NCBI GenBank assembly: GCA_002503055.1
Contig: DAQX01000029.1
Location: 2,674 to 66,673 of the forward strand
Reading direction: 5' to 3'
DNA: 64,000 bases
DNA from: Euryarchaeota archaeon UBA86
GTDB taxonomy: Archaea > Thermoplasmatota > Poseidoniia > Poseidoniales > Thalassarchaeaceae
A program made the position numbers and the translations under genes. Below are positions 1 through 64,000 of the stretch, one piece after another. How positions within the stretch are numbered: position 1 is the stretch's first letter; each line of letters starts with the position of its first letter. The notes below the pieces were generated by a model, which worked only from the letters and a program-made list of their open reading frames with translations, ran no database searches and was not told the origin of the DNA.

Positions 1-166
1 GGCCACTTCGTGATCCGCCTCGACCATGTTGAGCAGCGAAAAGCGCTCTTGCTTTGAACCCGACCGTTAGGCTCTCCATACCTCAGTTCCGAACTGTCTG
101 AACCGTACGATTCATATACGGGCGTTCTTTCGCACTATACAACCTCAGGTTGAGTAGTGATATTTG

Positions 167-775
167 ATGACTGGAATAGACTCTGATGATTGGCCTGAAG
201 ACATGTTCGAAGAGATGGCAAAAATGCTCGAGCAGATGGGTATGCCAATCGACATCAAGGCCCTTGAACAGATGATGAAGAGAGTAATGGATCAGTTCGA
301 AGAGATGGGTATCGACCCAACTAAAATTTCACACTCCGAGTTCAAGTTCGAGTCCGCTGGCAACCCCGATGATTTCCGTCGAGCTATGGAATCAATGTTC
401 GACAGCCAAGGCGGTTTCCAAGACTTCTTCAAGCGCATGGGCGTAAATGTAGAAGTAAAGAGCAATGAACAACCACAAGACGAGGCGTCTGCAGAAGTCG
501 AGAAGTCGGAGGACTCCGAGATTTCTGATTTGCCTGAAGAGGATGCATATGTTTCAGATGGTCAAATGTCAGTCACAATCGATATATCGAGATTCCTAGA
601 CATTAGGAGTGAGGATCTTGAACTCTTGTTGAGCAGCGGCGGAGAGGTACTACAACTTCTCAGAAGAACTCAGCCGCGTCCATTCAAGAGATTCATTCTT
701 CCAGAGGCAGTTGAGGATATTCTCAACTGGGAGTTGAACAACGGCATTCTGGATATTACATTCGACCTGGCATGA
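167..775 (+). CDS. HSP20/alpha-crystallin-like domain protein with Met/Glu-rich N-terminal half
   Basis: The ORF runs 164..775 (TTG) and its first ATG is at 167. The C-terminal ~80 aa ([18 protein letters not shown]...[27 protein letters not shown]) follows the small-heat-shock alpha-crystallin pattern. The N-terminal half is rich in M/E/Q. The stop overlaps the dnaK ORF (ATGA at 772-775). Confidence 0.55.
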
Positions 776-801
776 GCCAAGCGAACCAAGGAGAGACAAA
801 A

Positions 802-2688
802 ATGAGTGGACCTGTGATAGGAATTGACCTAGGAACAACGAACAGCTGCGTGGCGACATTGGAGGGCGGTCAGCCCACAGTCATACCTAACTCTGAAGGA
901 TCGAGAACAACCCCTAGTGTGGTCGCTTTCTCGAAGGAAGGGGAAAGACTGGTTGGCATTACCGCCAAGCGTCAAGCCGTAACCAACTCCGATCGAACTG
1001 TAATGTCGGTTAAGAGAGAAATGGGAACAGATTGGAGCAAGCAGATTGACGATGAGGAATATACTCCTCAGGAAATCTCTGCTTTCGTTCTGCAGAAACT
1101 CAAGGCCGACGCCGAAGAATACCTTGGAAAAGAAGTCAATCAAGCAGTCATCACATGCCCTGCATATTTCAGCGATGCACAGCGAAAGGCAACTCAGGAT
1201 GCCGGTAGAATCGCAGGACTTGAGGTTCTGAGAATAATCAACGAACCCACCGCCGCTGCTCTTGCTTACGGCGTCGATAAGGAAGATGATCAGACAATCC
1301 TAGTTTTTGACTTGGGCGGCGGTACATTCGACGTCTCGATTCTAGATATCTACCAAGTCGATGGCCAGCCTCAAATTGAGGTCAAGGCAACCAGCGGAGA
1401 CAACAGACTGGGGGGTGACGACTTCGATGACAAGATCGTTGAATGGCTCGTATCTGAGTACAAGAAAACATCTGGAATTGACCTATCAAATGACCTTCAA
1501 GCAATGAGTCGTCTAAGGGAGGCTGCTGAGAAGGCTAAGATTGAGCTATCAGGAACCAACTCAACCCAAATCAATCTTCCTTTCATCACCATGAAGGATG
1601 GTCAACCCGAACACCTAGACATGAGTCTGTCCCGCGCTAAATTCGAGGACCTGACTGCTGATCTCATCAAGAGGACGATGAAACCTACTCGCAGCGCCAT
1701 GAAGGATGCTGGAGTCAAGGCGGGAAATATCGACAAGATTCTCTTAGTCGGCGGCAGCACAAGAATTCCAGCAGTCCAAGAAGCAATCGAGAAAGAGGCC
1801 GGAAAGTCGCCATTCAAAGGAATCAACCCCGACGAGGCTGTGGCAGTAGGTGCTGCTCTACAAGCAGGCATCATAGTAGGAGATGAGGGAGTTACCGATG
1901 TACTACTTCTCGATGTAACACCTCTTACCCTAGGAATCGAGACTCTGGGAGGGGTCATGACTACCATGATTGAGAGGAACACAACAATCCCTACTCGACG
2001 CTCTGAGAACTTCTCAACTGCAGCTGACAATCAGCCAGCGGTCGAAGTTCATGTTCTACAGGGCGAGAGGGAATTCGCAAAGGATAACATCACTCTTGGC
2101 CGATTCCATCTGATGGGAATACCTCCTGCACCTAGGGGAATACCCCAAATCGAGGTAACCTTCGACATCGATGCAAACGGTATTGTCAATGTGTCCGCTA
2201 AGGACTTGGGAACAGGTACCGAACAGTCGATTAAGATCGAGAGTCAGACCTCACTATCTGAAGAAGAGATTGCACAGAAGGTAGCTGATGCAGAGAAGTT
2301 TGCTAACGAGGACAAACTACGCCGTGCTGGTGTCGAATTGTTGAACACAGCTGACAGCATTGTCTACCAGACCAAGAGAATGCTAGAAGATGCGGCTGAG
2401 AAGATACAAGATCTAGACTCCGATGCAATCCATGCAAAATTGGATGATCTCAAGGAACTGATAACCAAGGAAGATGGAGAGACTCCAATCGAGGTTGATG
2501 ACATCGACGAGGCTGCAATTCAGGCCAAGATGAAAGAGGTCGAGGACGAAATGCATGAGATTTCCACCAAGATGTACGAGGCCGCTGCAGCCGAGATGGC
2601 TGAGCAGCAAGCCGCTGAGGAAGACGACGAGGATGTTGTAGAGGCAGACTTCGAAGTCGTTGACTCCGAAGAGGAACTAGACGACTAA
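802..2688 (+). CDS. dnaK: Hsp70 chaperone DnaK
   Basis: Hsp70 signatures [17 protein letters not shown] and [14 protein letters not shown] are present, with an acidic C-terminal tail. The start is set at ATG 802 ([15 protein letters not shown]), preceded by AAGGAGAG. An in-frame ATG also lies at 772. Confidence 0.95.
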
Positions 2689-4208
2689 TCTTCCGTAATC
2701 AACCTGTGAAGAGTCCTTACATGGACTCCAGAAACTCCGAATTGGAAGAGAGGGTTTGCGCCCTCTGAGCGAGCCTTTGAACCAGGCCCCCAGGCAGTAC
2801 CTGCAATGTCGAGGTGGACCCAAGGAATCTTGTCCGCATCTTCGTCAAAGTCGCGATGAGGTACGAAGAACTCGAGGAACGAGGCTGCTGCGTTCGAAGA
2901 ACCGGCCCTACCTCCAATCGATCCGTTTCGGATGTCCGCGAATGCAGAGTCTGTCATGTACTTCCTGAACTGGGCATTCAGAGGCATCCTCCATACGGCT
3001 TCTCCAGAGCGATTGGCAGCCTTCTTCAATCTCCTGCTGATATCATCATCGTTGGCCCACATTCCGGTAATCTGGTTGCCTAGAGCTACTACGATTGCTC
3101 CTGTCAAAGTGGCTAGGTCAACAATGTACTCAGGATCAAGCTCTCCGGCTTTCCACAACCCATCAGCCAGAACATTTCGTCCTTCAGCATCGGTGCTGAA
3201 TACCTCAATGGTCTTGCCAGAGTATGTCTTGAATACATCTCCAGGCCTGTAAGCACCTGAGCCGGGCATGTTCTCAGCCAAACATGCGACCCCATTCACC
3301 CTGCGTTCATAACCAGTCGAGTGTAAAGCCTCCATCAATCCGAATACTGTTGCAGCACCGCACATATCGTACTTCATGTCCCACATTCCACCAGTAGGCT
3401 TGATTGATATTCCACCTGTGTCGAATGTTATTCCTTTACCGACTATACAGGGTCTTTGCACCTCCTCATCCGCGTCTGGATTTAGCGTAAACAGAACCAT
3501 ACAAGGCTTCCTGTCACTTCCTTTTCCAACATTAATCAGCCCCCCCATTCCGAGCTCCTGTAATTTGCCCCAGTCGTAAACTTCCACAGACACATTATCC
3601 TTGTCAGCAGCCCATTCTTCTGCCCTACGAGCGTACTCCATAGGGTACAGAACATTGGCCGGCTCATTTCCTAAATCACGCGCTAGATGGACACCTCCAA
3701 CTATTGAGTTAATTCTAGAAAGTCCTTCAGCCAATGACTCTTGATATCTCTGGCTAGCTTGGAACTGAACCGACCATGGTTCCATGATATGATTATCATC
3801 GATCTCTTGATGCTCTAGAAACTCGTAATCTCTCAGCATCATTCCTTCTGCAAAGTCAATCATTCGCTCACCTGTCCACCCTGAGGTGAATCTCACGCAT
3901 ACTGAGAGCCCCTTCTTCTTGGATAGAGAAGCCATCACTCGAGCTCCGGTGTTACGGGCCATTCCGTGGCTGAGACCATCCTTCTTGCCCATGCCGATGA
4001 GCATGACTCTACATTCAGGAGTCCAAATGACCATTCTCTGCCCCTTCTTTCCTTCAAATTCATCAGATGAAATTGCTTCCTTGACTAGGTTACGCTGACT
4101 CCGACCAAGACCTGAGAGAGCATTGTTAGGGGCTCGGCCTACTCCTTCAAAGAGAGGTATCAGCAGTTGTTCACAGGCTTCATCGAATTCATTATTGGCC
4201 CAATTCAT
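2685..4208 (-). CDS. pepA: Leucyl aminopeptidase (M17 family)
   Basis: 507-aa ORF with the M17 signature [12 protein letters not shown] and [15 protein letters not shown]. The 3' end overlaps the dnaK stop by 4 nt (convergent genes). Confidence 0.9.
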
Positions 4209-4304
4209 CTTATCACCGAAGATTGCGATTTGGTAGCAATATACAAAGAATTGCTTTGAAAATCAATACTTTAGAGTGAAAATTACTATAATGAATAATG
4301 CAAA

Positions 4305-5708
4305 TTACGGTTCAATTCTACTATTTCTTCCATTAATCGCCGCTAGAGCGATGGAGAATAAAACTAGGATTACCGAAGGAGCAGGAAGCAGACCGGACTC
4401 TACAGACTTAATTCCAACAACGCTATTGTTGACTTCCTCAATCGCCCACATCGAAGCATCGACCACTCGCTTCTGATAGTGTAGAGCGAATTGCCCACTC
4501 TCAGATATTTTCACGCCTTCGAAGTCGAGGATAATCTGCGTACTATTTGTGGCATTGACTTGGAATCCACATCCTACAAGCGAGTAATTAAACTGTGATT
4601 CTATAGTACATGGTTCCTTTTCCAGAGAAATACTAGGGACAAACTCAGTACCATCTTCATCGATGTAGACTAGCGTGGCATTTGCCGTAGAAGCTCTACC
4701 TAGGTTAGAAACTGATAACTCAACTCGAGATCCATCTATGGCCAATGAATCAACAACCAATCTAGCCCTCCAGTACCACACATTCTCGATTAGATAATTC
4801 ATCACATCGAGTTCTTCTCCCAATCTGTCCGAGACTGCCTCTATGGATCCTAGAAGGAATTGCTCATCATCGGTCTCAAAGGTGAAAGTTGGGTACCCCA
4901 TAACACCGTAGCCATAATCACGACTAGTTCCACAATTCGGGTATAGACCTTGGTTAGCGTTACGAATAGGTATGTCTGAAATGTTTGAATTCACTTCATC
5001 TCTAATGTGGTGATACATTTCCCAGTCAGAAGGCTGTTCTGGCCATTTACCCCAAGGGTAGAGCATAATCCAAACTCCAGTATGCATTGTAATGTATAGG
5101 TCGGCATGAGGAACTACCTCGTTCATGTAAATCGAATTTGCAAGAGTCTCTGATTCACTGAATGCCGAACTTCCAGGCTGAGTTGTGGGGCATGTGTTCC
5201 AGTAATGGTCATAATTTCTATTCAGGTCTACCTGATTGACATTCCACCTGGTATCGAAGTCATTTCCATCTGCATTTAGCATGATGAGAATATGTAATTC
5301 AGTGGTCGCCAATACATCGAGTACCTCTTGTTCACCATCGCCCCAGCCTTCGATATAATATTCAGCCACCAGAAACGCAAGCTCCGTTCCTAAATGTTCG
5401 TTCCCATGATGCCCTCCGTCAATGTAAACCACTTCTTTGGCTGATCCATCGGGCTTGGTCTCCTGACTCCAATCTGAAATTTGTAACATCCATAGGTTCC
5501 TTCCCAATTCTGTTTGACCTACGACCAACAAATTCACGATTTCTGGGTAATCATCCGCCCATGCATTGACATCCAATGTCAGTGTTGCATAGGAATGATA
5601 CCAGTGCTCCTGAATTATGTCCGGCTGACCTATCTGTGCCGATGCTATCGGTGCAACAGGCACAGTCAGCATCAGGGATGTGAGGATAATCGCTGCCCAG
5701 CGGCGCAT
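4305..5708 (-). CDS. Secreted/anchored M14 zinc carboxypeptidase
   Basis: HxxE zinc motif (GGHHGNEHLGTE) in an M14-like core. ATG 5708 gives a classic signal peptide (MRRWAAIILTSLMLTVPVAPIASAQ); the ORF track starts at GTG 5747. The C-terminus has a hydrophobic anchor followed by basic residues. Confidence 0.8.
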   Translation of the reverse strand: MRRWAAIILTSLMLTVPVAPIASAQIGQPDIIQEHWYHSYATLTLDVNAWADDYPEIVNLLVVGQTELGRNLWMLQISDWSQETKPDGSAKEVVYIDGGHHGNEHLGTELAFLVAEYYIEGWGDGEQEVLDVLATTELHILIMLNADGNDFDTRWNVNQVDLNRNYDHYWNTCPTTQPGSSAFSESETLANSIYMNEVVPHADLYITMHTGVWIMLYPWGKWPEQPSDWEMYHHIRDEVNSNISDIPIRNANQGLYPNCGTSRDYGYGVMGYPTFTFETDDEQFLLGSIEAVSDRLGEELDVMNYLIENVWYWRARLVVDSLAIDGSRVELSVSNLGRASTANATLVYIDEDGTEFVPSISLEKEPCTIESQFNYSLVGCGFQVNATNSTQIILDFEGVKISESGQFALHYQKRVVDASMWAIEEVNNSVVGIKSVESGLLPAPSVILVLFSIALAAINGRNSRIEP

Positions 5709-5765
5709 AGCGCCGCTGAGGGGGTCTTCATCTACAATCGTTGGCACTAAATGTCAATTTTTCCA

Positions 5766-6683
5766 CTAGTTACGACTAGCAATGTGAGCGACCAGCATCT
5801 TGGTAGCGATGAGTGCTGCGTTGAACTGGGTCAGACGGTCCTCACCGGGGACGATTTCGTTGACATCGACCCCAATGACCTCGGCAGAACTTGCGAATAA
5901 ATCTTCGATAATCTCTACGGCTGCCCAATGACTCAAACCTCCAGGAACTGGAGTACCGGTGTCTGGAACAAGCGAGCCGTCCAGACCGTCGACATCGAAG
6001 GTCAACCAAACAGGCCCCTCTATCTGCGCAATTCTTTCCTTGAGCGCAACCCATCCTGCTTGCCCGTCACACACGCCCATGAAATCCCTAGCATACCAGG
6101 TTTCCACTCGCTCATCATTGTCAGAGAATTCTGCCTCCTCTCTGGATAGCACTCGTGTACCAATTTGCACTACACGACCAACCCCTGCATCGAGAGATCT
6201 TCTGACTGCGGTTCCATGAGAGAATCTTTCTCCTCCGAGTTGATCCCTAAGGTCGGCATGGGCATCGACTTGAATCAGCGTCAGGCGACTCAAATCTCCG
6301 TCCAATGAAGGATGTCCTGCAGCAGCCTGCATCAAGGGGGGAAGAATGCCGTGTTCACCACCTAGGAATAACGGAAATTGCTCACCATCCATCCACTTTA
6401 CTGCATAGTCTCTAATCGAATCCAATTGCTCCATCAGAGTTCCTGCATTTGACGACCATGCTTCTGCAGTATGCATTCTCATTCCGCAAGGTAGTTCCTC
6501 AGGAAGCAAAGTGTCGTACAATTCTACTTGAGAACTAGCAGAGATACAAGCCGCAGGACCATCTTCCGTTCCCTCTCCCCAACTTGTTGTCATCTCGAAT
6601 GGAATTGGCAGAATCACAATGTCCCATGGCCCATCTTCGGACTCTTTGAGGCCGAGGAAAGTAACTCTCTGCTGCTCTTCCAC
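5766..6683 (-). CDS. Agmatinase/arginase-family ureohydrolase
   Basis: Arginase-fold Mn-binding motifs LGGEHG, QVDAHADLRD and TFDVDGLDGS. GTG start. Confidence 0.8.
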   Translation of the reverse strand: MEEQQRVTFLGLKESEDGPWDIVILPIPFEMTTSWGEGTEDGPAACISASSQVELYDTLLPEELPCGMRMHTAEAWSSNAGTLMEQLDSIRDYAVKWMDGEQFPLFLGGEHGILPPLMQAAAGHPSLDGDLSRLTLIQVDAHADLRDQLGGERFSHGTAVRRSLDAGVGRVVQIGTRVLSREEAEFSDNDERVETWYARDFMGVCDGQAGWVALKERIAQIEGPVWLTFDVDGLDGSLVPDTGTPVPGGLSHWAAVEIIEDLFASSAEVIGVDVNEIVPGEDRLTQFNAALIATKMLVAHIASRN

Positions 6684-6804
6684 GAGGTCGCGAAAGTAGC
6701 AGGAAGATTAACCGCTTCGGAGAGAAATTGACCTTTTTCAGGGCACAGGGAAGGACTGTTGAAATAGCGCGGCCTCTCATCTATACTCGCCGCGGAGGGA
6801 TTAG

Positions 6805-7218
6805 ATGGGATTGACACTAGCACAATTGACCGACGCTATTCGGCATAAGGTCGATGCCGATATGGAGACCTCGGTTGCTGAGACTATCGCCGAGCATGCA
6901 CTCGGATTCTTTGGTTTCTCCAATCGCATTATCGACAATGCTCTCGAGCCAACCGATCGCAACCTGTTCTATCAGTTGCAGGACTATGACCTGTTGACAA
7001 CTGAATCAGAAGAAACCACACTTTGGGATGGTCGTGAGTGGAGGATTCACTACTGGAAATTCAAGTCTAATGCCGAGGAGCTTGCTAGACTTGCCGCTGA
7101 AGGAAAGACCAACAAGGGTGACGACGACCCCTATGCGGGCGTCTATGACGATGTTCCTGCCTCACTATGGAGAGAACGCTCGGGCGAGGATGACGATTAC
7201 GAAGAGCCTCTGTTCTAG
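6805..7218 (+). CDS. Hypothetical acidic protein
   Basis: 137-aa ORF with an ATG start and acidic composition matching the neighbouring genes. I recognise no family. Confidence 0.5.
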   Translation: MGLTLAQLTDAIRHKVDADMETSVAETIAEHALGFFGFSNRIIDNALEPTDRNLFYQLQDYDLLTTESEETTLWDGREWRIHYWKFKSNAEELARLAAEGKTNKGDDDPYAGVYDDVPASLWRERSGEDDDYEEPLF

Positions 7219-7264
7219 TACAGGGCGGGAATCGGTTCATATCTCATGATTCTAGGCACATGCT

Positions 7265-10200
7265 GTGCCTCACGCGAGACAAGCACTCATAATCCTCGTA
7301 ACTCTCTTACTATCGACCCAAGCATCGTTGGTTCTCGCCGAGGAAGAGACGCAGACCACCTGTGCCGTACTTGTCGATTGGGATGTCGAGGAGCATTGGG
7401 ATGGGGGCTGGAATGTTACATTCGATGTCCTACATAGGTATCTTGTGATATTCGACCCCCCATTCACCGCAGGTGATACTCCAACTTCAGTCACAGTTTC
7501 AGTAGAGCAGCACAGAGATGAAATCCAAATTGCTGACAACTCGAACGCCTCGTACATCAATGCCGGCGGCGAGATTGACATTGTACTCGACACCGAACCT
7601 GAGTTTGGAGACATCGTTCAGATTTCTGTAATAACTTCCGAGGCCACCTGCTCTAGAGAACTCTCCATTACTCGCTGGAATCAACCTATGGCTGATCACG
7701 AGATTACTAGAGAGACAACTTGGAACATGGATGGTGCAGAACAAGACAACAGCATCGACTTTGAAGGAAGAGGATGGCAGAAGAGAACAGGAGATATCCT
7801 AGAGTCTAACGAACTCGGTAATGGGACTCTGTTGCTAGACTCGATGGATGGTACACAAGGCCTCATGCTAGCACTCAACCTTGAGACAATCTGGCTCAAC
7901 GAGACTTATGATGGAGTCGAACTTTTGAATCAGGACTTTGAGATGCGAGGAAACGGCTCACTCTTCCTGAACACCACCGAGGAAGGAGATGAAGGAAACA
8001 GCGGATTCTCCGTCGATGTTGATGTTCATGAAGTACTAGTTCTGCGTTCATGGCAGGAAGACAGCTCTACTGAACGCTTCCTGATCGACGGAACAGGTTG
8101 GTTGTCTTTCAACGGAGGAGATAATAATAGCTCTGAAGGAGGATTTGGACAACTTTCATCCTTCTATTGGGAGACATGGGACGAAGATGACAGAAGGAGA
8201 TTACAGCATCTACAACTGGAAGCGAATGCAACTCTGCGACTCGACAGTGGCGCAAACGAGTATTTCTCATTCGATCTCGATGAGTTCAGAATCCTAGAGC
8301 GCTGGGAAGACGGAATCAGAGAGGAACAACACTCACTGATTCTTGGCGGCGGAGATTTCGGGTTCTTAATTGACGACGAATTCTTCGAAGTCGAAGTAAA
8401 CGGAACCATCCCACTCATCCATTTCGAGACTATTGGGGGAGAGACAGTTGCAGATACAATCAGACTCGATGGAACCTACGACGGTGATGCAGAGGGTAGT
8501 TTCGGATTGATTAGAAGAATCGTTGATACAGGTACTCAAGAGAATGCAACTGGTGTGATGTTTGAGGTAGATAAAATCGAGAATGAGTTTTGGTTCAATG
8601 TCTCTGCAACTCCAATTGGCCCAATTACTGAGGATTGGCAGGCCGAGCACAATTTGACCTACGAGTACACAGTTCCACAAGTCGACTGGTGGAATCGTAC
8701 CATCAGGTACCAGTATATCGAGGACAATGGAACTGTGAATAATGAATATCCCGAGACATCGCCAATCATCGTACAGGCGCAGCAGCCTGAAGCAAACCGT
8801 ATCTTTGAGAATCATATTTCCAGAGAGACCGGATCTGCTCCAGAGATTCTCGTGCCTGGAGATAGTTTTGCTCTTGTAGGCAATGACGCACTCATACTGT
8901 CAGTCGATGTGATGTCTATTGTAGATGGCGAAATGGACGGACACAATGTCACTCTAGCAGAGTGGATTGGTGACTATGGCGGTAACACATATGCATCAGG
9001 CAGTGTCGTCAATGAAGGTCCACTTGCCGGTTTGTTGAATGAGGTCTATCGCTGGATCGACATTTCATTCAGCGAGAACGGGAGCTCCGAAAATCTAGCC
9101 TTTGTAGAGCATCAGTCTGTCGATAGAGTCCTCTCTCCTTCGGTAATCTCGGAGGAAGAAAATACCCCTCCTGCTCTAATTTCTGTAGGTTTCAGAGAAG
9201 GTAGGCTTCTGACTGAGGGAGACTCTGCTCATTTAGAAGTCCTAGTCTATGACTTCGATACAGATGTCACAGCTGTATCCGTGGATCTGACTGATATTGG
9301 CCTAGGAATAGTCGAACTCTCGGATTCTGGTCTTCTGGGTGACCACACCATCCATGATGACATCTGGACGGCACTGGTGAATTATGAAGGCCTAGAGCAC
9401 GGCATAATCCCAACCTCAGTTACAATCGATGATTTCTGGCTCTCAATTGTTGAGGAATCTAGTATTGAGATAACCAATGCAGCCCCCAGAATGCTTTCTC
9501 TACAATTCTCCCCTGACTCCGTGTTTCGCGGAGATTTAGTCGATGTCATAGTCACCGCAGTGGATGGCCACGGAGTCGAATCTGCAGCTGTTGACTTGCT
9601 TGGAGTCGGAGGTGAGCTAAGCCAACTAATCGAAACTAATGGTGAATGGATTGGCCAATTTACTGTACCGACCGGCATGTCCCCAGGGGAGCGAACAATT
9701 CCAATCCGAATAACCGACGGCGACGGCGAGACAGTGATTTCAGAGCATACTCACGCAGGAGGATTTCCAATTGATGCACCAAAGTTGACAATTGTGAATG
9801 AAGCTCCGATTATTGGAGACATTATCATTATCAGAGAAGGAGAAACAGTTGACACAGTACATGTTCCCTCTAGTGGTGACCCGATTACACACTTCCTTGA
9901 AGTTGCTATTGATGATCCAGATGGAGTCTCTTCTGCACAAGCAAAGATTGGCAGACTAGCACCAATTGGTAGCTCCGATGCTTGGCTTCTGATGGTGGAC
10001 GATGGAACAGGCGGAGACAGGGTTGCAGGCGATGGAATCTACACACTCTCTTTCGATGTTCGAACGACCTTGCCAGAGGGCAACATGACAATAGAAGTCA
10101 GAGCCACAGACACTTACCTCTCCACAACTCCGTACAACGATCAGCAGCAGACTCTAGAACTTGAGAAGATGATTTCTGGAGGAAGTGGAGGAAACTGGAT

Positions 10201-10306
10201 TGCTGACAACTCGATGTTACTGGTCGCAGTCGGCCTAGTTCTTCTGCTTCTAATCGGAGCTACTGCTATCGTAATTTCGATACGGAATTCTGAGACCGAG
10301 TGGTAA
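7265..10306 (+). CDS. Large secreted surface protein with C-terminal TM anchor (possible S-layer/adhesin-like glycoprotein)
   Basis: GTG start followed by a signal peptide (ALIILVTLLLSTQASLVLA). I hand-counted about 19 N-x-S/T sequons. Three ~110-aa Ig-like repeats lie in the C-terminal third. The C-terminus carries a single TM (LLVAVGLVLLLLIGATAIVI) followed by RNSETEW. Confidence 0.75.
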   Translation: MPHARQALIILVTLLLSTQASLVLAEEETQTTCAVLVDWDVEEHWDGGWNVTFDVLHRYLVIFDPPFTAGDTPTSVTVSVEQHRDEIQIADNSNASYINAGGEIDIVLDTEPEFGDIVQISVITSEATCSRELSITRWNQPMADHEITRETTWNMDGAEQDNSIDFEGRGWQKRTGDILESNELGNGTLLLDSMDGTQGLMLALNLETIWLNETYDGVELLNQDFEMRGNGSLFLNTTEEGDEGNSGFSVDVDVHEVLVLRSWQEDSSTERFLIDGTGWLSFNGGDNNSSEGGFGQLSSFYWETWDEDDRRRLQHLQLEANATLRLDSGANEYFSFDLDEFRILERWEDGIREEQHSLILGGGDFGFLIDDEFFEVEVNGTIPLIHFETIGGETVADTIRLDGTYDGDAEGSFGLIRRIVDTGTQENATGVMFEVDKIENEFWFNVSATPIGPITEDWQAEHNLTYEYTVPQVDWWNRTIRYQYIEDNGTVNNEYPETSPIIVQAQQPEANRIFENHISRETGSAPEILVPGDSFALVGNDALILSVDVMSIVDGEMDGHNVTLAEWIGDYGGNTYASGSVVNEGPLAGLLNEVYRWIDISFSENGSSENLAFVEHQSVDRVLSPSVISEEENTPPALISVGFREGRLLTEGDSAHLEVLVYDFDTDVTAVSVDLTDIGLGIVELSDSGLLGDHTIHDDIWTALVNYEGLEHGIIPTSVTIDDFWLSIVEESSIEITNAAPRMLSLQFSPDSVFRGDLVDVIVTAVDGHGVESAAVDLLGVGGELSQLIETNGEWIGQFTVPTGMSPGERTIPIRITDGDGETVISEHTHAGGFPIDAPKLTIVNEAPIIGDIIIIREGETVDTVHVPSSGDPITHFLEVAIDDPDGVSSAQAKIGRLAPIGSSDAWLLMVDDGTGGDRVAGDGIYTLSFDVRTTLPEGNMTIEVRATDTYLSTTPYNDQQQTLELEKMISGGSGGNWIADNSMLLVAVGLVLLLLIGATAIVISIRNSETEW

Positions 10307-10768
10307 TCAATCCAGCTCCTTGGGCCTGAGTACCTCAATCAGACTCCACTTCCGACCGTCATTTTCTATCAAAGCAGCAGCCCCCGCGGGCATCACCTCC
10401 CACTCTCCAGTTAGATGGTTAATCAGAACTTCTGAGCCCGGATTATGTCCGAGAATCAATGTTGTCCCTCCTTCAAGCAGATCTTCTAACTGTTCGGAAA
10501 GGCTACTGAGTCCGGCATGGTAGATTTCTGGACGAATTTCAATGGATGCATCACCAATCACAGCAGACATCCCTTCCAATGTCTCAATCGTTCTTCTAGA
10601 GCTGCTCACTAGGACTAGTTGAGGCAACCAACCTCGGTTAGCCAGAATCTGCCCCATCCGTGGTGCATCGTACTGACCTATTTCACTCAGTGGCCTATCA
10701 TGGTCAGTAAGATCAGGATAGTCCAAACTACTCTCGGCATGGCGCATCACTACCAACCTGTTTCTCAT
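10307..10768 (-). CDS. Histidine phosphatase superfamily protein (SixA-like)
   Basis: N-terminal LVVMRHAES motif (RHxxS/A catalytic His) and LGHNPG later in the sequence. ATG at 10768; the ORF track starts at GTG 10777. Confidence 0.65.
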   Translation of the reverse strand: MRNRLVVMRHAESSLDYPDLTDHDRPLSEIGQYDAPRMGQILANRGWLPQLVLVSSSRRTIETLEGMSAVIGDASIEIRPEIYHAGLSSLSEQLEDLLEGGTTLILGHNPGSEVLINHLTGEWEVMPAGAAALIENDGRKWSLIEVLRPKELD

Positions 10769-10836
10769 GACTTGCACATGTCACACTACTTCTTGAATTG
10801 CATGAATCTCATAAGACGCCGCGCGGTGGGTTACAC

Positions 10837-12255
10837 ATGCACACACGCGAGCACCTGTACATAGATGGCAGTTGGGTTGAACCTACAGGCGAGGGGTCAA
10901 TCGAAGTCATCAATCCTGCTAATGAGGAAATCATCGGCTCAGTCCCGGTAGGTTCGGCCGCAGATGTCGAGGTGGCTGTTGCAGCGGCCAAAGCGGCCTT
11001 CTCCGAGTGGTCTAATACCTCGGTGGAAGACAGAGTTGTCTTCCTTAACTTGCTCTCACAGGCCATCAAGGAACATACCGAAGAGCTCACAGAACTGATT
11101 ACTTCAGAGGTTGGAACTCCAATCAATTACTGCCGAGGCGCAATGGTTGGCACTCCCAGAGTGGTTACTCGTTCGTACGCTAAGATTCTAGAGAACTACG
11201 AATGGGAAGAAGAGGTGAGAAACTCACTAATTGTCAAGGAGCCCATTGGCGTAGTTGCTATGATTACTCCTTGGAACTATCCTCTACACCAGATCATTGG
11301 CAAGGTCGCTCCGGCTATTGCGGCTGGCTGTACTATGGTCGTCAAGCCATCCAAGGAAGCGCCCCTGAACTCATTCGTACTCGCAGATATCATTCACGAG
11401 ATTGGTCTGCCTGCAGGCGTATTCAATCTAGTTTCAGGACACGGCAGAGAAATTGGTGAGGTATTGAGTAATCATCCCGATGTGGATATGGTAAGTTTCA
11501 CCGGCTCCACAGGAGCTGGAGTCAGAGTCAGCGAGTTGGCTGCTCCAAGTGTAAAGAGAGTAACATTGGAGCTCGGCGGCAAGAGTGCCAACATTATTCT
11601 CGATGATGCAGACATTGCAAAGGCAGCATCAGCATCGATTCACGCATGTTTTGGAAACTCCGGTCAGGAATGCTCTGCACTGACTAGATTATTAGTTCCC
11701 GAGTCGAAAAAGCAAGAAATAGTGGAAGTGATAACTGCGAAGATGGAGAAGTATTCTGTTGGTAATCCTATGGACGAATCAAAGCGCTGCGGACCGATGG
11801 TGTCCGGCAGACAGCAGGAGAGCGTTTCCTCATTCATTGCTGCTGGAATCGAAGAGGGAGCCACTTTGCTGGTTGGAGGATTGGGGATGCCTGATGGACT
11901 GGACAAGGGATATTTCGTTCGACCAACTGTGTTCTCAGATGTAACTCCGGAGATGACCATTTTCCGTGAGGAAATTTTCGGACCAGTACTCTCGATTACT
12001 ACATACTCTACAGAGGAGGAAGCCGTCGAGTTAGCCAATGATTCAGAGTATGGATTGTCTGGCGGAATTTGGTCAGGTGATGAAGAAAGAGCCCTGCGCG
12101 TGGCCAGACAAATGCGTACCGGACAAGTCAGTATCAACGGCGGACCATTCAACATCTCCGCTCCTTTTGGAGGCTACAAACTCTCAGGAAATGGTAGAGA
12201 GTTAGGAGTTCACGGCCTCGAAGAGTTCCTTGAAGTCAAGGCTATTCAGCGCTGA
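10837..12255 (+). CDS. NAD(P)-dependent aldehyde dehydrogenase
   Basis: ALDH motifs ELGGKSANII and FGNSGQECSALTRLLV, plus the catalytic-Cys context. The first ATG is at 10837; the ORF track starts at TTG 10798. Confidence 0.9.
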   Translation: MHTREHLYIDGSWVEPTGEGSIEVINPANEEIIGSVPVGSAADVEVAVAAAKAAFSEWSNTSVEDRVVFLNLLSQAIKEHTEELTELITSEVGTPINYCRGAMVGTPRVVTRSYAKILENYEWEEEVRNSLIVKEPIGVVAMITPWNYPLHQIIGKVAPAIAAGCTMVVKPSKEAPLNSFVLADIIHEIGLPAGVFNLVSGHGREIGEVLSNHPDVDMVSFTGSTGAGVRVSELAAPSVKRVTLELGGKSANIILDDADIAKAASASIHACFGNSGQECSALTRLLVPESKKQEIVEVITAKMEKYSVGNPMDESKRCGPMVSGRQQESVSSFIAAGIEEGATLLVGGLGMPDGLDKGYFVRPTVFSDVTPEMTIFREEIFGPVLSITTYSTEEEAVELANDSEYGLSGGIWSGDEERALRVARQMRTGQVSINGGPFNISAPFGGYKLSGNGRELGVHGLEEFLEVKAIQR

Positions 12256-12261
12256 GGTAAC

Positions 12262-12846
12262 ATGAGCCCCCATCGCCTGCTGATTATCACAGGTACCAGC
12301 GGGGTTGGCAAGTCAACTCTTTCAACTAGAGTTGCATCAAATCTTGATTTCTCTAAAATCGTCTCCACTGATACGATAAGAGAAACCCTGAGAACCAAAT
12401 TCGATCGAGATGAAATTCCAGCCCTGCATAGGTCCTCATTTGAGCCGGCCGGTTCGGGAGCCATAGAAGACTGGCATCAGACCGTAGCAGTACTATCGGA
12501 AGCTATCGGAGCAGTTGTAAAGCGAGCCGCCACTAAATCATCTGACCTTTTGCTTGAGGGAGTACACATTATTCCCAGCGAAGAAATAATTTCTGAATGG
12601 AGAAGTTCCGGCGGAGTATCCTGTGGCGTAGTTCTTCGGGTTGATGACGAGGAGACACATCAAAAATTCATCAGATTCAGAGAGAAGCACAATAGTAGAG
12701 GAGTGGCACACTATCTCGGCAATTTCGATCGAATACGAGAGATTCAGAATCGAATGATTATTGATGCAGAGAACTCCGACTGGTTAAGCATCGATACTAG
12801 TATCGAAGAGAACCCAATTAGTTTGATTGAAAACTCGTTCGACTAA
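12262..12846 (+). CDS. P-loop kinase, 2-phosphoglycerate-kinase-like
   Basis: Walker A GTSGVGKST is followed by STDTIRE, the pattern I associate with the archaeal 2PGK family. 194 aa. Confidence 0.55.
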   Translation: MSPHRLLIITGTSGVGKSTLSTRVASNLDFSKIVSTDTIRETLRTKFDRDEIPALHRSSFEPAGSGAIEDWHQTVAVLSEAIGAVVKRAATKSSDLLLEGVHIIPSEEIISEWRSSGGVSCGVVLRVDDEETHQKFIRFREKHNSRGVAHYLGNFDRIREIQNRMIIDAENSDWLSIDTSIEENPISLIENSFD

Positions 12847-12850
12847 TGGG

Positions 12851-12859
12851 AAAAAAAAA
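12851..12859 (-). terminator. Oligo-T tract (T9 on the minus strand) just after the enoyl-CoA hydratase stop
   Basis: A run of nine A on the plus strand sits in the 31-bp gap between convergent genes. Archaeal RNAP terminates at oligo-T. Confidence 0.45.
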
Positions 12860-12877
12860 TCTCACAAATTATAGGGA

Positions 12878-13714
12878 CTAACGCCCGACCCATTCTGCCT
12901 CACTGCGTTCAAGGAATGCCTGGACACCAATCTCCTTGTCTTCGGTATCGAAAAGAGCAACGAATTCCGAACGCTCTGCTAGTACGCCCTCCGTGAATGG
13001 TAGATCTAGAGATGCTCGGACTGCTCTCTTGGCAACCTTGACAGTATAGGGTGACTTTCTCGCGATAACTTCAGCCATCTGCATGGCCTCTGATTCCAAG
13101 TCCTCTGGTTCGACGACTTTGTTCACCAAGCCAAGACGCAGGGCATCTTCGGCTCCTACCATCTCCCCTGTTAGGGTCATCTCCATCGCCTTGCCGTAAC
13201 CTAACAATCTACACAGCCTTTGAGTTCCTCCACCGCCCGGAATTAGTCCGAGATTAATTTCGGGCTGACCAAATTTGGCACGACTTGATGCCACTCTGAT
13301 ATCACACGCAAGTGCTAACTCAGTACCTCCGCCTAAAGCAAAACCGTCAACCATTGCTATGGTTGGTTTTGATAGATTCCAGACTGCTTCCCAAGCATTG
13401 TTCGCAAAGAAATCACGAACATCGTCAGATGACTTACCAGCGAATTCAGAGATGTCTGCTCCGGCGGCAAAGGCCGCGGGCTTTGCTCTACCCCCATCTT
13501 CTACCGGATGCGGCGCAGCCCCTCTTATCATAACGGCTCTAATCGAGTCTTCCGCCTCCACTCTCGCACATTGCTCTTTGATAGACGCGTGCGATTCTTG
13601 ATTCAGCGCGTTGAGCTTATCAGGGCGATTCAATGTCCAGATACTAATCACACCGCCCGATGGACTACTACCTTCGACCGGGATATCTTCTACCAGCAGA
13701 ACTCTCTCTGTCAT
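12878..13714 (-). CDS. Enoyl-CoA hydratase/isomerase (crotonase family)
   Basis: Crotonase core FAAGADISEF...MVDGFALGGGTELALACDIRV. The start is trimmed to ATG 13714 so that it does not overlap the upstream gene. Confidence 0.85.
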   Translation of the reverse strand: MTERVLLVEDIPVEGSSPSGGVISIWTLNRPDKLNALNQESHASIKEQCARVEAEDSIRAVMIRGAAPHPVEDGGRAKPAAFAAGADISEFAGKSSDDVRDFFANNAWEAVWNLSKPTIAMVDGFALGGGTELALACDIRVASSRAKFGQPEINLGLIPGGGGTQRLCRLLGYGKAMEMTLTGEMVGAEDALRLGLVNKVVEPEDLESEAMQMAEVIARKSPYTVKVAKRAVRASLDLPFTEGVLAERSEFVALFDTEDKEIGVQAFLERSEAEWVGR

Positions 13715-13755
13715 GTTGCCTCCACAGAGCCTATTGGCTTGAACATTCAGGCTAC

Positions 13756-14661
13756 TCAACCTTCGTCAGGTTTCACTGGAGGGGGCATAGGGGGCATTCC
13801 CGGAGGGAGGGGCATAGGGGGCATTCCCGGAGGAGGGGGCATAGGAGAAATCTCGTCTACCATCTCTTCCTGATCCTTCTTGCGAATGTCTTCTCTGGGT
13901 TTTACTTCAAGAGGGATTCTGATTCGAAGAATCCTCTCCTCGTCTATTCTAACATACGACACTCCCTGTGGCTTGGTTGAGTCAGGAGATTCCGGTTCGT
14001 CGAGAACGGTCATTCCATGGTCGGGCTGCTTGAGTAACTCTGCCAGATCTTCTCCATCCTCAACTGCAGACCATATTCTAGCCTTAGCAGCCCTTCTCTC
14101 AGCCATCTGCATCCTGCGCTTTCTTTCGATACGTGATCTAATCTCGGCCCTCTTGGCCCTTCTTTGACCTACAAACTCCTCAACCTCGGCTTCAAAATCT
14201 CCTTGAGGATTAGATTCGGCCACATATCGAGCTGCTAGATTGTTATCATCATCAATAATGACAGGCATTGGTGCAGGCGGCGGTAAATCGCCTTCGGCTG
14301 CTACAGGAGTGGGCATGGGCATGGGTGGCAGAGTAGGTAGAGGCATCTCTGGCTGTGGAGACTTACCTCTGCTTCGCTTGATTTTCTCTTCCTTGCGCTG
14401 GCTGGCGGTTTCAACTTCAAGTACAGGCTCTGGTAGATCGATTTCTACCTTCGGCTCTTTCTTCACTTCAGGCTCTATGACTATCTTTGGAGGTTGAGGA
14501 ACAGGAGAGCGCCCTGAGAACATCAGAAGAGAAACCAATGCTAGAAGGACAATTCCTCCTGCAATTTGAGTTAACGGACTCATATCGCCCGACAATATGA
14601 GGAACAACAGACTCCCGAGAATAACCGCTATCCAAAGAATCAACCGAGTGAGCGATACCAT
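13756..14661 (-). CDS. Membrane protein with charged helical region and Pro/Met-rich C-terminal repeats
   Basis: Two N-terminal hydrophobic helices are followed by a K/E/R-rich segment. The C-terminus carries PMPPPPGMP-type repeats. Confidence 0.6.
   Translation of the reverse strand: MVSLTRLILWIAVILGSLLFLILSGDMSPLTQIAGGIVLLALVSLLMFSGRSPVPQPPKIVIEPEVKKEPKVEIDLPEPVLEVETASQRKEEKIKRSRGKSPQPEMPLPTLPPMPMPTPVAAEGDLPPPAPMPVIIDDDNNLAARYVAESNPQGDFEAEVEEFVGQRRAKRAEIRSRIERKRRMQMAERRAAKARIWSAVEDGEDLAELLKQPDHGMTVLDEPESPDSTKPQGVSYVRIDEERILRIRIPLEVKPREDIRKKDQEEMVDEISPMPPPPGMPPMPLPPGMPPMPPPVKPDEG
13784..13846. repeat. 27-bp in-frame tandem repeat (~2.3 copies)
   Basis: GGCATAGGGGGCATTCCCGGAGG recurs at 13784 and 13811, and partially at 13838. 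It encodes the 9-aa PPMP(L/P)PPGM units of the gene above. Confidence 0.8.
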
Positions 14662-14692
14662 GTTCCCGACCCGTACGAAGAGCCTTCTGCCT

Positions 14693-15286
14693 TCACCTTG
14701 ACGGGGACCTGAGAAGCTCTGCTAGACTATTCATTGCCTTTGCTCGGTGTGTGATTCCGGAGTATTTACCCTCTTCCCATTCTCCGAAGGTGCGCCCATC
14801 TCCCTCATTTGGGATGAATATTGGATCGTATCCAAATCCACCACTTCCTCTAATGGAATCAGCAATTTTTCCTCTGCAAACTCCCTCTGCGCTCCAAGTT
14901 GAAACACCGTCAGAGACCTTAGCTACTGCTCTGAACTCTGCCCCTCTAGGCATGCCCTCTCTGAGCATGGATAGTATGCCTTCGAGGCCAATTTGCCTCT
15001 CTACTTCTGCCGACTTGGCCCCTGGCCACTCATCAAAGGCATCGAGGAAGACACCCGAATCCTCCACCATTACAGCAACTCCCTCAATTCCTTCTTGTTC
15101 CAACAGGATTAGTGCTTGAACCATCTTTGAATTCGCTACAGCCTCAATCCCCAATTCTTTGGGCTCATCAAACTCAGGTGCGACTCCTCTAACTAACAAC
15201 TGCTCAACAGTGTGTCCCGAGTCGGCTAGTAATTTTCTGGTCTCGGAGACTTTGCCCTGATTGCTTGTAACGAACAGTATCCTCAT
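14693..15286 (-). CDS. Non-canonical purine NTP pyrophosphatase (Ham1/RdgB/ITPase)
   Basis: N-terminal ILFVTSNQGK and C-terminal GFGYDPIF...HRAKA motifs. Confidence 0.85.
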   Translation of the reverse strand: MRILFVTSNQGKVSETRKLLADSGHTVEQLLVRGVAPEFDEPKELGIEAVANSKMVQALILLEQEGIEGVAVMVEDSGVFLDAFDEWPGAKSAEVERQIGLEGILSMLREGMPRGAEFRAVAKVSDGVSTWSAEGVCRGKIADSIRGSGGFGYDPIFIPNEGDGRTFGEWEEGKYSGITHRAKAMNSLAELLRSPSR

Positions 15287-15293
15287 GCTGACC

Positions 15294-15944
15294 CTATCCG
15301 TGATATCTCACTCTTCCCCTTATCGTCTCAAATCTTGATACAACATTTGCAGCTTCGTCATTACCCGCATCCATGTATCCTCTCAACATCGCATCGACTG
15401 CTCCCCCTAGTTCGGAATGGCTAGCCGTCAAACACTCGTTGAGCACCTGTAGATCTAGTCCCATGTGCTCTAACTCAGGAGAGACCCTCGCCAAACCAAA
15501 ATCGATTAGCGAAAGGTTACCCATTTCGTCGATTAGGATATTATGGGTAGTCAAATCTCCATGAGAAATATCTTCCTCGTGCAATCTGCGAATTAATGCT
15601 CCAATATTCTCCATCACATCAATGCCGGCAGAACCGTCTGAGATCGCCTCATACAAAGGCCTCCCATCGATTCTTGAGATTAGAATCCAAGACTCCTCAA
15701 TATCGCAGTCGTATAATGATGGAGAGGAGAATCCAGACTGCTGCAATCTACCCAAGACTCTGACTTCTACTGATAGCCGACTGCGCGTCAATCTACGATC
15801 CAAGTCTGGATGCCTGTAACTCCTCGGCCTCCTCATCTTGAGGACCGCTGGCTTCCCCATCCATTTTCCCGCTGTGACAGTCGCTTCCGCACCCTCATGC
15901 AGAAGTTCGAGAGGCTCCCACATGCGTATCGCGGCTCCCGCCAT
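15294..15944 (-). CDS. bud32: Bud32/PRPK-type atypical kinase (KEOPS subunit), stand-alone
   Basis: GAEATV glycine-loop analogue, catalytic HGDLTTHNILI and IDFGLA motifs. ~216 aa. Confidence 0.8.
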   Translation of the reverse strand: MAGAAIRMWEPLELLHEGAEATVTAGKWMGKPAVLKMRRPRSYRHPDLDRRLTRSRLSVEVRVLGRLQQSGFSSPSLYDCDIEESWILISRIDGRPLYEAISDGSAGIDVMENIGALIRRLHEEDISHGDLTTHNILIDEMGNLSLIDFGLARVSPELEHMGLDLQVLNECLTASHSELGGAVDAMLRGYMDAGNDEAANVVSRFETIRGRVRYHG

Positions 15945-15997
15945 GCAGTTGCGACATTAGATGACTTCAAAGCGGTTGCACATGACGAAGTAACTGT

Positions 15998-17083
15998 ATG
16001 GCAATAGAATTGCCTCCACCACCTCTCCAGCGAGGTATCGTGAATCATTCATCATATTCCAAATTAGAAATAGAAAAGGAGGCAGAGAGACTTAGCACCA
16101 CCATCAAACAACCATTCAGGTGGAGTTTAGAGACCTGCAGATTAATAGCACCACTAACGCTTGAAATCAACCAACTAAAAAAGGAGAAAGATGTCATCCT
16201 AATTGCACACTCATATCAAACTCCAGACATCACTTATGGAGTGGCCGACGCTGTTTCTGACAGCTATGCCCTCTCTAAAGAGGCTAGAGATGCCTCTCAG
16301 AATACAATCCTTTTCTCCAGTGTAAGATTCATGGCCGAGACGGCCAAAATAGTCAGCCCTCACAAGACCGTACTACACCCTTCGCCGGAAGCAGGATGCT
16401 CACTAAGTGACTCAATTACTGCTCAAGATGTCAGAGACATTAGAGCAAAGTATCCAGGATTACCAGTGGTTTGCTACATCAATACCAGTGCGGAAGTTAA
16501 GGCCGAGTGCGACGCCTGCGTTACCAGCAGCAACTATCTGAGAATTTGTGAGAGGTTACCTGGAGATGGCCTAATTTTCGTACCTGATAGATTCATGGGC
16601 AAGCATCTGCAGAACCATCTAGCTGGCAAGAAGGAAGTAATCATCTTCGACGGAGAGTGCGAGGTTCATGCTGCATTTACTGGAGAAAAGATACGAAATT
16701 GGAGAAAGCGAGCGAGCGATGCAGGCATGGAACTACAGGTCCTCAGTCACCCGGAATGCGATACAGATGTATTGGATGAAAGTGACTTTGTAGGCAGCAG
16801 TGAGGTTCTGATGGAAGAAGCTCTAAGACTCGCTTCAGTCGGGAAGAAGGATATGATGCTAATTACCGAATGCGGCACTACTGATAGAATTCTTGCCGAG
16901 TCAAATGAGGATCTTAATTTGGTCGGGGCCTGTGTGATGTGCCGGCATATGAAGACGACACAACTCGAGGATATTCTACAGGCACTTCGTAATCCTAGAC
17001 CCAACCAAATCATCGAATTGGAAACATCAGTCATTGAGAAAGCCAGCAAATGTCTGGACGAGATGTTCCGACTCGCAGAATAA
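15998..17083 (+). CDS. nadA: Quinolinate synthase
   Basis: Matches the NadA pattern: IAHSYQTPDI..ADAVSDSYALS, RFMAETAKIVSP and PEAGCSLS. Confidence 0.9.
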   Translation: MAIELPPPPLQRGIVNHSSYSKLEIEKEAERLSTTIKQPFRWSLETCRLIAPLTLEINQLKKEKDVILIAHSYQTPDITYGVADAVSDSYALSKEARDASQNTILFSSVRFMAETAKIVSPHKTVLHPSPEAGCSLSDSITAQDVRDIRAKYPGLPVVCYINTSAEVKAECDACVTSSNYLRICERLPGDGLIFVPDRFMGKHLQNHLAGKKEVIIFDGECEVHAAFTGEKIRNWRKRASDAGMELQVLSHPECDTDVLDESDFVGSSEVLMEEALRLASVGKKDMMLITECGTTDRILAESNEDLNLVGACVMCRHMKTTQLEDILQALRNPRPNQIIELETSVIEKASKCLDEMFRLAE

Positions 17084-19150
17084 TTATCTTTCCGATGCGG
17101 CCTGATAAGCCCACAGAAATAGCAATGGAATCAACATTACAATAGCTGACTGTAGTATGACAGAGGAATATGGCTCGAAAGTCTCGCCCGAGTATACTTT
17201 CAGGACAGCCCCACCATCACTTTCGACCTCAATCCAAGCCACTTCTTCAAGTAGAACTTGAGGCTCCATCTGGTTGACATCATCATCACGAGTAATCGCT
17301 ATTGTCGAATTACTTTCTATCTCATGCAGGTATACATCATTTGTGCCGACAATATTGTCTGTTGGGTCCCAGAATGCTATTTGCAGGAAAGCAACCCTAT
17401 TGTCACCAATACTTGGGGAAGATGATTGCCATAGGGGATCAGACAACATCCTCTGTTCCCCTGTAAGAACATTGACCAGAACAGTTCGATTTACGGGACC
17501 AACATCGACTACCGCAACAAGCCATGATGATGACATATCGATGTCAATCACAGTAGCATTGGAGTAATTCACAGGGATTCCTGATATCTGCTCTAGATAC
17601 TCATCCTCGGCCACAGTAGCAGTAGCATTCAACTCAATTCCAATCTCAATTCCTCCAGAAATGGATGTGAGATTAACTGCGGGTGCAGTTTGTGATGCAC
17701 TTACCCAAGCCACTAGTGAACCAGATGCCTCTACTATGGAATAGGTACCATTTTGTTGCCCCAGTAGAGTGTTGTTATTTCCAACATCCACGAACTGTAT
17801 AGAAGACTCGTTCATAACGGCCAATACAACCATTCCAGCATCCTCTATGATTGCAACATCTGAGATTATACCAGTATTTTCCAGATTTAGAAGGGCTGAC
17901 GATTCAATTCGATTGTCCAAGTCGTAGAACTCTAGATTCTGCGAATCATACAACACCATGTATTGGCCCGAGACGATTACCGATGGAGAAGATGCCCACT
18001 CGCTGCTGACAATCTCTATTTCTTCCTGAGAAGTCACATTCCATTGAGTGATTTTGATTTCCGAAGTTATCGGATCTTCCTCGACAGATACTAACCATCC
18101 TTCCGAGCCGGCAGCAGCGGTTGGCCACTCGACTCCTTCCAGAGGAAAGTCCTGATGAGTAGCATCCCACAACAGTACTCCTCCTGTTGACATCACAACT
18201 GCTGCAATCATGATACTGGTTTGCTTTCTACTGGGCTCCCTTAGTGGCCTGAGATATTCTCTTGCACTAGCGGAGACTTGCTTAATCCATTTTTGAGGAT
18301 CGGAAATAGCCCTAGCTAGCCTACGGCCAAAGAGCCGTTCATCAGCAACCCTCCAAATCGAGTCACTTGTTCTTGAAGTGATTTCTACGGCGATAATAGC
18401 GACTACCATTCCTCCGATTATGTCCACTACCCAATGTATTCCTAGATACACTATACTGAGCGCAGTCAAGAGGATGAATCCCATCAGAAAGTTACGATAC
18501 CTATGCCATCGTCCGTCTCCATCCCAGCGTTGCATAGTCAGCCAGATTGCAAATGGCAAACCGATGTGTAGACTAGGCATCCCATTGGTGAATGGATCAA
18601 TTCTTGTGAACCAGTTGTTGATTTCAGGAGTCAGATCGTAGGCAATCGTCTGCATCTGTGGGATATGATTCCCAGTTACGCCGACATTAAAGAATAGATA
18701 GAATGGAATCGCTAGCACATATACCCAGAACATCGACAGAGAGATTCTGTCTGCCATATGCCTGTCATCGAAGTAAATCGGATACAGGAACGATGCGAAA
18801 GTAGCAGTCATGAATCCCATTACATAGAAGTGAGTCAGAACTTCATCCAGTAGAGGGCTTCTCAATGCTTCTTGTACCCAAAGTACGATATCACCCTCGA
18901 TTGCGTATACATAGGGAGTCATGTCCAGTTGAGTATTTGCCATCAGAGCACGATCCATCCCGTCTAGAATGTCCTTCCAAAGATAGACAGAGAAAACCAC
19001 AATCATATGCGCCCAGTAACGCCTGAACATATCGATGAAACCGTCAGCACTTAGCCTAGCATAGCTAGGTTTGAACAACGGCATCATGGCTATGCTGAGT
19101 ACAATCGCACCTGTTATCCAAGTGATGTAGATACCAGTTCCCGCAGCCAT
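17084..19150 (-). CDS. PAP2-like membrane phosphatase domain fused to an extracytoplasmic beta-propeller-like domain and C-terminal TM
   Basis: The N-terminal ~290 aa is polytopic, with PSLH...HWVVD PAP2-like motifs. The C-terminal ~370 aa has repeated strand patterns (VAWVSAS, LVAVVDVG, RVAFLQIA, VAWIEVE). One final TM. ATG at 19150. Confidence 0.65.
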   Translation of the reverse strand: MAAGTGIYITWITGAIVLSIAMMPLFKPSYARLSADGFIDMFRRYWAHMIVVFSVYLWKDILDGMDRALMANTQLDMTPYVYAIEGDIVLWVQEALRSPLLDEVLTHFYVMGFMTATFASFLYPIYFDDRHMADRISLSMFWVYVLAIPFYLFFNVGVTGNHIPQMQTIAYDLTPEINNWFTRIDPFTNGMPSLHIGLPFAIWLTMQRWDGDGRWHRYRNFLMGFILLTALSIVYLGIHWVVDIIGGMVVAIIAVEITSRTSDSIWRVADERLFGRRLARAISDPQKWIKQVSASAREYLRPLREPSRKQTSIMIAAVVMSTGGVLLWDATHQDFPLEGVEWPTAAAGSEGWLVSVEEDPITSEIKITQWNVTSQEEIEIVSSEWASSPSVIVSGQYMVLYDSQNLEFYDLDNRIESSALLNLENTGIISDVAIIEDAGMVVLAVMNESSIQFVDVGNNNTLLGQQNGTYSIVEASGSLVAWVSASQTAPAVNLTSISGGIEIGIELNATATVAEDEYLEQISGIPVNYSNATVIDIDMSSSWLVAVVDVGPVNRTVLVNVLTGEQRMLSDPLWQSSSPSIGDNRVAFLQIAFWDPTDNIVGTNDVYLHEIESNSTIAITRDDDVNQMEPQVLLEEVAWIEVESDGGAVLKVYSGETFEPYSSVILQSAIVMLIPLLFLWAYQAASER

Positions 19151-19211
19151 TCTCAATACCTCTCGAGCGGCAAATGCGCCATCAATTCGACCCTTCTATG
19201 GAGGTTGAGAG

Positions 19212-20225
19212 TCAAGTAATCCTCACAGATGAACCGGAACCCTCTCCTAGAGTTTCCAAAACATTCTCTACTATTCCATCGAAGGCCAATGCCGTATCTC
19301 CTTCAGGTTCAGCTACGATTCTGTGTACTCCATCATCACCGCCTCGCACGATCCCCGGGTCGAATGGAAGTGAGCCGAGGAATGGCACCCCTAGATCCTC
19401 CGCAGCATGGGCACCTCCTCCAGACTTGAATACATCTAGAGTCATCGACCAAGTACCATCGTCATCGGTACTAGCAGAGATTGGAACACCCCCGGGTCCT
19501 ATCACTGTGACCTCGTCCCCCGGGCTTGCTGTACCTCTTATTTTGTATCCACTCATGTTTTCAACTACTCCTAGAACAGGCACAGATAGAGTCTTGGCAA
19601 AACTGATTGATTTGCGACTATCTAGCAGAGCGACCTCTTGAGGAGTGGTCACAATTACCACGCCATCTATTCCTGGAAGATTTTGACTGACAGTTAGAGG
19701 CTCATCGCTAGTTCCAGGGGGAAAGTCGATGATTAGAGCATCCAACTCACCCCATGCAACATCGCCGATAAACTGCTGAATTGCTCCGAGTTTTATTGGA
19801 CCGCGCCAGATGACCGGCTTGTCAGGGTCCTCAAGCAGGAAAGCCATCGAGATGACCTTGACTCCGTGTGGTCCGATTGCAGGGAAAATCTGTCCCTCCT
19901 CCACATTCAGGTCAGACTCCTCTATTCCAAGCATCTTAGGGATATTTGGTCCGGTGATGTCGATGTCCATCAGCCCAACACTCATCCCTTTCCGAGCGAG
20001 CGAGAGTGCAAGGCCTGTAGCCACCGTTGACTTACCGACTCCGCCCTTGCCAGATAGAACCATGATCTTGTGCTTGATATCTTCATCCATCTTGGTTATT
20101 CGCAGTTTTCTCTGCATCTGCTGATATGCCTGCTCCATCTGTGCACGCTGCTCGGGAGAAGCATTCGGATCGGCCGGCACATCCACTTGCTCACCGGAAT
20201 GGTGGCTAATAGGTGAATCCGCCAT
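19212..20225 (-). CDS. Mrp/NBP35/ApbC-family P-loop ATPase (cysteine-free variant)
   Basis: Deviant Walker [11 protein letters not shown] and the ENMSG motif. The expected CxxC segment after ENMS is replaced by a ~40-aa insert. No Cys occurs anywhere in the 337-aa translation. Confidence 0.85.
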
Positions 20226-20332
20226 GGCACTACGGCATGAGAGGGCTACTTCAATTCTGTTCAGCGAATCTTACTGAATATATGTTGAATATTGTGGATT
20301 GGTTCATTAGTCACCTAGCCTAGGCATTCTCG

Positions 20333-20692
20333 ATGCGGATACTATTCGTGTGTGTCGGGAATACTTGCCGCAGTCAGATGGCACAAGCTGCTGCCAGACA
20401 CATGGGGCACGAGGCAGAGTCTGCTGGAACTCATCCAGGTGGAGCTATTGCAGCTAATGCAATCAAGGTCACATCCGATTTGGGAATAGGAATGGAAGGC
20501 CAGTACCCAAAGTCTGTTGACGAAATAGAAACAACTGGGTATGACCGAATTATCAGCATGGGTTGTGGAGTAGAGTGCCCCGTGCTTCCTATTGATGAGG
20601 ATTGGGGGTTAGATGACCCGGTAGGCAGAGGGGAGGAAATCTACCGTTCGACTCTGAATGACATACTGAGCCGTATCGAAGCTCTTGCCTAG
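20333..20692 (+). CDS. Low-molecular-weight phosphotyrosine phosphatase / ArsC-type arsenate reductase family
   Basis: CX5R(S) P-loop: ILFVCVGNTCRSQMA. Confidence 0.8.
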   Translation: MRILFVCVGNTCRSQMAQAAARHMGHEAESAGTHPGGAIAANAIKVTSDLGIGMEGQYPKSVDEIETTGYDRIISMGCGVECPVLPIDEDWGLDDPVGRGEEIYRSTLNDILSRIEALA

Positions 20693-20736
20693 TGTACCGA
20701 CGCTTAGAAAAGCGATTCTTGTTTCCCCGATTTCAC

Positions 20737-20811
20737 ACGAGTGTAGTGTAGTGGTTATCACCGGGCGTTGCCAACGCCTGAACCCGGGTTCAAATCCCGG
20801 CACTCGTACCA
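20737..20811 (+). tRNA. tRNA-Gly (anticodon GCC), CCA encoded
   Basis: Hand-folded cloverleaf. The acceptor stem is ACGAGTG/CACTCGT. The D-loop contains GG. The anticodon loop is TTGCCAA. The T arm is CCGGG-TTCAAAT-CCCGG. The discriminator is A and is followed by CCA. Confidence 0.8.
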
Positions 20812-20841
20812 TGAATTGGCAGATGCGTATCTCTAAATGAT

Positions 20842-21120
20842 CTAATCAATCTGATTTTCTCTTCTTAGTCTAGTCACTCCTACAATTAGAGATAGAATAC
20901 AAACCAAAGCCGCCACATTTGCGGCAATTATCGAAATTGATCCGATTAGGATTCCGTAGATTAGCCATAATACGAGAGCCGTAGAAACCAACCAGAAAGT
21001 GGGAAGTGAGATGCCCTCATGAAGTCCTTCTATCCACACCTCTCTCAACTGAGGAAGCCAAGCCATTACGCCTAATGTTCCAGCAATGATTCCAATCGAT
21101 TCAATCAGAAAGGTCTGCAT
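20842..21120 (-). CDS. PQ-loop / SemiSWEET-like three-TM membrane protein
   Basis: Three hydrophobic helices with WLPQL in the first one. The start is trimmed to ATG 21120 (MQTFLIES), 7 nt after the upstream stop. Confidence 0.55.
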   Translation of the reverse strand: MQTFLIESIGIIAGTLGVMAWLPQLREVWIEGLHEGISLPTFWLVSTALVLWLIYGILIGSISIIAANVAALVCILSLIVGVTRLRRENQID

Positions 21121-21127
21121 GCTAACC

Positions 21128-22012
21128 TCAAAGATCATCTCGGTCCGATTTACCATCTGATGACCACTCATAGATTCCCTTGCCGACTTTCTTTCCTAGA
21201 TTTCCAGTTTCGACCAAACGATCGAGCATAGGATGTGGCAAGTATCGATCATCATCGAAAGCCTCGGCCAGATTGTTCAAAATATCGCGACGAACATCTA
21301 AACCAACTAAGTCGCTTAACTCAAGAGGTCCCATTGGATGCTTGTAGCCAAGTCGCATAGCAGTGTCAATGTCGCTAGCTGAGGCGACCCCATCTGCAAG
21401 CATCCTAATCGCCTCATTGCCCAGAACCACGCCCAATCTACTGGTAGCGAAACCCGGCACATCGCGAACAAGAATAGTTTCCTTTCCCATTGCAGAACCG
21501 ATTGATTGCGCGACTTTGACAGTGTCATCCGAACACGATTCATGACGAACTAACTCTATTAGACTCATCAACGGAACCGGATTGAAGAAATGCATCCCGA
21601 TAATCCTCTCCGGACACCCAGTAACACTCGCAATGTCTCCAATTCGTAGGCCGGAGGTATTGGTTGCAATAATTGCGTGAGAAGGCGCCATCTCTTCGAG
21701 CTGACGAAAGATACTTTGCTTCAGTTCCATTATCTCGGGCACGGCCTCGATTACGAGATCAGCACCAGATACTGCCGTGGACATATCATCGTGCGAACTA
21801 AGATTAGCCAACCACTCTGATTTCTGCTGCTCTGTGGTCTTACCGCGAACGATCCCTTTGTTCCAGAAGGAACTAATCGAATCCATGCCCTTCTGAAGCC
21901 CCTCAGGAAATGCATCGTAGAGCCGGGTTTGCCAACCAGTCTGAGCACAAACCTGAGCAATTCCGGAACCCATCGTCCCGGCGCCGATGACGGCGACGGT
22001 TCGGATACTCAT
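21128..22012 (-). CDS. hbd: 3-hydroxyacyl/3-hydroxybutyryl-CoA dehydrogenase
   Basis: Rossmann VAVIGAGTMGSGIAQ motif and HFFNPVPLM. 294 aa. Confidence 0.9.
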   Translation of the reverse strand: MSIRTVAVIGAGTMGSGIAQVCAQTGWQTRLYDAFPEGLQKGMDSISSFWNKGIVRGKTTEQQKSEWLANLSSHDDMSTAVSGADLVIEAVPEIMELKQSIFRQLEEMAPSHAIIATNTSGLRIGDIASVTGCPERIIGMHFFNPVPLMSLIELVRHESCSDDTVKVAQSIGSAMGKETILVRDVPGFATSRLGVVLGNEAIRMLADGVASASDIDTAMRLGYKHPMGPLELSDLVGLDVRRDILNNLAEAFDDDRYLPHPMLDRLVETGNLGKKVGKGIYEWSSDGKSDRDDL

Positions 22013-22016
22013 TGAC

Positions 22017-22577
22017 TCACTCCCGGCCGTATGCTGCTAGCGCTGCTTGAAACAGTCGCTGACGAGGCACATCATGCTCTAGGAAGCAGGTGAACGGAGC
22101 GACATCCTTGAGCAACTCAATTGCAGAAACATATGCTCCGTATACATACGGGTCAGCGGTTTCTGTGCTAGGGATATCTATTCCCAACTTGCTCAATCCT
22201 CTGAGTGTATCCTCGTCCCAGATAGCATATGTGTGACTTGTGAAATGTAAGTAGGCGGAAAGCCGGCGCATATCTGACCTAGCCTTCTCAGTAAAACTCT
22301 CGATTAGGAGGGTGTCAGGGTACCTGATAGCATAGAGGGCCAGCAAAACTTCCCTCTGAGTCTCCTCGCGCCAATCGCGCTTTGGCAAACCCATCCATGA
22401 GTCAATCATGTCAAGCATTTCCTGATTGTATGGTCTGCGAATTCTGTAGAGTAACTCCTCGTAACCATCAGCGTCCTGCTCGTCAGAATGGTGGTGCTCG
22501 TGGAAGTACTCGGTCAACTTGTCGAAGAATGGAGCGCAACGCTCCTTATCGAACATGGTCAAAGCGACATGCTGCAT
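22017..22577 (-). CDS. Hypothetical protein (His/acidic-rich N-terminus)
   Basis: 186-aa ORF packed tightly (4-15 nt gaps) between the BoxB-like gene and hbd. I recognise no family. Confidence 0.55.
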   Translation of the reverse strand: MQHVALTMFDKERCAPFFDKLTEYFHEHHHSDEQDADGYEELLYRIRRPYNQEMLDMIDSWMGLPKRDWREETQREVLLALYAIRYPDTLLIESFTEKARSDMRRLSAYLHFTSHTYAIWDEDTLRGLSKLGIDIPSTETADPYVYGAYVSAIELLKDVAPFTCFLEHDVPRQRLFQAALAAYGRE

Positions 22578-22592
22578 GTAAATCCCTCAGAA

Positions 22593-23735
22593 TCAGTTAC
22601 CCTTCCACTCGCGATACTGAATCCACTCTTCTTTCATGTACTCATTGACCAGCCTATCCTCGTCTTCATCAGTAGGAAGTACCGACGAGAGATAGTTTTC
22701 CCAAGCATCATCATCACCATCGAAAATCTCTCCATGAACAGTATAGCGCTTACCAGCATACTTGCCGATGCCGCGCTTGAACTTGTCAGAAGGGATGTAG
22801 AGTTCAGGCTCACCTTCCTTTCTAGCCTTGCTAATTCTGCGCATCTCTTCACGCAACTCTTGGAAGTATAGATCTCTGCTTGCTTCGTTCAAATGCTCTC
22901 TGTCTGCTGATTCCGAAGACTCCCTCTCATCATATCTGCCCTTAACTCCGTACACATATGCCCACTGAGCACTAGACGAGTCATCTGTTCCGAATAGGTC
23001 GAGTCCAGTGCTTACCCACTTGTTGACATACTTCTGAATCAGAGCACATGGAATGACTCCTTGCTTTACGATTCTTCGAAGACCATTTGCACCTGTTCCT
23101 AGGTGGAATGACTCCTCCTTGAGCATAGGGCCCATTGAGGCAGCGAGCGGCTTGAATGAAGAAGTACTGAGCATCTTCAGCTGGTACTTACCATCACGGT
23201 CGATGAAGTGAGTGAACATGAAGAAGTCAAGCCAATGATCAATTGGTTCGTTGAAAGAACCAAGGATTCGAGTCCCATCCTGAGCATTTCTCTCCAACAA
23301 CTTAGCTGCTTCACGAACTCCCTGCTCACCAAAGAAGGTGCAAAGTAGGTAAGCCATCTGCCAGCCGTGGCGCTGCTCTTCACACATGATTCTGAGAGCG
23401 GACTTGCGATCATATTCCGTCGGTGCAGAAGCCAATAGGTGGTTCTGTTGTTCGACAGATGCGAACTCCGTATCTCCCTGAACACTTACCATATTGATGA
23501 TTGCATCTCTGATGGTCTGCTGAGGAATCTGCATCCTCCTCTGCCACTTTGGTCTGCCTTCGAAATCTCCGAACTCGATAGTGTCTCCAGCGGTATCCCA
23601 GTCGAACTTGATATCGAACCTGTAGTCACCTAGCCAAGAAGGGTCAAACCCTATTCTAGTCTGCCACTCATTAAACTCTTCAATCCACACTTCGAAGTTC
23701 TGCGTGTAGTCTGCTACTATCTCTGCGTCTGCCAT
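22593..23735 (-). CDS. Diiron acyl-CoA oxygenase, BoxB-like (benzoyl-CoA 2,3-epoxidase family)
   Basis: QGDTEFASVEQQ, EEQRHGWQMAYLL (ExxH), FFMFTHFIDRDGKYQL and KEESFHLGTG (ExxH) match my recollection of BoxB rather than PaaA. At 380 aa it is shorter than bacterial BoxB. Confidence 0.65.
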   Translation of the reverse strand: MADAEIVADYTQNFEVWIEEFNEWQTRIGFDPSWLGDYRFDIKFDWDTAGDTIEFGDFEGRPKWQRRMQIPQQTIRDAIINMVSVQGDTEFASVEQQNHLLASAPTEYDRKSALRIMCEEQRHGWQMAYLLCTFFGEQGVREAAKLLERNAQDGTRILGSFNEPIDHWLDFFMFTHFIDRDGKYQLKMLSTSSFKPLAASMGPMLKEESFHLGTGANGLRRIVKQGVIPCALIQKYVNKWVSTGLDLFGTDDSSSAQWAYVYGVKGRYDERESSESADREHLNEASRDLYFQELREEMRRISKARKEGEPELYIPSDKFKRGIGKYAGKRYTVHGEIFDGDDDAWENYLSSVLPTDEDEDRLVNEYMKEEWIQYREWKGN

Positions 23736-23803
23736 CGTTAATTGGCAGAGATAACAGGTATATCAAACGCTGTATATGAAAGCGCACTCTACAGAGTGCG
23801 GTC

Positions 23804-24685
23804 TCAGTTACCATCGAATTCTGGAACTTCTCTGTTCACATATGCCGCAATACCCTTCTTGGCATCCTCACTCTGGAACAAATCCGACTGCAACTCTCTT
23901 TCTAGGGCCAAATGGTACTCTAGTGGAATCTCCATCCCACTCTGCACACTTCGCTTTATGTTTCCAATGGCCTTACTCGCAGCGTAGGGTAGAGTGAACT
24001 GGCCAGCATAGTCAAGCACATCTTGTTGGAACTCATCCAAACTTCCAGCCCAAACATCGTGAACTAGATCCATTTCCTTGGCTTCCTCGTATGAGAACTT
24101 ACGTCCTGTAACCATAATTTCCATCGCCTTTGCCTTGCCTACTAAGCGGGCAAGTCTAGCAGTACCTCCGGTTCCTGCAAGCACTCCTAGAGAGACTTCC
24201 GGTAGTCCGACTTGACCCGAGTCCTTGCGGCCGATACGAATGTCGGCGGACATTGCAATCTCAAGTCCACCGCCGACAGCGTGACCGTTCAGTGCAGCGA
24301 TAACAAGCTTGGGAGTCTGCTCTAATCTGCTCAGAGTTTCATTGGCGTGAAGACAGAAGAAATACTTGAATCCGGGACTAACTGAATCCAGCATGCTGAT
24401 GCTGGCTCCTGCCGAGAAGAACTTCTCTCCGTATCCAGTTAGGAGGATTACGGTTACATCATCGTCGAAGCGAGCCTTAAGCACAGCCTCATCGATATCT
24501 CTCATCATTGCGTGAGTATAGGTGTTCACCGGAGTCTTACCCTCAGTTAGCGGCTCGCCAGCGGAATCAGAGCACAGTTCGATTACTGCGATTCCGTTGT
24601 CAGTCACTCCGTAGTTCACAAGGTTGTTCTGCATTGGCTGCATTTCCGGCCAAGATGTCATACCCGGGCCACTCAGGGACGCCAT
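23804..24685 (-). CDS. Enoyl-CoA hydratase/isomerase family protein
   Basis: Crotonase core FFSAGASISML...LNGHAVGGGLEIAMSADIRI. The start is trimmed to ATG 24685 (MASLSG), 29 nt downstream of the preceding stop. Confidence 0.85.
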   Translation of the reverse strand: MASLSGPGMTSWPEMQPMQNNLVNYGVTDNGIAVIELCSDSAGEPLTEGKTPVNTYTHAMMRDIDEAVLKARFDDDVTVILLTGYGEKFFSAGASISMLDSVSPGFKYFFCLHANETLSRLEQTPKLVIAALNGHAVGGGLEIAMSADIRIGRKDSGQVGLPEVSLGVLAGTGGTARLARLVGKAKAMEIMVTGRKFSYEEAKEMDLVHDVWAGSLDEFQQDVLDYAGQFTLPYAASKAIGNIKRSVQSGMEIPLEYHLALERELQSDLFQSEDAKKGIAAYVNREVPEFDGN

Positions 24686-24714
24686 ATCAAACAAACGGAG
24701 ACGAATGACGCCTT

Positions 24715-25944
24715 TCAGGCGTCGCCATCTCCGAAAGAGATTGATCCTCCGCCTTTGCGAATTGCCTCCCACTGTGAACCAATCTCCTCGGCTCGCGGAC
24801 TCGGTTCCCACGAGTCGCGAGACAGAGAACTCCTGAACGGCATCCTTCGAACCATCCTACCATCTTTCAGTTGCTTACGCCGCAGCATGCCTGCCCTAAC
24901 AATGGGCCAGAGCATTAGTCGAAGTGGCCCAGGAGCATACAACCAGCGCATGAAGACTAAACCGTCGCCTTTTCTGCGCTGGTTTCTCATCCAGTGATTA
25001 GCGACCAGTTTGAATCCCCTGTCTCCGACTCTGTTCATCAAGAAGCGATTGATGGCACTGGCTCGAACCAGAGGGACCAAGCGCTTTCGGACTTCAGCCT
25101 CGTAATCAGATTCTCCAAGTATTGCCTTAGCTGCAAAGACTCCGCTAGTGATTGCATAGCGCATCCCGAATCCCCACATGAAGTCCTGTAGCCCACCTGC
25201 TTCACCAACATAGTATCGCCCCTCGTGGACATACCTGTCAGGTAGTGAAAAGTCGCCTTTACCACCAACTCTCTTGATGGGTCTACGATTGAGTTCGTAG
25301 TGCTGCTCATACCACGCAATCGTCTCGTTCAGATAGCGCGATGTACGCTTCTGTTTACGCCAAAGGCAGGTGCAGATTAGTCCAATGCCATCGATAATAA
25401 TCAGGTAAGAGTAGGCACCAGGGGCGAGCTTGTCATTGAGTTGGAATGAAACATGGTTAGGATGGTCAGTGTGAAAGATTTCACCGAAGGCAACCGCACT
25501 CGATTCCTTGGGCCCGGCTGCGACAATATGACAGTCTTCAGGAGGCCTCCGAGTACCATAGTGTATGGTGGCACCCGCAGCCGTTGCCATTCGCTTGAAT
25601 CCCTGGTCAATGCAGTGCGAGTCAGTACCACGTTCGACCACTCTGAAGGCAACACCGTCAGTAATAGGGTTGGTAATTTCATCATCGGGATGAATCAGGT
25701 CAATGATATCGAAGTCGTTAGACTTGAACTCTTCAGGATCTAAACCCCAATCACGCATTTCATCGAAGAAGTCCGACTCACTACTGGTCCAATTTTCGAT
25801 ACCTTGGAAATCCCCATCGAAACGAGCACCACTGTCATTTCTAATTTCATGCACATGGACCTCCCTGCCTGCCTTAGCCAGATAGGTCGCTGCGGCCAGT
25901 CCAGAAAGTCCAGCGCCGAGAATGTGGACTGGCTCCTCACTCAT
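24715..25944 (-). CDS. FAD-dependent oxidoreductase (geranylgeranyl-reductase/UbiH-like fold)
   Basis: Rossmann dinucleotide motif VHILGAGLSGLAAATYLAKAGREVHVHE and a later GEAGG motif. The start is set at ATG 25944. Confidence 0.7.
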   Translation of the reverse strand: MSEEPVHILGAGLSGLAAATYLAKAGREVHVHEIRNDSGARFDGDFQGIENWTSSESDFFDEMRDWGLDPEEFKSNDFDIIDLIHPDDEITNPITDGVAFRVVERGTDSHCIDQGFKRMATAAGATIHYGTRRPPEDCHIVAAGPKESSAVAFGEIFHTDHPNHVSFQLNDKLAPGAYSYLIIIDGIGLICTCLWRKQKRTSRYLNETIAWYEQHYELNRRPIKRVGGKGDFSLPDRYVHEGRYYVGEAGGLQDFMWGFGMRYAITSGVFAAKAILGESDYEAEVRKRLVPLVRASAINRFLMNRVGDRGFKLVANHWMRNQRRKGDGLVFMRWLYAPGPLRLMLWPIVRAGMLRRKQLKDGRMVRRMPFRSSLSRDSWEPSPRAEEIGSQWEAIRKGGGSISFGDGDA

Positions 25945-26021
25945 GCTACCGCGAACATTCACCCCTGCTTGAACGGTTGGGTCTTGCGTGGCGTTCAAGC
26001 GCGACACCCGCATGGCCAGTC

Positions 26022-26444
26022 ATGCCAAGCGTGCGGGTGCTAGTTGAACCCGAACAACTCGAACCCGATTCACTCCGCCAAGAACTTGAGACAGAGGGCT
26101 GCGGAAGTGTAGTCAGTTTTGTTGGCTTGACTCGTGGAGAGGACGATGGAATCGCTGTAGAGAGGCTGGAGTTCGATGCATGGGAAGAAAAACTTCCCGA
26201 TGTACTGAATAATTTAGCCGAGCAGGCGATAATTCAATTCGGTGTTAAATCAGTGGTAATGGCACATCGCACTGGCTCAGTAGGCCCTAGCGAGCCAATA
26301 GTCTGCATCCACACCGCCTCTCCTCACAGGGCCGAGGGCTTCGAGGCCTGTAGTTGGCTAATTGACGAACTCAAGCGACAAGCTCCTTTGTGGAAGAAAG
26401 AAGTCAGGGCCGATGGGGAAATCTGGAAGGCTGGCCTGGGCTGA
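26022..26444 (+). CDS. moaE: Molybdopterin synthase catalytic subunit
   Basis: SFVGLTRG..., MAHRTGSVGPSEPIVCIHTASPHRAEGFEA and APLWKKE match the MoaE pattern. ATG at 26022. Confidence 0.8.
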   Translation: MPSVRVLVEPEQLEPDSLRQELETEGCGSVVSFVGLTRGEDDGIAVERLEFDAWEEKLPDVLNNLAEQAIIQFGVKSVVMAHRTGSVGPSEPIVCIHTASPHRAEGFEACSWLIDELKRQAPLWKKEVRADGEIWKAGLG

Positions 26445-27779
26445 TTAGATCGCGCCTACACCACTGATCGCATTCGGTACATTCGAAGCGATCCCTTCGA
26501 CCATCATCCAACCGTGCCCTTTGATGCCGTCTCCAACCAGTCGAATTCCATCTACGCCAATATCAGAAGGCAACTCTGCACCCTGCGGGGCTCGATTACA
26601 CGGCCAGTTCCTATGGTAAGAGTGAACACATATTTCCTCAGCGTGGTCAGATAACCACGGAATCGCTTCGTACAGATCATCTCTGCCCTTGCTAATCTCC
26701 GACTTAACAGTCGGGTCAGGAACAAACTGGTGAGTAATCATCAGATGCTTACCTTCGGGAGCCAGACTAGAATCTGAGAAGGTAGGGATGACATATCCAC
26801 CAACTCGTTCTAGTCCTGGAAGCATGGTAACACCGCTACCTCGATGAGGGATATCATCATCGAGAGCAAACGCAAAACCAATTCCCCCTACTGCCTGAGT
26901 ATCACGCACTTGCTCTCTGACGCCTTCTGTAACCTCGAAGTCTTCAGAAAGTGAATTTAGCAGGTTAGGATGACCACCGTTGTGAATAATTGAATCTGCA
27001 CCAACCCACTTCGCTTCGTCACGCCCTCGTCGTCGTACACCAATGCAAAACCTGTGATTCTTAGTCGACTCCTCTTCATCACCGGGAAGGATTTCTGTTA
27101 TCTCGTGAGATAGCTTGACTCGCGTACCATTCTCACGCAGATCCTTCCTCAAACCATCTATCACACCTTTGCAGCCGCCTTTCGGAACATGTGGCCTGTC
27201 ACTCCAGAAAGAATTCTGCAACATTCTGACAACAGTTGAGGCTGGCATTTGATCGAATCTTAGGCTAATTGCGAAGTTTGAGAATGCATCTAGAAAATCT
27301 ATGAAATCATCAGAAAATCGCCTTGACAACCAAGTTCTACCATCTTCAGTCTCGTCCTCCCAGGGATCCTTCGCTCTTTTCATTAGGAGACCTGGTAGAT
27401 TGATTGCGTCCTTAGCAGAGAACCATGGAAGAATACCAAAAGCCGAACCGGCTCTACTCAACTTACCATCTCTGATTTGACAGGCGAACTTTGTTGTTGG
27501 AAGAAACTCAACTCCATGCCGCCCTAATTCGAGCCCACCCCTTCTGCGCTTGCCTAGGATCATATTGGCAAATGGCCCCTTTTTCCCATGTGGTATCATA
27601 TGGACAGCACCGGTAGGAATCTGATATCCATCGTGATCGTGCTGAGTGAACCTACCTCCTGCGAAAGACATTCTCTCATATACACTGACATCTGATCTAC
27701 CGGTCTGCGCAATCAGCGCAGCAGACATCAGGCCACCCACACCCGCTCCAATCACGACTGTTTTCGGTTTGTCAGCCAT
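26445..27779 (-). CDS. FAD/NAD(P)-dependent oxidoreductase, phytoene-desaturase (CrtI)-like
   Basis: N-terminal VVIGAGVGGLMSAALIAQ...YERMSFAGGR. 444 aa. Confidence 0.7.
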   Translation of the reverse strand: MADKPKTVVIGAGVGGLMSAALIAQTGRSDVSVYERMSFAGGRFTQHDHDGYQIPTGAVHMIPHGKKGPFANMILGKRRRGGLELGRHGVEFLPTTKFACQIRDGKLSRAGSAFGILPWFSAKDAINLPGLLMKRAKDPWEDETEDGRTWLSRRFSDDFIDFLDAFSNFAISLRFDQMPASTVVRMLQNSFWSDRPHVPKGGCKGVIDGLRKDLRENGTRVKLSHEITEILPGDEEESTKNHRFCIGVRRRGRDEAKWVGADSIIHNGGHPNLLNSLSEDFEVTEGVREQVRDTQAVGGIGFAFALDDDIPHRGSGVTMLPGLERVGGYVIPTFSDSSLAPEGKHLMITHQFVPDPTVKSEISKGRDDLYEAIPWLSDHAEEICVHSYHRNWPCNRAPQGAELPSDIGVDGIRLVGDGIKGHGWMMVEGIASNVPNAISGVGAI

Positions 27780-27788
27780 TGATGCACC

Positions 27789-28049
27789 TCAGGTGTAGAC
27801 CAATGCTCCTGTTGGACACCACAGTAAGCACCTCAAACAGTCAGTGCAATTTTCTAGAATAACCTCACATAATCCCTCCACAACTAGTGCATCGTCCTTA
27901 CAAGCCATTAGGCAATATGAGCATCCTACGCATAGATCATCCATAACCCCGAGACGCATCGCATCTGTGATAGGGCGGTCATGGCTAATTCCAGAAATCA
28001 ATACCGGTACCGCACCGGGCGTAGCCCTCTCCCGAAAGGTCCCTACCAT
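27789..28049 (-). CDS. Small 4Fe-4S ferredoxin-like protein
   Basis: Two Cys clusters: CVGCSYCLMAC and CTDCLRCLLWCP. It lies 9 nt upstream of the CrtI-like gene on the same strand. Confidence 0.6.
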   Translation of the reverse strand: MVGTFRERATPGAVPVLISGISHDRPITDAMRLGVMDDLCVGCSYCLMACKDDALVVEGLCEVILENCTDCLRCLLWCPTGALVYT

Positions 28050-28150
28050 AACTTCACATCGTGGAGTACTATTTCAGATGTTATCCATATTCGGATATTT
28101 TCGTTAACTTCTCGCTGAATTATAAGTGAAGACCCCCCGTATGTGGAAAG

Positions 28151-28612
28151 ATGGACGACGAGGGCTGGACAGGAATGGTCGACATAGGTTCCAAGCCGGT
28201 AGTTGCCCGTGAGGCAGTAGCAACTGGAGTATTGATACTCTCAGAGACCGCTATCGATGTCGTCGCAAATGGACGCTCCCCCAAGGGCGATGTCAGAGAA
28301 GCCTCGACCATAGCAGCCATTCAGGCGGTTAAGGAGACTCCCCGAACACTGCCCCATTGTCATCCCATACCGATCGAAGGCTGCGATGTTGATTGGAAGA
28401 TTGAGGGTGGCGGACTTCGTTGTACTGTCACTGTCAGAACACATTGGACTACAGGAGTTGAGATGGAGGCACTTTGCGGAGTCAGCGCTGCGCTACTATG
28501 TGCATGGGACATGCTGAAACCACTCGAGAAGGACTCTAATGGGCAATATCCCAACTCTCGGATTGAAGGAATCCGTGTGCTCAGAAAGAGTAAGTCAGAC
28601 CCGCATAATTGA
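28151..28612 (+). CDS. moaC: Cyclic pyranopterin monophosphate synthase accessory protein
   Basis: MVDIGSKPVV..., KGDV...A.IAAIQA.K.T and HPIPIEG.DV patterns. 153 aa. Confidence 0.85.
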   Translation: MDDEGWTGMVDIGSKPVVAREAVATGVLILSETAIDVVANGRSPKGDVREASTIAAIQAVKETPRTLPHCHPIPIEGCDVDWKIEGGGLRCTVTVRTHWTTGVEMEALCGVSAALLCAWDMLKPLEKDSNGQYPNSRIEGIRVLRKSKSDPHN

Positions 28613-29584
28613 ATGCCTAGACCCACTCCGGTATCTATGGCTACAAGGGACTTAGCGGACCACTTTGTACAAGCCACCGAGGCCGCAGCCGTAGCAGCTT
28701 CGAAGTGGATAGGCCTCGGAGATGGAAAGGCTGCAGATGGAGCAGCGGTCGAAGCCATGCGCACTGTATTCGACAATATCCCATTCGACGGCAGGGTTGC
28801 GATAGGAGAAGGTGAACGAGACGACGCCCCTATGTTGTGGATCGGAGAACCCCTCGGATCGATGCAAGGTAAGCCGGGATCTCCTAGCATAGATATCGCA
28901 GTAGATCCTCTCGAGTGTACTAATCATGTTGCCTTGGACAAGCCAAACGCAATGGCGGTTCTAGCTGCTGCTCCTAGAGGGGCTTTGCTACATGCTCCTG
29001 ATTGTTATATGGACAAAATTACGGGACCCGCGGAGATGGCCGGGCACATCAGCCTCGAGGCCGATGTATCATACAATGTCGAGGCTGCATGCAGTGTTCT
29101 CGACAAACACAGTTCACTGCTCAAGGTTGTGGTTATGGATAGGCCTAGACACGAAGACCTGATTCGTGATTTGAATCAATACGATGTAGATGTAGTACTA
29201 ATTGGAGACGGCGATATTGCGGCCGCACTAAACGCCGCTGATCCAAATTCAGATATTGATATGTTGATGGGAATAGGAGCAGCCCCTGAGGGCGTAATCA
29301 CCGCTACCGCTCTGCGCGGTTTGAAGGCACCATTCGAAGGTCGTTTGATTTTCAAGAATGACGGTCACCGAGACAGGGCAGAGAAGATGATTGACGGCGA
29401 TGTCGACAGACTTTGGAGCAGAGATGAACTCTGCTCCTCTGATGATTCAATTTTCATCGGAACAGGAGTCTGTGCTGGACGAACCAGAGGGGTCGAGGAG
29501 ACTGAAGATGGACGCCACTCGGTTCACTCAGAAGTGATAGATGTCAGTTCTGGCGAGCATTACTATTTATCCTCCGTGCGATGA
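28613..29584 (+). CDS. glpX: Fructose-1,6-bisphosphatase class II
   Basis: N-terminal ATEAAAVAASKWIGLGDGKAADGAAVEAMR and IGEGERDDAPML, typical of GlpX. It abuts the moaC stop. Confidence 0.85.
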   Translation: MPRPTPVSMATRDLADHFVQATEAAAVAASKWIGLGDGKAADGAAVEAMRTVFDNIPFDGRVAIGEGERDDAPMLWIGEPLGSMQGKPGSPSIDIAVDPLECTNHVALDKPNAMAVLAAAPRGALLHAPDCYMDKITGPAEMAGHISLEADVSYNVEAACSVLDKHSSLLKVVVMDRPRHEDLIRDLNQYDVDVVLIGDGDIAAALNAADPNSDIDMLMGIGAAPEGVITATALRGLKAPFEGRLIFKNDGHRDRAEKMIDGDVDRLWSRDELCSSDDSIFIGTGVCAGRTRGVEETEDGRHSVHSEVIDVSSGEHYYLSSVR

Positions 29585-30645
29585 CTTCATCTCTTGCGAC
29601 CTATACGAATCTACGAGGCAATAGTATGGATGAAGGATTACTCGAGCAAACAGCGAATCAGTTAGTAGCTCCCGGAAAGGGGATTCTAGCAGCAGATGAG
29701 AGTAATGGTACGATGTCCAAGAGATTGGCCGTAGTAGGCGTTGAGCCTTCTGCTGAGACAAGACGCTCCTACCGTGCTAACTTACTATCCACCGATGATT
29801 ACCAGTCCGCTGTGTCTGGAGTGATTCTGTTTGATGAGACAATTCGGCAGGACATGGATGACGGTTCATCAATCGTAGATGCCCTAAATGCCATAGGAAT
29901 TCATCCCGGAATTAAAGTCGATACAGGAGCGAAGGAACTGGCTAATCACCCGGGTGAGAAGATTACTGAGGGACTAGACGGACTTAGGGAAAGATGCTCT
30001 GGATACTTCGCAATGGGTGCAAGATTCGCTAAGTGGCGCGCCGTAATTAAAATCGGGGACGGAATGCCAAGTAAGGCCTGTATCTCAACAAATGCTCACG
30101 CCTTAGCGCGATACTCAGCAATTTGTCAAGAGCAGGGATTGGTCCCTATAATCGAACCAGAGGTATTGATGGACGGAGATCACGATGCTCAGAGATGCTA
30201 CGATGTAACTGCGGAGATTCTAGACGCTACATTTGCTGCTTGCACAGAGCAAGGAGTTCACATTCCCGGAGCACTACTCAAGCCGAACATGGTGATGGCG
30301 GGCTCGGGCTGTTCGAATCAAGCAACACGGGAAGAGGTGGCTAAGTTAACTGTGGACTGTTTGACCAATCATGTCCCTCACGACCTTCCTGGTATTGTAT
30401 TCCTCTCAGGTGGACAGTCTGATGAGGACGCAACCGCACATCTCAATCTGATGAATAAGATGAGCGTCAATCATCCTTGGCAATTATCCTACTCCTATGG
30501 AAGAGCCCTGCAAGCCCACGCACTCAAGACCTGGGCTCAAGGAGGCCCCGAGTCAGCGGCCGAGAGCCAAGAGATGTTTGCTCACAGGGCGAAGATGAAC
30601 AGCCTAGCCAGGAGTGGCGATTGGAGTCCGGACCTAGAGGTCTAG
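29581..30645 (+). CDS. Fructose-bisphosphate aldolase, class I
   Basis: GKGILAADES, the Schiff-base Lys context (LLKPNMV) and FLSGGQS. The ATG overlaps the glpX stop (ATGA). An alternative start lies at 29626. Confidence 0.85.
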   Translation: MTSSLATYTNLRGNSMDEGLLEQTANQLVAPGKGILAADESNGTMSKRLAVVGVEPSAETRRSYRANLLSTDDYQSAVSGVILFDETIRQDMDDGSSIVDALNAIGIHPGIKVDTGAKELANHPGEKITEGLDGLRERCSGYFAMGARFAKWRAVIKIGDGMPSKACISTNAHALARYSAICQEQGLVPIIEPEVLMDGDHDAQRCYDVTAEILDATFAACTEQGVHIPGALLKPNMVMAGSGCSNQATREEVAKLTVDCLTNHVPHDLPGIVFLSGGQSDEDATAHLNLMNKMSVNHPWQLSYSYGRALQAHALKTWAQGGPESAAESQEMFAHRAKMNSLARSGDWSPDLEV

Positions 30646-30650
30646 TTTAT

Positions 30651-30902
30651 TCAATTCTCTTCGAGAGCCCCGGGGCGGAGTTGCCAGACACAAATCTCGT
30701 AGCGTCCCGATAGAGCACCACCTCTCTTTGTGGTTGAGACCTTCATGATGTCCTTATCCTTTGAGAGGACATTGCCCAACTGCTGAGGAGTCGTTCCGTG
30801 ACGCATAGTTGAGTTTACATGCTCTAGTATTTCGGTGGTGTTCGCTTCTCCTCTGTCATCGAGGAACTTCTTGATCTTCTGTCTTAGTCTGGTTGTTCTC
30901 AT
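30651..30902 (-). CDS. Small basic wHTH-like protein, paralog A
   Basis: 83 aa and K/R-rich, with AGGAGAG upstream of the ATG. It shares the pattern LRxxIxK(F/Y)LxxRxxNTxEIxxxVNS with the gene immediately upstream. Confidence 0.6.
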   Translation of the reverse strand: MRTTRLRQKIKKFLDDRGEANTTEILEHVNSTMRHGTTPQQLGNVLSKDKDIMKVSTTKRGGALSGRYEICVWQLRPGALEEN

Positions 30903-30903
30903 A

Positions 30904-31257
30904 TCACTCTCTCCTTTCTTTGGGACTGTCTCGCTCGTGGTGCCTTACCCACTCGTCGGTAGCCCATTCCGACAATGGCGGCGAATTCCCAGTCATCCCA
31001 CTCTTGTGAACAGTTCCGATACGAACTAATGTCGCATCAGATTCCATAGCGGCAGTAATTTCTGAGCTGTTCGAAGGGTTGTTCTGAGAATTCACCCAAG
31101 CCGAGATTTCCGCAGTATTTCTTGGCCTTTCAGCTAGATACTTGCGGATAATCGACCTCAATTGATCTTTACTCAATTTCCTTCCTCCGTCTTTATTCGG
31201 ACCCCGGAGAGGCCCGATGCGCTTAGGATGGCGGGCGCTGATATAACCGTTCTGCAC
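30904..31257 (-). CDS. Small basic wHTH-like protein, paralog B
   Basis: The ORF opens at GTG 31257. A TTG at 31176, preceded by GGAGG at 7-nt spacing, would give a ~90-aa product collinear with paralog A. The stop is 1 nt from the paralog A start. Confidence 0.55.
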   Translation of the reverse strand: MQNGYISARHPKRIGPLRGPNKDGGRKLSKDQLRSIIRKYLAERPRNTAEISAWVNSQNNPSNSSEITAAMESDATLVRIGTVHKSGMTGNSPPLSEWATDEWVRHHERDSPKERRE

Positions 31258-31312
31258 GAAATAATGTAATTTTGTTACATAATGTTGCAGAAAAATGACC
31301 TATTTCCATCAT

Positions 31313-31385
31313 TGAACCAAGTGTGGAATTGGAACTAGTTATTTTTCCATTGGAAAGGTGTAACTATATGTAACTAAAATATAGA
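31313..31385. promoter_or_regulatory. Array of TTCCA/TGGAA pentamers including a perfect TTTCCA-T-TGGAAA palindrome, plus a TGTAACT direct repeat
   Basis: TTCCA occurs at 31314 and 31355. TGGAA occurs at 31334, 31340 and 31361. The palindrome spans 31354-31366. TGTAACT occurs at 31369 and 31379. All lie in the AT-rich divergent intergenic spacer. Confidence 0.45.
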
Positions 31386-31431
31386 ATTAAATACAACTCA
31401 CTAAACTCGTTACTCAAGGAGAGCGAAAGTC

Positions 31432-34041
31432 ATGTCCGAGGAACCTCTAGAGCCTCGAAAACGAGGTGAGGAGGTTGATCTAATCAAAATTCGAAGTAAA
31501 CACAGACGAAGGCTACTGAGTAGACTGACAGAAGGAGGGGCGACCGTAAGCGAACTAGCCAACGATGTTGACCTTAGAGTCCCTCATGCTTCTGCCGAGT
31601 TGAAGAGGCTGAGAAACGATGGACTAGTCTCCAGTGACCAGTCAGAAGGAAGTCGTGGTGCTAGTATGCACCTGACGCAGTTGGGTTGGGAGGCAATCCG
31701 TTCCGATGAACTATCTCGAGCTATGGAGGCAAACCCACTCCCTCCAAATTCGGAAATGTGTTGTTTGCTTTCTCGTGATGGGCCCAATCTCTTGCTCGGG
31801 GTTTTGCAACCAATTCAATCACCAATCATTCCAATTCCAACTCGACCTCCGAGAGAGTCAGGAACGCACTCTTCTTCCACAGGAAGAGAAGGGGTCCCTT
31901 GGACCTGGGCCGTGTTCAGAGAGAGAGATCCGCGATGGTTCGATCTTAGTACAATGGAACCTGCAATCAACATCCCCGAGCCCAATAATCCCGAGAACAT
32001 CGACACATACTCTTCCCAGTCTAATATTCTAGGATTAATTCGTGCCCGTTTATTGGACTATGAAAGACCAATAGCAATTGCTCCCGGACAATGGTTTGCT
32101 GAACCATCATTCCTACCTTCGCCTCCTCTACCAGAGAGAAATTACCATCGTGGCGAATGGGCGCTTGGTGCCTGTCACCCGAAGTCTCCTGAGGTTAGAC
32201 CTAGGATGCCCATAGCCGCCGTTTTATCTGAACGATTACCTAGGACAATGATTCTGCGAACTGCTCGATTGAACTCCCTGGTAATTGCAGATCTAGGTGG
32301 CCTTGATATCATAGGTGAAGAATATCCTCTGGGCGCTTTGGCCCATTGGATAGAACGCGCTCATCCTAGATTAGAAGAATCTGAGAGACAGCGCCGATTG
32401 CTCTCTTTAGAAAAAAGAGTCAGTAAAGGAAGAGGGAGGACCGACGACTCTACTTGGAGGAGATTCAGAGCAGATTGGGGCAATGCACAATTTGTGGAGG
32501 AAACAGACTCACTCAGACAACTCGACATCAGAGGCCTTGGAACTGCAGCATCTCAAGCATTGATTAAGTGGGCACTAGAGGACTACAATGCCCTACCTCT
32601 AACGCTTGAAATTGGCCCACAGTCTCCTGATGATTTAGTCTCTGCAATCGCGACACATCCTAATCTCAGACTTATTCTACTGGACTCTGATTGGTCAGCC
32701 TTCTCAAGCTTCGACAAACTGGAGAGCGATCCAATCAGACCACTTCCTTGGCTCAAGCTCACTACAGAATCGGAAAGCACCCTATCCATCAGACTCTTAG
32801 ATCCAATTCAATCTCAACCGACAACAGTATCGGATGACTTACAATCAAGGGCGTTAGATTCACTAGGTCCTGTTGCAGAATTACTGTCCTACTCTGAGGA
32901 TGAGGATTCGGTCATCATGTCTGCAATCTCTCAACATCCCGGCGGGAATGAAGAATGGGCAAATCAAATGGAGGCGAGATATCCACTGGCCGCATGGATT
33001 GCATCTCCTCCGAGGACTCGATGGCCTCGTTGGCAGAGACTCAGAGGAAGGTTGGATTCGGATTGGTTGGTTCTTTTGGGCCTAGATGATCTACCTCTTG
33101 AGAGACTATCTGAGATAGCAGACGAAGCGCCCGACTCAGTGTTGGGAGATTTCTCCGTTAAACTAGAACAGATCCTACGCTCTAACCCTGAAAAGGCACT
33201 GAGAATGCGCCCTGCTTCAGATCCGAAGAATGCTAGCAGAGGAGACTCCTGGGTGGCAGCCCAACTACTGTCTAATGCGCCTTGGCTCTCAGATAATCTT
33301 CACTCCGATTTAATCAGTTGGGCACTTGACGCTTGGTTGTGCCAACCTCCGATTGAATCCATGACAGCTCTTGAGGGAGTATCTTGGCTCTTCTCCTCCG
33401 AGAAACGCCAAGTCGAATTTAGACCTATTATCGAGGGTATTCAGAGTGTTGGGTCCCGGTGCCCGGAGGGGCATGAGTTGAGGATTTGGTCGAGTCTCGC
33501 TAAGGGACTTAATGACAATTCAAAACTCACTACTATGGAATTGAAGAGTATACTGAAATTACCTCCGGGATGGTGGGGGCCAATCTCATCAGCTATCCTT
33601 TCGACAATGCTAGAGAATGAGGAATCCACGAGCTGGATTCTGTCGAATCCAATTCCATGGTGTGCTGCTATCCTCAGACCTGTAGGAGAATCATGTGATG
33701 CCCCTGGATTGAATGACTATCGGCATCCGGGTTGTAACCCAGAGTTGTTATCCATGTTATATCGCCGACTCAGAGGAAGGAGCCAAAATGACGAACTCTC
33801 TGATTCAGCAGACTCAATCATAGATCTTCTCGATGCCTTGGACGCCGCAGCACGTGGCACACCCCCTCAACCCGGTAGGACTCACTCCTATTCTGGATGG
33901 CTAGCCCAACCTATTGAGGAGTGGCCGATTATCGATACTGAGGCGGCTTTGTTGGGGGACCCTCATATCTCTGAGAGAATTATTCTCAGGAAATCAGGAT
34001 ATCGTGTCGAATTCGGCTCTCTGGGCACTATTTCTGGCTAG
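31432..34041 (+). CDS. 869-aa protein: N-terminal ArsR-type wHTH, remainder unknown
   Basis: An AAGGAGAG RBS sits 9 nt upstream of the ATG. Residues ~20-95 (RRRLLSRLTEGGATVSELANDVDLRVPHASAELKRLRNDGLVSS) look like an ArsR/wHTH domain. I saw no Walker or nuclease motif in the rest. The protein is W/R/P-rich, in contrast to its acidic neighbours. Confidence 0.75.
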   Translation: MSEEPLEPRKRGEEVDLIKIRSKHRRRLLSRLTEGGATVSELANDVDLRVPHASAELKRLRNDGLVSSDQSEGSRGASMHLTQLGWEAIRSDELSRAMEANPLPPNSEMCCLLSRDGPNLLLGVLQPIQSPIIPIPTRPPRESGTHSSSTGREGVPWTWAVFRERDPRWFDLSTMEPAINIPEPNNPENIDTYSSQSNILGLIRARLLDYERPIAIAPGQWFAEPSFLPSPPLPERNYHRGEWALGACHPKSPEVRPRMPIAAVLSERLPRTMILRTARLNSLVIADLGGLDIIGEEYPLGALAHWIERAHPRLEESERQRRLLSLEKRVSKGRGRTDDSTWRRFRADWGNAQFVEETDSLRQLDIRGLGTAASQALIKWALEDYNALPLTLEIGPQSPDDLVSAIATHPNLRLILLDSDWSAFSSFDKLESDPIRPLPWLKLTTESESTLSIRLLDPIQSQPTTVSDDLQSRALDSLGPVAELLSYSEDEDSVIMSAISQHPGGNEEWANQMEARYPLAAWIASPPRTRWPRWQRLRGRLDSDWLVLLGLDDLPLERLSEIADEAPDSVLGDFSVKLEQILRSNPEKALRMRPASDPKNASRGDSWVAAQLLSNAPWLSDNLHSDLISWALDAWLCQPPIESMTALEGVSWLFSSEKRQVEFRPIIEGIQSVGSRCPEGHELRIWSSLAKGLNDNSKLTTMELKSILKLPPGWWGPISSAILSTMLENEESTSWILSNPIPWCAAILRPVGESCDAPGLNDYRHPGCNPELLSMLYRRLRGRSQNDELSDSADSIIDLLDALDAAARGTPPQPGRTHSYSGWLAQPIEEWPIIDTEAALLGDPHISERIILRKSGYRVEFGSLGTISG

Positions 34042-34075
34042 AATTTACGATTTCTAACAACCGTGAGGTTCTTGA

Positions 34076-34380
34076 CTACCCCCCATGGCCGTAGAATGCC
34101 CGTGCTGCAACACCGTGGTGACGAAGCCCCACGCCGGAGGAATAGTATGAACCAAGGTACCAAGCACGGGTCGCCACTTGTCGAAGACCAGTGTGACTGT
34201 CTGCAACGGAATGATCACTGGAGCAAAGCAGGTGGCCGGATTGTGAAAGGTCCCCAGATGACCGTAAGGAATGAATCATGGAACTACCCCACAATCCGAC
34301 AAACGTCCCGGGGTGGGTCAGGCGCCCGAGCTTTGCTGTGAAGGCCGCCGTTACGCCCCGGGGCACACAACCACTGGAGG
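34076..34380 (+). ncRNA. Candidate structured RNA, class unresolved
   Basis: By hand count GC is ~59% here, against a visibly lower level in the flanks. The only ORFs are R/S/G-rich and unlike the local proteome. Complementary segments are 34099-106/34163-170 (8 bp), 34237-245/34290-298 (9 bp), 34222-229/34330-337 (8 bp) and 34188-193/34216-221 (6 bp). The G-U pairs at 34098/34171 and 34314/34355 work only on the plus strand. Boundaries are approximate. Confidence 0.4.
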
Positions 34381-35404
34381 TGGAAAGATACACGAGGTCG
34401 GCCTAATCGGCGGCACCTTCGACCGTTTCCATATCGGACATCGCAATTTGTTTATTTCCGGATTGTCAAAATGTCAGGCCATAGAGGTCTGGATTACCGT
34501 TGACTCAATCGCTAGAAAGAAAGACATCAGAATCAATCCCTGGGAACAAAGAGTGGAAGAAATCAAACAGGCTCTAGATGCATATTCCGAACGACTATCG
34601 TTTCATAAATTGACCAATCTACACGGCCCCGCTCCAACACATGAACAGGCAAGCGCGATTATATGCACATCAGAGACCATGTCAGAGTGTGAGGAAATTA
34701 ATACAATGAGAGGCGAATCAGGACTGTCCGAACTCGAGATAATTTGCGTCGAACACACCACATCTTGGGATGACTTTCCAATTTCTAGTTCTAGAATTAG
34801 AAATGGAGAAATTGACCGAGAGGGAAAACGCTGGATACCTGAGTCTTTCGAGACAAGCGTGATGATCATGACTTCTGAGGTTGAAGCCGAATTGAAGGAT
34901 CCATTCGGAGAATTGATTCCAGGACCAGAGGATAATCCCAGTGTGGCCATGTCAGAAGTACTGGACCTGACTAAGAACTCCCACGGCCCACTAATCGCAG
35001 TAGGCGATGTTACCGTTCGGACCTTACAAGACATCGGTAGAACGGCCGATATTGGGCTAATTGATGGTCGTACAAAGAGACAAGTTTGGGTTGGTGCCGA
35101 CGGAATTGATCCTTCTCTTTATGATTTGGAATTTGAGTGTACAAGCCCTGCAGGCCAACTCACTCCTTCTTTGCTCAATTCATGCCAAACAGCAATTACT
35201 TCTTGGACCGAGGAAGACAAATCCTCGTTGATTATTGTGGAAGGTGAGGAAGATCTAGCCCCTCTTCTCCTTCATCCTCTTGCACCCATTGGCTCAGTCA
35301 TTCTGTACGGTCAACCCGGTAAAGGAGTGGTAATCAGAATATGTGGAGAAGACGCTAAGCAACGCTGCCGCAGATTGCTAAGCGGATTTGCTACCAGTGA
35401 GTAA
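34271..35404 (+). CDS. Fusion of archaeal phosphopantetheine adenylyltransferase and DUF359-type (GTP-dependent) dephospho-CoA kinase
   Basis: The N-terminal domain has the cytidylyltransferase motif GGTFDRFHIGH. The C-terminal domain has LKDPFGELI...VGDVTVRTL...GLIDGRTKR, as in the DUF359/TK1697 family. The true start is uncertain (ATG 34271, GTG 34313 or later) because the 5' end overlaps the candidate RNA. Confidence 0.8.
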   Translation: MNHGTTPQSDKRPGVGQAPELCCEGRRYAPGHTTTGGGKIHEVGLIGGTFDRFHIGHRNLFISGLSKCQAIEVWITVDSIARKKDIRINPWEQRVEEIKQALDAYSERLSFHKLTNLHGPAPTHEQASAIICTSETMSECEEINTMRGESGLSELEIICVEHTTSWDDFPISSSRIRNGEIDREGKRWIPESFETSVMIMTSEVEAELKDPFGELIPGPEDNPSVAMSEVLDLTKNSHGPLIAVGDVTVRTLQDIGRTADIGLIDGRTKRQVWVGADGIDPSLYDLEFECTSPAGQLTPSLLNSCQTAITSWTEEDKSSLIIVEGEEDLAPLLLHPLAPIGSVILYGQPGKGVVIRICGEDAKQRCRRLLSGFATSE

Positions 35405-35935
35405 TCAAGCGGCGTCTTCTAGGGTGTGGATACCGACTCCAAAACTCACCAGAATCACCATCACAGCATAGACTCCGGGGTCGACCCATGTGGTGTTCAT
35501 TGAACTCCAAACAATGTAGAACATAACTCCAATGACAATCATCCAACTTGCCATAGTTCTTCTAATTCCATTCTCGGATGATAGAAGGCTAGATGCTACC
35601 GGTCCACTAGACAAACCTCTGAACCACTCCGCCACACCTCCATCGAAGCACTTCTTCATACCCATGGAGCCTAGGACTAACAATGCTACACCGAGCAATG
35701 CGAATACCATGTCATCCATCACAACTCCAGAACCATCGTGTGGAATATTTGAGGCAGCACTATCTCCAGAGATGAATCCAATCCACATCACCTTGAATCC
35801 AGGAGAGTAAGCTCCGATTGTGATGTTGACAACGGTCAGTAGAAGCACCCATGCTCCTAGCACCATTGTCAAAGTAGACATGACTTGACTCGGTCTGCTC
35901 AAGGACTCTCCCCAGTCAGTTCCCTGCATGGTCAT
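35405..35935 (-). CDS. Hypothetical polytopic membrane protein
   Basis: 176 aa with 4-5 hydrophobic helices. I recognise no family. Confidence 0.55.
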   Translation of the reverse strand: MTMQGTDWGESLSRPSQVMSTLTMVLGAWVLLLTVVNITIGAYSPGFKVMWIGFISGDSAASNIPHDGSGVVMDDMVFALLGVALLVLGSMGMKKCFDGGVAEWFRGLSSGPVASSLLSSENGIRRTMASWMIVIGVMFYIVWSSMNTTWVDPGVYAVMVILVSFGVGIHTLEDAA

Positions 35936-35988
35936 CGAGGCGGCGACCTTACATCTTGGTTTAATCGTTGTCTGAGGGGGAAATCCAC

Positions 35989-37227
35989 TCAGAGTTGACT
36001 CTGTAGGTTGTATCTGCCAAGAGCAGCCTCGGCAATAAGTGGCTCAGACTCGCCCATTATCGAAATTGCATCAACACCCTTAGGTATTGCAGAGTTAACT
36101 TGCTTACTTCTTCCGCCCCGCCCTTTACTGACATTTCTAGCCATAATTATTCCCAAGGTGTCAAGCTCATTGAGTAGCGATGAGATTCGCCTAGGTGTAA
36201 GGGCCTCGACTGAGATCTTCATACACGCGTCGCTGTATGTCCTGTAAGTTTCTCCAGTAGAGATGTTTCTCATACCATTGTCCTCATTCAACTTGATTGC
36301 AAGGACAAGCAACTTCTGATGCAGAGGCAGAGTCTTGAGCACTGGAGTGACCTGATCGTACTCCAATTGACTCTGAGCCAACCGTACATGCCTTCTATCA
36401 ACAGTCTTCTGAGACCTCTGCTCGGCCTTCTGAACAGAGATGCGCAACAGGTCAAGAGCCCTGCGAGCGTCACCATGTTCCTGAGCAGCTAAGGCCGAGC
36501 AAAGCTCCAAAACTCCTTCCTCAATCACATCTTCACGCAAGCCAGTATTGACTCGTTCACTGAGGATATCCTGGATCTCAGGAGCCCCATAGGGGTGGAA
36601 TACCAAGTCCTCCTGACTCAATCTTGAGGTCACTCGTGGATCTAATTGCTGGGTGAAGTTGAGGTCATTACTGATACCAATAATGCAACACCTTGAATTC
36701 CTGAGTGAGGTATTGAGACTGGTCAAATTGTACAGTAAACCGTCACCAGCTCTTGAGACCAGATTGTCTATCTCATCTAGCACGATGATGTGAACTCCTC
36801 CTGCTCTATCCATCCTAGAAATCAATTCCTCAAGCACTCTATCAGTGGGCCAACCCGTGAATGGAATTGGAGTATCTCCTCGCCTCCCCAACTTACTGGC
36901 AATAGTCTGTACAACTCTGTACTTTGTGTCTACATTTCGACAGTTGATTTCGTAGGTCTCAACACTCTGTCCCATCTCCTCGCCCTTGTCGAGCAACTGT
37001 CCGAGAACAAATCTAGTAACAACAGTCTTGCCAGAGCCAGGGACTCCGTAGAGCAGCATGTTAGAGGGTATGTGTCCGTTGAGGGCGTCAACTAAGTTGC
37101 GAACCAAAGACTCGACCTCATGGCCCCTATGAGGAAGCCTCGTAGGCTCGAACGCGTGATCGAATGCACGCCTATCAACAAAGAGACAATCTTGCCCGAG
37201 AATTTTCTCGAAAATGTTTCCATCCAT
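35989..37227 (-). CDS. orc1: Orc1/Cdc6 replication initiator
   Basis: AAA+ Walker A (LLYGVPGSGKT), Walker B (IIVLDEID) and sensor regions, with a C-terminal winged-helix segment. 412 aa. Confidence 0.9.
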   Translation of the reverse strand: MDGNIFEKILGQDCLFVDRRAFDHAFEPTRLPHRGHEVESLVRNLVDALNGHIPSNMLLYGVPGSGKTVVTRFVLGQLLDKGEEMGQSVETYEINCRNVDTKYRVVQTIASKLGRRGDTPIPFTGWPTDRVLEELISRMDRAGGVHIIVLDEIDNLVSRAGDGLLYNLTSLNTSLRNSRCCIIGISNDLNFTQQLDPRVTSRLSQEDLVFHPYGAPEIQDILSERVNTGLREDVIEEGVLELCSALAAQEHGDARRALDLLRISVQKAEQRSQKTVDRRHVRLAQSQLEYDQVTPVLKTLPLHQKLLVLAIKLNEDNGMRNISTGETYRTYSDACMKISVEALTPRRISSLLNELDTLGIIMARNVSKGRGGRSKQVNSAIPKGVDAISIMGESEPLIAEAALGRYNLQSQL

Positions 37228-37626
37228 TTTCTTTCACCTTCGGGCCAAATCACGAATACTGTCTCATCTAGGTCCGGGAACAAGATGTGTCAGCCAACGT
37301 GGATGTCAAGCGAGGATGTTGGTGGTAATAAGACTGTCCGACAAGTTGGGAACTTGGTCGGGTTTTTCCTTTCCTATCAGTCATTATATTGGTAAGCAAA
37401 AGCATTGACATATGTAACTCCTATTTTCCTCTCAGTATAGCGTTTTTGTGATTATAATTCCGGTGTAAAAAATGCATCATTCGAGGTACTATATATGCAA
37501 ATATCTTCTTCATGTAAATGTCGCCGAATTAACTCTAAGATGATCTCCAAAAGTCACGAATTTGCAAATACTTAGAGTCCGAATCGATAATCAGAATTTT
37601 TCTATGTATAAACAAAGTTAATTTAA
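37228..37626. other. Candidate replication origin / long AT-rich non-coding region upstream of orc1
   Basis: ~400 bp with no credible ORF, and the 37381-37626 half is very AT-rich. Direct repeats are TGCAAATA (37496, 37563), TCACGAAT (37250, 37554) and TTTTCCT..TCAG (37364, 37424). Confidence 0.45.
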
Positions 37627-38421
37627 TTATAAATTTCTTTGCAACGAAGCCGAACCTTTTTCGTCAATCAGCAAGCAATCTCCATCCTCAATCTGAACTA
37701 TAGATTCGGGCAGTTCTGGCATTGGGAATCCTATCTCCTCGCCCCTAGCACTGGAGTAGTTGTGAGTTACCAATACTGTCGCGTGAGGATGTCTCTGAGA
37801 GAATGCAACTACATCAGATGGGGTGTGGTGGTGAGGACTTTCTACGAAATCGGGAATTCCCATTTCAAGCAGAACAACCTGGCATCTCGAGGCCCTTTTG
37901 TCAATCTCCTCGCACGGCCCCGAGTCACCGCAGTGCAGGAATCTGAATCCATTTGAATGAATTAATTCGTAGCCGTGTGGATCGGTCTGCTCTACATGCT
38001 CTACAGCAAATCTCTCGAATGACCAATCAGTATCTTCTAGAGTCCCTGTCTCAGATTCAGACCACAAGATTCTCTCGTCTAGAGAATCCTCAAGACTTCC
38101 TGGGAAACCCGTGTTACACAGGTTACTCAGCAACTCCTTCCCTCCGGGCCTGAGATGGACATTGAGTGTAGACTTGAAGTCGGGATCTGAGATGAACTTC
38201 CTTTCGAGTAAAAGGAAGGGGAATCCGAAGATGTGATCGGCATGCCAGTGCGTGATGAGAATATGCCTTAGTTCACTTGGAGAGATGCCACACCTCCTCA
38301 ACTGAGCGAGCACTGTTGGCGGTGTATCTACTAGAACACATCCATCCAGTAGGGCGAGCGCATGCATCCTGCCAGGAGGCATGAATGCGTTACCCGTGCC
38401 TAGGAAGTCTATGCGCGCCAT
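37627..38421 (-). CDS. Metallo-beta-lactamase-fold hydrolase
   Basis: HxHxDH motif (THWHADH). ATG at 38421 (MARIDFLGTGNAF). Confidence 0.8.
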   Translation of the reverse strand: MARIDFLGTGNAFMPPGRMHALALLDGCVLVDTPPTVLAQLRRCGISPSELRHILITHWHADHIFGFPFLLLERKFISDPDFKSTLNVHLRPGGKELLSNLCNTGFPGSLEDSLDERILWSESETGTLEDTDWSFERFAVEHVEQTDPHGYELIHSNGFRFLHCGDSGPCEEIDKRASRCQVVLLEMGIPDFVESPHHHTPSDVVAFSQRHPHATVLVTHNYSSARGEEIGFPMPELPESIVQIEDGDCLLIDEKGSASLQRNL

Positions 38422-38544
38422 GTGCCTCGATAGGGGACCCTGACTTGACCTCATCGCATTGAATCGGTTACTAGTTCCAGCCCCCTCTCAGCATTTGTTC
38501 ATAAACAGACCTTGTCTCGTCGGCTCGCCAACAGGGGAGTAATT

Positions 38545-39825
38545 ATGTCAGATTGGAGTGCTAAGAACCCCTACATCTCTAAGTTGAATGACAATCGGAT
38601 TCTAAATGGCAAAGGCTCCAGAAAGGAGACTAGGCACATAGTTTTCGATTTAGGAAAATCAGGATTGGAGTACAAGGCAGGTGACGCTCTAGGAGTAATT
38701 CCTCAGTGCCCCCCTGAGTTAGTCCAAGAACTACTGGACGCTTGTGGCTTCTCTGGAGGCGAAGAGGTAGAGACGCACCTGGGTGAATGCACTATCAGAG
38801 AGGCACTGACCAACAGGTACGAAATTCATAGGATAACAAAGAAGTGGATTGCAAATCTTGGAGATAGGCTAGCTTCTGACACACCGAATATTGAGATTAG
38901 GATAGTTGGTAGGAAGCGTGCCTCAACAGAAGATGGTGAGCTGCTGATGGATTGGAGCGGCTCGGGAGTCGACGACGATGTGCCTGATGGATATGTCGAA
39001 ATTGGCTCCGTAAGTGACCCTGCAGAAGAACTCTGGAACTCTATGATGGAGGATGCAGATGCCATGGAGGACTACATTTGGTCTAGAGACTATATCGACG
39101 GATTAACCGACTTCGGCCACATCGGATTCACTCCTCAGCAATTTGTCGATGGCATGGACAGACTCAAGCCTAGACTTTACTCAATCGCGAGTAGTCCTGA
39201 CTTCGAGCCGGGTACCGTTCATCTCACTGTGGCCATCGTCAGATACCACCACCATGATAGAGACAGAACCGGCCTTTGCACTGGATACTTGGCCGACCGC
39301 TGCGATGTGAATGATTCCGAGATTGGAGTATTCATGTCACCGACTCGTTCGTTCGTTTTACCAGAGGACGACTCGACTGACATAATTATGGTTGGCCCGG
39401 GAACTGGAATAGCTCCGTTTAGAGCGTTCCTTCAGCAAAGACAAGTGAACGGCTCGACAGGACGAAACTGGTTGTTCTTCGGAGACTGGACAGAGGAAGG
39501 CGAGTATCTCTATCGCGATGAAATGGAGGCTTGGACAGAGTCGGGACTGATTGACCGCCACGATCTCGCTTGGTCCCGTGCCGGCCCGGACAAGGTATAT
39601 GTCCAGCACCTGATGAAGAAGAATGGCGAGGAAATCTGGAATTGGATAGACAATGGAGCATACTTCTATGTCTGCGGCGACAAGAACTACATGGCCAGAG
39701 ATGTACACTCCACACTCATCGAAATCTGCTCACAATACGGCGGAATGTCGGAAGAAGATGCAAAGGAGTTCGTCGAGACCGGCCTGATGAAGACCGAGAA
39801 GCGATATCTGCGCGATGTATACTGA
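38545..39825 (+). CDS. CysJ/CPR-like FAD- and NADPH-binding reductase lacking the flavodoxin (FMN) domain
   Basis: RLYSIASSP (FAD), GPGTGIAPFRAF (NADPH) and a C-terminal ...YLRDVY. An acidic insert lies around residues 130-190. ATG 38545 sits behind AGGGGAG. Confidence 0.8.
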   Translation: MSDWSAKNPYISKLNDNRILNGKGSRKETRHIVFDLGKSGLEYKAGDALGVIPQCPPELVQELLDACGFSGGEEVETHLGECTIREALTNRYEIHRITKKWIANLGDRLASDTPNIEIRIVGRKRASTEDGELLMDWSGSGVDDDVPDGYVEIGSVSDPAEELWNSMMEDADAMEDYIWSRDYIDGLTDFGHIGFTPQQFVDGMDRLKPRLYSIASSPDFEPGTVHLTVAIVRYHHHDRDRTGLCTGYLADRCDVNDSEIGVFMSPTRSFVLPEDDSTDIIMVGPGTGIAPFRAFLQQRQVNGSTGRNWLFFGDWTEEGEYLYRDEMEAWTESGLIDRHDLAWSRAGPDKVYVQHLMKKNGEEIWNWIDNGAYFYVCGDKNYMARDVHSTLIEICSQYGGMSEEDAKEFVETGLMKTEKRYLRDVY

Positions 39826-39870
39826 CGACTCTCCGCATTGCTCATACAGCGTCTGCCGGAGCGCAACGAT

Positions 39871-41214
39871 ATGTTCCGCAGGGTGCTGATAGCGAATCGA
39901 GGCGAAATCGCACTTCGTATTCTCCGCTCTCTACGCGCGCTAGGAATAGAGGGAGTTGTAGTCCATGGGCGTGAAGACAGACTAACTCTGCCCGTCAGGA
40001 TGGCAGATGAAGGAGCATTCATCCCCCGCGATGACCCATTGGCATCCTATCTCGATATAGAAGCCGTAGTTGCCGCTGCCAAAGAGGTTGGAGCAGATGC
40101 TGTACACCCTGGATATGGATTCCTAGCCGAGAATGCTACTTTAGCGGAGAGACTCGCCGAGGAAGGAATCGTATTCATTGGACCTAGCCCGGGAGTTCTC
40201 AGATTATTGGGTGACAAAATCTCGGCAAGACATGCGATGGTCAAGGCCGGACTTCCTGTGGCCAAAGGTTCGGGTCAGCCAATCTCAGACGAGACAGAAG
40301 CCCTCAGTATGGCCAAAGAGATCGGCTACCCGGTGATGATCAAAGCAGCCGCCGGAGGAGGCGGCATTGGAATGCAAGTAGTGAACTCAGGAGATGAGTT
40401 CGAATCTGCTCTAAGATTGTGCCAAGGTAGAGCCCTCTCTGCTTTCGGGGACGATAGAGTATTCGTTGAGAAGTTCATTGAAGGTGCCCAACATATCGAA
40501 TTTCAGGTTCTAGGAGATGGAAACAAAGCAGTCCACTTCGGAGAGAGATTCTGCTCTATTCAGAGACGTCACCAGAAGATAATCGAGGAAGGTCCATGGC
40601 TCTCAGAAGAAGTTCGCGCAGAGCTTGGAGCCAAAGTAGTGGCCGGAGCAGAGGCCGTAGGATACAAGGGTCTGGCGACCTTTGAGTTTCTTCGAGATTC
40701 AAATGGAGAATTCTACTTCCTTGAGGTGAATCCACGAGTGCAAGTAGAGCACACCGTTACTGAGATGATTGCCGGGGTTGACTTGGTTTCCTTAGGAATC
40801 AAGGTAGCAGCAGGAGAACCACTACCTATCTCACAATCAGATATTCAAATCTCAGGACATGCCATTCAGACTAGAATTAACGCAGAGGATCCATTCACAC
40901 TCAAACCATCTCCTGGCAGAATCTGGGAATGTCATTGGCCAGGAGGGCCAGGAGTCCGAGTCGACACACACTCTCACACGGGCTATGACATGCCACCTTC
41001 ATTCGACTCTTTACTAGCGAAACTCATCGTTTGGGCACCTAATCGTGATGAAGCGTTAGCCAAGATGGATGCCGCTCTAGCAGAGACAATAATCATTGGA
41101 GTGGACACTCTAATTCCTCTTCACAGAGCAATAATGAGTGAGCCTGACTTCCGTAACGGAAATATCACCATTGCTTATCTAGATGAGCACCCGGGTATAC
41201 TTGATGGGGTGTAA
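39871..41214 (+). CDS. accC: Biotin carboxylase (ATP-grasp)
   Basis: RVLIANRGEIALRI, the ATP-grasp motif GYPVMIKAAAGGGGIGM and EVNPRVQVEHTVTE. Confidence 0.9.
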   Translation: MFRRVLIANRGEIALRILRSLRALGIEGVVVHGREDRLTLPVRMADEGAFIPRDDPLASYLDIEAVVAAAKEVGADAVHPGYGFLAENATLAERLAEEGIVFIGPSPGVLRLLGDKISARHAMVKAGLPVAKGSGQPISDETEALSMAKEIGYPVMIKAAAGGGGIGMQVVNSGDEFESALRLCQGRALSAFGDDRVFVEKFIEGAQHIEFQVLGDGNKAVHFGERFCSIQRRHQKIIEEGPWLSEEVRAELGAKVVAGAEAVGYKGLATFEFLRDSNGEFYFLEVNPRVQVEHTVTEMIAGVDLVSLGIKVAAGEPLPISQSDIQISGHAIQTRINAEDPFTLKPSPGRIWECHWPGGPGVRVDTHSHTGYDMPPSFDSLLAKLIVWAPNRDEALAKMDAALAETIIIGVDTLIPLHRAIMSEPDFRNGNITIAYLDEHPGILDGV

Positions 41215-42180
41215 ATGTTGAAACTCGTAATTCTAGGAAGTATAGGACTCGATGATATCGAGACCCCAGTTGACAGCGGCTCGGACCTACTAGGAGGAGC
41301 CGCCGCACACGCTGGAATCGCTGCAGGGTTCCATCTTCCGGTGACTCCCCAATCGTCACCAGAGATAGGACTGGTCAGTGCTGTAGGTACTGACTTTCCA
41401 TCCGATGCACAGACAACTTTAGAGAACTCAGGTCTGAATCTAGCAGGAGTCATCCGCAAGGATGGAAGCACATTTCGATGGTCGGGCCGATATGAGGGCT
41501 CTATGGACGATGTAACTACAATCTCTACTGAAGTAAATGTCCTCGAAGACCATATTCCTGAGATTCCGGCATCCTGGAAGAATCCGGAAGTCCTATTCTG
41601 CGCAAACACACACCCTCGTTCTCAAGTGGCGGTACTTGACCAGTGTCCGGGAGCAGTAATTACTGCACTCGACTCATTCATGCTATGGATTGAAACAGAA
41701 TTCGAACTTCTCTCCGAGGCACTTCGTAAGGTGGACCTAGCCATCCTCAATGAAGAGGAGGTCTGTGCCATTGCCGGAGATGATTTAGTTCACAATGCGG
41801 CAGCCAAGATTTCCTCAGGAGAGGCCCTGTATGGGGGCATAGCAGCAGGCCCTGGGCCTAGAGGAGTAATCGTCAAGAGGGGCAGAAGCGGTTCGGTTGC
41901 TTACCTCGATTGCGGCATCATCACTCTACCGGCATATCCAACAGATGAATTGGTTGATCCAACTGGGGCAGGCGACAGTTTTGCTGGAGGCCTATTATCC
42001 AATATCGCTGGCCGTAAGGGAGCTCTGAACCAACGCGACACTATGCGCGATGCACTTCTGCACGCGACTGTAACCGCATCATTCTCTGTTGAAGGATTAG
42101 GTGTGTCAGGCGTTAGTAATCTCGAACGAGGACGCTACCACGCCAGAGTCGACAAGTATCGCCGCATGGTCGGACTGTAA
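41215..42180 (+). CDS. pfkB-family carbohydrate/nucleoside kinase
   Basis: C-terminal DPTGAGDSFAGG signature. The start abuts the accC stop. Confidence 0.8.
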   Translation: MLKLVILGSIGLDDIETPVDSGSDLLGGAAAHAGIAAGFHLPVTPQSSPEIGLVSAVGTDFPSDAQTTLENSGLNLAGVIRKDGSTFRWSGRYEGSMDDVTTISTEVNVLEDHIPEIPASWKNPEVLFCANTHPRSQVAVLDQCPGAVITALDSFMLWIETEFELLSEALRKVDLAILNEEEVCAIAGDDLVHNAAAKISSGEALYGGIAAGPGPRGVIVKRGRSGSVAYLDCGIITLPAYPTDELVDPTGAGDSFAGGLLSNIAGRKGALNQRDTMRDALLHATVTASFSVEGLGVSGVSNLERGRYHARVDKYRRMVGL

Positions 42181-43875
42181 TCACTCAAGCCGCTTGATTC
42201 CAGGTAAAGGGTGAGGATCACTCTTCGAAGAAGTCCTCCTTAGTTGTGAGAATCTCAACCCCCTCTCTTCACTAATTCGGGAATTAACAGATTCTCTGTT
42301 TTCGCCGCTGGAAACCCTCCTAACCACACCATCGAGTGCTTCTTTGGCAGAGTGCGGTTGATTGCCCCTAGTTTCCCGGTTCATGATATCCGCTTGATGA
42401 TCTTGATCACTTCGCAGTCTGATATGTTGAGATGATTGGAAGTGAGCCTCGGAAACTTCGTCCGTAGCATCAGTGTCTCCATATTCGGAAGCATAAGTCT
42501 CAGAGCGGTTCCGAACTCTGTGTCCAGGGCCTATCAAAGCACCAATCCAACCCATTCTCTGTTTAGATGCCCTTCTTCTTCGACTGGAGTTTACTCTTCC
42601 ACTACCCATTGAACTGACGATTCGAGAAACTCCTGGGAATTCATTCAGACTGGCCGAATCAATTGCCTGACCACTACTCTTTCCATCAGTGAGTAAAGCC
42701 TGCTTCGCTCTTGCCTGTCTAACCACTCCGGGTTTACATTCTTCTCTTACTGCACTATGGTTAGGGGCAGGAAGTGAGCGAGCCATGAATGGCCCGACTT
42801 CTCCCAATTGGCCTTGAGCTCGCTTAATCATCTCTGAACTAGATGGACCTCTAGTTTCGATATTATGGTCTACAGCGCCAATGTAATTTTGTGTGATTGG
42901 ATAATCTTGGGCTGGAGTCACAGACTCGCTGGGCGGCGAGGTAGTTGGAGGTGAGTAGGACGATACTGAATCAACATCGAACATTCCACCCTCTCCGAAC
43001 ATGTCCATTCCTACGACAGCCTCATCGAGGGCCGAATCGATTCTAGATTCTCCTGCTGGCTTCTCCTCATACCATGATGGCGACTCCTCTCTGCCCCATG
43101 CTCTGGAATAAGCATCCCCTCCTGATTCAGAAACAGGGTCATCGAACATCATCATAGGTGATGGTTCTTCAGTTGGAGGCGGACTGGCAAAGAGATTGTT
43201 AGAGAAAGTTGGCATCGGTTCTGACTCATCCACTGAAAGAAACCCTGCCAATGGCGATGACTCGGACTCAGAAGACACTGCTAGTAATGGTTCTTCTACA
43301 GGCCCAATCTCTTGGATTTCAGGTGCCTCTAGAAGTCCCTTCAGATCTAGGACTTCACCCATGGCATCCCGGAGAGCCGGGTATGAGGGTAATTCCACAT
43401 CTATATGCTCCAAACCAGTTCTAGCCTCTTCTATTGTAGAGCCGCGGCCGACTCGGTCGACCATCATGCATAGTTTGAGCAGAACTCCTTCTGTGCCAGC
43501 GATGATATGCCTGTCACCAGCTTCTGTTTCTATTGCCAAGACGGAGGTCCTTGACAAGACATACCCCAAGAGAGTCAATGAACCAGCAGCAGTTGCAACT
43601 AGGGCGTAAGGAGGAAGCAGAACTTTGAGTCCAAGATAGATTGCCATTAGACTCAGTGGAACTGACCCGGAAGGGAATAATGGGACCTTCATGTGTCGCA
43701 TTCTAGAGATCGATCCGAGTGAAAGTCTGATGCCGTGGCCATCGTATCGTTCTAGAGTCAGCTGACGCCGTGTTAGAACAGCGACAAACTTCCCTCCAGA
43801 CCCGACCAAACTCAGATTGCCGAACAGTTCCGACCTCTCTTCATCCTGGCCGGGCGTTAGCCCGACAGAGTACAT
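42181..43875 (-). CDS. Hypothetical membrane protein with long Ser/Pro/Glu-rich disordered tail
   Basis: ATG at 43875 (MYSVGL). Two central TM helices are flanked by PH-like strand segments. The C-terminal ~350 aa is low-complexity. Confidence 0.6.
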   Translation of the reverse strand: MYSVGLTPGQDEERSELFGNLSLVGSGGKFVAVLTRRQLTLERYDGHGIRLSLGSISRMRHMKVPLFPSGSVPLSLMAIYLGLKVLLPPYALVATAAGSLTLLGYVLSRTSVLAIETEAGDRHIIAGTEGVLLKLCMMVDRVGRGSTIEEARTGLEHIDVELPSYPALRDAMGEVLDLKGLLEAPEIQEIGPVEEPLLAVSSESESSPLAGFLSVDESEPMPTFSNNLFASPPPTEEPSPMMMFDDPVSESGGDAYSRAWGREESPSWYEEKPAGESRIDSALDEAVVGMDMFGEGGMFDVDSVSSYSPPTTSPPSESVTPAQDYPITQNYIGAVDHNIETRGPSSSEMIKRAQGQLGEVGPFMARSLPAPNHSAVREECKPGVVRQARAKQALLTDGKSSGQAIDSASLNEFPGVSRIVSSMGSGRVNSSRRRRASKQRMGWIGALIGPGHRVRNRSETYASEYGDTDATDEVSEAHFQSSQHIRLRSDQDHQADIMNRETRGNQPHSAKEALDGVVRRVSSGENRESVNSRISEERGLRFSQLRRTSSKSDPHPLPGIKRLE

Positions 43876-44004
43876 CCCGAACACACCAGCGACTCTGATT
43901 GGCTATAACTGCTCGGGAAATTGAGCGCTTGGCCGAACCGCTTACGCGCACGCGTGAGAACAGCCACAGGCTTGAGAATCTGATATTATCAGAAAACAGG
44001 GGGC

Positions 44005-44481
44005 TTATTCCATTGCTTTTCGTGCCATACTGGCTCGATTCCACAGTTCCTTTTCCTCATCAGTTGTCGGAGTGAATTGTGGGATAGCGACTGGACGCTT
44101 ATTGGAGTCTACAGCCACCATGAAAAAGAAGCCAGAACAGATCTCTTCGCCCTCCCATTCAGAGCGCGATAGCCGGCATGAAATAACATGCACTCCCGCA
44201 GTGCGAGGAGAAGTCCAGACTACCTTCGAAGTAGTCCTGATGATATCTCCTTGGTAGGCCGGTCGGCGAAACTTGAGGGCATCGACTGATACAGTTACAA
44301 ACTCCTTGTGAGCGAACTTACTGGAGACCATGCCTGCCGCAGTATCCATTATCGACATCAAACGTCCACCGTACAGAGTATCCATCGAGTTTGTATCTCC
44401 TGGGAATACTTCGTTCAGCAGTACAACTGGCTCGAGAGAGTGAGGCTCAGACATTACTATCGATATGCCTCGAGAGTCCAT
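44005..44481 (-). CDS. Acyl-CoA thioesterase (hotdog fold)
   Basis: The YGGRLMSIMDTAAG motif is typical of YciA/Acot-type thioesterases. 158 aa. Confidence 0.75.
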   Translation of the reverse strand: MDSRGISIVMSEPHSLEPVVLLNEVFPGDTNSMDTLYGGRLMSIMDTAAGMVSSKFAHKEFVTVSVDALKFRRPAYQGDIIRTTSKVVWTSPRTAGVHVISCRLSRSEWEGEEICSGFFFMVAVDSNKRPVAIPQFTPTTDEEKELWNRASMARKAME

Positions 44482-44568
44482 CCCCCTTCAACCCTACATA
44501 CGCACAATCAGCGTAGAAACAGTTCTTCGACCGTTGTATTCAATCGAAAGCGACCCCTCGCAGGCCTC

Positions 44569-45369
44569 ATGATCAATGGCGAGTTACGTTGGGAAACCGT
44601 GGTTCTGGAGGACCCGATGGGCGGCCGAATTGTACTATGGCCACACCTGCCATGTGTTCGAATGCCGTCTTCATTGAGGTATCGAGGCAGATGGGAAGGA
44701 CTCGCTTTGTTATTCAGCCTCAGCGACTTGAGCGAATGGAGGCAAGATGAGAAGCAGGACAAGGAAAGTCCAGGTGTTCACATCGATGCTGCAATTGCCT
44801 CAGGTACAGTTCTCGGTAGGCTGATGAAGGACCTGAAGGAGTACAATGTTGACGGCCCCAAGATTCCCGACCCGGAGCAACTCAGACTTCTCCTACATGC
44901 AGACAATGCCAGAGGAGGTATGCCGATTTACGCAATCGAACCTGATTTGGACGATACCGATTGGATCGAATGGTTGGAGAGTAGCGCCGATAAGCAGGCT
45001 AGTATGTCCAATCTCCTATCCACTTTGACTACATCTAGGAGATGGAAGCAGAACAGGACTAGCGCTATTTCCAAAGTGACTAGGAACAATTCTGTAGATG
45101 CAGATTTGGGGGCAGCTGCAGCATCCTGTGCTGCTTGGTGGGTGGAGGAGCAGGGTGCTCTAACCGAGGAACTACTATCGCAGAGAAATACCCGATTTGC
45201 AGCAAGGTTACGAGGTTCTCTTGCCGATTTGATCAACAGCAGGGTTGATGATGCGGAAGCATCTGAATGCACCCTACTGGTACCGGTCCACCAAGCATGG
45301 CTGCCCTCTCTGGAGGCAGCAGTCGTGGCTTGGCCGGACCCTGAGCCAGTGAGTATGGAGGTGCGATAA
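44569..45369 (+). CDS. Hypothetical protein (weak TraB/GumN-like C-terminal pattern)
   Basis: The start is trimmed to ATG 44569, because the 44308 start overlaps the thioesterase and translates as R/H/S-rich junk. The C-terminal RNTRFAARLR...LLVPVHQAWL loosely resembles the TraB family. Confidence 0.5.
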   Translation: MINGELRWETVVLEDPMGGRIVLWPHLPCVRMPSSLRYRGRWEGLALLFSLSDLSEWRQDEKQDKESPGVHIDAAIASGTVLGRLMKDLKEYNVDGPKIPDPEQLRLLLHADNARGGMPIYAIEPDLDDTDWIEWLESSADKQASMSNLLSTLTTSRRWKQNRTSAISKVTRNNSVDADLGAAAASCAAWWVEEQGALTEELLSQRNTRFAARLRGSLADLINSRVDDAEASECTLLVPVHQAWLPSLEAAVVAWPDPEPVSMEVR

Positions 45370-45896
45370 TGGAGTCTTCCGGAATTTCAGTAAGTGTTGA
45401 GACACAGACCTTCAGATTCATTCCCTCCACTCCAATTTCACATCAAGAGGCGGTTTCATTAGCCGGAGGATCAGCTAGCGGCGCGTATGTTGTAATCAGC
45501 CATGAGGAACCTAGGGCTACCTTCGTTGTCGAGCCCAACGGCTCAGTTTTGGTGCATGGAATTGCTAGAGCCGAAGTAGCTAGACTTGCAGTCCAAGAAT
45601 TACTTCTTACTATGGGAATGTCAGATGACAACATCGGGATGGAATCCGGTGAGATGCTGATTAGATTCTCAATCGGAAGGGCTGTGTTGATGCCTCTGGC
45701 CGCTGATAGATTTGAAGGAATAGAGATGGATTCTAGACTAGGCGCGCTTAGAATAGATGCCTCCTTGCATAATTCACAAATTCTAATGTTCAACAATGGC
45801 CATGGAGTCGTCCTAGGCCAGACCTCGAAGAAGATCGCTGAGATGGCCGTGCGCCATTGGACCAAACTCCTAGACGAAGAGGGAGCACTGGCCTGA
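45369..45896 (+). CDS. Divergent two-repeat TBP-like domain protein
   Basis: Two internal repeats are present. One is ATFVVEPNGSVLVHGIARAEVARLAVQELL. The other is SQILMFNNGHGVVLGQTSKKIAEMAVRHWTKLL. They mirror the xLLIFSSGKxVxTGAKS...A repeats of TATA-binding protein. ~175 aa. The start overlaps the upstream stop (TAATG). Confidence 0.5.
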   Translation: MESSGISVSVETQTFRFIPSTPISHQEAVSLAGGSASGAYVVISHEEPRATFVVEPNGSVLVHGIARAEVARLAVQELLLTMGMSDDNIGMESGEMLIRFSIGRAVLMPLAADRFEGIEMDSRLGALRIDASLHNSQILMFNNGHGVVLGQTSKKIAEMAVRHWTKLLDEEGALA

Positions 45897-45897
45897 G

Positions 45898-46785
45898 ATG
45901 ATCATTGACGGCAAGTGGACTGGACCAATTGTAGACCAGCATATACACCTAGACCGCTCAGGCCATTTTCTTTCCGCAGCTGAGGAATTCTCTCTAGCTG
46001 GAGGTACTGGGATGATGCTTGTTCACAAGCCCGCAATTCGCGGAAATTTACCTACAGACTTAGACGGGTATCGTTCAGCCTATGCAGATACGCTTTCGAT
46101 GGCCGAAGAAGTCAGGAGTTCTGTTGGCCTCGAGGTCGGAGTTGTACTCGGCCCCCATCCTGTAGTATGGGAGCGTCAGATTGAATCACTCGGACATGAA
46201 AAATCAACTGAATTACATCTCGAAGCCGTAGGTCTTGCACTCGAACACATAGAAGCAGGAGAAGCCAACTGCCTAGGTGAGGTCGGACGCCCACACTATC
46301 CGGTGGATGATGATACTTGGGCATCAGCCACTGACCTACTGCTTGAGATAATGAGCATGGCATCTTCTAGTAAATGCTCTATTCAACTCCATGTCGAGAG
46401 TAATGGAGAGGCAACTTGTAGAGAGCTTGCAGGAATGTGTGACAAGACAGGATTACCTCGCGAGCGTGCAATCAGACATTATGCTCCGCCTGATGTTAGT
46501 GTCGAATTCACCCATGGTATGGCTGCAACTGTAAGCGTCGGTCAAGGCAGCATCGAGGGTCTAGCCAGCACCGCTAGTTTGCATTCATCTCCTTGGGGGA
46601 TGGAAACTGACTTCTTAGATGACTCAGACAGGCCGGGCGCAGTTCTAGGTCCGAAGACAATACCCAAGCGAACAAATGAGCTCTGTTCGGCATTGCTTCA
46701 AGAGGGCTGGGAAGACGACGATGTAACCCGTCTAATGAACTCAATTCACAGAGACTGGCCAGAGAGTCTGTACTCCATAACTTAG
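45898..46785 (+). CDS. TatD-related metal-dependent hydrolase
   Basis: N-terminal DQHIHLD and later HVES and H..P patterns of the amidohydrolase/TatD fold. It starts 1 nt after the upstream stop. Confidence 0.6.
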   Translation: MIIDGKWTGPIVDQHIHLDRSGHFLSAAEEFSLAGGTGMMLVHKPAIRGNLPTDLDGYRSAYADTLSMAEEVRSSVGLEVGVVLGPHPVVWERQIESLGHEKSTELHLEAVGLALEHIEAGEANCLGEVGRPHYPVDDDTWASATDLLLEIMSMASSSKCSIQLHVESNGEATCRELAGMCDKTGLPRERAIRHYAPPDVSVEFTHGMAATVSVGQGSIEGLASTASLHSSPWGMETDFLDDSDRPGAVLGPKTIPKRTNELCSALLQEGWEDDDVTRLMNSIHRDWPESLYSIT

Positions 46786-47024
46786 GCCTTTGACTCCAGC
46801 TTCTGATCCGGGAGTATGAACAACAACCCGCCAAGAGCAAACAGGAACAAAGTCAGGGCAAAGCCTTGGAATTCTCCAAGTGGGACTTCATATCCAATGC
46901 CAGAAAGACCCATTCTCCATAACGGCCCATTAATCGGCATGAATAGTAGCATTAGGGCAACGCCCAACTTCTGCCTTGCTCGCATAGCATCCCTATTACA
47001 CTCGCATAGATGAACCGAACGCAT
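46782..47024 (-). CDS. Possible small membrane protein
   Basis: 80-aa ORF with two hydrophobic segments. There is no homology signal and the start is uncertain. Confidence 0.3.
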   Translation of the reverse strand: MRSVHLCECNRDAMRARQKLGVALMLLFMPINGPLWRMGLSGIGYEVPLGEFQGFALTLFLFALGGLLFILPDQKLESKA

Positions 47025-47032
47025 ACCTAATC

Positions 47033-47109
47033 TGGTGCGCCCGCCGGGATTCGAACCCAGGATATGAGGTTGGAAACCTCAGGTGATAACCAGACTTCAC
47101 TACAGGCGC
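47033..47109 (-). tRNA. tRNA-Gly (anticodon TCC), CCA encoded
   Basis: The reverse complement folds as follows. The acceptor stem is GCGCCTG/CGGGCGC. The D arm is GTGA..TCAC. The anticodon loop is TTTCCAA. The T arm is CTGGG-TTCGAAT-CCCGG. The discriminator is A and is followed by CCA. Confidence 0.85.
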
Positions 47110-47202
47110 GGTACATCTGCGAACACAAACCTCCACTAAACCGATTCGGTTCGAAAATCTATCAAGTGAAGCATTCAAACGCACCCCTCCTCACGGAGGG
47201 GC

Positions 47203-49077
47203 GTGTCTTCCGACAGCAACCAAGTCGATGCTAGCAAAGCGATTAGCAGAGACGCTTCAGACACCGTCGATGACAAACAAGTCGTAGGCCGTAAGATTTG
47301 GCGAATTGCCCCTTATGTCAAGCGTTACTGGAGGCGTGCCTTGGGAGGTTTAGTGTCCAACGGAGCGGCCAGAGCCTTCGATCTTATTCCATTCATCGCC
47401 ATCGGCATGGCAGCCGATTACTATCAGAGTGGCACTTACACAAGTTCGCTAATCGAGTCGTTCGTTAATTCGGGTAATCTACCCTCTCCTGAGATTGGTT
47501 TCGGCGTATTAATTTTGATTTCATTCATCGGATTAGCTGTTTTCCAAGGAATCAGTGAATTCCTTTGGCAGTCTACAGCCTACAAAGTCCAACACGACAT
47601 CAGAATGGATGCTACTGCCAGTTTGATGGCGATGGAAGCATCTTACTTCGAGACTAGACAGACTGGGAATCTGATGGCTGTTCTGTCTGCGGATGTAGCC
47701 CAACTGGAGGATATTGTTTCGGACGCATCTACTTCGATGATTCGTATCCTAATCACATTTGCAACGGCCTTTACGATAATGATCTGGATGTCACCCACTC
47801 TTGCACTAATCTTGGGAATTCCACTTCTCCTGGTGATTCCAATGGTCGTGTGGTTCTCTACCAGAGTCCAGCGAAGGTACCGCAAGCAGAGAGAAAGTAC
47901 AGGGGGAATAGTCTCTATTCTCGAGAATGTGCTTTCTGGAATTGTTACAGTTCAGGCTTACAATGCTGGCAGTTTCGAACTTTCCAGAGTCGAAAGCGAG
48001 AGTGGAGAATATAGGGATCAGGCCATTCATGCAGCCAATTTGAGAAACAGATTCATTCCTGGGATCTATGTTGTCGCTGGCTTATCTTTCGCCTTACTAG
48101 TTTCTGCCGGCGGATGGTTAATGGAGTCAGGTGAGATTACTGTGGGACAGTTCGTCACATTCTTACTAATCTCAACTAGAATGACGATGCCGATGTTCAT
48201 CCTCGGAATGCTTCTGAATCAACTACAGCGAGGCGAGGCTGCATCGAAGAGAGTTTTCGCGATTATCGATCTCGAGCCCACGATATTTGACAGAGAGGAC
48301 GCCATGCCATTGGAGACACCAATCACATCAATCACATTCGACGATGTATCCTTCGCTTACCCAACATCGGAAAACAATGTTCTCAACGGAATAAATCTCT
48401 CAGTATCTTCTGGAGAATTCCTTGGAGTCATGGGCCACACAGGCGCGGGCAAGAGTACCATTCTGAAACTCGTAGAGAGATTCTATGAGCCTCAGCAAGG
48501 GACTGTCAAAATCAATGGTATTGACATCAATGAATACGCGATTAAGACTGTCAGGGAGAGAATAGGCTTCGTCAGTCAAGATCCATTCATGTTCTACGGA
48601 GATATCAGGTCTAATGTCGCCTATGCTAGAGAGGCTACGGATGATGAGATTCAGAAGTCCCTAGAGATTGCCGGGGCATGGGAATTCGTCTCCCAATTAT
48701 CAGACGGAATCAATACCATGGTCGGAGATAGAGGGGTGATGCTATCCGGAGGTCAGCGTGCTAGAATAGCACTCGCTAGAGCATTGCTCAAGGATCCCGA
48801 CTTACTAGTTCTAGACGAAGCATCTGCTGCACTGGATGCAGAGACAGAGAAGAGAATCCAGATGTCTCTCTTCGGAGGTTCCAACGGCGACTCAAATAGG
48901 ATCACAATCGCCGTCGCGCACCGCCTAGCTACAATCAGAAAAGCAGACGAAATTGTCGCGATGGTAGATGGAGCAATAGTCGAGCGAGGACCTCATTCAG
49001 AACTTCTTGAGAACGACAATGTATACGCGTCGCAGTGGTCGATTCAAACAGGCGAACTCGGCGCTTCCGAAGCCTAA
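47203..49077 (+). CDS. ABC transporter, fused permease/ATPase (MsbA/MdlB-like exporter)
   Basis: Six-TM N-terminal half, Walker A GHTGAGKST, signature LSGGQRARIALARAL and Walker B LLVLDEA. GTG start. Confidence 0.9.
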   Translation: MSSDSNQVDASKAISRDASDTVDDKQVVGRKIWRIAPYVKRYWRRALGGLVSNGAARAFDLIPFIAIGMAADYYQSGTYTSSLIESFVNSGNLPSPEIGFGVLILISFIGLAVFQGISEFLWQSTAYKVQHDIRMDATASLMAMEASYFETRQTGNLMAVLSADVAQLEDIVSDASTSMIRILITFATAFTIMIWMSPTLALILGIPLLLVIPMVVWFSTRVQRRYRKQRESTGGIVSILENVLSGIVTVQAYNAGSFELSRVESESGEYRDQAIHAANLRNRFIPGIYVVAGLSFALLVSAGGWLMESGEITVGQFVTFLLISTRMTMPMFILGMLLNQLQRGEAASKRVFAIIDLEPTIFDREDAMPLETPITSITFDDVSFAYPTSENNVLNGINLSVSSGEFLGVMGHTGAGKSTILKLVERFYEPQQGTVKINGIDINEYAIKTVRERIGFVSQDPFMFYGDIRSNVAYAREATDDEIQKSLEIAGAWEFVSQLSDGINTMVGDRGVMLSGGQRARIALARALLKDPDLLVLDEASAALDAETEKRIQMSLFGGSNGDSNRITIAVAHRLATIRKADEIVAMVDGAIVERGPHSELLENDNVYASQWSIQTGELGASEA

Positions 49078-50162
49078 ATGGCTCTATTTCTATCGTCAAT
49101 CTGTAAGCCCGGATTACCGGTGAAAATCCTCCACCAGCCTCGTAATACTCCGATTCCATAGCTCCAGTGCAGAGTGAATATTACAATCGGAGAGAGGAAT
49201 ATAGTAGTCAGATTACGATTCGGCGAGTTACCTGCAGCAGAGCCATACCAAGCGATTAGATTGTACATGAAAATCAGCCATGGAAGGGCCAGGACAAACA
49301 ATCTCTCTATTCCGAGTTCTAGAGTGCTTAGAGAGAAGTCCCACCACGGCGAGGCTAGCCCACCGTTTTCTGATCCCCAATAGAATGCAGCGAAGGCTGC
49401 TATCACAATCGGAGGGAATAATGCCACCATCACATGACTCCAAGAGCGCAAATCGGAATGCTGGTTACTAGCGAGAGTTCTGACTAATCCGTAATTCGAA
49501 ATCTGTTTTCTTACCCGCGAGAGATTCCTTCTGCGATGCCACATTATTGCCGTTCTATCGGTCCACAAACGATGCCCCGCACTTCTGATACTGCGGTCTA
49601 GAAGCACATCCTCTGCACCAATGCTACCTTCTGGAAAGCCACCCACTTCTTCGAGCACTGAGCGCCTGTATGCAGAGTTCACTCCCGGTAACTGCTCGAC
49701 CTCTTCCAGCTCCGAAGCTCCAATCTTACCGTAATTTGTTCCAGCAGTGAAAATACGACTGCAAAAACTCACATCGATGACCTGCTGTTGCAAGGTCGAA
49801 TGGTCTGGAGGGCCAAAGTTAGGGCCACCGACTCCAGCGACTTCAGGCCTCTCGAACCACCTACTCAGTCGAGAAACCCACTCTTCAGGAACAATCACAT
49901 CGTCGTCTGTGAACATTACCAACTCTGAATCGGTCGCCGCGAGCGCTACATTACAAGCGTCTGCGCGTGTTCTGCAACCTTGGTCATCGATGAATCGAAT
50001 TCCTCGAGATTCAGCCTGTTTTCGGCCGGAATCATTAGGCGGTCCAACTACAACCACCTCTAATGATCCAAAGTAGTCCTGTGATTGTAAACCATCCAGC
50101 GCAATGCCCAATTCGTCACTGTTTGCGACACTCGGAATAATGACGCAGACTGAACGACTCAT
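49074..50162 (-). CDS. Family 2 glycosyltransferase with C-terminal TM region
   Basis: GT2 N-terminus (CVIIPSVANSDELGIALDGLQSQDY) and a DxD region (FTDDDV). Hydrophobic C-terminal third. Confidence 0.8.
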   Translation of the reverse strand: MSRSVCVIIPSVANSDELGIALDGLQSQDYFGSLEVVVVGPPNDSGRKQAESRGIRFIDDQGCRTRADACNVALAATDSELVMFTDDDVIVPEEWVSRLSRWFERPEVAGVGGPNFGPPDHSTLQQQVIDVSFCSRIFTAGTNYGKIGASELEEVEQLPGVNSAYRRSVLEEVGGFPEGSIGAEDVLLDRSIRSAGHRLWTDRTAIMWHRRRNLSRVRKQISNYGLVRTLASNQHSDLRSWSHVMVALFPPIVIAAFAAFYWGSENGGLASPWWDFSLSTLELGIERLFVLALPWLIFMYNLIAWYGSAAGNSPNRNLTTIFLSPIVIFTLHWSYGIGVLRGWWRIFTGNPGLQIDDRNRAI

Positions 50163-50199
50163 GGCCCGCGGCGATAGTAGTACCTCAAGAGGTAATAGG

Positions 50200-50949
50200 T
50201 CAATCGTTAGTTACTCTTGGTGCTAGGAAGTAAGTCCAACTGGCACCGCCATCATTGCTATTCCAATCCAGTCGCAGTGGAAACTTATCCTGGAATCTAA
50301 CCTGGACATCGCTAGCCAGCCCCGAAGCCAGCTTTCGAGTGAGTGGATCTAGGAACTGTAGGCTGTAGGTACCTTGTGTTGGCGAAGGGCATGTCAACTC
50401 ACTAAGCTCTCCGGATTCAAAGCTCACATTTACTCCCTCTCCAGCTTCAACAGTAACACTGACTCGCAACTCCTTACTATCGATACTCAAATCGACCAGT
50501 TCTCCGACGAATTTAGCAGCGCGAAGTGACCTACTCAACTTCTCAGCATCTATGGTGGCGCTGCAATTGAAGTCAAGGACTGGTAACTTAGGGTCGGACA
50601 TAGAGTTCGTATCCAGTCCTCTGAGGATACGGTGAACCTGTCCCACTCTGACATTTACGGCCCCCACTGCATCGTCATAGTCAATCTCTACCAAATCCGA
50701 TGGACCTGCAAGCGTTAACAAGTCTCGGAGCTTTCCTAATTCCAGACCAATCTCAACTGGCTCACACTCGTATGTCTCGAAGCAAGCATCAGAAATTGTA
50801 GCGGAAAGAAGCGCGACATGTGAACCATCCACTACATTGACAGTGAGTCCTTTCTCACCCCAACTCATCTTTGCCTCTTCAGTGAGGACAGAGAGGAGAT
50901 CAACAATCTCTCTCATCAGTTGTGTGTTTGCTGTGACTCTTAGCATCAT
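50200..50949 (-). CDS. pcn: DNA polymerase sliding clamp PCNA
   Basis: ~250 aa. The pattern EEAKMSWGEKGLTVNVVDGSHVALL and the C-terminal YFLAPRV are typical of archaeal PCNA. ATGs at 50949 and 50946. Confidence 0.85.
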   Translation of the reverse strand: MMLRVTANTQLMREIVDLLSVLTEEAKMSWGEKGLTVNVVDGSHVALLSATISDACFETYECEPVEIGLELGKLRDLLTLAGPSDLVEIDYDDAVGAVNVRVGQVHRILRGLDTNSMSDPKLPVLDFNCSATIDAEKLSRSLRAAKFVGELVDLSIDSKELRVSVTVEAGEGVNVSFESGELSELTCPSPTQGTYSLQFLDPLTRKLASGLASDVQVRFQDKFPLRLDWNSNDGGASWTYFLAPRVTND

Positions 50950-51016
50950 ATCACCTCGTCTGTATTGCACTGTAGTATTGGAGGTCTTTCATCCTTCGTG
51001 GTTGGCCTCTAAGGGT

Positions 51017-51397
51017 CTATTGGTACTCTCTGAACTTCTTCCCACAGTTCTTGCAGGTGCAGATTTTTGTTTCAGGCTCGTCTGAACTCCTAGTTTGCAT
51101 CAGGACTACGAAAATCTCATTCTTATCGCACTCAGGACATCGAATATCCCCTACTCTGAGCACTCCCTTGCCCTCTTCCTCTTCCACAACTTCGGTTAGA
51201 TGCTTCAGAGATTTCTCCGAGCCCGATGCTGTAGCGTTGGCAAGATCAATGGTCTCTCCAGTCATTGGATCAGTGAATGTGCCGCCCTTTCCATCGTCGC
51301 CGCTCAAAGGGCCCTCGTAACCACATTTGTAGTTAGGACACTTGATGCATCCAGATGCATCTGGATACGACAACGCTCCACATTCAGGACAAAACAT
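51017..51397 (-). CDS. tfs: Transcription factor S / RNAP subunit M-like zinc-ribbon protein
   Basis: N-terminal zinc ribbon (CPECG...CPNYKC). C-terminal ribbon with an acidic hairpin (CPECD...QTRSSDEPET...CKNCG). ATG at 51397. Confidence 0.85.
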   Translation of the reverse strand: MFCPECGALSYPDASGCIKCPNYKCGYEGPLSGDDGKGGTFTDPMTGETIDLANATASGSEKSLKHLTEVVEEEEGKGVLRVGDIRCPECDKNEIFVVLMQTRSSDEPETKICTCKNCGKKFREYQ

Positions 51398-51543
51398 CTC
51401 TCTCAAACCCTAGTCGGGGCTCAACCAACCGAACAGGGACAAACCAACCGTCTATTCAACTATTCTGTGGAATGACTCCTCCTAAGCATCACAGAAGCGA
51501 TTGGAACCGCACCGTTCAAGCCTCACAGCACTGCCCGGCATAT

Positions 51544-52548
51544 GTGAGGTTACATTACGATTGGAGGATGGCCCGCGTGGTCGACGACGATGCAAACATC
51601 GTTGATGAGATTTCATGGACTTCAAAACATTCTGTCGGAGCACTAACTGATAGACTGGAGGAACTTCAGTCAGGAAACCTGAGTCCAGAGGCCAAAACTC
51701 TCGCAGAAAGATTCCCAGACGCGCGCCCAGACAGTATGGCCGTACTCTCGGATCCCGAATGGCCCGACTTGAGTGAAGATGAACATTCTATGCTTTCCGC
51801 GGCCTCAGCCAGATTGGCGAAGCGAGGAGTTGCAAACTCTGCTGCTGACCCAGATCGCAGACTCGACATGCTTTCGGGTGCGACTAGCGAACTCCGAGCT
51901 GCATGGGGAACTAGTGAGGCCAGATGCGTCGAGTGGGCAGGCCTTTTCCTTCCAGATGCTGATTTGGATGCACAGAGGGAACAGATTCCAGCAGCTATTG
52001 CTGATGCGGAATCGATCGATTCGGCTGCTACAACCCTAGGTTTGCAAACTCCAGAACATTCTCCTGGTGAACAGGAATGGGTTGCCTTGTGCGCTCATGC
52101 TAGAGGAGTAATAGAATTGGCTGAGAGATTAAACTCGGCTGAACAGGCAACTCGGTCACTCGCACAGCAATATGTGCCCACGCTGAGTCTACTCGTAGGT
52201 CCTCTTGGAGCAGCCAAGATGGTGACTCTTGCCAGAGGCCGAGAGAGATTGGCCCGTATGCCCAGCGGTAGTTTACAGGTACTGGGAGCCAGTGGAGCCA
52301 TGGCTGCACACAGGAGAGGAGCACCACCACCAAAGCACTCTCCAATTCTTTTCTCACTACCACAGGTCTCAAAGTCGCCTAGATGGGTCCGTGGCAAGAT
52401 TGCCCGCTATCTTGCTGGAAAGTGCTCAATCGCAGTAAGAGTAGACCACTTCAATGGAGAGCCTTGGGGAGACGAGCAGATCGACGAGATAAACAAAGAA
52501 TGTCAGAACATCAAGGACAGGTTCCCAAAACCCCCTAAGAGGAGGTAA
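51544..52548 (+). CDS. nop5: Nop5 (Nop56/58) C/D box sRNP core protein
   Basis: C-terminal NOP domain (LLVGPLGAAKMVTLARGRERLARMPSGSLQVLGA...KIARYLAGKCSIAVRVD). The start is uncertain: ATG 51472, GTG 51544 or ATG 51568. Confidence 0.8.
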   Translation: MRLHYDWRMARVVDDDANIVDEISWTSKHSVGALTDRLEELQSGNLSPEAKTLAERFPDARPDSMAVLSDPEWPDLSEDEHSMLSAASARLAKRGVANSAADPDRRLDMLSGATSELRAAWGTSEARCVEWAGLFLPDADLDAQREQIPAAIADAESIDSAATTLGLQTPEHSPGEQEWVALCAHARGVIELAERLNSAEQATRSLAQQYVPTLSLLVGPLGAAKMVTLARGRERLARMPSGSLQVLGASGAMAAHRRGAPPPKHSPILFSLPQVSKSPRWVRGKIARYLAGKCSIAVRVDHFNGEPWGDEQIDEINKECQNIKDRFPKPPKRR

Positions 52549-52550
52549 GA

Positions 52551-53249
52551 ATGAGCCGCAAGCCAGCGAAACTTGCATGGGGCGTGCGTCGCGAAGGCCG
52601 CTCTCTATGGACAAGGAATGCAGTTAGAGGGGTCTCTCTAAGGGGAGAGCGCAGGAAGACAGATTCGAGAATAGAATGGAGGTCCTGGGCAGCATCAAAA
52701 TCGAAAGTAGCTGCTGCTTTATTGAGGACCTCAAACAACCCCTCTGAATTGCTACCAGAAACTGGCTCTACATGCTTGTACCTAGGTGCATCTTACGGCT
52801 CAACTGTAAGCCATATTCACGACCATGTCTGTGGTTCGGGAAACCACCATCGAGGACAAGTTGTAGCAGTAGAGATTTCTCCGCGTGCGATGAGAGAACT
52901 ATCTACGCTCGCTGCCAGCAGGCCAGGATTAGTCCCAGTTCTTGCTGATGCTCGAGTGCCAAGTCAGGTTGTACCATTCATGCGCGGTAAGGCAGATTGG
53001 ATGCACCAAGATTTGAGCATTGCAGATCAGGCCCAGTCTTTCGTAAATATGGCTCAAGCCTTCCTTAGGCCAGGAGGCACTGGTCTACTATCTTTGAAAG
53101 CGGCTAGTGAGAGGTCGTCACAAGGAGATGATGACAGCAGATTTGCTATGGCCGAGCAAATTCTAGAAGATTCCGAACTCAGATTAATTGAGAGAATTGA
53201 CCTAACTGGATTGGAAGAACAGCATGTTCTTTTCCATGTCAAGGGCTAA
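52551..53249 (+). CDS. flpA: Fibrillarin (rRNA/tRNA 2'-O-methyltransferase)
   Basis: The pattern includes W.P.RSK.AAA, a SAM-binding segment (CLYLGASYGSTVSHI) and VVAVEISPRAMRELS. A GGAGG lies 5 nt upstream, inside the nop5 3' end. Confidence 0.85.
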   Translation: MSRKPAKLAWGVRREGRSLWTRNAVRGVSLRGERRKTDSRIEWRSWAASKSKVAAALLRTSNNPSELLPETGSTCLYLGASYGSTVSHIHDHVCGSGNHHRGQVVAVEISPRAMRELSTLAASRPGLVPVLADARVPSQVVPFMRGKADWMHQDLSIADQAQSFVNMAQAFLRPGGTGLLSLKAASERSSQGDDDSRFAMAEQILEDSELRLIERIDLTGLEEQHVLFHVKG

Positions 53250-53257
53250 CTCATTCT

Positions 53258-53689
53258 CTAGAAAAATGCTAATCCACCAAGTGCTGCTCCGCCACCGACG
53301 ATTAATATTCCATATCCAATCAGTGAGAGGTAGTTCAGAACTAGTCCAATAATCGCCTCATTGCGCCTGAGTCCACCTAGGTTGTTGGCGTCCCTGAGTC
53401 CCAAGTGACCTAACACAATTCCGACAATCATGGTTATCGGTGCAAGACAGGCAGTAAAGCAAAGGAACGGGGCCGAGATATGGCATACCCAAGTCGCTAT
53501 TCCCAATACTAAGCTGATAGTGGCATTATCGTTATTCTGAGGGATTGGGACCATGGGGCTCACAAATGCTCCGGCATTTGCAGGTGCATTCGTATAGGGA
53601 TCGAACTCCTGCTTATCGTCACCAGTTGATGGACTGCCATCGAATACCGGGCCGCTTTGTGAGTCCTCCATGTTTGTACACATTCGCAT
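53258..53689 (-). CDS. Small membrane protein (DUF4190-like)
   Basis: Soluble Pro/Asp-rich N-terminus followed by two long hydrophobic helices. The start is uncertain. Confidence 0.5.
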   Translation of the reverse strand: MRMCTNMEDSQSGPVFDGSPSTGDDKQEFDPYTNAPANAGAFVSPMVPIPQNNDNATISLVLGIATWVCHISAPFLCFTACLAPITMIVGIVLGHLGLRDANNLGGLRRNEAIIGLVLNYLSLIGYGILIVGGGAALGGLAFF

Positions 53690-53746
53690 TCGGATTTAAT
53701 ATCTACCAAGAGTCAGAATCATGGAGTCGGACCTTCTCAGGTAAAC

Positions 53747-54598
53747 ATGCCCGAGTTGCCCGAGGTCGAGACCGTTAGGCGCGGATTGGAGAGACATCTG
53801 CTAGGCCGGACGATTGAGCGAGTAGAACTCAGAAGGCCAGATCTTAGATTCCCATTTCCACCAGGATTTGAGAGGATGCTCTCAGGTAGAATCGTGGAGA
53901 ATCTCGACAGACGGGCAAAGTATCTGCTGACAAGACTTAGTGGAGGTGTGACATGGATGTGCCATCTAGGAATGACCGGTCGATGGACATTGCTCGATGC
54001 TAATAGCACCGAGGCAGATGATGGACCTCATGACTGGGTAGTATTGCATCTCGATGACGGCGGTAAGGCAGTGTTTACTGATCATCGAAGGTTCGGTTTC
54101 ATGGATGCATTCGAAACCGACAAACAGAATCAGAACAAGTTCCTATCCAAACTCGGTCCAGAACCTACTCCAGATTACCTGACTCCAATGGATCTTGCTG
54201 ATGCACTTAGGGGACGCAAAACTCCGATGAAGTCTGCATTGCTAGATCAATCCACAGTGGCCGGTCTTGGGAATATTTATGTCTGTGAGATTCTATTCAG
54301 ATCTGGAGTCTCGCCAAAGAGAAGCGCATCTTCTGTAGCCGGCAAGTCAGGAGTCACAAAGCGAGTAGAGAGAGTTACTGCAGCAACTCATGATGTCATT
54401 ACTGAGGCAATCGATGCCGGTGGCTCGACCATCAGTGATTTCGTCAATGTAGAGGGCGACTTGGGTTACTTCAGCCACTCCTTCCAAGTCTATGGAAGGG
54501 AAGGAGAGGCATGTGTAGTTGAGGACTGCAAGTCAACTATCAGACGTATCGTGCAGTCAGGAAGATCGACCTTCTATTGCCCGAATTGTCAGCGCTAA
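53747..54598 (+). CDS. mutM: Formamidopyrimidine-DNA glycosylase (Fpg/Nei family)
   Basis: N-terminal MPELPEVE, an H2TH region and a C-terminal CxxC...CxxC zinc finger (CKSTI...CPNCQ). Confidence 0.85.
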   Translation: MPELPEVETVRRGLERHLLGRTIERVELRRPDLRFPFPPGFERMLSGRIVENLDRRAKYLLTRLSGGVTWMCHLGMTGRWTLLDANSTEADDGPHDWVVLHLDDGGKAVFTDHRRFGFMDAFETDKQNQNKFLSKLGPEPTPDYLTPMDLADALRGRKTPMKSALLDQSTVAGLGNIYVCEILFRSGVSPKRSASSVAGKSGVTKRVERVTAATHDVITEAIDAGGSTISDFVNVEGDLGYFSHSFQVYGREGEACVVEDCKSTIRRIVQSGRSTFYCPNCQR

Positions 54599-55354
54599 TC
54601 AGCGTAGCATCAGCATCGTTTTGACAATCATTAGTTGTAGTCTAATTGGCAAAATCCTACCCAATAGAGGGACTCCCCAATTGACAAAACCCGGAATGAC
54701 TTCTCTTCGTCTATTCATCATCGCTCTCACAGCAATCTTAGCCACTCTTTCAACACGCATTGCACTCCAAAGCTCCACGCCTGTGAGTTTCATTCCCGAG
54801 ACTTCTTGGAAACCAGTCTGAACATATCCGGGGCAAAGCGCAGTAACCGAAACTCCGGCCCCCTTCAATTCAGAACTCATCGCACGTGACAGGGAGAGAA
54901 CATACGACTTGCTGGCACAATAGACAGCCATGCCAGGTCCGGGCTGGAAAGCAGCAATTGAGGCCACATTCAGTATCTTCCCACTTCCTTGACTTTTCAT
55001 CTTGGTAGAATAATGGTGCCCTAAGGCAGTCAATGCCCTGATATTGACATCTACAATTCCTAACAATTCATCAGAATCTTGTTCTGTCATTTTACCGTAT
55101 AATCCATATCCAGCATTATTGACCAGTATGTCCACATTCTCATTCAATTGGATTAGCCTATCGACCTCTGCAGGAATTGAGAGATCTGCCGTGATAACTT
55201 CAACTTTAGTGGAATCACTTAATTCCTCAGCTAGAGAATTTAGCAGATTTTCTCGCCTTCCCGTAATTATCAGACGATCTACTTTGGTTGCTAGAATCTT
55301 GGCTATCTCTAGTCCAATACCGCTGGATGCACCAGTGACAAGTGCTACTGACAT
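54599..55354 (-). CDS. Short-chain dehydrogenase/reductase
   Basis: TGASSGIG cofactor motif and a YCASK catalytic tetrad segment. Confidence 0.85.
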   Translation of the reverse strand: MSVALVTGASSGIGLEIAKILATKVDRLIITGRRENLLNSLAEELSDSTKVEVITADLSIPAEVDRLIQLNENVDILVNNAGYGLYGKMTEQDSDELLGIVDVNIRALTALGHHYSTKMKSQGSGKILNVASIAAFQPGPGMAVYCASKSYVLSLSRAMSSELKGAGVSVTALCPGYVQTGFQEVSGMKLTGVELWSAMRVERVAKIAVRAMMNRRREVIPGFVNWGVPLLGRILPIRLQLMIVKTMLMLR

Positions 55355-55366
55355 TCAACAGCCTCA

Positions 55367-58300
55367 TCACATGTTTCGGCGGAACTTTCCACCAGTCTCA
55401 AACAGGGCCTGTGTGACTTGTCCAACCGTACAATAATCCACTATATCCATCATAACCTCAAACAGGTTTCCACCCTCGCGAGCGACCTGCTTCAGTCTAG
55501 CAAGACCAGCCTCGGCCTCAGCCGAATGAGCCTCTTTGAACTCCTTGTTACGGCCGATTACCATATGACGCTCAGACTCATCTGAACGAGTCACATCGAC
55601 ATCGAAGTCGTCAGACGACATTACCGCAGAACCTTCGTCGATGTAGGTATTTACGCCCACTATAGGCAACTCCCCTGAGTGCTTGCGCTGCTCATACACC
55701 ATCGACTCATCTTGGATACGGTTACGCTGGTAGTTGACCTCTAATGAGCCTAGTACTCCTCCTCGCGCATGCATCTCCTCGAAGATTCTCAGAACTCTCT
55801 CCTCCACATTGTCGGTCAACCACTCGGCAAAGAATGAGCCCTGTAGTGGATTCTCGTTCTGAAGCCAACCATACTCCTTAGACAAAATCAGTTGGATTGC
55901 AACAGCGTCCCTGACAGTATCTTCAGTTGGTGTTCCGAAAGCCTCGTCACGACTGTTTGTATGTAGTGAGTTTGCGTTGTCAGCGAGGGCGTAAAGGGCT
56001 TGCAAGGTTGTTCGGTAATCATTCCAAGTAAACTCCTGAGAGTGCAGGCTTCGCCCACTTCCCTGAATATGGTACTTGAGTTTCTGACCTCGGTCTCCGA
56101 CACCATACAAATCGCGCATAGCGATGGCCCAGATTCTTCTACTAACTCGACCAATCACACCGTATTCTGGGTCCATGCCGTTTGAGAAGAACCAACTGAA
56201 GTTACGCAGGAATTTGTCGGCATTGAGGCCACGCGCCTTGAACAACTCGACATAGGTCAAACCGTTGGAGAGAGTGAGAGCAGCCTGGCTGATTGGATTC
56301 GCCCCTGCCTCGTCAATATGGTAGCCAGAGATTGAGACGAAGTAGTGGTTACGGACATCATTATCCACATAGAATTCAGCCACATCTCCCATCATTCTCA
56401 GAGCAGTATCAAGATTGAATACTAGGGTGTTTTGGCCCATAGCTTCCTTGAGTTGGTCCGCTTGTACAGTGCCTCGCACAGTGCTTAGTGTTCTAGTCTT
56501 GATTTCGGCATACTCATCTTCAGTCGGATCCCTACCATTCTCTTCTACGAACTTGGCTACTTGCTGGCGGATTGCAACTGTAAAGAATGCAGCAAGGTGC
56601 CACCAGTAATTGCCATTTATTGTCTTAGATACTGATGTATTAGGTGCGCACAAATCGAAACCTTCGAACAACTTCTCCATCTCATCTACAGTACTGATTG
56701 ATACTCCTGATTCACACACCTTACCGAAGATATCGAGCCTTTCTACTGGATCATGTCCGTAAAGACTGGGCGAATCAAAAGCGACCGATAGTCGGTTGAA
56801 CGGTTGATCTCTGGAAAGGAAGTGGTAGCGCTTGTTAGTACGCTCAGCGCTCCCCTCGCCAGCAAACATCCTGACCGGAAGCTCGTCTGCTCGCTTGAAT
56901 GGGAATACACCACCAGTGTAAGGGAATAATCCGGGCGCATTTTCTCTCCGAATCCATTCAAGCCTGTCTCCCCAATCCTCGGTATCTGGTAGTGCAACCC
57001 GAGGCAAATCCAAGCCAGATAGGGTGGTCCTAGTTGTTTCAACGGGAATCTCCTTTCCTCTGACTGTATAACTCGCTTCTCCGGATCTGTAGGCGGCCGC
57101 CCTTGCTTCGAAATCCTCGAGAGCCTGCCAAGCCTCCTCTGCAACTTCTGCTCTGACGCCTACGGCCTCCTCAGCCAAATCATCTGCAGCCGTATCCTTA
57201 CCGCTCGATCGCATTTGTTCGGCCGAAGCCTCTAGTTGCTGAACAAGTCTAACTCGACGAACAGTCTCATCGGTTCTCTGATGGTAACTACGGACAGAAG
57301 AAGCGACTTCTGCCAGGTAACCCTGCCTTTCTGAAGGAATAGGATTTGAGCGGTGTGGCAGACCATCCTTGCCAATTCTAGCTGGAGCCGCATAGAAGTC
57401 TGCGCCGAGTTTTTCACTAAGGATACCCGACAATCTCTCCCATAGCATGTCAACTCCGGCATCTGCGAACTGACTAGCAATTGTTGGAATCACAGGCAGA
57501 GTCGAATCATCTGCATCCCACAACTCCCGATTGCGCTTGAACTGCTTACGAATCTCAGAGAGGGCCTCTTCGGAACCTCTCCGATCGAACTTGTTGAGCA
57601 CAATGAGATCGGCTGCATCAAGCATCTCCAACTTCTCTAATTGGCTTGGAGCTCCATATTCGCGAGTTGTTACATACATCGAGACATCAGCGACCTCGGT
57701 AATCGCATCATCACCTTGCCCGATTCCACTAGTCTCTACGAATACCAAATCGAAGCCAACTGCCTGACAGACCTGAACTGCCCTGTCCACACAGTCAGCG
57801 ATTTCTCGTCCGCTTTCTCTGCTAGCGAATGAGCGCATGAACAGGTTCTCATCAGAGAGAGAATTCATCCTTATCCTATCGCCCAGAAGTGCCCCCCCAG
57901 TCCTCTTTCGCGTTGGATCAGTTGCAAGTAGAGCGATTTTCATTCCAGGATTATCTCTCTGAATTCTAAGCATAATCTCATCAGTCAGACTAGACTTACC
58001 GGCCCCTCCAGTTCCTGTCAGCCCTACTATAGGACAAACTTCCTCCTCAGGGCGTGAACGAACTCGCTGTAGAACAGCCGAGAAAGAATCCTCGTCACCG
58101 TTCTCTGCTAGTGTGAGTATTTTTGAGACAGAACCATGGTCATCAGCCGTTACAGGGTTAGCCAGAGAATCAAAGCGAGAAGAATCCAGCAAATCCGCAT
58201 TCGATGCTCTTTCCATGGCATCCTGTACCATTCCGACAAGCCCTAGATTACGACCATCATCAGGCGAGTAGATTCGGGCAATATTCTTCTCATCTAGATG

Positions 58301-58630
58301 CTCTATCTCGTGAGGGAGTATTGTTCCACCACCGCCTCCGAATAGGAAAACATGGCCGAAACCAGAATCATCGAGAATTTCTCTCGTATGGGTGAACATC
58401 TCTACTGCTCCTCCTTGATACGAAGTGATCGCGACAGCGTGAGCGTCTTCCTGAATTGCCGCTCTCGCGACTTCATCCGCACCGCGGTCATGGCCTAGGT
58501 GAATTACCTCGCAGCCCTGACTCTGCAATATTCTACGGAAGATGCCAATTGCCACATCATGGCCATCAAAGATGGCCGCTGCGGTAACAACGCGAAGAGG
58601 CACACTGCTCTCCGACCGCTCACTACCCAT
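55367..58630 (-). CDS. icmF: Fused isobutyryl-CoA mutase-type enzyme (B12-binding domain + MeaB-like G-protein + mutase barrel)
   Basis: The N-terminus is VVTAAAIFDGHDVAIGIFRRILQSQGCEVIHLGH. The middle carries a P-loop (GLTGTGGAGKSS) and NKFD. The C-terminal ~550 aa is a mutase substrate domain. ATG at 58630; the ORF track starts at TTG 58657. Confidence 0.85.
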   Translation of the reverse strand: MGSERSESSVPLRVVTAAAIFDGHDVAIGIFRRILQSQGCEVIHLGHDRGADEVARAAIQEDAHAVAITSYQGGAVEMFTHTREILDDSGFGHVFLFGGGGGTILPHEIEHLDEKNIARIYSPDDGRNLGLVGMVQDAMERASNADLLDSSRFDSLANPVTADDHGSVSKILTLAENGDEDSFSAVLQRVRSRPEEEVCPIVGLTGTGGAGKSSLTDEIMLRIQRDNPGMKIALLATDPTRKRTGGALLGDRIRMNSLSDENLFMRSFASRESGREIADCVDRAVQVCQAVGFDLVFVETSGIGQGDDAITEVADVSMYVTTREYGAPSQLEKLEMLDAADLIVLNKFDRRGSEEALSEIRKQFKRNRELWDADDSTLPVIPTIASQFADAGVDMLWERLSGILSEKLGADFYAAPARIGKDGLPHRSNPIPSERQGYLAEVASSVRSYHQRTDETVRRVRLVQQLEASAEQMRSSGKDTAADDLAEEAVGVRAEVAEEAWQALEDFEARAAAYRSGEASYTVRGKEIPVETTRTTLSGLDLPRVALPDTEDWGDRLEWIRRENAPGLFPYTGGVFPFKRADELPVRMFAGEGSAERTNKRYHFLSRDQPFNRLSVAFDSPSLYGHDPVERLDIFGKVCESGVSISTVDEMEKLFEGFDLCAPNTSVSKTINGNYWWHLAAFFTVAIRQQVAKFVEENGRDPTEDEYAEIKTRTLSTVRGTVQADQLKEAMGQNTLVFNLDTALRMMGDVAEFYVDNDVRNHYFVSISGYHIDEAGANPISQAALTLSNGLTYVELFKARGLNADKFLRNFSWFFSNGMDPEYGVIGRVSRRIWAIAMRDLYGVGDRGQKLKYHIQGSGRSLHSQEFTWNDYRTTLQALYALADNANSLHTNSRDEAFGTPTEDTVRDAVAIQLILSKEYGWLQNENPLQGSFFAEWLTDNVEERVLRIFEEMHARGGVLGSLEVNYQRNRIQDESMVYEQRKHSGELPIVGVNTYIDEGSAVMSSDDFDVDVTRSDESERHMVIGRNKEFKEAHSAEAEAGLARLKQVAREGGNLFEVMMDIVDYCTVGQVTQALFETGGKFRRNM

Positions 58631-58772
58631 GCTAATTGGGACAATGGGGGCACCCAAAAATGAGCCGCATGCAGTATAGAAGCCTCTCTCTACAGAAAAA
58701 TCAGTATGTAATACTCGAAATTAAGACATCGCAGGGTCATAGTTCAAGACCCTATACTCATGTTCAGGTACG

Positions 58773-59219
58773 ATGCGATTGAACTGTCCCAGAGATGGCT
58801 CGATTCTGATTCTTCCAAGAGAATCGGACCGCTCGACATTTAGTCGCCACGGCATCCATCACTGCGATGAGTGCTCAGGCATGCTACTCAATGCTGATGC
58901 TGCATCATCAACGATTTCGGAACAAAAACTCAACAAGATGCACGACGCCTTTGAAACCGAGGGCGACGAGATTAACCTCGACTGCCCATTTTGCGATTCA
59001 CACATGAGAGTCAGGAAAATTGTATTCTCAAGAATCGATGGAACAGAGATGGATCCAATCGAAATTGATGGCTGCCCATCCTGCTCGTCTTTCTGGTTCG
59101 ATGCAGGTGAGTTGCAGAAAATTTCGCCGCCAATTGTTGAGTATGATGCCAACAGAGAGGCGAAAGCCCTCTCGATTGTCATGGAGATGCTAATGCATCT
59201 TCCATTCGTAATTCTTTGA
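58773..59219 (+). CDS. Double zinc-ribbon protein (zf-TFIIB-like, xWFDxGEL type)
   Basis: Two CPxxG/CxxC...CxxC units are present, the second ending in CPSCSSFWFDAGELQKI. Confidence 0.6.
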   Translation: MRLNCPRDGSILILPRESDRSTFSRHGIHHCDECSGMLLNADAASSTISEQKLNKMHDAFETEGDEINLDCPFCDSHMRVRKIVFSRIDGTEMDPIEIDGCPSCSSFWFDAGELQKISPPIVEYDANREAKALSIVMEMLMHLPFVIL

Positions 59220-59840
59220 TTACAGATAGCCACTGTACAGTAGGCCCGCGAATACAAACATCAGGACACCCATCGCAGCATCTATCCTGCGTGCCTGGGC
59301 GCGTAGTTTCGAGACCCCATCTCCACTACTCAGCACCGTTGCAACAGTAACATACCAAGTGCCATCAATTCCCATGCCAAGAAGTCCCATTCCGAACAGA
59401 GTTTCAGTACTGATATTCGACTCAATGAAAGGGGCGTAAAGAGCGAGCATCCATGCCAGTATCTTGGGGTTGAGAAGAGCGATGGCGAAGCCCTGGACGA
59501 ACCCCACCCGATCAGAAGGGCCGTGACCATCATCCGAAGACTCGTAAGGAGGGCCCATAGAGGACTTCAGGAAACTGTAGCCTAGCCAAATCAACAGAGC
59601 TATCCCTCCCCACTTCAGTATCAATTCAGTAGATTCGTGCAGACTGAGTGCAGTAGCTATTCCAGCGGCTGCTAGAAATGCATAGATTCCAAATCCGATT
59701 CCGTGCCCAATTCCAGTCATTACGCCTTGACGGCGCCCTCCAACCATCGTGTTACGTAGAACTACTGCAAGACTAGGTCCCGGACTCATCGCACCGAGCA
59801 TAAACACGGTGGCCAAAGCCACCCATGCCTCGGGCTCCAT
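59220..59840 (-). CDS. LysE/RhtB-family amino-acid exporter
   Basis: 206 aa with six hydrophobic helices and an N-terminal GPS/GPG motif region (SPGPSLAVV). Confidence 0.75.
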   Translation of the reverse strand: MEPEAWVALATVFMLGAMSPGPSLAVVLRNTMVGGRRQGVMTGIGHGIGFGIYAFLAAAGIATALSLHESTELILKWGGIALLIWLGYSFLKSSMGPPYESSDDGHGPSDRVGFVQGFAIALLNPKILAWMLALYAPFIESNISTETLFGMGLLGMGIDGTWYVTVATVLSSGDGVSKLRAQARRIDAAMGVLMFVFAGLLYSGYL

Positions 59841-59851
59841 CGAACCACCGA

Positions 59852-61660
59852 CTATGCGTCAGCGTACATTGCTTCGATCTCAGAAGCCCAGTTCTCACGA
59901 ATCTGCTTCCTACGAATCTTCAGAGTAGGGGTTAACTCGCCTTGGTCAACTCCTAAATCACGAGGCAGAACGGTGAACTTCTTGATTTGCTCAGGATTAC
60001 TGAACTTCTTGTTAAGCCCCGCAACCGCCTCCTGTAGTTGATTGTACGTATCACTACCAACAGCGGTGTACTCTGACAGGTCGTGACCCAGCTCTGCGAG
60101 CTTTGCCAACTGCTCTAAGGGGTCCTTGGGGACCTCAGTTGCTCCATCTAGGCCGTGAACATCTCTGAGGATAGCCCCCACATCGAGAGTGAATAAGGCG
60201 CTGCAGTACTTCCTGTTGTCGCCAACCAGCATGCACTGTGAAACAACTGGTATCGACTTCATGGTCTCCTCGATAACAAGAGGTGCGATGTTTTTCCCCG
60301 CGGAGCTGACATAAATCTCCTTTAATCGACCAGTAACATAGACAAATCCGTCCGAGTCAATCTTTCCGAGATCACCCGACTTGAGCCAACCATCTTCGGT
60401 CATAGTCTCTGCAGTTGCTTCAGGATTCCTGTAGTAGCCAGCCATTACATGCCTTCCTCTGAACTGAATCTCTCCGTTGCCACCATCGTCAGGATCGGCA
60501 ATTCTCAGCTCAGTGCCTGATAGTGGCTTTCCTACCGAACCTATCTTGTTTGCACCGGCATATCCGAGCGTGGCCCCAGCCGAGGTTTCTGTCATTCCAT
60601 AGCCCTCGTATATGGGAATCCCCAGATCGTGGAAAAGGTGCAGGATTTCAGGGTTAATTGGAGCCGCACCGGTAATCGCGAACTTCAGATTCGAGAAACC
60701 GATCTTCGCCTTTGCCTTCTTCCTGACAATGTTGCCAAGTATTGGCAGCTTCAGCCAACCAACCTTACTTCCAAGTCCCGCAACCAGATTGGAGTACACC
60801 TTCTCGTAGATTCGAGGAACTCCGATGAACAGATGCGGGTTGACTTCCTTGCAGTAGTCTATCGAGTGGAGTGGGTTGTCCACTACTCTCATGTGTATCG
60901 CGTCGCGAATCCAGATGTGGTTGTCAGCAAGCTGACCGAAGACGTGGGCGCATGGCAGCCAAGAAACATATCCTTCACCCTGATTGAAGGTGACCAGCTT
61001 GTGAACCTCTCCAATCTCGAAGTCCATATTGTCATGTGTCAGGACAACTCCCTTGGGGTTTCCAGTGGTGCCGGATGTGTAAATTAGCGAGGCGACATCA
61101 TCTGGCTTCACAGCGGCAATCCTGTCCATTACTGTGGCTTCAGGAGTCGAATCGGCTTTCGAAATGAAATCAACCCATGTCATTGCTGTATTATGATCAA
61201 TGGCGTCCATACCCATCATGGAAACCACAGCCTCAACTTTTCCGAGATTGCCCATTGCAGCCTCGAGGCGATGATTGCACATTTTGCTAGCGTCCCCTCC
61301 GTCCATTGGATTGGTTCCAACGAAGACAACCTTGGAGTCGGAGTTTCCTACTACCCATTCTACTTCTTCTGGAGAGCAAGTATGGTACACTCCTACCGCA
61401 GCACCTCCTGCCATGTTGGCAGCAGAATATGCCATGTACCACTCTAATCTGTTGTACGAGTAGATACTTAGCTTGTCTCCTGCCTCAAAACCGATGGAGA
61501 CTAGTGACCTTGCAACCTCCATGGTGGCCCTCTCGATTTCGGACCAAGTCATAGTGACCCAGTTCGCAGAATCGTCTTTCCATGAAAGAGCGGGTTCGTT
61601 GGCGTATTTCTCGGCGTTTGATAGTAGGTACTCCGGCGTAATCATTGCGGACATGCCCAT
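59852..61660 (-). CDS. Long-chain acyl-CoA synthetase (AMP-forming)
   Basis: AMP-binding motifs LIYTSGTTGNPKGV, YGMTE and GWLKSGDLG. ATG at 61660 or 61654. Confidence 0.85.
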   Translation of the reverse strand: MGMSAMITPEYLLSNAEKYANEPALSWKDDSANWVTMTWSEIERATMEVARSLVSIGFEAGDKLSIYSYNRLEWYMAYSAANMAGGAAVGVYHTCSPEEVEWVVGNSDSKVVFVGTNPMDGGDASKMCNHRLEAAMGNLGKVEAVVSMMGMDAIDHNTAMTWVDFISKADSTPEATVMDRIAAVKPDDVASLIYTSGTTGNPKGVVLTHDNMDFEIGEVHKLVTFNQGEGYVSWLPCAHVFGQLADNHIWIRDAIHMRVVDNPLHSIDYCKEVNPHLFIGVPRIYEKVYSNLVAGLGSKVGWLKLPILGNIVRKKAKAKIGFSNLKFAITGAAPINPEILHLFHDLGIPIYEGYGMTETSAGATLGYAGANKIGSVGKPLSGTELRIADPDDGGNGEIQFRGRHVMAGYYRNPEATAETMTEDGWLKSGDLGKIDSDGFVYVTGRLKEIYVSSAGKNIAPLVIEETMKSIPVVSQCMLVGDNRKYCSALFTLDVGAILRDVHGLDGATEVPKDPLEQLAKLAELGHDLSEYTAVGSDTYNQLQEAVAGLNKKFSNPEQIKKFTVLPRDLGVDQGELTPTLKIRRKQIRENWASEIEAMYADA

Positions 61661-61721
61661 GGACAAGTCATTTGCCAACTTAACTCTTTACTTGGCATTT
61701 GGGCACTTTGATTTCATTGAT

Positions 61722-62453
61722 TTAGGGTAGTACAGATGAAACATTCTCTCTCCAGTCTCTACCGCCATTCCGATTTGCAAGAGGAGATGCAGGAGAGGGG
61801 TGCCAGCAGCCAGCGACTTCGACAGATTGCTCTTCGAGTACATCCCGAGCTCTCGATTCAGCAAATTTCCCCACTCCAATCACACGCTCCGCACCCAGAA
61901 TGTCCACGACTTGTGAGAGATGTCTATCACAGCGCTCAAGCAATGCCTTAGCAGTACTACCACCAATCTTGTCTGGAGTGATATTGCTGGCACGAGGTCC
62001 TGAGAATAGCATTAGAGGGCAGTGGTTGACTAGGAATACTCTGGATGCAATTGAGTCTGCATCTCCATACTGCTCGTTCAGTAGCCCCCACAGGCGGGTA
62101 CCCGAAACCTCCTCCTTATGATAGTCCAGTCCAATCACAGGTCTCCTCTTGTCGGGCGTATTTGGTTGATTGACAGGGATGCCAGAAATGTCTAACAGAT
62201 CTCGAACTACGCTTGTGGCCGCGAATGGTATTCCCATCTGCCCCATTCCGTGAGGGCCCGGATTCATTCCAAGAACCACCGTTTTGGCACCTAATCCTCC
62301 CATTCTCCTGAGATACTCTTCGTGAACATCCCAAGCGTAGTTGAGCGGATTGTAGCAGACATCGATGCGACCTTCTTCAACCAGTTTTCTACCCAAAGGC
62401 TCTACATCGTCTCTCAGATTAGCCGCCGCCTCAATCAGTTCCTCGATGACCAT
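61722..62453 (-). CDS. Uracil-DNA glycosylase, family 3 (SMUG1-like)
   Basis: GMNPGPHGMGQMGIPF and WHPSPASP motifs resemble the SMUG1 signatures. Confidence 0.7.
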   Translation of the reverse strand: MVIEELIEAAANLRDDVEPLGRKLVEEGRIDVCYNPLNYAWDVHEEYLRRMGGLGAKTVVLGMNPGPHGMGQMGIPFAATSVVRDLLDISGIPVNQPNTPDKRRPVIGLDYHKEEVSGTRLWGLLNEQYGDADSIASRVFLVNHCPLMLFSGPRASNITPDKIGGSTAKALLERCDRHLSQVVDILGAERVIGVGKFAESRARDVLEEQSVEVAGCWHPSPASPLANRNGGRDWRENVSSVLP

Positions 62454-62457
62454 GGTA

Positions 62458-63048
62458 TCACTGCTTCACATCTGCCACGATGGCACCTGATAGCGAGACT
62501 AACTCGTCTGGAGTAATCGGGAATACAGTCTGAGCAGTACCTGCTGCACCCCATACTAATTCGTATTGCATCAGATCCTCGTCGAGGAACACAGTACATG
62601 TTTTGGTGTGGCCAAATGGAGGAACTCCTCCAGGAGCGTATCCGGTGTTTTCGATGATATATTCTGCATCGGTCATACTTGGTTTGTGACCTAGGAGTCG
62701 CTTGAGCTTACGCTTACGGTCGACATGATTGGCGCCAGATGTGATGACTACAACTGCACCATCTTGACCCGCGAAGACAATTGACTTCGCGATATGAGCG
62801 ACATCGCAGCCCAGTTGGTCAGCAGCATCCTGTGAGGTTCGTGTACCTTCTTCGTAGAGTTTGGCTCTAGGTAAATAATCCATCTCTGCACACTGAGAAA
62901 GCCACAACTCGTGACCGTCCATGTTCCTTCCTGCGGGCCTTTGGACTTCATGCTTCGGGATTGTTTGAAACCACACTCTCTCTCGCCTATGCATGAGTGA
63001 GTCAGTATCGAGACATTCGATTCGAACTTCTATTGGAGCAGCCATCAT
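62458..63048 (-). CDS. YbaK/ProX-type aminoacyl-tRNA editing domain protein
   Basis: YbaK-domain pattern: IAKSIVFAG...VVVITSGANHVDRKRKL...TGYAPGGVPPFGH. An alternative ATG at 62994 would remove the overlap with the divergent gene. Confidence 0.7.
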   Translation of the reverse strand: MMAAPIEVRIECLDTDSLMHRRERVWFQTIPKHEVQRPAGRNMDGHELWLSQCAEMDYLPRAKLYEEGTRTSQDAADQLGCDVAHIAKSIVFAGQDGAVVVITSGANHVDRKRKLKRLLGHKPSMTDAEYIIENTGYAPGGVPPFGHTKTCTVFLDEDLMQYELVWGAAGTAQTVFPITPDELVSLSGAIVADVKQ

Positions 63049-63751
63049 TATCCAATTGACAACTCTGGTTGCCTCCTATACAGCATGGGCATTAGATGGA
63101 TGCGACCCCTACATGCCGTTCATTTCCGATACCGACACCAATCCTGTGTCAAGCCCCTTTTTCACTCTGGGATTCACCCTCACAGGCCTATTACTAGCAG
63201 TAATTGCTTGGCAGATGTACAGCATCAGATTAGAGTGGATTGAAAATAACTCAATGGGGACTAGGCCTAGGATGCTCAACATCTTCTCAGCCATCTTCGG
63301 AATTATCTCCGGAATATTCCTCATCTGGATAGCATACACTCCATGGGATGAGAATCTGGTCCTTCATTTGCTACAGGCTAGAATCATCTTCGTTAGCTCA
63401 ATTGCATGGGCAATTCTCTCTACAATGCTGGCTAGCGAGATGCAGGTCCATGATATGCGATTTGAGCGTGTTTTCAAGCCAAGGAGATTCAGAACCGCTC
63501 TGACAGTGATTTGCTGCGTCCTGATGGCGTTGAATGTTTTACGATTCATTGGTTTCGGAGATGCTACATCGATGGAATTGAGCCATTTTGAGTCGTATAT
63601 TGAAACTGTGGAAATCTGCACCGATTTGACAATTCCTGAGATGTCGCTGGCTGCTCTCTTCGAATGGGGAATGGTTCTGGGATTAATCGCAGTTGTTCAT
63701 ACTGGGATTCTTGAAGCGGATCTGATTTGTTCCCACGAATCCGAAGAGTGA
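62993..63751 (+). CDS. Frag1/DRAM/Sfk1-family-like polytopic membrane protein
   Basis: TM1 is followed by DPYMPFISDTDTNPVSSPFFTLGF. This resembles the P(Y/F)ISDTG..P signature after TM1 in the DRAM/TMEM150/PGAP2 family. About six TM helices. Confidence 0.55.
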   Translation: MSESVSRHSIRTSIGAAIIIQLTTLVASYTAWALDGCDPYMPFISDTDTNPVSSPFFTLGFTLTGLLLAVIAWQMYSIRLEWIENNSMGTRPRMLNIFSAIFGIISGIFLIWIAYTPWDENLVLHLLQARIIFVSSIAWAILSTMLASEMQVHDMRFERVFKPRRFRTALTVICCVLMALNVLRFIGFGDATSMELSHFESYIETVEICTDLTIPEMSLAALFEWGMVLGLIAVVHTGILEADLICSHESEE

Positions 63752-63792
63752 GAATCTACGAGGCCTGCAACGTTCATCAGCAGAATACTTCG

Positions 63793-64000
63793 CGGACGGT
63801 CCATGGATTGGCCAATCGGACCTTATGGCACGATAATGGCGGTCATTTTACTCTCTACCATTCCGCTGCGCAATCTGTTGACAAGAGATGAGCCCGACAA
63901 GAGAGTCTCACTCTCTGAGCTGCCAGCAGAAATCCGAGCAAAGGGCTACTACTGGCATATCTCCCTGTATGTACTGATGTACATCTACAAATTCATGATT
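63793..64000 (+). CDS. Partial ORF (5' end only) of a membrane protein, runs off the window
   Basis: ATG 63793 opens a frame that stays open to 64000 (MDWPIGPYGTIMAVILLSTIPL...). It is not in the supplied ORF track because it is incomplete. Confidence 0.3.

Follow-up and report, generated by a model that had tools for sequence, protein, structure and literature searches.

A compact BoxB-like diiron oxygenase in a conserved gene cluster of Poseidoniales archaea: a possible route for oxygen-dependent CoA-thioester ring cleavage

Gene organization of the locus

The DNA analysed (hereafter the window) is a 64-kb stretch of contig DAQX01000029.1 from Euryarchaeota archaeon UBA86, a Marine Group II (MGII) ocean archaeon of the order Poseidoniales, which is very abundant. 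It carries six co-directional genes, and all six open reading frames are present at these coordinates:

24715-25944, minus strand, FAD protein (longest open reading frame to 26013)
23804-24685, minus strand, crotonase ("ECHo")
22593-23735, minus strand, short BoxB-like diiron oxygenase, 380 amino acids, at the cluster centre
22017-22577, minus strand, unknown protein, 186 amino acids
21128-22012, minus strand, 3-hydroxyacyl-CoA dehydrogenase
20842-21120, or up to 21171, minus strand, PQ-loop/SemiSWEET-like protein

Two further genes, 7–9 kb from the cluster, are putative parts of the same pathway:

10798-12255, plus strand, aldehyde dehydrogenase (ALDH; Aldedh, 554 bits)
12878-13759, minus strand, second crotonase, a PaaF-like hydratase (ECH_1, 204 bits)

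The tight packing described in the initial annotation is borne out, with gaps of 4–68 nt (29, 68, 15, 4 and about 7 nt). The last value assumes that the PQ-loop protein starts at the methionine at 21120; its longest open reading frame instead overlaps the dehydrogenase gene by 44 nt. Homologues of the FAD protein align over about 404–416 residues, in agreement with the start at 25944. Starting the crotonase at the GTG at 24811 would extend it into the FAD gene; its alignment with bacterial orthologues begins near 24625. At locus L016, from another genus, all six genes are found in identical order, indicating that the arrangement did not arise by chance.

The diiron oxygenase

In profile searches, the 380-residue protein scores 223.7 bits against BoxB (TIGR03225), below the equivalog cut-off of 499.1 bits, and 41.8 bits against PaaA, for which the cut-off is 280 bits. 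It also matches the Pfam family PaaA_PaaC (PF05138; 50.9 bits, cut-off 28.5), and the BoxB structure 3per in the PDB is matched at E 2e-48. The diiron motifs on which the initial annotation had relied are found in the protein, and the scores agree with its view that this oxygenase is nearer to BoxB than to PaaA; an unrelated ferritin-like family is not indicated.

Residues of BoxB that bind iron or position the benzoyl group have been listed (PMC5489048). In alignments all six iron ligands (Glu120, Glu150, His153, Asp211, Glu240 and His243) are kept, as are the benzoyl-positioning residues Gln116, Thr119, Ser123, Phe193, Phe203 and Phe206, and most second-shell residues are retained. The pocket nonetheless differs from that of BoxB at four positions (Thr210 to Ile, Pro121 to Phe, Leu154 to Gly and His242 to Phe), so that the substrate could differ as well. 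The deficit of about 90 residues relative to bacterial BoxB, already remarked upon in the initial annotation, is explained by four or five internal and terminal deletions rather than by truncation. These alignments identify the protein as a compact BoxB homologue that is nonetheless full-length. In a phylogenetic tree, canonical BoxB forms a separate, long-branched and fully supported clade.

The other proteins

The crotonase (ECH_1, 157 bits) possesses both catalytic glutamate motifs (GGGLE and LPEVS), and is proposed to act as a hydrolase or hydratase on the oxygenase product. A PaaH-like role is proposed for the dehydrogenase (3HCDH_N 206 bits, 3HCDH 109 bits), which shares 51% identity with its counterpart in the bacterial operons described below. 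The FAD protein matches NAD_binding_8 (31 bits) and, weakly, the C-terminus of geranylgeranyl reductase; by these matches it is a FAD/NAD(P)-binding flavoprotein of an uncharacterised family, and its structure model has a pLDDT of 40. The SemiSWEET-like assignment of the last protein is weaker than had been stated, as both scores are below cut-off (NF037968 53.8 bits, cut-off 80; PQ-loop 20.9 bits, cut-off 22). This small membrane protein is a possible transporter.

No Pfam or NCBIfam family is matched by the 186-residue protein. It is predicted to be all-helical (AF2 pLDDT 89.8). Its nearest folds are those of HhH-GPD glycosylases, which it resembles weakly but consistently (Z up to 6.5), and of a queuine-salvage enzyme; Foldseek matches have E above 1. 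The conserved catalytic Asp and the Gly-rich hairpin are absent. On the strength of synteny, this protein is a candidate oxygenase subunit.

The window ALDH is 67–78% identical to the ALDH adjoining the cluster in loci L015 and L016 and 42% identical to that of the bacterial operon, and is proposed to be the semialdehyde dehydrogenase of the pathway. The second crotonase scores 226.5 bits on the PaaF model. It shares 46% identity with the third crotonase in the bacterial operon and 76% with a crotonase that L016 encodes some 3.5 kb outside its six-gene cluster. A third crotonase known from relatives was not found in the UBA86 genome, which is 79% complete.

Distribution and gene order in archaea

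The short BoxB gene is present in single copy in 119 of 121 Poseidoniales genomes. The gene for the 186-residue protein lies directly downstream in nine of the ten Thermoplasmatota loci examined, and the dehydrogenase gene is nearby in most archaeal loci. The FAD gene is paired with the crotonase gene in MGIIa and MGIIb. A SemiSWEET-like gene follows the dehydrogenase in L016 too; in the loci of MGIIa and of family f2 no SemiSWEET match was obtained, and an EamA transporter gene separates the genes for the 186-residue protein and the dehydrogenase. Family f2 and genus g6 of MGIIb have ALDH and further crotonase genes next to the cluster. Gene order is thus conserved across the order and beyond, but the six genes grouped in the initial annotation are not all one conserved unit: the core consists of the crotonase, the BoxB-like oxygenase, the 186-residue protein and the dehydrogenase, while the FAD and SemiSWEET-like genes are lineage-specific neighbours. 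A near-universal peripheral catabolic pathway is unusual in streamlined genomes.

Bacterial operons and a reductase-like molybdenum enzyme

Several bacterial phyla likewise encode short BoxB, chiefly Gemmatimonadota and Acidobacteriota but also Rokubacteria, with 44–56% identity to the UBA86 protein. An orthologue of the crotonase (55–67% identity) is encoded upstream in 49 of the 55 bacterial loci with enough flanking sequence. The operon of Gemmatimonadaceae encodes, in order, a TetR regulator, a crotonase (64% identical to the archaeal one), an ALDH, a thiolase, a PaaG-like crotonase, short BoxB, a dehydrogenase and a PaaF-like crotonase. The thiolase is closest to 3-oxoadipyl-CoA thiolase (563–567 bits, under the cut-offs of 597–605). 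These operons have the oxygenase, crotonase, dehydrogenase and ALDH in common with the archaeal cluster, and lend independent support to the hybrid oxygenase/beta-oxidation pathway first suggested from the archaeal genes. They differ in being headed by TetR, in the presence of a thiolase gene and, at ten of the loci, of the large and medium subunit families of a molybdenum reductase, and in the absence of the 186-residue protein, which is encoded beside short BoxB in none of 80 bacterial loci. The FAD gene and any crotonase gene of BoxC size are likewise absent from the bacterial loci.

In Acidobacteriota and Rokubacteria, short BoxB is followed by genes for the gamma, alpha and beta subunits of 4-hydroxybenzoyl-CoA reductase, and in the locus scanned (L082) the alpha subunit exceeds its cut-off (1039 against 994.55 bits). 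The UBA86 genome possesses a gamma-alpha-beta operon on another contig, whose best matches are the same reductase families (TIGR03193/4/5), typified by HcrCAB of Thauera aromatica, by wide margins for alpha (805 bits against 521 for the second-best family) and beta (231 against 110 bits). In contrast to HcrCAB, all three subunits fall below the equivalog cut-offs (169 vs 258, 805 vs 995 and 231 vs 405 bits), and the host is an aerobic photoheterotroph; by sequence the enzyme is a putative reductase. Its alpha subunit is 46% identical to that of Terriglobia, and its beta subunit has kept the cysteine-rich insert. An alpha-like gene was identified in all 63 other Poseidoniales genomes sampled, and in four of five Gemmatimonadales genomes with the short-BoxB operon. 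The enzyme is missing from Thermoplasmatota families f29, f23 and f18, despite their short BoxB.

Comparison with the Box and Paa systems

BoxB of the Azoarcus (Aromatoleum) evansii BoxABCD system (3PER/3PM5) is homologous to short BoxB over its whole length and has the same six diiron ligands. It is encoded with the crotonase-family BoxC and with BoxD, much as short BoxB is accompanied by a crotonase-family gene and a linked ALDH. An annotated canonical box cluster, by contrast, comprises ligase, boxC, boxB and boxA. BoxA, whose absence beside the oxygenase was pointed out in the initial annotation, was found in none of 61 Poseidoniales genomes by profile search with a positive control, and neither was the roughly 550-residue BoxC. 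The phenylacetyl-CoA 1,2-epoxidase PaaABCDE shares family PF05138 with short BoxB, and its lower pathway (PaaG, PaaZ or an alternative hydrolase plus ALDH, PaaJ, PaaF and PaaH) is mirrored by the three crotonases, ALDH, dehydrogenase and thiolase. Short BoxB differs in being single-component, with no adjacent PaaB, PaaC, PaaD or PaaE genes, and in its low PaaA score.

A possible pathway and its alternatives

From homology, active-site conservation, synteny and co-occurrence I infer the following scheme, whose substrate, individual reactions, electron donor and protein–protein contacts are all putative. The substrate would be an aryl-CoA, most likely benzoyl-CoA, perhaps supplied in part by the reductase-like molybdenum enzyme. 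The compact BoxB homologue would epoxidise or otherwise oxygenate it with O2 and two electrons from a donor (no reductase gene is linked to short BoxB in any locus examined, and the evidence ties none of the donors suggested in the initial annotation, the FAD protein, the ferredoxin and the CysJ-like reductase, to the oxygenase), with the 186-residue protein as an archaea-specific accessory. The highly conserved crotonase would then open or hydrate the product, ALDH would oxidise the resulting semialdehyde, and the remaining conversion to central CoA esters, resembling beta-oxidation, would fall to the PaaF-like crotonase, the 3-hydroxyacyl-CoA dehydrogenase and a thiolase whose gene lies elsewhere. 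That the cluster is the core of such an O2-dependent ring cleavage for a benzoyl-CoA-type substrate, a Box variant without BoxA and BoxC, appears somewhat better than an even bet. Against it speak the BoxB score below the equivalog cut-off, the altered pocket, the absence of a linked reductase gene, the distance of the ALDH and second crotonase genes from the cluster, the missing third crotonase, the Thermoplasmatota families that have short BoxB but no reductase-like enzyme, and the near-universal presence of what would be a peripheral pathway. Nor did any CoA ligase for benzoate or phenylacetate score above cut-off in five MGII genomes.

The same type of pathway may act on another substrate, either phenylacetyl-CoA or another aryl- or heteroaryl-CoA, for which aromatic amino acids are one conceivable source, with the neighbours in the roles of PaaG, oxepin-CoA hydrolase, ALDH, PaaF and PaaH. 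The bacterial operon content suits Paa as well as Box, the top NCBIfam match of the crotonase adjoining ALDH in L015 is an alternative-type oxepin-CoA hydrolase (170 bits, cut-off 300), and the degradation of proteins and amino acids has been described for MGII archaea (PMC6461757); the pocket substitutions point the same way. Against phenylacetyl-CoA stand the BoxB and PaaA scores, and PaaK was not found in five MGII genomes, nor above cut-off in five Gemmatimonadales genomes. The benzoyl-positioning residues are mostly retained, and the operons that join short BoxB to 4-hydroxybenzoyl-CoA reductase, an enzyme that forms benzoyl-CoA, make a different substrate unlikely, if still the most serious competitor.

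It is improbable that the oxygenase is an aliphatic acyl-CoA hydroxylase or desaturase of ordinary fatty-acid or branched-chain beta-oxidation. In favour of this, its immediate neighbours are a two-glutamate crotonase and a 3-hydroxyacyl-CoA dehydrogenase, which would then be generic beta-oxidation enzymes, fatty-acid degradation has been reported from MGII genomes (PMC6461757), and the window encodes no ring-specific enzyme over an equivalog cut-off. Straight beta-oxidation, however, yields no aldehyde, yet ALDH is conserved in the bacterial operons and the wider archaeal cluster; the thiolase assignment, the reductase genes in operon with short BoxB and the preserved aromatic pocket of BoxB also speak for a ring substrate. 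About as improbable is a two-gene housekeeping or biosynthetic unit of the oxygenase and the 186-residue protein, concerned for instance with a cofactor or nucleic-acid-related compound and unrelated to the flanking acyl-CoA genes. This would account for the near-universal presence of short BoxB, a core gene in Poseidoniales, and for the glycosylase-like fold of its partner; no other two genes stay together in nearly every archaeal locus. The resemblance in fold is weak, however, with the catalytic features absent, and in bacteria the oxygenase lacks this partner but keeps the same crotonase, ALDH and dehydrogenase.

With benzoyl-CoA-type ring cleavage as the preferred reading, Poseidoniales, nearly every member of which has the gene, would probably break down benzoate-type aromatic acids with oxygen. 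I found no published description of such an archaeal compact-BoxB pathway.

Archaeal PaaA/BoxB-like proteins of the SSO1313 type (235 residues; PDB 4MUD) belong to the same superfamily (78.8 bits), but comprise only the four-helix core, corresponding to residues 55–280 of short BoxB, and have a basal position in the tree. Other Thermoplasmatota possess comparably short proteins, whose genes adjoin a crotonase or dehydrogenase gene (L023, L024).

Gene content of the cluster

The short BoxB-like oxygenase is encoded within a run of minus-strand genes, in a source genome of 1.28 Mb that is 79% complete. The initial annotation described six packed genes, and all six open reading frames are indeed present, with gaps of 29, 68, 15, 4 and ∼7 nt. 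These genes, and the other features of the window discussed below, are:

24715-25944, minus strand: FAD protein
23804-24685, minus strand: crotonase
22593-23735, minus strand: short BoxB, diiron oxygenase of 380 aa
22017-22577, minus strand: 186-aa protein
21128-22012, minus strand: 3-hydroxyacyl-CoA dehydrogenase
20842-21120, minus strand: SemiSWEET-like protein
25977-26444 and 28151-28612, plus strand: moaE (molybdopterin synthase gene) and moaC, interleaved with the cluster
26445-28049, minus strand: CrtI/amine-oxidase-like FAD protein (444 aa), then an 86-aa 2x[4Fe-4S] ferredoxin
13756-14661, minus strand: 301-aa ORF, with a 4-nt overlap with the start of a PaaF-like crotonase
7265-10306, plus strand: 1013-aa ORF, no Pfam match

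The nearest database proteins to those of the window are 86-92% identical, originate from marine metagenomes, and are labelled Candidatus Thalassarchaeaceae or Euryarchaeota archaeon, which places the window in a Marine Group II genome (Poseidoniales, MGIIb). Domain searches upheld five of the six initial assignments. The sixth, SemiSWEET, falls under the curated cut-offs (NF037968, 53.8 vs 80 bits; PQ-loop, 20.9 vs 22), and the likeness is genuine though sub-threshold. The likeliest start of the crotonase is 24685, as a longer GTG start would overlap the upstream gene and the orthologue alignment starts near 24625; for the FAD protein it is 25944. The crotonase scores 157 bits with ECH_1 and possesses both catalytic Glu motifs (GGGLE and LPEVS), and attains no NCBIfam equivalog cut-off. 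For the FAD protein, comparison to PDB sequences gave Rossmann-motif matches only, comparison to the Atlas gave uncharacterised flavoprotein clusters only, and the AlphaFold model, generated from a four-sequence alignment, has a pLDDT of 40.

A compact BoxB-like oxygenase

The diiron protein had been placed nearer to BoxB than to PaaA, and the profile scores agree (223.7 bits with the BoxB model, 41.8 with that of PaaA), both being under the respective equivalog cut-offs (TIGR03225, 499.1 bits; TIGR02156, 280 bits). A bacterial short form, from the Gemmatimonadales locus L046, similarly scores 236.3 bits on TIGR03225. The archaeal protein is over the gathering threshold of the PaaA_PaaC family PF05138 (50.9 vs 28.5 bits). 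Its best solved relative is Azoarcus evansii BoxB (E 2e-48), followed by a 235-aa Sulfolobus protein (4MUD), with PaaA distant after these.

In BoxB, the iron atoms are bound by Glu120, Glu150, His153, Asp211, Glu240 and His243, and the benzoyl group is placed by Gln116, Thr119, Ser123, Phe193, Phe203/206 and Thr210 (PMC5489048). All six iron ligands are identical in the alignment with the short BoxB, within the motifs GDTE, EEQRH, IDRDG and KEESFH. The benzoyl-orienting Gln116, Thr119, Ser123, Phe193, Phe203 and Phe206 are also kept, with Thr210 replaced by Ile and the neighbouring Pro121 and His242 both replaced by Phe. A shortfall of ∼90 residues relative to BoxB, suspected from the start, is borne out by an end-to-end alignment; because four or five separate deletions account for the missing residues, the protein is compact rather than truncated. 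No PaaB, PaaC, PaaD or PaaE gene adjoins it. Within the same family, the 367-aa member P0292 has lost the iron ligands (e.g., QADCH for QGDTE), and recalls the non-catalytic PaaC.

Haloarchaeal PaaA and PaaC served as the root for a tree of the oxygenases. In it, canonical BoxB is a clade with full support and a long branch, whose members include a Mycetohabitans BoxB with annotated boxA and boxC neighbours; the clade falls among the short forms, with weakly supported placement. The short BoxB family is broader than canonical BoxB, and in the tree appears to surround it, again with weak support. A single clade (97% SH-aLRT), within a mostly bacterial radiation, unites the Poseidoniales (Marine Group II, MGII) with two other Thermoplasmatota families. 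Of 121 sampled Poseidoniales genomes, which represent all 21 genera, 119 carry the short BoxB as a single copy. Across the phylum sample it is found in 92 of 301 genomes, and in none of the 106 genomes of the large families f5, f6, f16 and f19 together. Only 913 matches (E <= 0.001) were obtained among 1.84 billion cluster representatives.

Conservation of the archaeal neighbourhood

All six genes are found, in the same order, in genus g6 of the MGIIb. The order in family f2 is crotonase, oxygenase, 186-aa gene, EamA transporter and dehydrogenase, with an aldehyde dehydrogenase (ALDH) and another crotonase abutting; in MGIIa, it is oxygenase, 186-aa gene, EamA and dehydrogenase, with the FAD-crotonase pair 8 kb off. 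The ALDH (10798-12255) and second crotonase (12878-13759) of the window are orthologues of genes located near the six-gene cluster in g6, and the ALDH has a further match in the f2 gene that abuts the cluster there. Neither Pfam nor PDB gave a match for the 301-aa ORF upstream of the second crotonase; in the MGIIb locus L016, the orthologous crotonase is likewise preceded by a gene of about this size.

Loci of MGIIa, f2 and MGIIb all retain the adjacency of moaE and moaC to the cluster, which would fit a molybdenum cofactor requirement. The pair formed by the CrtI/amine-oxidase-like protein and the ferredoxin is kept in L016, and the ferredoxin (27789-28049) is a possible electron donor.

The 186-aa protein

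The gene for the 186-aa protein is directly downstream of the oxygenase in nine of the ten Thermoplasmatota loci with a full-length oxygenase, a pairing that persists when oxygenase identity to the window's protein drops to 48%. The protein has no match in domain searches, Pfam included. Its structural model is all-helical (pLDDT 89.8), and Foldseek returned nothing significant (best E 1.5). In an exhaustive structural comparison (VIA-align), nearly all top rows are HhH-GPD glycosylases, with Z-scores of at most 6.5, under the chance level of helical proteins; the top alignment has an rmsd of 4.5 over 157 residues (Z 6.5). A language-model search pointed to DUF6308 and HI_0787_N clusters. The Gly-rich hairpin of the HhH-GPD DNA glycosylases is not visible in a 15-sequence alignment, and Asp121, the candidate catalytic Asp judged from the motif, is Ser or Thr in MGIIa. 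This protein had been described as His/acid-rich; its His-rich stretch occurs in MGIIb only, and is therefore not a family feature. No fusion was found among proteins of 364-2000 aa, which is a weak test. I read it as a putative, archaea-specific oxygenase accessory.

Bacterial operons encoding a short BoxB

A query with a distant short form retrieved 80 bacterial loci, mostly from Gemmatimonadota and Acidobacteriota, and also from Eisenbacteria, Zixibacteria, Rokubacteria and Ignavibacteria. Upstream flanks of 5 kb or more are available for 55 of them; 49 of these 55 encode, within 4 kb upstream of the short BoxB, a crotonase that shares 55-67% identity with its archaeal counterpart, and a dehydrogenase ∼50% identical follows the short BoxB in 46 bacterial loci. 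A Gemmatimonadaceae operon consists, in order, of TetR, crotonase (64% identity to the archaeal one), ALDH, thiolase, PaaG-like crotonase, short BoxB, a GDPD-family gene, dehydrogenase and PaaF-like crotonase. The thiolase scores 563-567 bits on 3-oxoadipyl-CoA thiolase models, slightly below their cut-offs and far above generic thiolase models. Ten loci of Acidobacteriota and Rokubacteria encode, near the short BoxB, the large and medium subunit families of 4-hydroxybenzoyl-CoA reductase, which come after a dienoyl-CoA-hydratase-like crotonase in most of the ten; in L082, the locus scanned, the alpha subunit is over its equivalog cut-off (1039 vs 994.55 bits). The product of this reductase is benzoyl-CoA.

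Some accompanying genes are specific to subsets of these operons. In both Gemmatimonadales operons examined (L046:9126-9869 and L083:9162-10100), a glycerophosphodiester-phosphodiesterase-family gene lies between the short BoxB and the dehydrogenase, the slot of the 186-aa gene in archaea, and the other Gemmatimonadaceae loci show a gap of similar size in this slot. A class-I glutamine-amidotransferase-like gene separates the crotonase from the short BoxB in three Acidobacteriota operons (L072:7155-7880), and a macro-domain (ADP-ribose-binding) gene is found in three loci, in L072 (9920-10474) directly after the second crotonase of the operon.

A reductase-like molybdenum enzyme in the archaeon

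A reductase-like operon is encoded in the same genome, on contig C7, outside the window, and is listed here with an MGIIa regulator gene:

C7:28151-32520 (L122:9152-13521): gamma-alpha-beta molybdenum enzyme operon; an HTH_10 regulator and maturation genes of XdhC-like and MobA-like type lie upstream
L013:10452-11078 (MGIIa), minus strand: HTH_10 regulator directly upstream of the BoxB-like gene

The best families for the three C7 subunits are those of 4-hydroxybenzoyl-CoA reductase (TIGR03193/03194/03195), all with scores under the equivalog cut-offs (gamma, 168.9 vs 257.8; alpha, 805.4 vs 994.55; beta, 230.7 vs 404.55 bits). The lead over the next family is 284 bits for alpha and 121 for beta, and only ∼4 for gamma. 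The alpha subunit is 46% identical to a Terriglobia alpha. The cysteine-rich insert of beta, the site of an extra Fe-S cluster in the Thauera structure, is kept, with five invariant Cys in common with three bacterial operon-encoded beta subunits; these presumably bind an Fe-S cluster.

The alpha model scores 775-821 bits in all five MGII genomes tested, and the 63 other Poseidoniales genomes in the phylum sample all carry an alpha-like gene. Such a gene is also found in four of five Gemmatimonadales genomes holding a short-BoxB operon (819-836 bits). The co-occurrence is incomplete, as three Thermoplasmatota families possess the oxygenase without the reductase-like enzyme. A shared regulator for this operon and the MGIIa BoxB-like gene was considered and rejected, the two HTH_10 proteins being alike in the HTH domain only.

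Box and Paa partners not found

Canonical BoxB has BoxA as its reductase partner, and its product is cleaved by BoxC, a dihydrolase of ∼550 aa. BoxA was initially reported missing from the window. In 61 Poseidoniales genomes, of which 48 are at least 90% complete, neither BoxA nor BoxC gave a hit at E <= 1e-30, while the BoxC control, a Mycetohabitans plasmid carrying boxC, gives 975 bits. In this genome the best match to the BoxA model, at 71 bits, covers an FNR module only. The CysJ-like reductase (38545-39825) was rejected as a split BoxA, with ∼370 bits on CysJ models vs 79 on BoxA, over the FNR module only. The ferredoxin 27789-28049 is not picked up by the BoxA model. No link to the oxygenase emerged for either of these two proteins, and no locus links a reductase to it. 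Phenylacetate-CoA ligase (PaaK) has no match in five MGII genomes, and the benzoate-CoA ligase equivalog was not found in the MGII genomes tested (matches of at most 64 bits vs a cut-off of 375). The FadD-like ligase at 59852-61678 was discarded, being generic.

A putative aerobic aryl-CoA pathway

These observations make it somewhat probable that the cluster encodes a Box-like aerobic ring-cleavage pathway for a benzoyl-CoA-type substrate, all reaction steps being inferred. The conserved crotonase would act in place of BoxC, and the ALDH in place of BoxD. The retained benzoyl-orienting residues are consistent with this substrate; the Ile and Phe replacements beside them would suit a different aryl-CoA, and I consider such a substrate unlikely, the reductase families being encoded near the short BoxB in bacteria.

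An aliphatic acyl-CoA oxygenase would also fit the crotonase and dehydrogenase. Ring cleavage to a C6 dicarboxyl-CoA requires an ALDH and a 3-oxoadipyl-CoA-type thiolase, neither of which is needed by plain beta-oxidation; both are found in the Gemmatimonadaceae operon, and the aliphatic reading is improbable. The near-constant pairing of the oxygenase with the 186-aa gene, and its near-universal single copy in Poseidoniales, would also be expected of a two-gene housekeeping unit with no relation to the flanking genes. The recurrence of the crotonase and dehydrogenase around the bacterial short BoxB argues against this, and I give it little credence.

Building on the Box-like reading, a more specific proposal is tentative and less probable: an undescribed aerobic pathway common to Poseidoniales and several bacterial phyla, in which a molybdenum enzyme of the 4-hydroxybenzoyl-CoA reductase type might supply benzoyl-CoA to a compact BoxB without need of BoxA or BoxC, a conventional-size crotonase might open the ring, and in archaea a new 186-aa protein of glycosylase-like fold might serve as the oxygenase accessory. 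If true, nearly all MGII archaea would consume phenolic and benzoic acids in the surface ocean. The short BoxB seems to dispense with the known reductase and ring-opening partners, and would therefore provide a simpler model of diiron aryl-CoA epoxidation, along with a new candidate accessory protein.

The Poseidoniales are the most abundant planktonic archaea, and MGII are among the most numerous microbes of surface seawater. They are not known to have been cultured, and their carbon sources are deduced from genomes. A near-universal O2-dependent aryl-CoA pathway would add aromatic acids to their presumed diet, with phytoplankton phenolics, lignin-derived compounds and aromatic amino acids as candidate sources. 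Full-text literature searches returned no paper connecting boxB with Marine Group II, and two major MGII genome surveys make no mention of aromatic compounds or of the short BoxB gene. The only paper found to name BoxB and 4-hydroxybenzoyl-CoA reductase together deals with SAR324 bacteria, whose boxB and boxC are canonical.

What the first reader, a model, noticed from the sequence alone, without database searches (positions are those of the whole stretch)
30651..34041. Uncharacterised three-gene DNA-binding module: two tandem paralogous small basic proteins facing an 869-aa wHTH-headed giant
Two adjacent minus-strand genes (83 aa and ~90-117 aa, 1 nt apart) are clear paralogs. RLRQKIKKFLDDRGEANTTEILEHVNS in one aligns with QLRSIIRKYLAERPRNTAEISAWVNS in the other. 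Both are K/R-rich in an otherwise very acidic proteome, which points to nucleic-acid binding. They are transcribed divergently from an 869-aa protein whose first ~95 residues look like an ArsR-type winged helix. In its remaining ~770 residues I recognised no ATPase, nuclease, methyltransferase or transporter motif, and that part is unusually W/R/P-rich. The module sits between housekeeping genes (class I aldolase and the CoA-synthesis fusion). I saw no integrase or flanking repeats, so it does not look like an obvious mobile insertion. I cannot assign any of the three proteins to a known family. The combination of paralogous small binders, a motif-rich spacer and a giant wHTH protein is the best candidate in this window for an undescribed regulatory, chromatin or replication-associated system.
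Basis: partly seen in the sequence, partly recalled or inferred. Interest (0 to 1): 0.7.

Follow-up and report, generated by a model that had tools for sequence, protein, structure and literature searches.

The report
Winged-helix gene trio at archaeal origin
Three DNA-binding genes that every Marine Group II archaeon keeps together sit on conserved binding sites for the replication initiator Orc1, one of them buried inside a gene, so this locus is probably the still-unmapped chromosome replication origin region of these abundant ocean microbes.

Summary
The three ORFs are real and the two small ones are paralogs. They are not family-less: both belong to Pfam DUF3860 (PF12976), whose crystal structure 2OD5 is a stand-alone winged helix. 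The 869-aa protein has an ArsR-type head. Its roughly 770-aa body matches nothing in Pfam, NCBIfam, PHROGs, PDB or BFVD, although the AlphaFold2 model is confident.

The DUF3860 gene and the big gene are divergent neighbours in about 85 Poseidoniales loci, down to 24% identity of the big protein. The spacer length is almost fixed at 255-276 nt, and spacer motifs are better conserved than the adjacent coding N-termini.

The main new result is a canonical origin recognition box (ORB), CTTCCACAGGAAGAGAAGGGGT, inside the big gene at 31874-31895. Three synonymous codon positions there are frozen in all 67 distinct sequences, whereas comparable sites elsewhere vary freely. A mini-ORB dyad lies in the spacer, and an Orc1-1-type initiator gene lies 4 kb away.

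My best reading is an Orc1-bound origin region flanked by lineage-specific winged-helix genes. The small protein S1 is under extreme purifying selection and also occurs in replication modules of viral contigs. Origin activity itself is inferred, not shown. The function of all three proteins remains unknown.

The parts
30651..30902 (-). S1: an 83-aa basic (pI 9.8) stand-alone winged-helix protein of Pfam DUF3860
   Evidence: PF12976 E=1e-38. PDB 2OD5 E=2e-30. The AlphaFold2 model has pLDDT 87 with topology H1-b1-H2-H3-b2-b3, and its top Foldseek hit is 2OD5 at TM 0.88. The protein is 89-99% identical across MGIIb loci, while third-codon-position identity is only about 0.3-0.4 in the more diverged loci.
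30904..31176 (-). S2: a 90-aa DUF3860 paralog (TTG start) that evolves fast and forms an operon with S1
   Evidence: PF12976 E=6e-24. It is 43-65% identical in loci where S1 is 92-98%. Its start is set by the GGAGGA ribosome-binding site and by homologues of 88-91 aa. It keeps the ancestral C-terminal motif EWAT..WV..H that S1 has lost.
31177..31431 (.). 255-nt shared control region. Its length is nearly fixed (255-260 nt in MGIIb, 272-276 nt in MGIIa) and its motifs are conserved order-wide.
   Evidence: The core at 31260-31410 is AT-rich, with 27-33% GC against about 49% in the genome.
31205..31262 (-). Conserved block holding the presumed TATA box of the S2-S1 operon (GTTATATC, 31240-31247) and the conserved TTCTGCAC. 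It lies inside the spurious GTG extension of the S2 ORF.
   Evidence: It is conserved as DNA in all loci regardless of reading frame. The promoter role is inferred.
31274..31289 (-). TGTAAC-N4-TGCAAC tandem repeat (10-bp period), pointing toward the S2-S1 operon
   Evidence: The pattern TGTAAY-N4-TGTAAY gives 3 hits in 64 kb, 2 of them here. None of 100 shuffles reached 3.
31345..31356 (.). Mini-ORB dyad TTCCATTGGAAA, the core of the archaeal origin recognition box
   Evidence: It is the only exact match in the window. It is present at the same place in nearly all loci of both clades, which makes it conserved rather than a chance match. It reaches 14-17 bits on an independent ORB matrix in several MGIIa loci.
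31359..31374 (+). TGTAAC-N4-TGTAAC tandem repeat directly after the dyad, pointing toward the big gene and followed by a TATA-like AATTAAATACA (31385-31395)
   Evidence: The composite consensus TTCCAnTGGAAAT.T(G/A)TAACTAAA..TAAC holds in both clades.
31432..34041 (+). BIG: an 869-aa Poseidoniales-specific protein with an ArsR-type winged-helix head (residues ~20-100) and a body of unknown fold family
   Evidence: The family has 160 representatives among 1.84 billion proteins. Those that carry a taxon name are Poseidoniales, Thalassarchaeaceae or unclassified Euryarchaeota/archaeon, and all are called hypothetical or wHTH-domain protein.
31874..31895 (+). Canonical ORB, CTTCCACAGGAAGAGAAGGGGT, embedded in BIG codons 148-155, in a loop that AlphaFold2 models with low confidence
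   Evidence: It is the only hit of at least 14 bits in the window with a matrix built from 9 published ORBs, and the homologous site is the top hit in every locus checked. Codons TCC, GGA and GGG are invariant in 34 + 33 distinct sequences. Residues 144-153 have pLDDT below 50.
35989..37227 (-). Orc1/Cdc6 initiator gene of the Orc1-1 class, 4.1 kb from the ORB and always linked to it
   Evidence: Pfam Cdc6 domains. The best PDB matches are A. pernix ORC1 (2V1U, 2e-88) and S. solfataricus Orc1-1 (2QBY_A, 1.5e-84), against 3e-38 for Orc1-3. Linkage is shown.

Best explanation
The locus is a core feature of Poseidoniales (Marine Group II) chromosomes. One DUF3860 winged-helix gene, duplicated into S2-S1 in the Thalassarchaeaceae-like lineage of this window, is transcribed divergently from a lineage-specific 869-aa protein with an ArsR-type winged-helix head. 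The two units share a length-constrained, AT-rich control region of about 255 nt.

That region carries the two promoters. Upstream of each promoter lies a tandem TGTAAC repeat with 10-bp spacing, and the two repeats mirror each other. The region also carries an Orc1-type mini-ORB dyad. A complete ORB lies 445 nt into the big gene and is held constant at the DNA level.

The neighbouring Orc1-1-type initiator most likely binds these two sites. That would make this the Orc1-bound origin region, either oriC itself or its ORB cluster. I infer that the three winged-helix proteins are origin-linked DNA-binding factors. S1 is a small, basic protein under extreme constraint and is a candidate chromatin or origin accessory protein. 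S1/S2 and/or the head of BIG probably bind the TGTAAC repeats and control both promoters.

Shown here: gene reality, family and fold of S1 and S2, linkage across the order, DNA-level constraint on the ORB, and the match to the ORB consensus. Inferred: Orc1 binding, origin firing, which protein binds which motif, and any function of the BIG body.
For: ORB. The site matches the published archaeal consensus CTTCCAGTGGAAACGAAAGGGGT and the Methanomassiliicoccales ORBs (PMC4153887). It is the sole hit of at least 14 bits in 64 kb (18.9 bits). Homologous sites score up to 29.7 bits in the other loci.

DNA-level selection. About 424 conserved four-fold-degenerate codon columns were examined in 8 genes. 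Mean third-position entropy per gene is about 1.6-1.8 bits (0.85 for the single column in S2). Only S149 (TCC), G151 (GGA) and G154 (GGG) have zero entropy, and all three lie in the ORB. The same holds in a second clade, with 33 of 33 distinct sequences.

Position. The ORB sits at a fixed offset in both clades: +391 in 51 of 51 MGIIa loci, and about +445 in MGIIb. The mini-ORB sits at -97 and -86 respectively.

Initiator. The neighbouring gene is of the Orc1-1 class and is always 4-5.6 kb away.

Precedent. In Thermococcales a conserved ORB cluster inside the dp1 coding sequence, downstream of cdc6, is bound by Cdc6/Orc1 in vivo (PMC1904270).

Linkage. The DUF3860 gene is divergent from BIG in 53 of 53 MGIIa loci and in all MGIIb loci that hold upstream DNA, even though the genes upstream of DUF3860 differ between lineages.

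S1 constraint. S1 is 89-99% identical where BIG is 44-90% and Orc1 is 78-97%. Between clades S1 is 68-73% identical against 53-55% for Orc1. Third-codon-position identity is about 0.3-0.4 in the more diverged loci.

Other hints of a DNA role. DUF3860+SAP fusions recur. S1-like genes lie beside a clamp loader, an SNF2 helicase and a DNA methyltransferase in IMG/VR viral contigs.
Against: Only one full ORB and one dyad were found, about 500 nt apart and in direct orientation. The classical arrangement is two inverted ORBs closely flanking an unwinding element. GC and AT skew in the window are fully explained by gene orientation, with a replication-side term of -0.002 +/- 0.008. The intergenic region directly upstream of orc1, where origins usually lie, has no ORB. 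Three genes separate the ORB from orc1. A single mini-ORB binds Cdc6 weakly in Pyrococcus. The AT-rich spacer would be expected for any divergent promoter pair. The viral DUF3860 loci carry neither TGTAAC repeats nor ORBs, so nothing ties S1 to those motifs. No expression, binding or replication data exist for these uncultured organisms.
Confidence: 0.5

Rival explanations
1. This is an ordinary autoregulated divergent pair of transcription factors. The spacer is conserved only because two promoters and their operators overlap. The ORB and the dyad are auxiliary Orc1 sites, for example so that Orc1 acts as a transcriptional regulator or roadblock on the big gene. The real origin lies elsewhere.
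For: The mirror-image TGTAAC repeats sit just upstream of each presumed TATA box, as operators or activator sites do. There is no skew signal. Only one full ORB is present. Isolated ORB-like sites away from origins are reported in other archaea, for example Ca. M. intestinalis ORB3 and ORB4.
Against: A local regulator would not normally be more conserved than Orc1 itself. The ORB is frozen across the whole order at a fixed offset. It is always linked to the Orc1-1-type gene. [quoted passage not shown]
Confidence: 0.3
2. S1 (DUF3860) is mainly a genome-wide chromatin or nucleoid-associated protein of Marine Group II. Its position beside the ORB is only conserved synteny, and BIG is an unrelated regulator or enzyme.
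For: S1 is small and basic (pI 9.8), is restricted to one lineage and is under extreme purifying selection. Diaforarchaea lost histones and Alba, and MG-II is reported to have only an acquired MC1 (PMC7613761). Fusions to the SAP DNA-binding domain recur. Viruses of the same hosts carry copies.
Against: There are no abundance data. The divergent pairing with BIG and the fixed spacer length persist even where the genes upstream of DUF3860 differ, which suggests a functional tie. In this lineage S1 is the second gene of an operon, whereas known nucleoid proteins are mostly encoded as single genes.
Confidence: 0.15
3. The module is a mobile element, a defence island or a viral remnant.
For: DUF3860 homologues occur on viral contigs.
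Against: The gene order FBPase-aldolase-S1-S2-BIG-PPAT-membrane-Orc1 is collinear in 28 species genomes and in the metagenomic loci. Composition is not anomalous. No integrase or flanking repeats were seen. BIG is absent from the viral loci.
Confidence: 0.02

Closest known systems
Thermococcales oriC / cdc6 / dp1 ORB clusters (Matsunaga et al. 2007, PMC1904270)
   Same: A conserved ORB lies inside a protein-coding gene on the 3' side of the orc1/cdc6 gene, within a few kb of it. It is accompanied by mini-ORB dyads and is conserved across an order.
   Different: In Pyrococcus a second ORB cluster with inverted ORBs sits directly upstream of cdc6. No such cluster is seen here. The host gene here is an unknown winged-helix protein, not DNA polymerase D. 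Binding is shown by ChIP there and is only inferred here.
UBP, the ucm-binding protein of Sulfolobales (Dhanaraju et al. 2025, PMC12141716)
   Same: UBP is a small (111 aa), basic, lineage-restricted DNA-binding protein. It acts both as an origin accessory factor and as a nucleoid protein. This is the kind of role proposed here for S1.
   Different: UBP is a beta-rich saddle that binds through beta-hairpins, whereas S1 is a winged helix. No sequence or fold relation appeared in the PDB searches. The UBP gene is not described as origin-adjacent.
PDB 2OD5 / Pfam PF12976 (DUF3860)
   Same: S1 and S2 are members. 2OD5 is 68% identical to S1 and is the single-copy Poseidoniaceae type.
   Different: The family has a structure, deposited as 'putative nucleic acid binding protein', but no function, no genomic context and no literature. 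The duplication into S1 and S2, the SAP fusions, the viral copies and the ORB linkage are described here.
ArsR/SmtB metalloregulators
   Same: The head of BIG matches HTH_5 above the Pfam cut-off and superposes on SmtB, CzrA and MarR structures.
   Different: ArsR proteins are dimers of about 100-120 aa. BIG has a further 770 residues of unknown fold. NCBIfam ArsR models score below their cut-offs (35 bits against 55).
WhiP, the Cdt1-like winged-helix initiator at Sulfolobus oriC3
   Same: Winged-helix protein(s) are encoded next to the origin they serve. The tandem winged-helix content parallels the S2+S1 pair.
   Different: No sequence similarity was detected, since no Cdt1 or WhiP family appears in the Pfam hits. 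The resemblance is by analogy only.

Membership tests
Pfam PF12976 (DUF3860) | Profile match above the gathering score (27 bits) | tested here: met
   S1 scores 131.7 bits and S2 84.3 bits.
Pfam PF12976 (DUF3860) | Fold of the family's solved structure, 2OD5 | tested here: met
   S1 model against 2OD5: TM 0.88, rmsd 2.2 A, E=1e-10. S2 was matched by sequence only (E=7e-12).
ArsR/SmtB family | HTH_5 profile match above the gathering score | tested here: met
   27.9 bits against 22, residues 23-68. 28 of 51 family members also match.
ArsR/SmtB family | Small (~100-120 aa) single-domain regulator that passes the curated NCBIfam model | tested here: not met
   BIG is 869 aa. NF033788 scores 35.2 bits against a cut-off of 55.
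Orc1-dependent archaeal replication origin (oriC1 type) | ORB matching the archaeal consensus (dyad plus G-string) | tested here: met
   Site 31874-31895 scores 18.9 bits. Homologous sites score 15.6-29.7 bits.
Orc1-dependent archaeal replication origin (oriC1 type) | Two or more ORBs in inverted orientation flanking an AT-rich unwinding element | tested here: inconclusive
   One full ORB plus one palindromic dyad about 500 nt apart. A 150-nt stretch of 27-33% GC lies beside the dyad. An inverted ORB-like site is seen only in L033.
Orc1-dependent archaeal replication origin (oriC1 type) | Linkage to an Orc1-1-class initiator gene | tested here: met
   The gene is 4.1 kb away in the window and 5.6 kb away in MGIIa, in every locus with enough DNA. 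Its class is given by the PDB matches.
Orc1-dependent archaeal replication origin (oriC1 type) | Nucleotide skew inflection at the site | tested here: inconclusive
   No replication-side term is seen within the 64-kb window. Whole genomes were not available.
Orc1-dependent archaeal replication origin (oriC1 type) | Orc1 binding and replication initiation in vivo | not testable with these tools
   The lineage is uncultured. This needs EMSA, or read-depth marker-frequency analysis on metagenomes.
Archaeal nucleoid-associated proteins (criteria of Hocher et al. 2022) | Small, predicted DNA-binding, highly abundant, usually encoded as a single gene | tested here: inconclusive
   S1 is small, basic and a winged helix. 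It is a single gene in MGIIa. Abundance is not testable here.
UBP (ucm-binding protein) | Beta-saddle fold with DNA-binding beta-hairpins | tested here: not met
   S1 has the winged-helix topology alpha-beta-alpha-alpha-beta-beta. The top 50 Foldseek PDB hits are 2OD5 followed by other winged-helix proteins.

The most novel reading that the evidence does not exclude
DUF3860 proteins (S1/S2) and the 869-aa winged-helix protein are Marine-Group-II-specific accessory factors of replication initiation, working at an origin whose Orc1 box is written into the coding sequence of one of them. Orc1 occupancy would then couple origin licensing to expression of the factor. S1 would double as the lineage's missing chromatin protein and would be borrowed by its viruses for their own replication.
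Probability: 0.2. Interest if true: 0.8.

Novelty: new variant of a known kind. Interest (0 to 1): 0.62.

Why it matters
[quoted passage not shown] In the literature I could search, nothing describes their replication origin. Their clade has lost histones and Alba.

A conserved Orc1 box at a fixed genomic landmark gives a concrete origin candidate. That candidate can be tested with existing metagenomes by read-depth peak-to-trough analysis, which is also the basis of in-situ growth-rate estimates.

The work also gives a genomic context and a testable role to a structural-genomics orphan (2OD5/DUF3860), and to an 870-aa core protein with no recognisable fold relatives. Finally, it is a clean case of a protein-coding sequence constrained by an overlapping DNA-binding site.

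Tried and rejected
1. Known RNA in the spacer. Rfam at a permissive threshold gave nothing relevant for 30500-31700.

2. Structured 5' leader for the S2-S1 operon. Hairpins seen by eye are not in register between lineages, and RNAalifold predicted no consensus pairs.

3. Origin directly upstream of orc1. That 400-nt intergenic region has some conserved blocks but no ORB or dyad.

4. Skew evidence for an origin. There is none once gene orientation is modelled.

5. Fold relatives for the BIG body. Foldseek against PDB and BFVD returned only winged-helix matches to the head. The one long hit, 9x1l_A from the HerA-NurA complex, has TM 0.23-0.31 and rmsd 12 A, and I discount it. Profile searches against PDB and Pfam for all 51 family members found only HTH families.

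6. A BIG-like partner next to the viral DUF3860 genes. hhalign of the BIG profile against the two large viral neighbours gave probability below 1%.

7. TGTAAC repeats or ORBs near the viral DUF3860 genes. Neither was found.

8. The 117-aa reading of S2. It was rejected in favour of 90 aa.

9. A mobile-element reading. It was rejected on collinearity.


Full report
**Observation**

The three ORFs exist as described: S1 at 30651-30902(-), 83 aa; S2 at 30904-31257(-), 117 aa by the mechanical ORF call; and BIG at 31432-34041(+), 869 aa. S1 and S2 align at 25% identity (E=0.001). Both match Pfam PF12976 (DUF3860) far above its cut-off, with E of 1e-38 and 6e-24. BIG matches only HTH_5/ArsR, at residues 23-68.

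S2 most likely starts at the TTG at 31176, giving 90 aa. A GGAGGA ribosome-binding site precedes that codon, and homologues are 88-91 aa. The 27 upstream 'codons' are conserved as DNA but fall out of frame in other species. With that start the spacer is 255 nt and S2 is neutral (pI 6.8). S1 is basic (pI 9.8).

**What the proteins are**

S1 is 68% identical to PDB 2OD5. This is a structural-genomics structure from an ocean metagenome, deposited as a 'putative nucleic acid binding protein'. An AlphaFold2 model of S1 (pLDDT 87) has the winged-helix topology H1-b1-H2-H3-b2-b3. After 2OD5, its structural neighbours are PadR, TFIIE, forkhead, RTP and the Orc1 winged-helix domain.

The DUF3860 family has about 700 clusters. 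All that carry a taxon name come from Poseidoniales or unclassified Thermoplasmatota/Euryarchaeota. No paper in the library mentions the family.

BIG folds confidently (pLDDT 85, pTM 0.79). The model shows a winged-helix head, a beta-rich region, an alpha/beta region, a disordered linker at 460-488 and a large helical C-terminal half. Only the head finds relatives in PDB, BFVD, Pfam, NCBIfam or PHROGs, whether searched by sequence, by profile or by fold.

The BIG family has 160 representatives among 1.84 billion proteins. Members are full length down to 24% identity and are annotated as hypothetical or 'winged helix-turn-helix domain-containing protein [Candidatus Poseidoniales archaeon]'.

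**Linkage**

In 28 species-representative genomes the order FBPase-aldolase-S1-S2-BIG-PPAT/DUF359-membrane protein-Orc1 is collinear. That alone could be plain synteny. In distant lineages, however, the genes upstream of DUF3860 differ: a DeoC-type aldolase, a TerB-like gene, or others. The DUF3860 gene still stays divergent from BIG.

In 55 further metagenomic loci of the Poseidoniaceae-like clade, DUF3860 is divergent from BIG in 53 of the 53 loci that hold enough upstream DNA. The gap there is 272-276 nt. In the clade of this window the gap is 255-260 nt.

That distant clade has one DUF3860 gene of about 106 aa, the 2OD5 type. One lineage has a DUF3860+SAP fusion. The clade of this window has the S2-S1 duplication. 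S1 kept the central recognition region, and S2 kept the ancestral C-terminal motif EWAT..WV.

**Constraint on S1**

S1 is 89-99% identical across loci where BIG is 44-90%, aldolase is 71-97% and Orc1 is 78-97%. Between the two clades S1 is 68-73% identical, against 53-55% for Orc1 and 24-28% for BIG. Third-codon-position identity in S1 is only about 0.3-0.4 in the more diverged loci, so the constraint acts on the protein. S2 evolves quickly (43-65% identity in those loci).

**The spacer**

Aligned across species, the spacer motifs are better conserved than the N-terminal coding sequence on either side. The conserved elements are:
- a block around GCTGATATAAC..TTCTGCA (31238-31257), presumably the TATA region of the S2-S1 operon;
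- GTTACA-N4-GTTGCA at 31274-31289;
- the palindrome TTCCATTGGAAA at 31345-31356;
- directly after it, TGTAAC-N4-TGTAAC at 31359-31374;
- a TATA-like AATTAAATACA at 31385-31395.

The two TGTAAC pairs mirror each other, and each sits upstream of one promoter. The pattern is otherwise nearly absent from the 64-kb window: 3 hits in all, and no shuffle out of 100 reached 3. The composite 'dyad plus TAAC repeats' is retained in the distant clade.

**The Orc1 boxes**

The palindrome is the core dyad of the archaeal origin recognition box (ORB). When I scanned all loci for it, a second hit appeared about 500 nt downstream in many loci, inside BIG and followed by a G-string.

In the window this site is CTTCCACAGGAAGAGAAGGGGT (31874-31895). 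The published archaeal consensus is CTTCCAGTGGAAACGAAAGGGGT, and a typical Methanomassiliicoccales ORB is GTTCCAGTGGAAATGAAGGGGT (PMC4153887).

I built a weight matrix from nine published Methanomassiliicoccales ORBs. It gives exactly one hit of at least 14 bits in the 64-kb window, and that hit is this site. The homologous site is the top hit in every locus examined, at 15.6-29.7 bits. It lies at exactly +391 of BIG in 51 of 51 loci of the second clade.

The site encodes S-x-G-x-x-G, in a loop that AlphaFold2 models with pLDDT below 50. About 424 conserved four-fold-degenerate codon columns were examined in eight genes of the region. Mean third-position entropy per gene is about 1.6-1.8 bits. 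Only three columns have zero entropy: TCC, GGA and GGG, all within the ORB. The second clade shows the same pattern: TCC 33 of 33, GGA 33 of 33, GGG 33 of 33 and a further GGG 32 of 33. This is selection on the DNA sequence, not only on the peptide.

The neighbouring initiator gene belongs to the Orc1-1 class. Its matches to the ORB-bound A. pernix ORC1 and to S. solfataricus Orc1-1 are 2e-88 and 1.5e-84, against 3e-38 for Orc1-3.

There is a direct precedent. In Thermococcales, a conserved ORB/mini-ORB cluster lies inside the dp1 coding sequence downstream of cdc6 and is bound by Cdc6/Orc1 in vivo (PMC1904270).

**Limits of the origin reading**

- I found one full ORB and one dyad, in direct orientation and about 500 nt apart. 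The classical arrangement is an inverted pair around an unwinding element.
- The region directly upstream of orc1 has no ORB.
- Skew in the window is fully explained by gene orientation.
- A lone mini-ORB binds Cdc6 weakly in Pyrococcus.
- Whole genomes could not be scanned here.

So 'Orc1-bound locus next to orc1' is well supported by sequence. 'This is where replication starts' remains an inference, which I put at about even odds.

**Viruses**

Thirteen IMG/VR viral contigs carry S1-like DUF3860 genes at 42-75% identity. In the three contigs whose flanks I examined, the gene sits among an SNF2 helicase, a DNA methyltransferase and a clamp loader. This fits the replication module described for group A magroviruses. 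These viral loci have no BIG, no ORB and no TGTAAC repeats. The context hints at a DNA-replication or chromatin role for DUF3860, but it does not tie S1 to the spacer motifs.

**Chromatin context**

Diaforarchaea, which include MG-II, lost histones and Alba, and MG-II is reported to carry an acquired MC1 (PMC7613761). A small, basic, extremely constrained, lineage-specific winged-helix protein is therefore a reasonable candidate nucleoid protein. Its abundance is unknown.

The Sulfolobus protein UBP shows that a small basic protein can be both a nucleoid protein and an essential origin factor. UBP has a different fold, so the comparison is functional only.

**Verdict**

Its claim that the proteins fit no family is wrong for the two small proteins, which belong to DUF3860/2OD5, and right for the body of BIG.

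The module is a core, order-wide feature of Poseidoniales. It is physically interleaved with conserved Orc1 recognition elements, one of which is embedded in the big gene and frozen at synonymous sites. I file it as a new variant of a known kind: an Orc1/ORB-type archaeal origin region, with lineage-specific winged-helix genes wrapped around it. The biochemical roles of S1, S2 and BIG remain open.

Noticed in passing
window 34075-34368 (+), between the BIG stop codon and the real start of the PPAT/DUF359 gene: About 300 nt here are conserved far better than the flanking genes. The stretch ends in ...CCCCGGGGCACACA. It matches the multi-hairpin archaeal H/ACA guide RNA HgcG/Pab40 (RF00064, 26.6 bits, E=1.6e-5, below the gathering score of 77) and Pab160. 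It is probably an unannotated H/ACA pseudouridylation guide RNA. The first ~35 codons of the 34271-35404 ORF, and the 69-aa ORFs that gene callers place here in other contigs, are then spurious.
   Followed up: partly
L037-L049 (IMG/VR viral contigs), e.g. L038:5998-6465: S1-like DUF3860 genes (42-75% identity) occur on viral contigs. In the three contigs examined they sit among an SNF2 helicase, a DNA methyltransferase and a clamp loader. Some are extended to 155 aa. The magrovirus papers I read do not mention them.
   Followed up: partly
L033:4711-5229 (-) and proteins P0476-P0510: Fusions of DUF3860 with a C-terminal SAP DNA-binding domain (about 172-179 aa) recur in one Poseidoniales lineage. 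They sit at the same position, divergent from the BIG homologue.
   Followed up: partly
window 31205-31262: A GC-rich conserved block (CCCGATGCGC.TAGGATGGCGGGCGCTGATATAAC) lies between the presumed TATA box and the start of the S2-S1 operon. It is nearly invariant within sub-clades. Neither a promoter alone nor any RNA structure I could detect explains this.
   Followed up: partly
window 37228-37626 (intergenic region upstream of orc1): Several blocks are conserved across species, for example GGTAATAAGACTGTCCGA near 37325-37345 and CGTGGATGTCA..AGCGAGG. Their function is unknown, and none resembles an ORB.
   Followed up: no
L028 (MAG SP3092), 5427-5920: This lineage has an S1-type gene 98% identical to the window's S1 but no detectable S2, so the S2 paralog is dispensable or was lost there.
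   Followed up: no
window 35405-35935 (-): A 176-aa predicted membrane protein with no family match is always wedged between PPAT and orc1 in this clade. A glycosyltransferase is inserted beside it in the distant clade.
   Followed up: no
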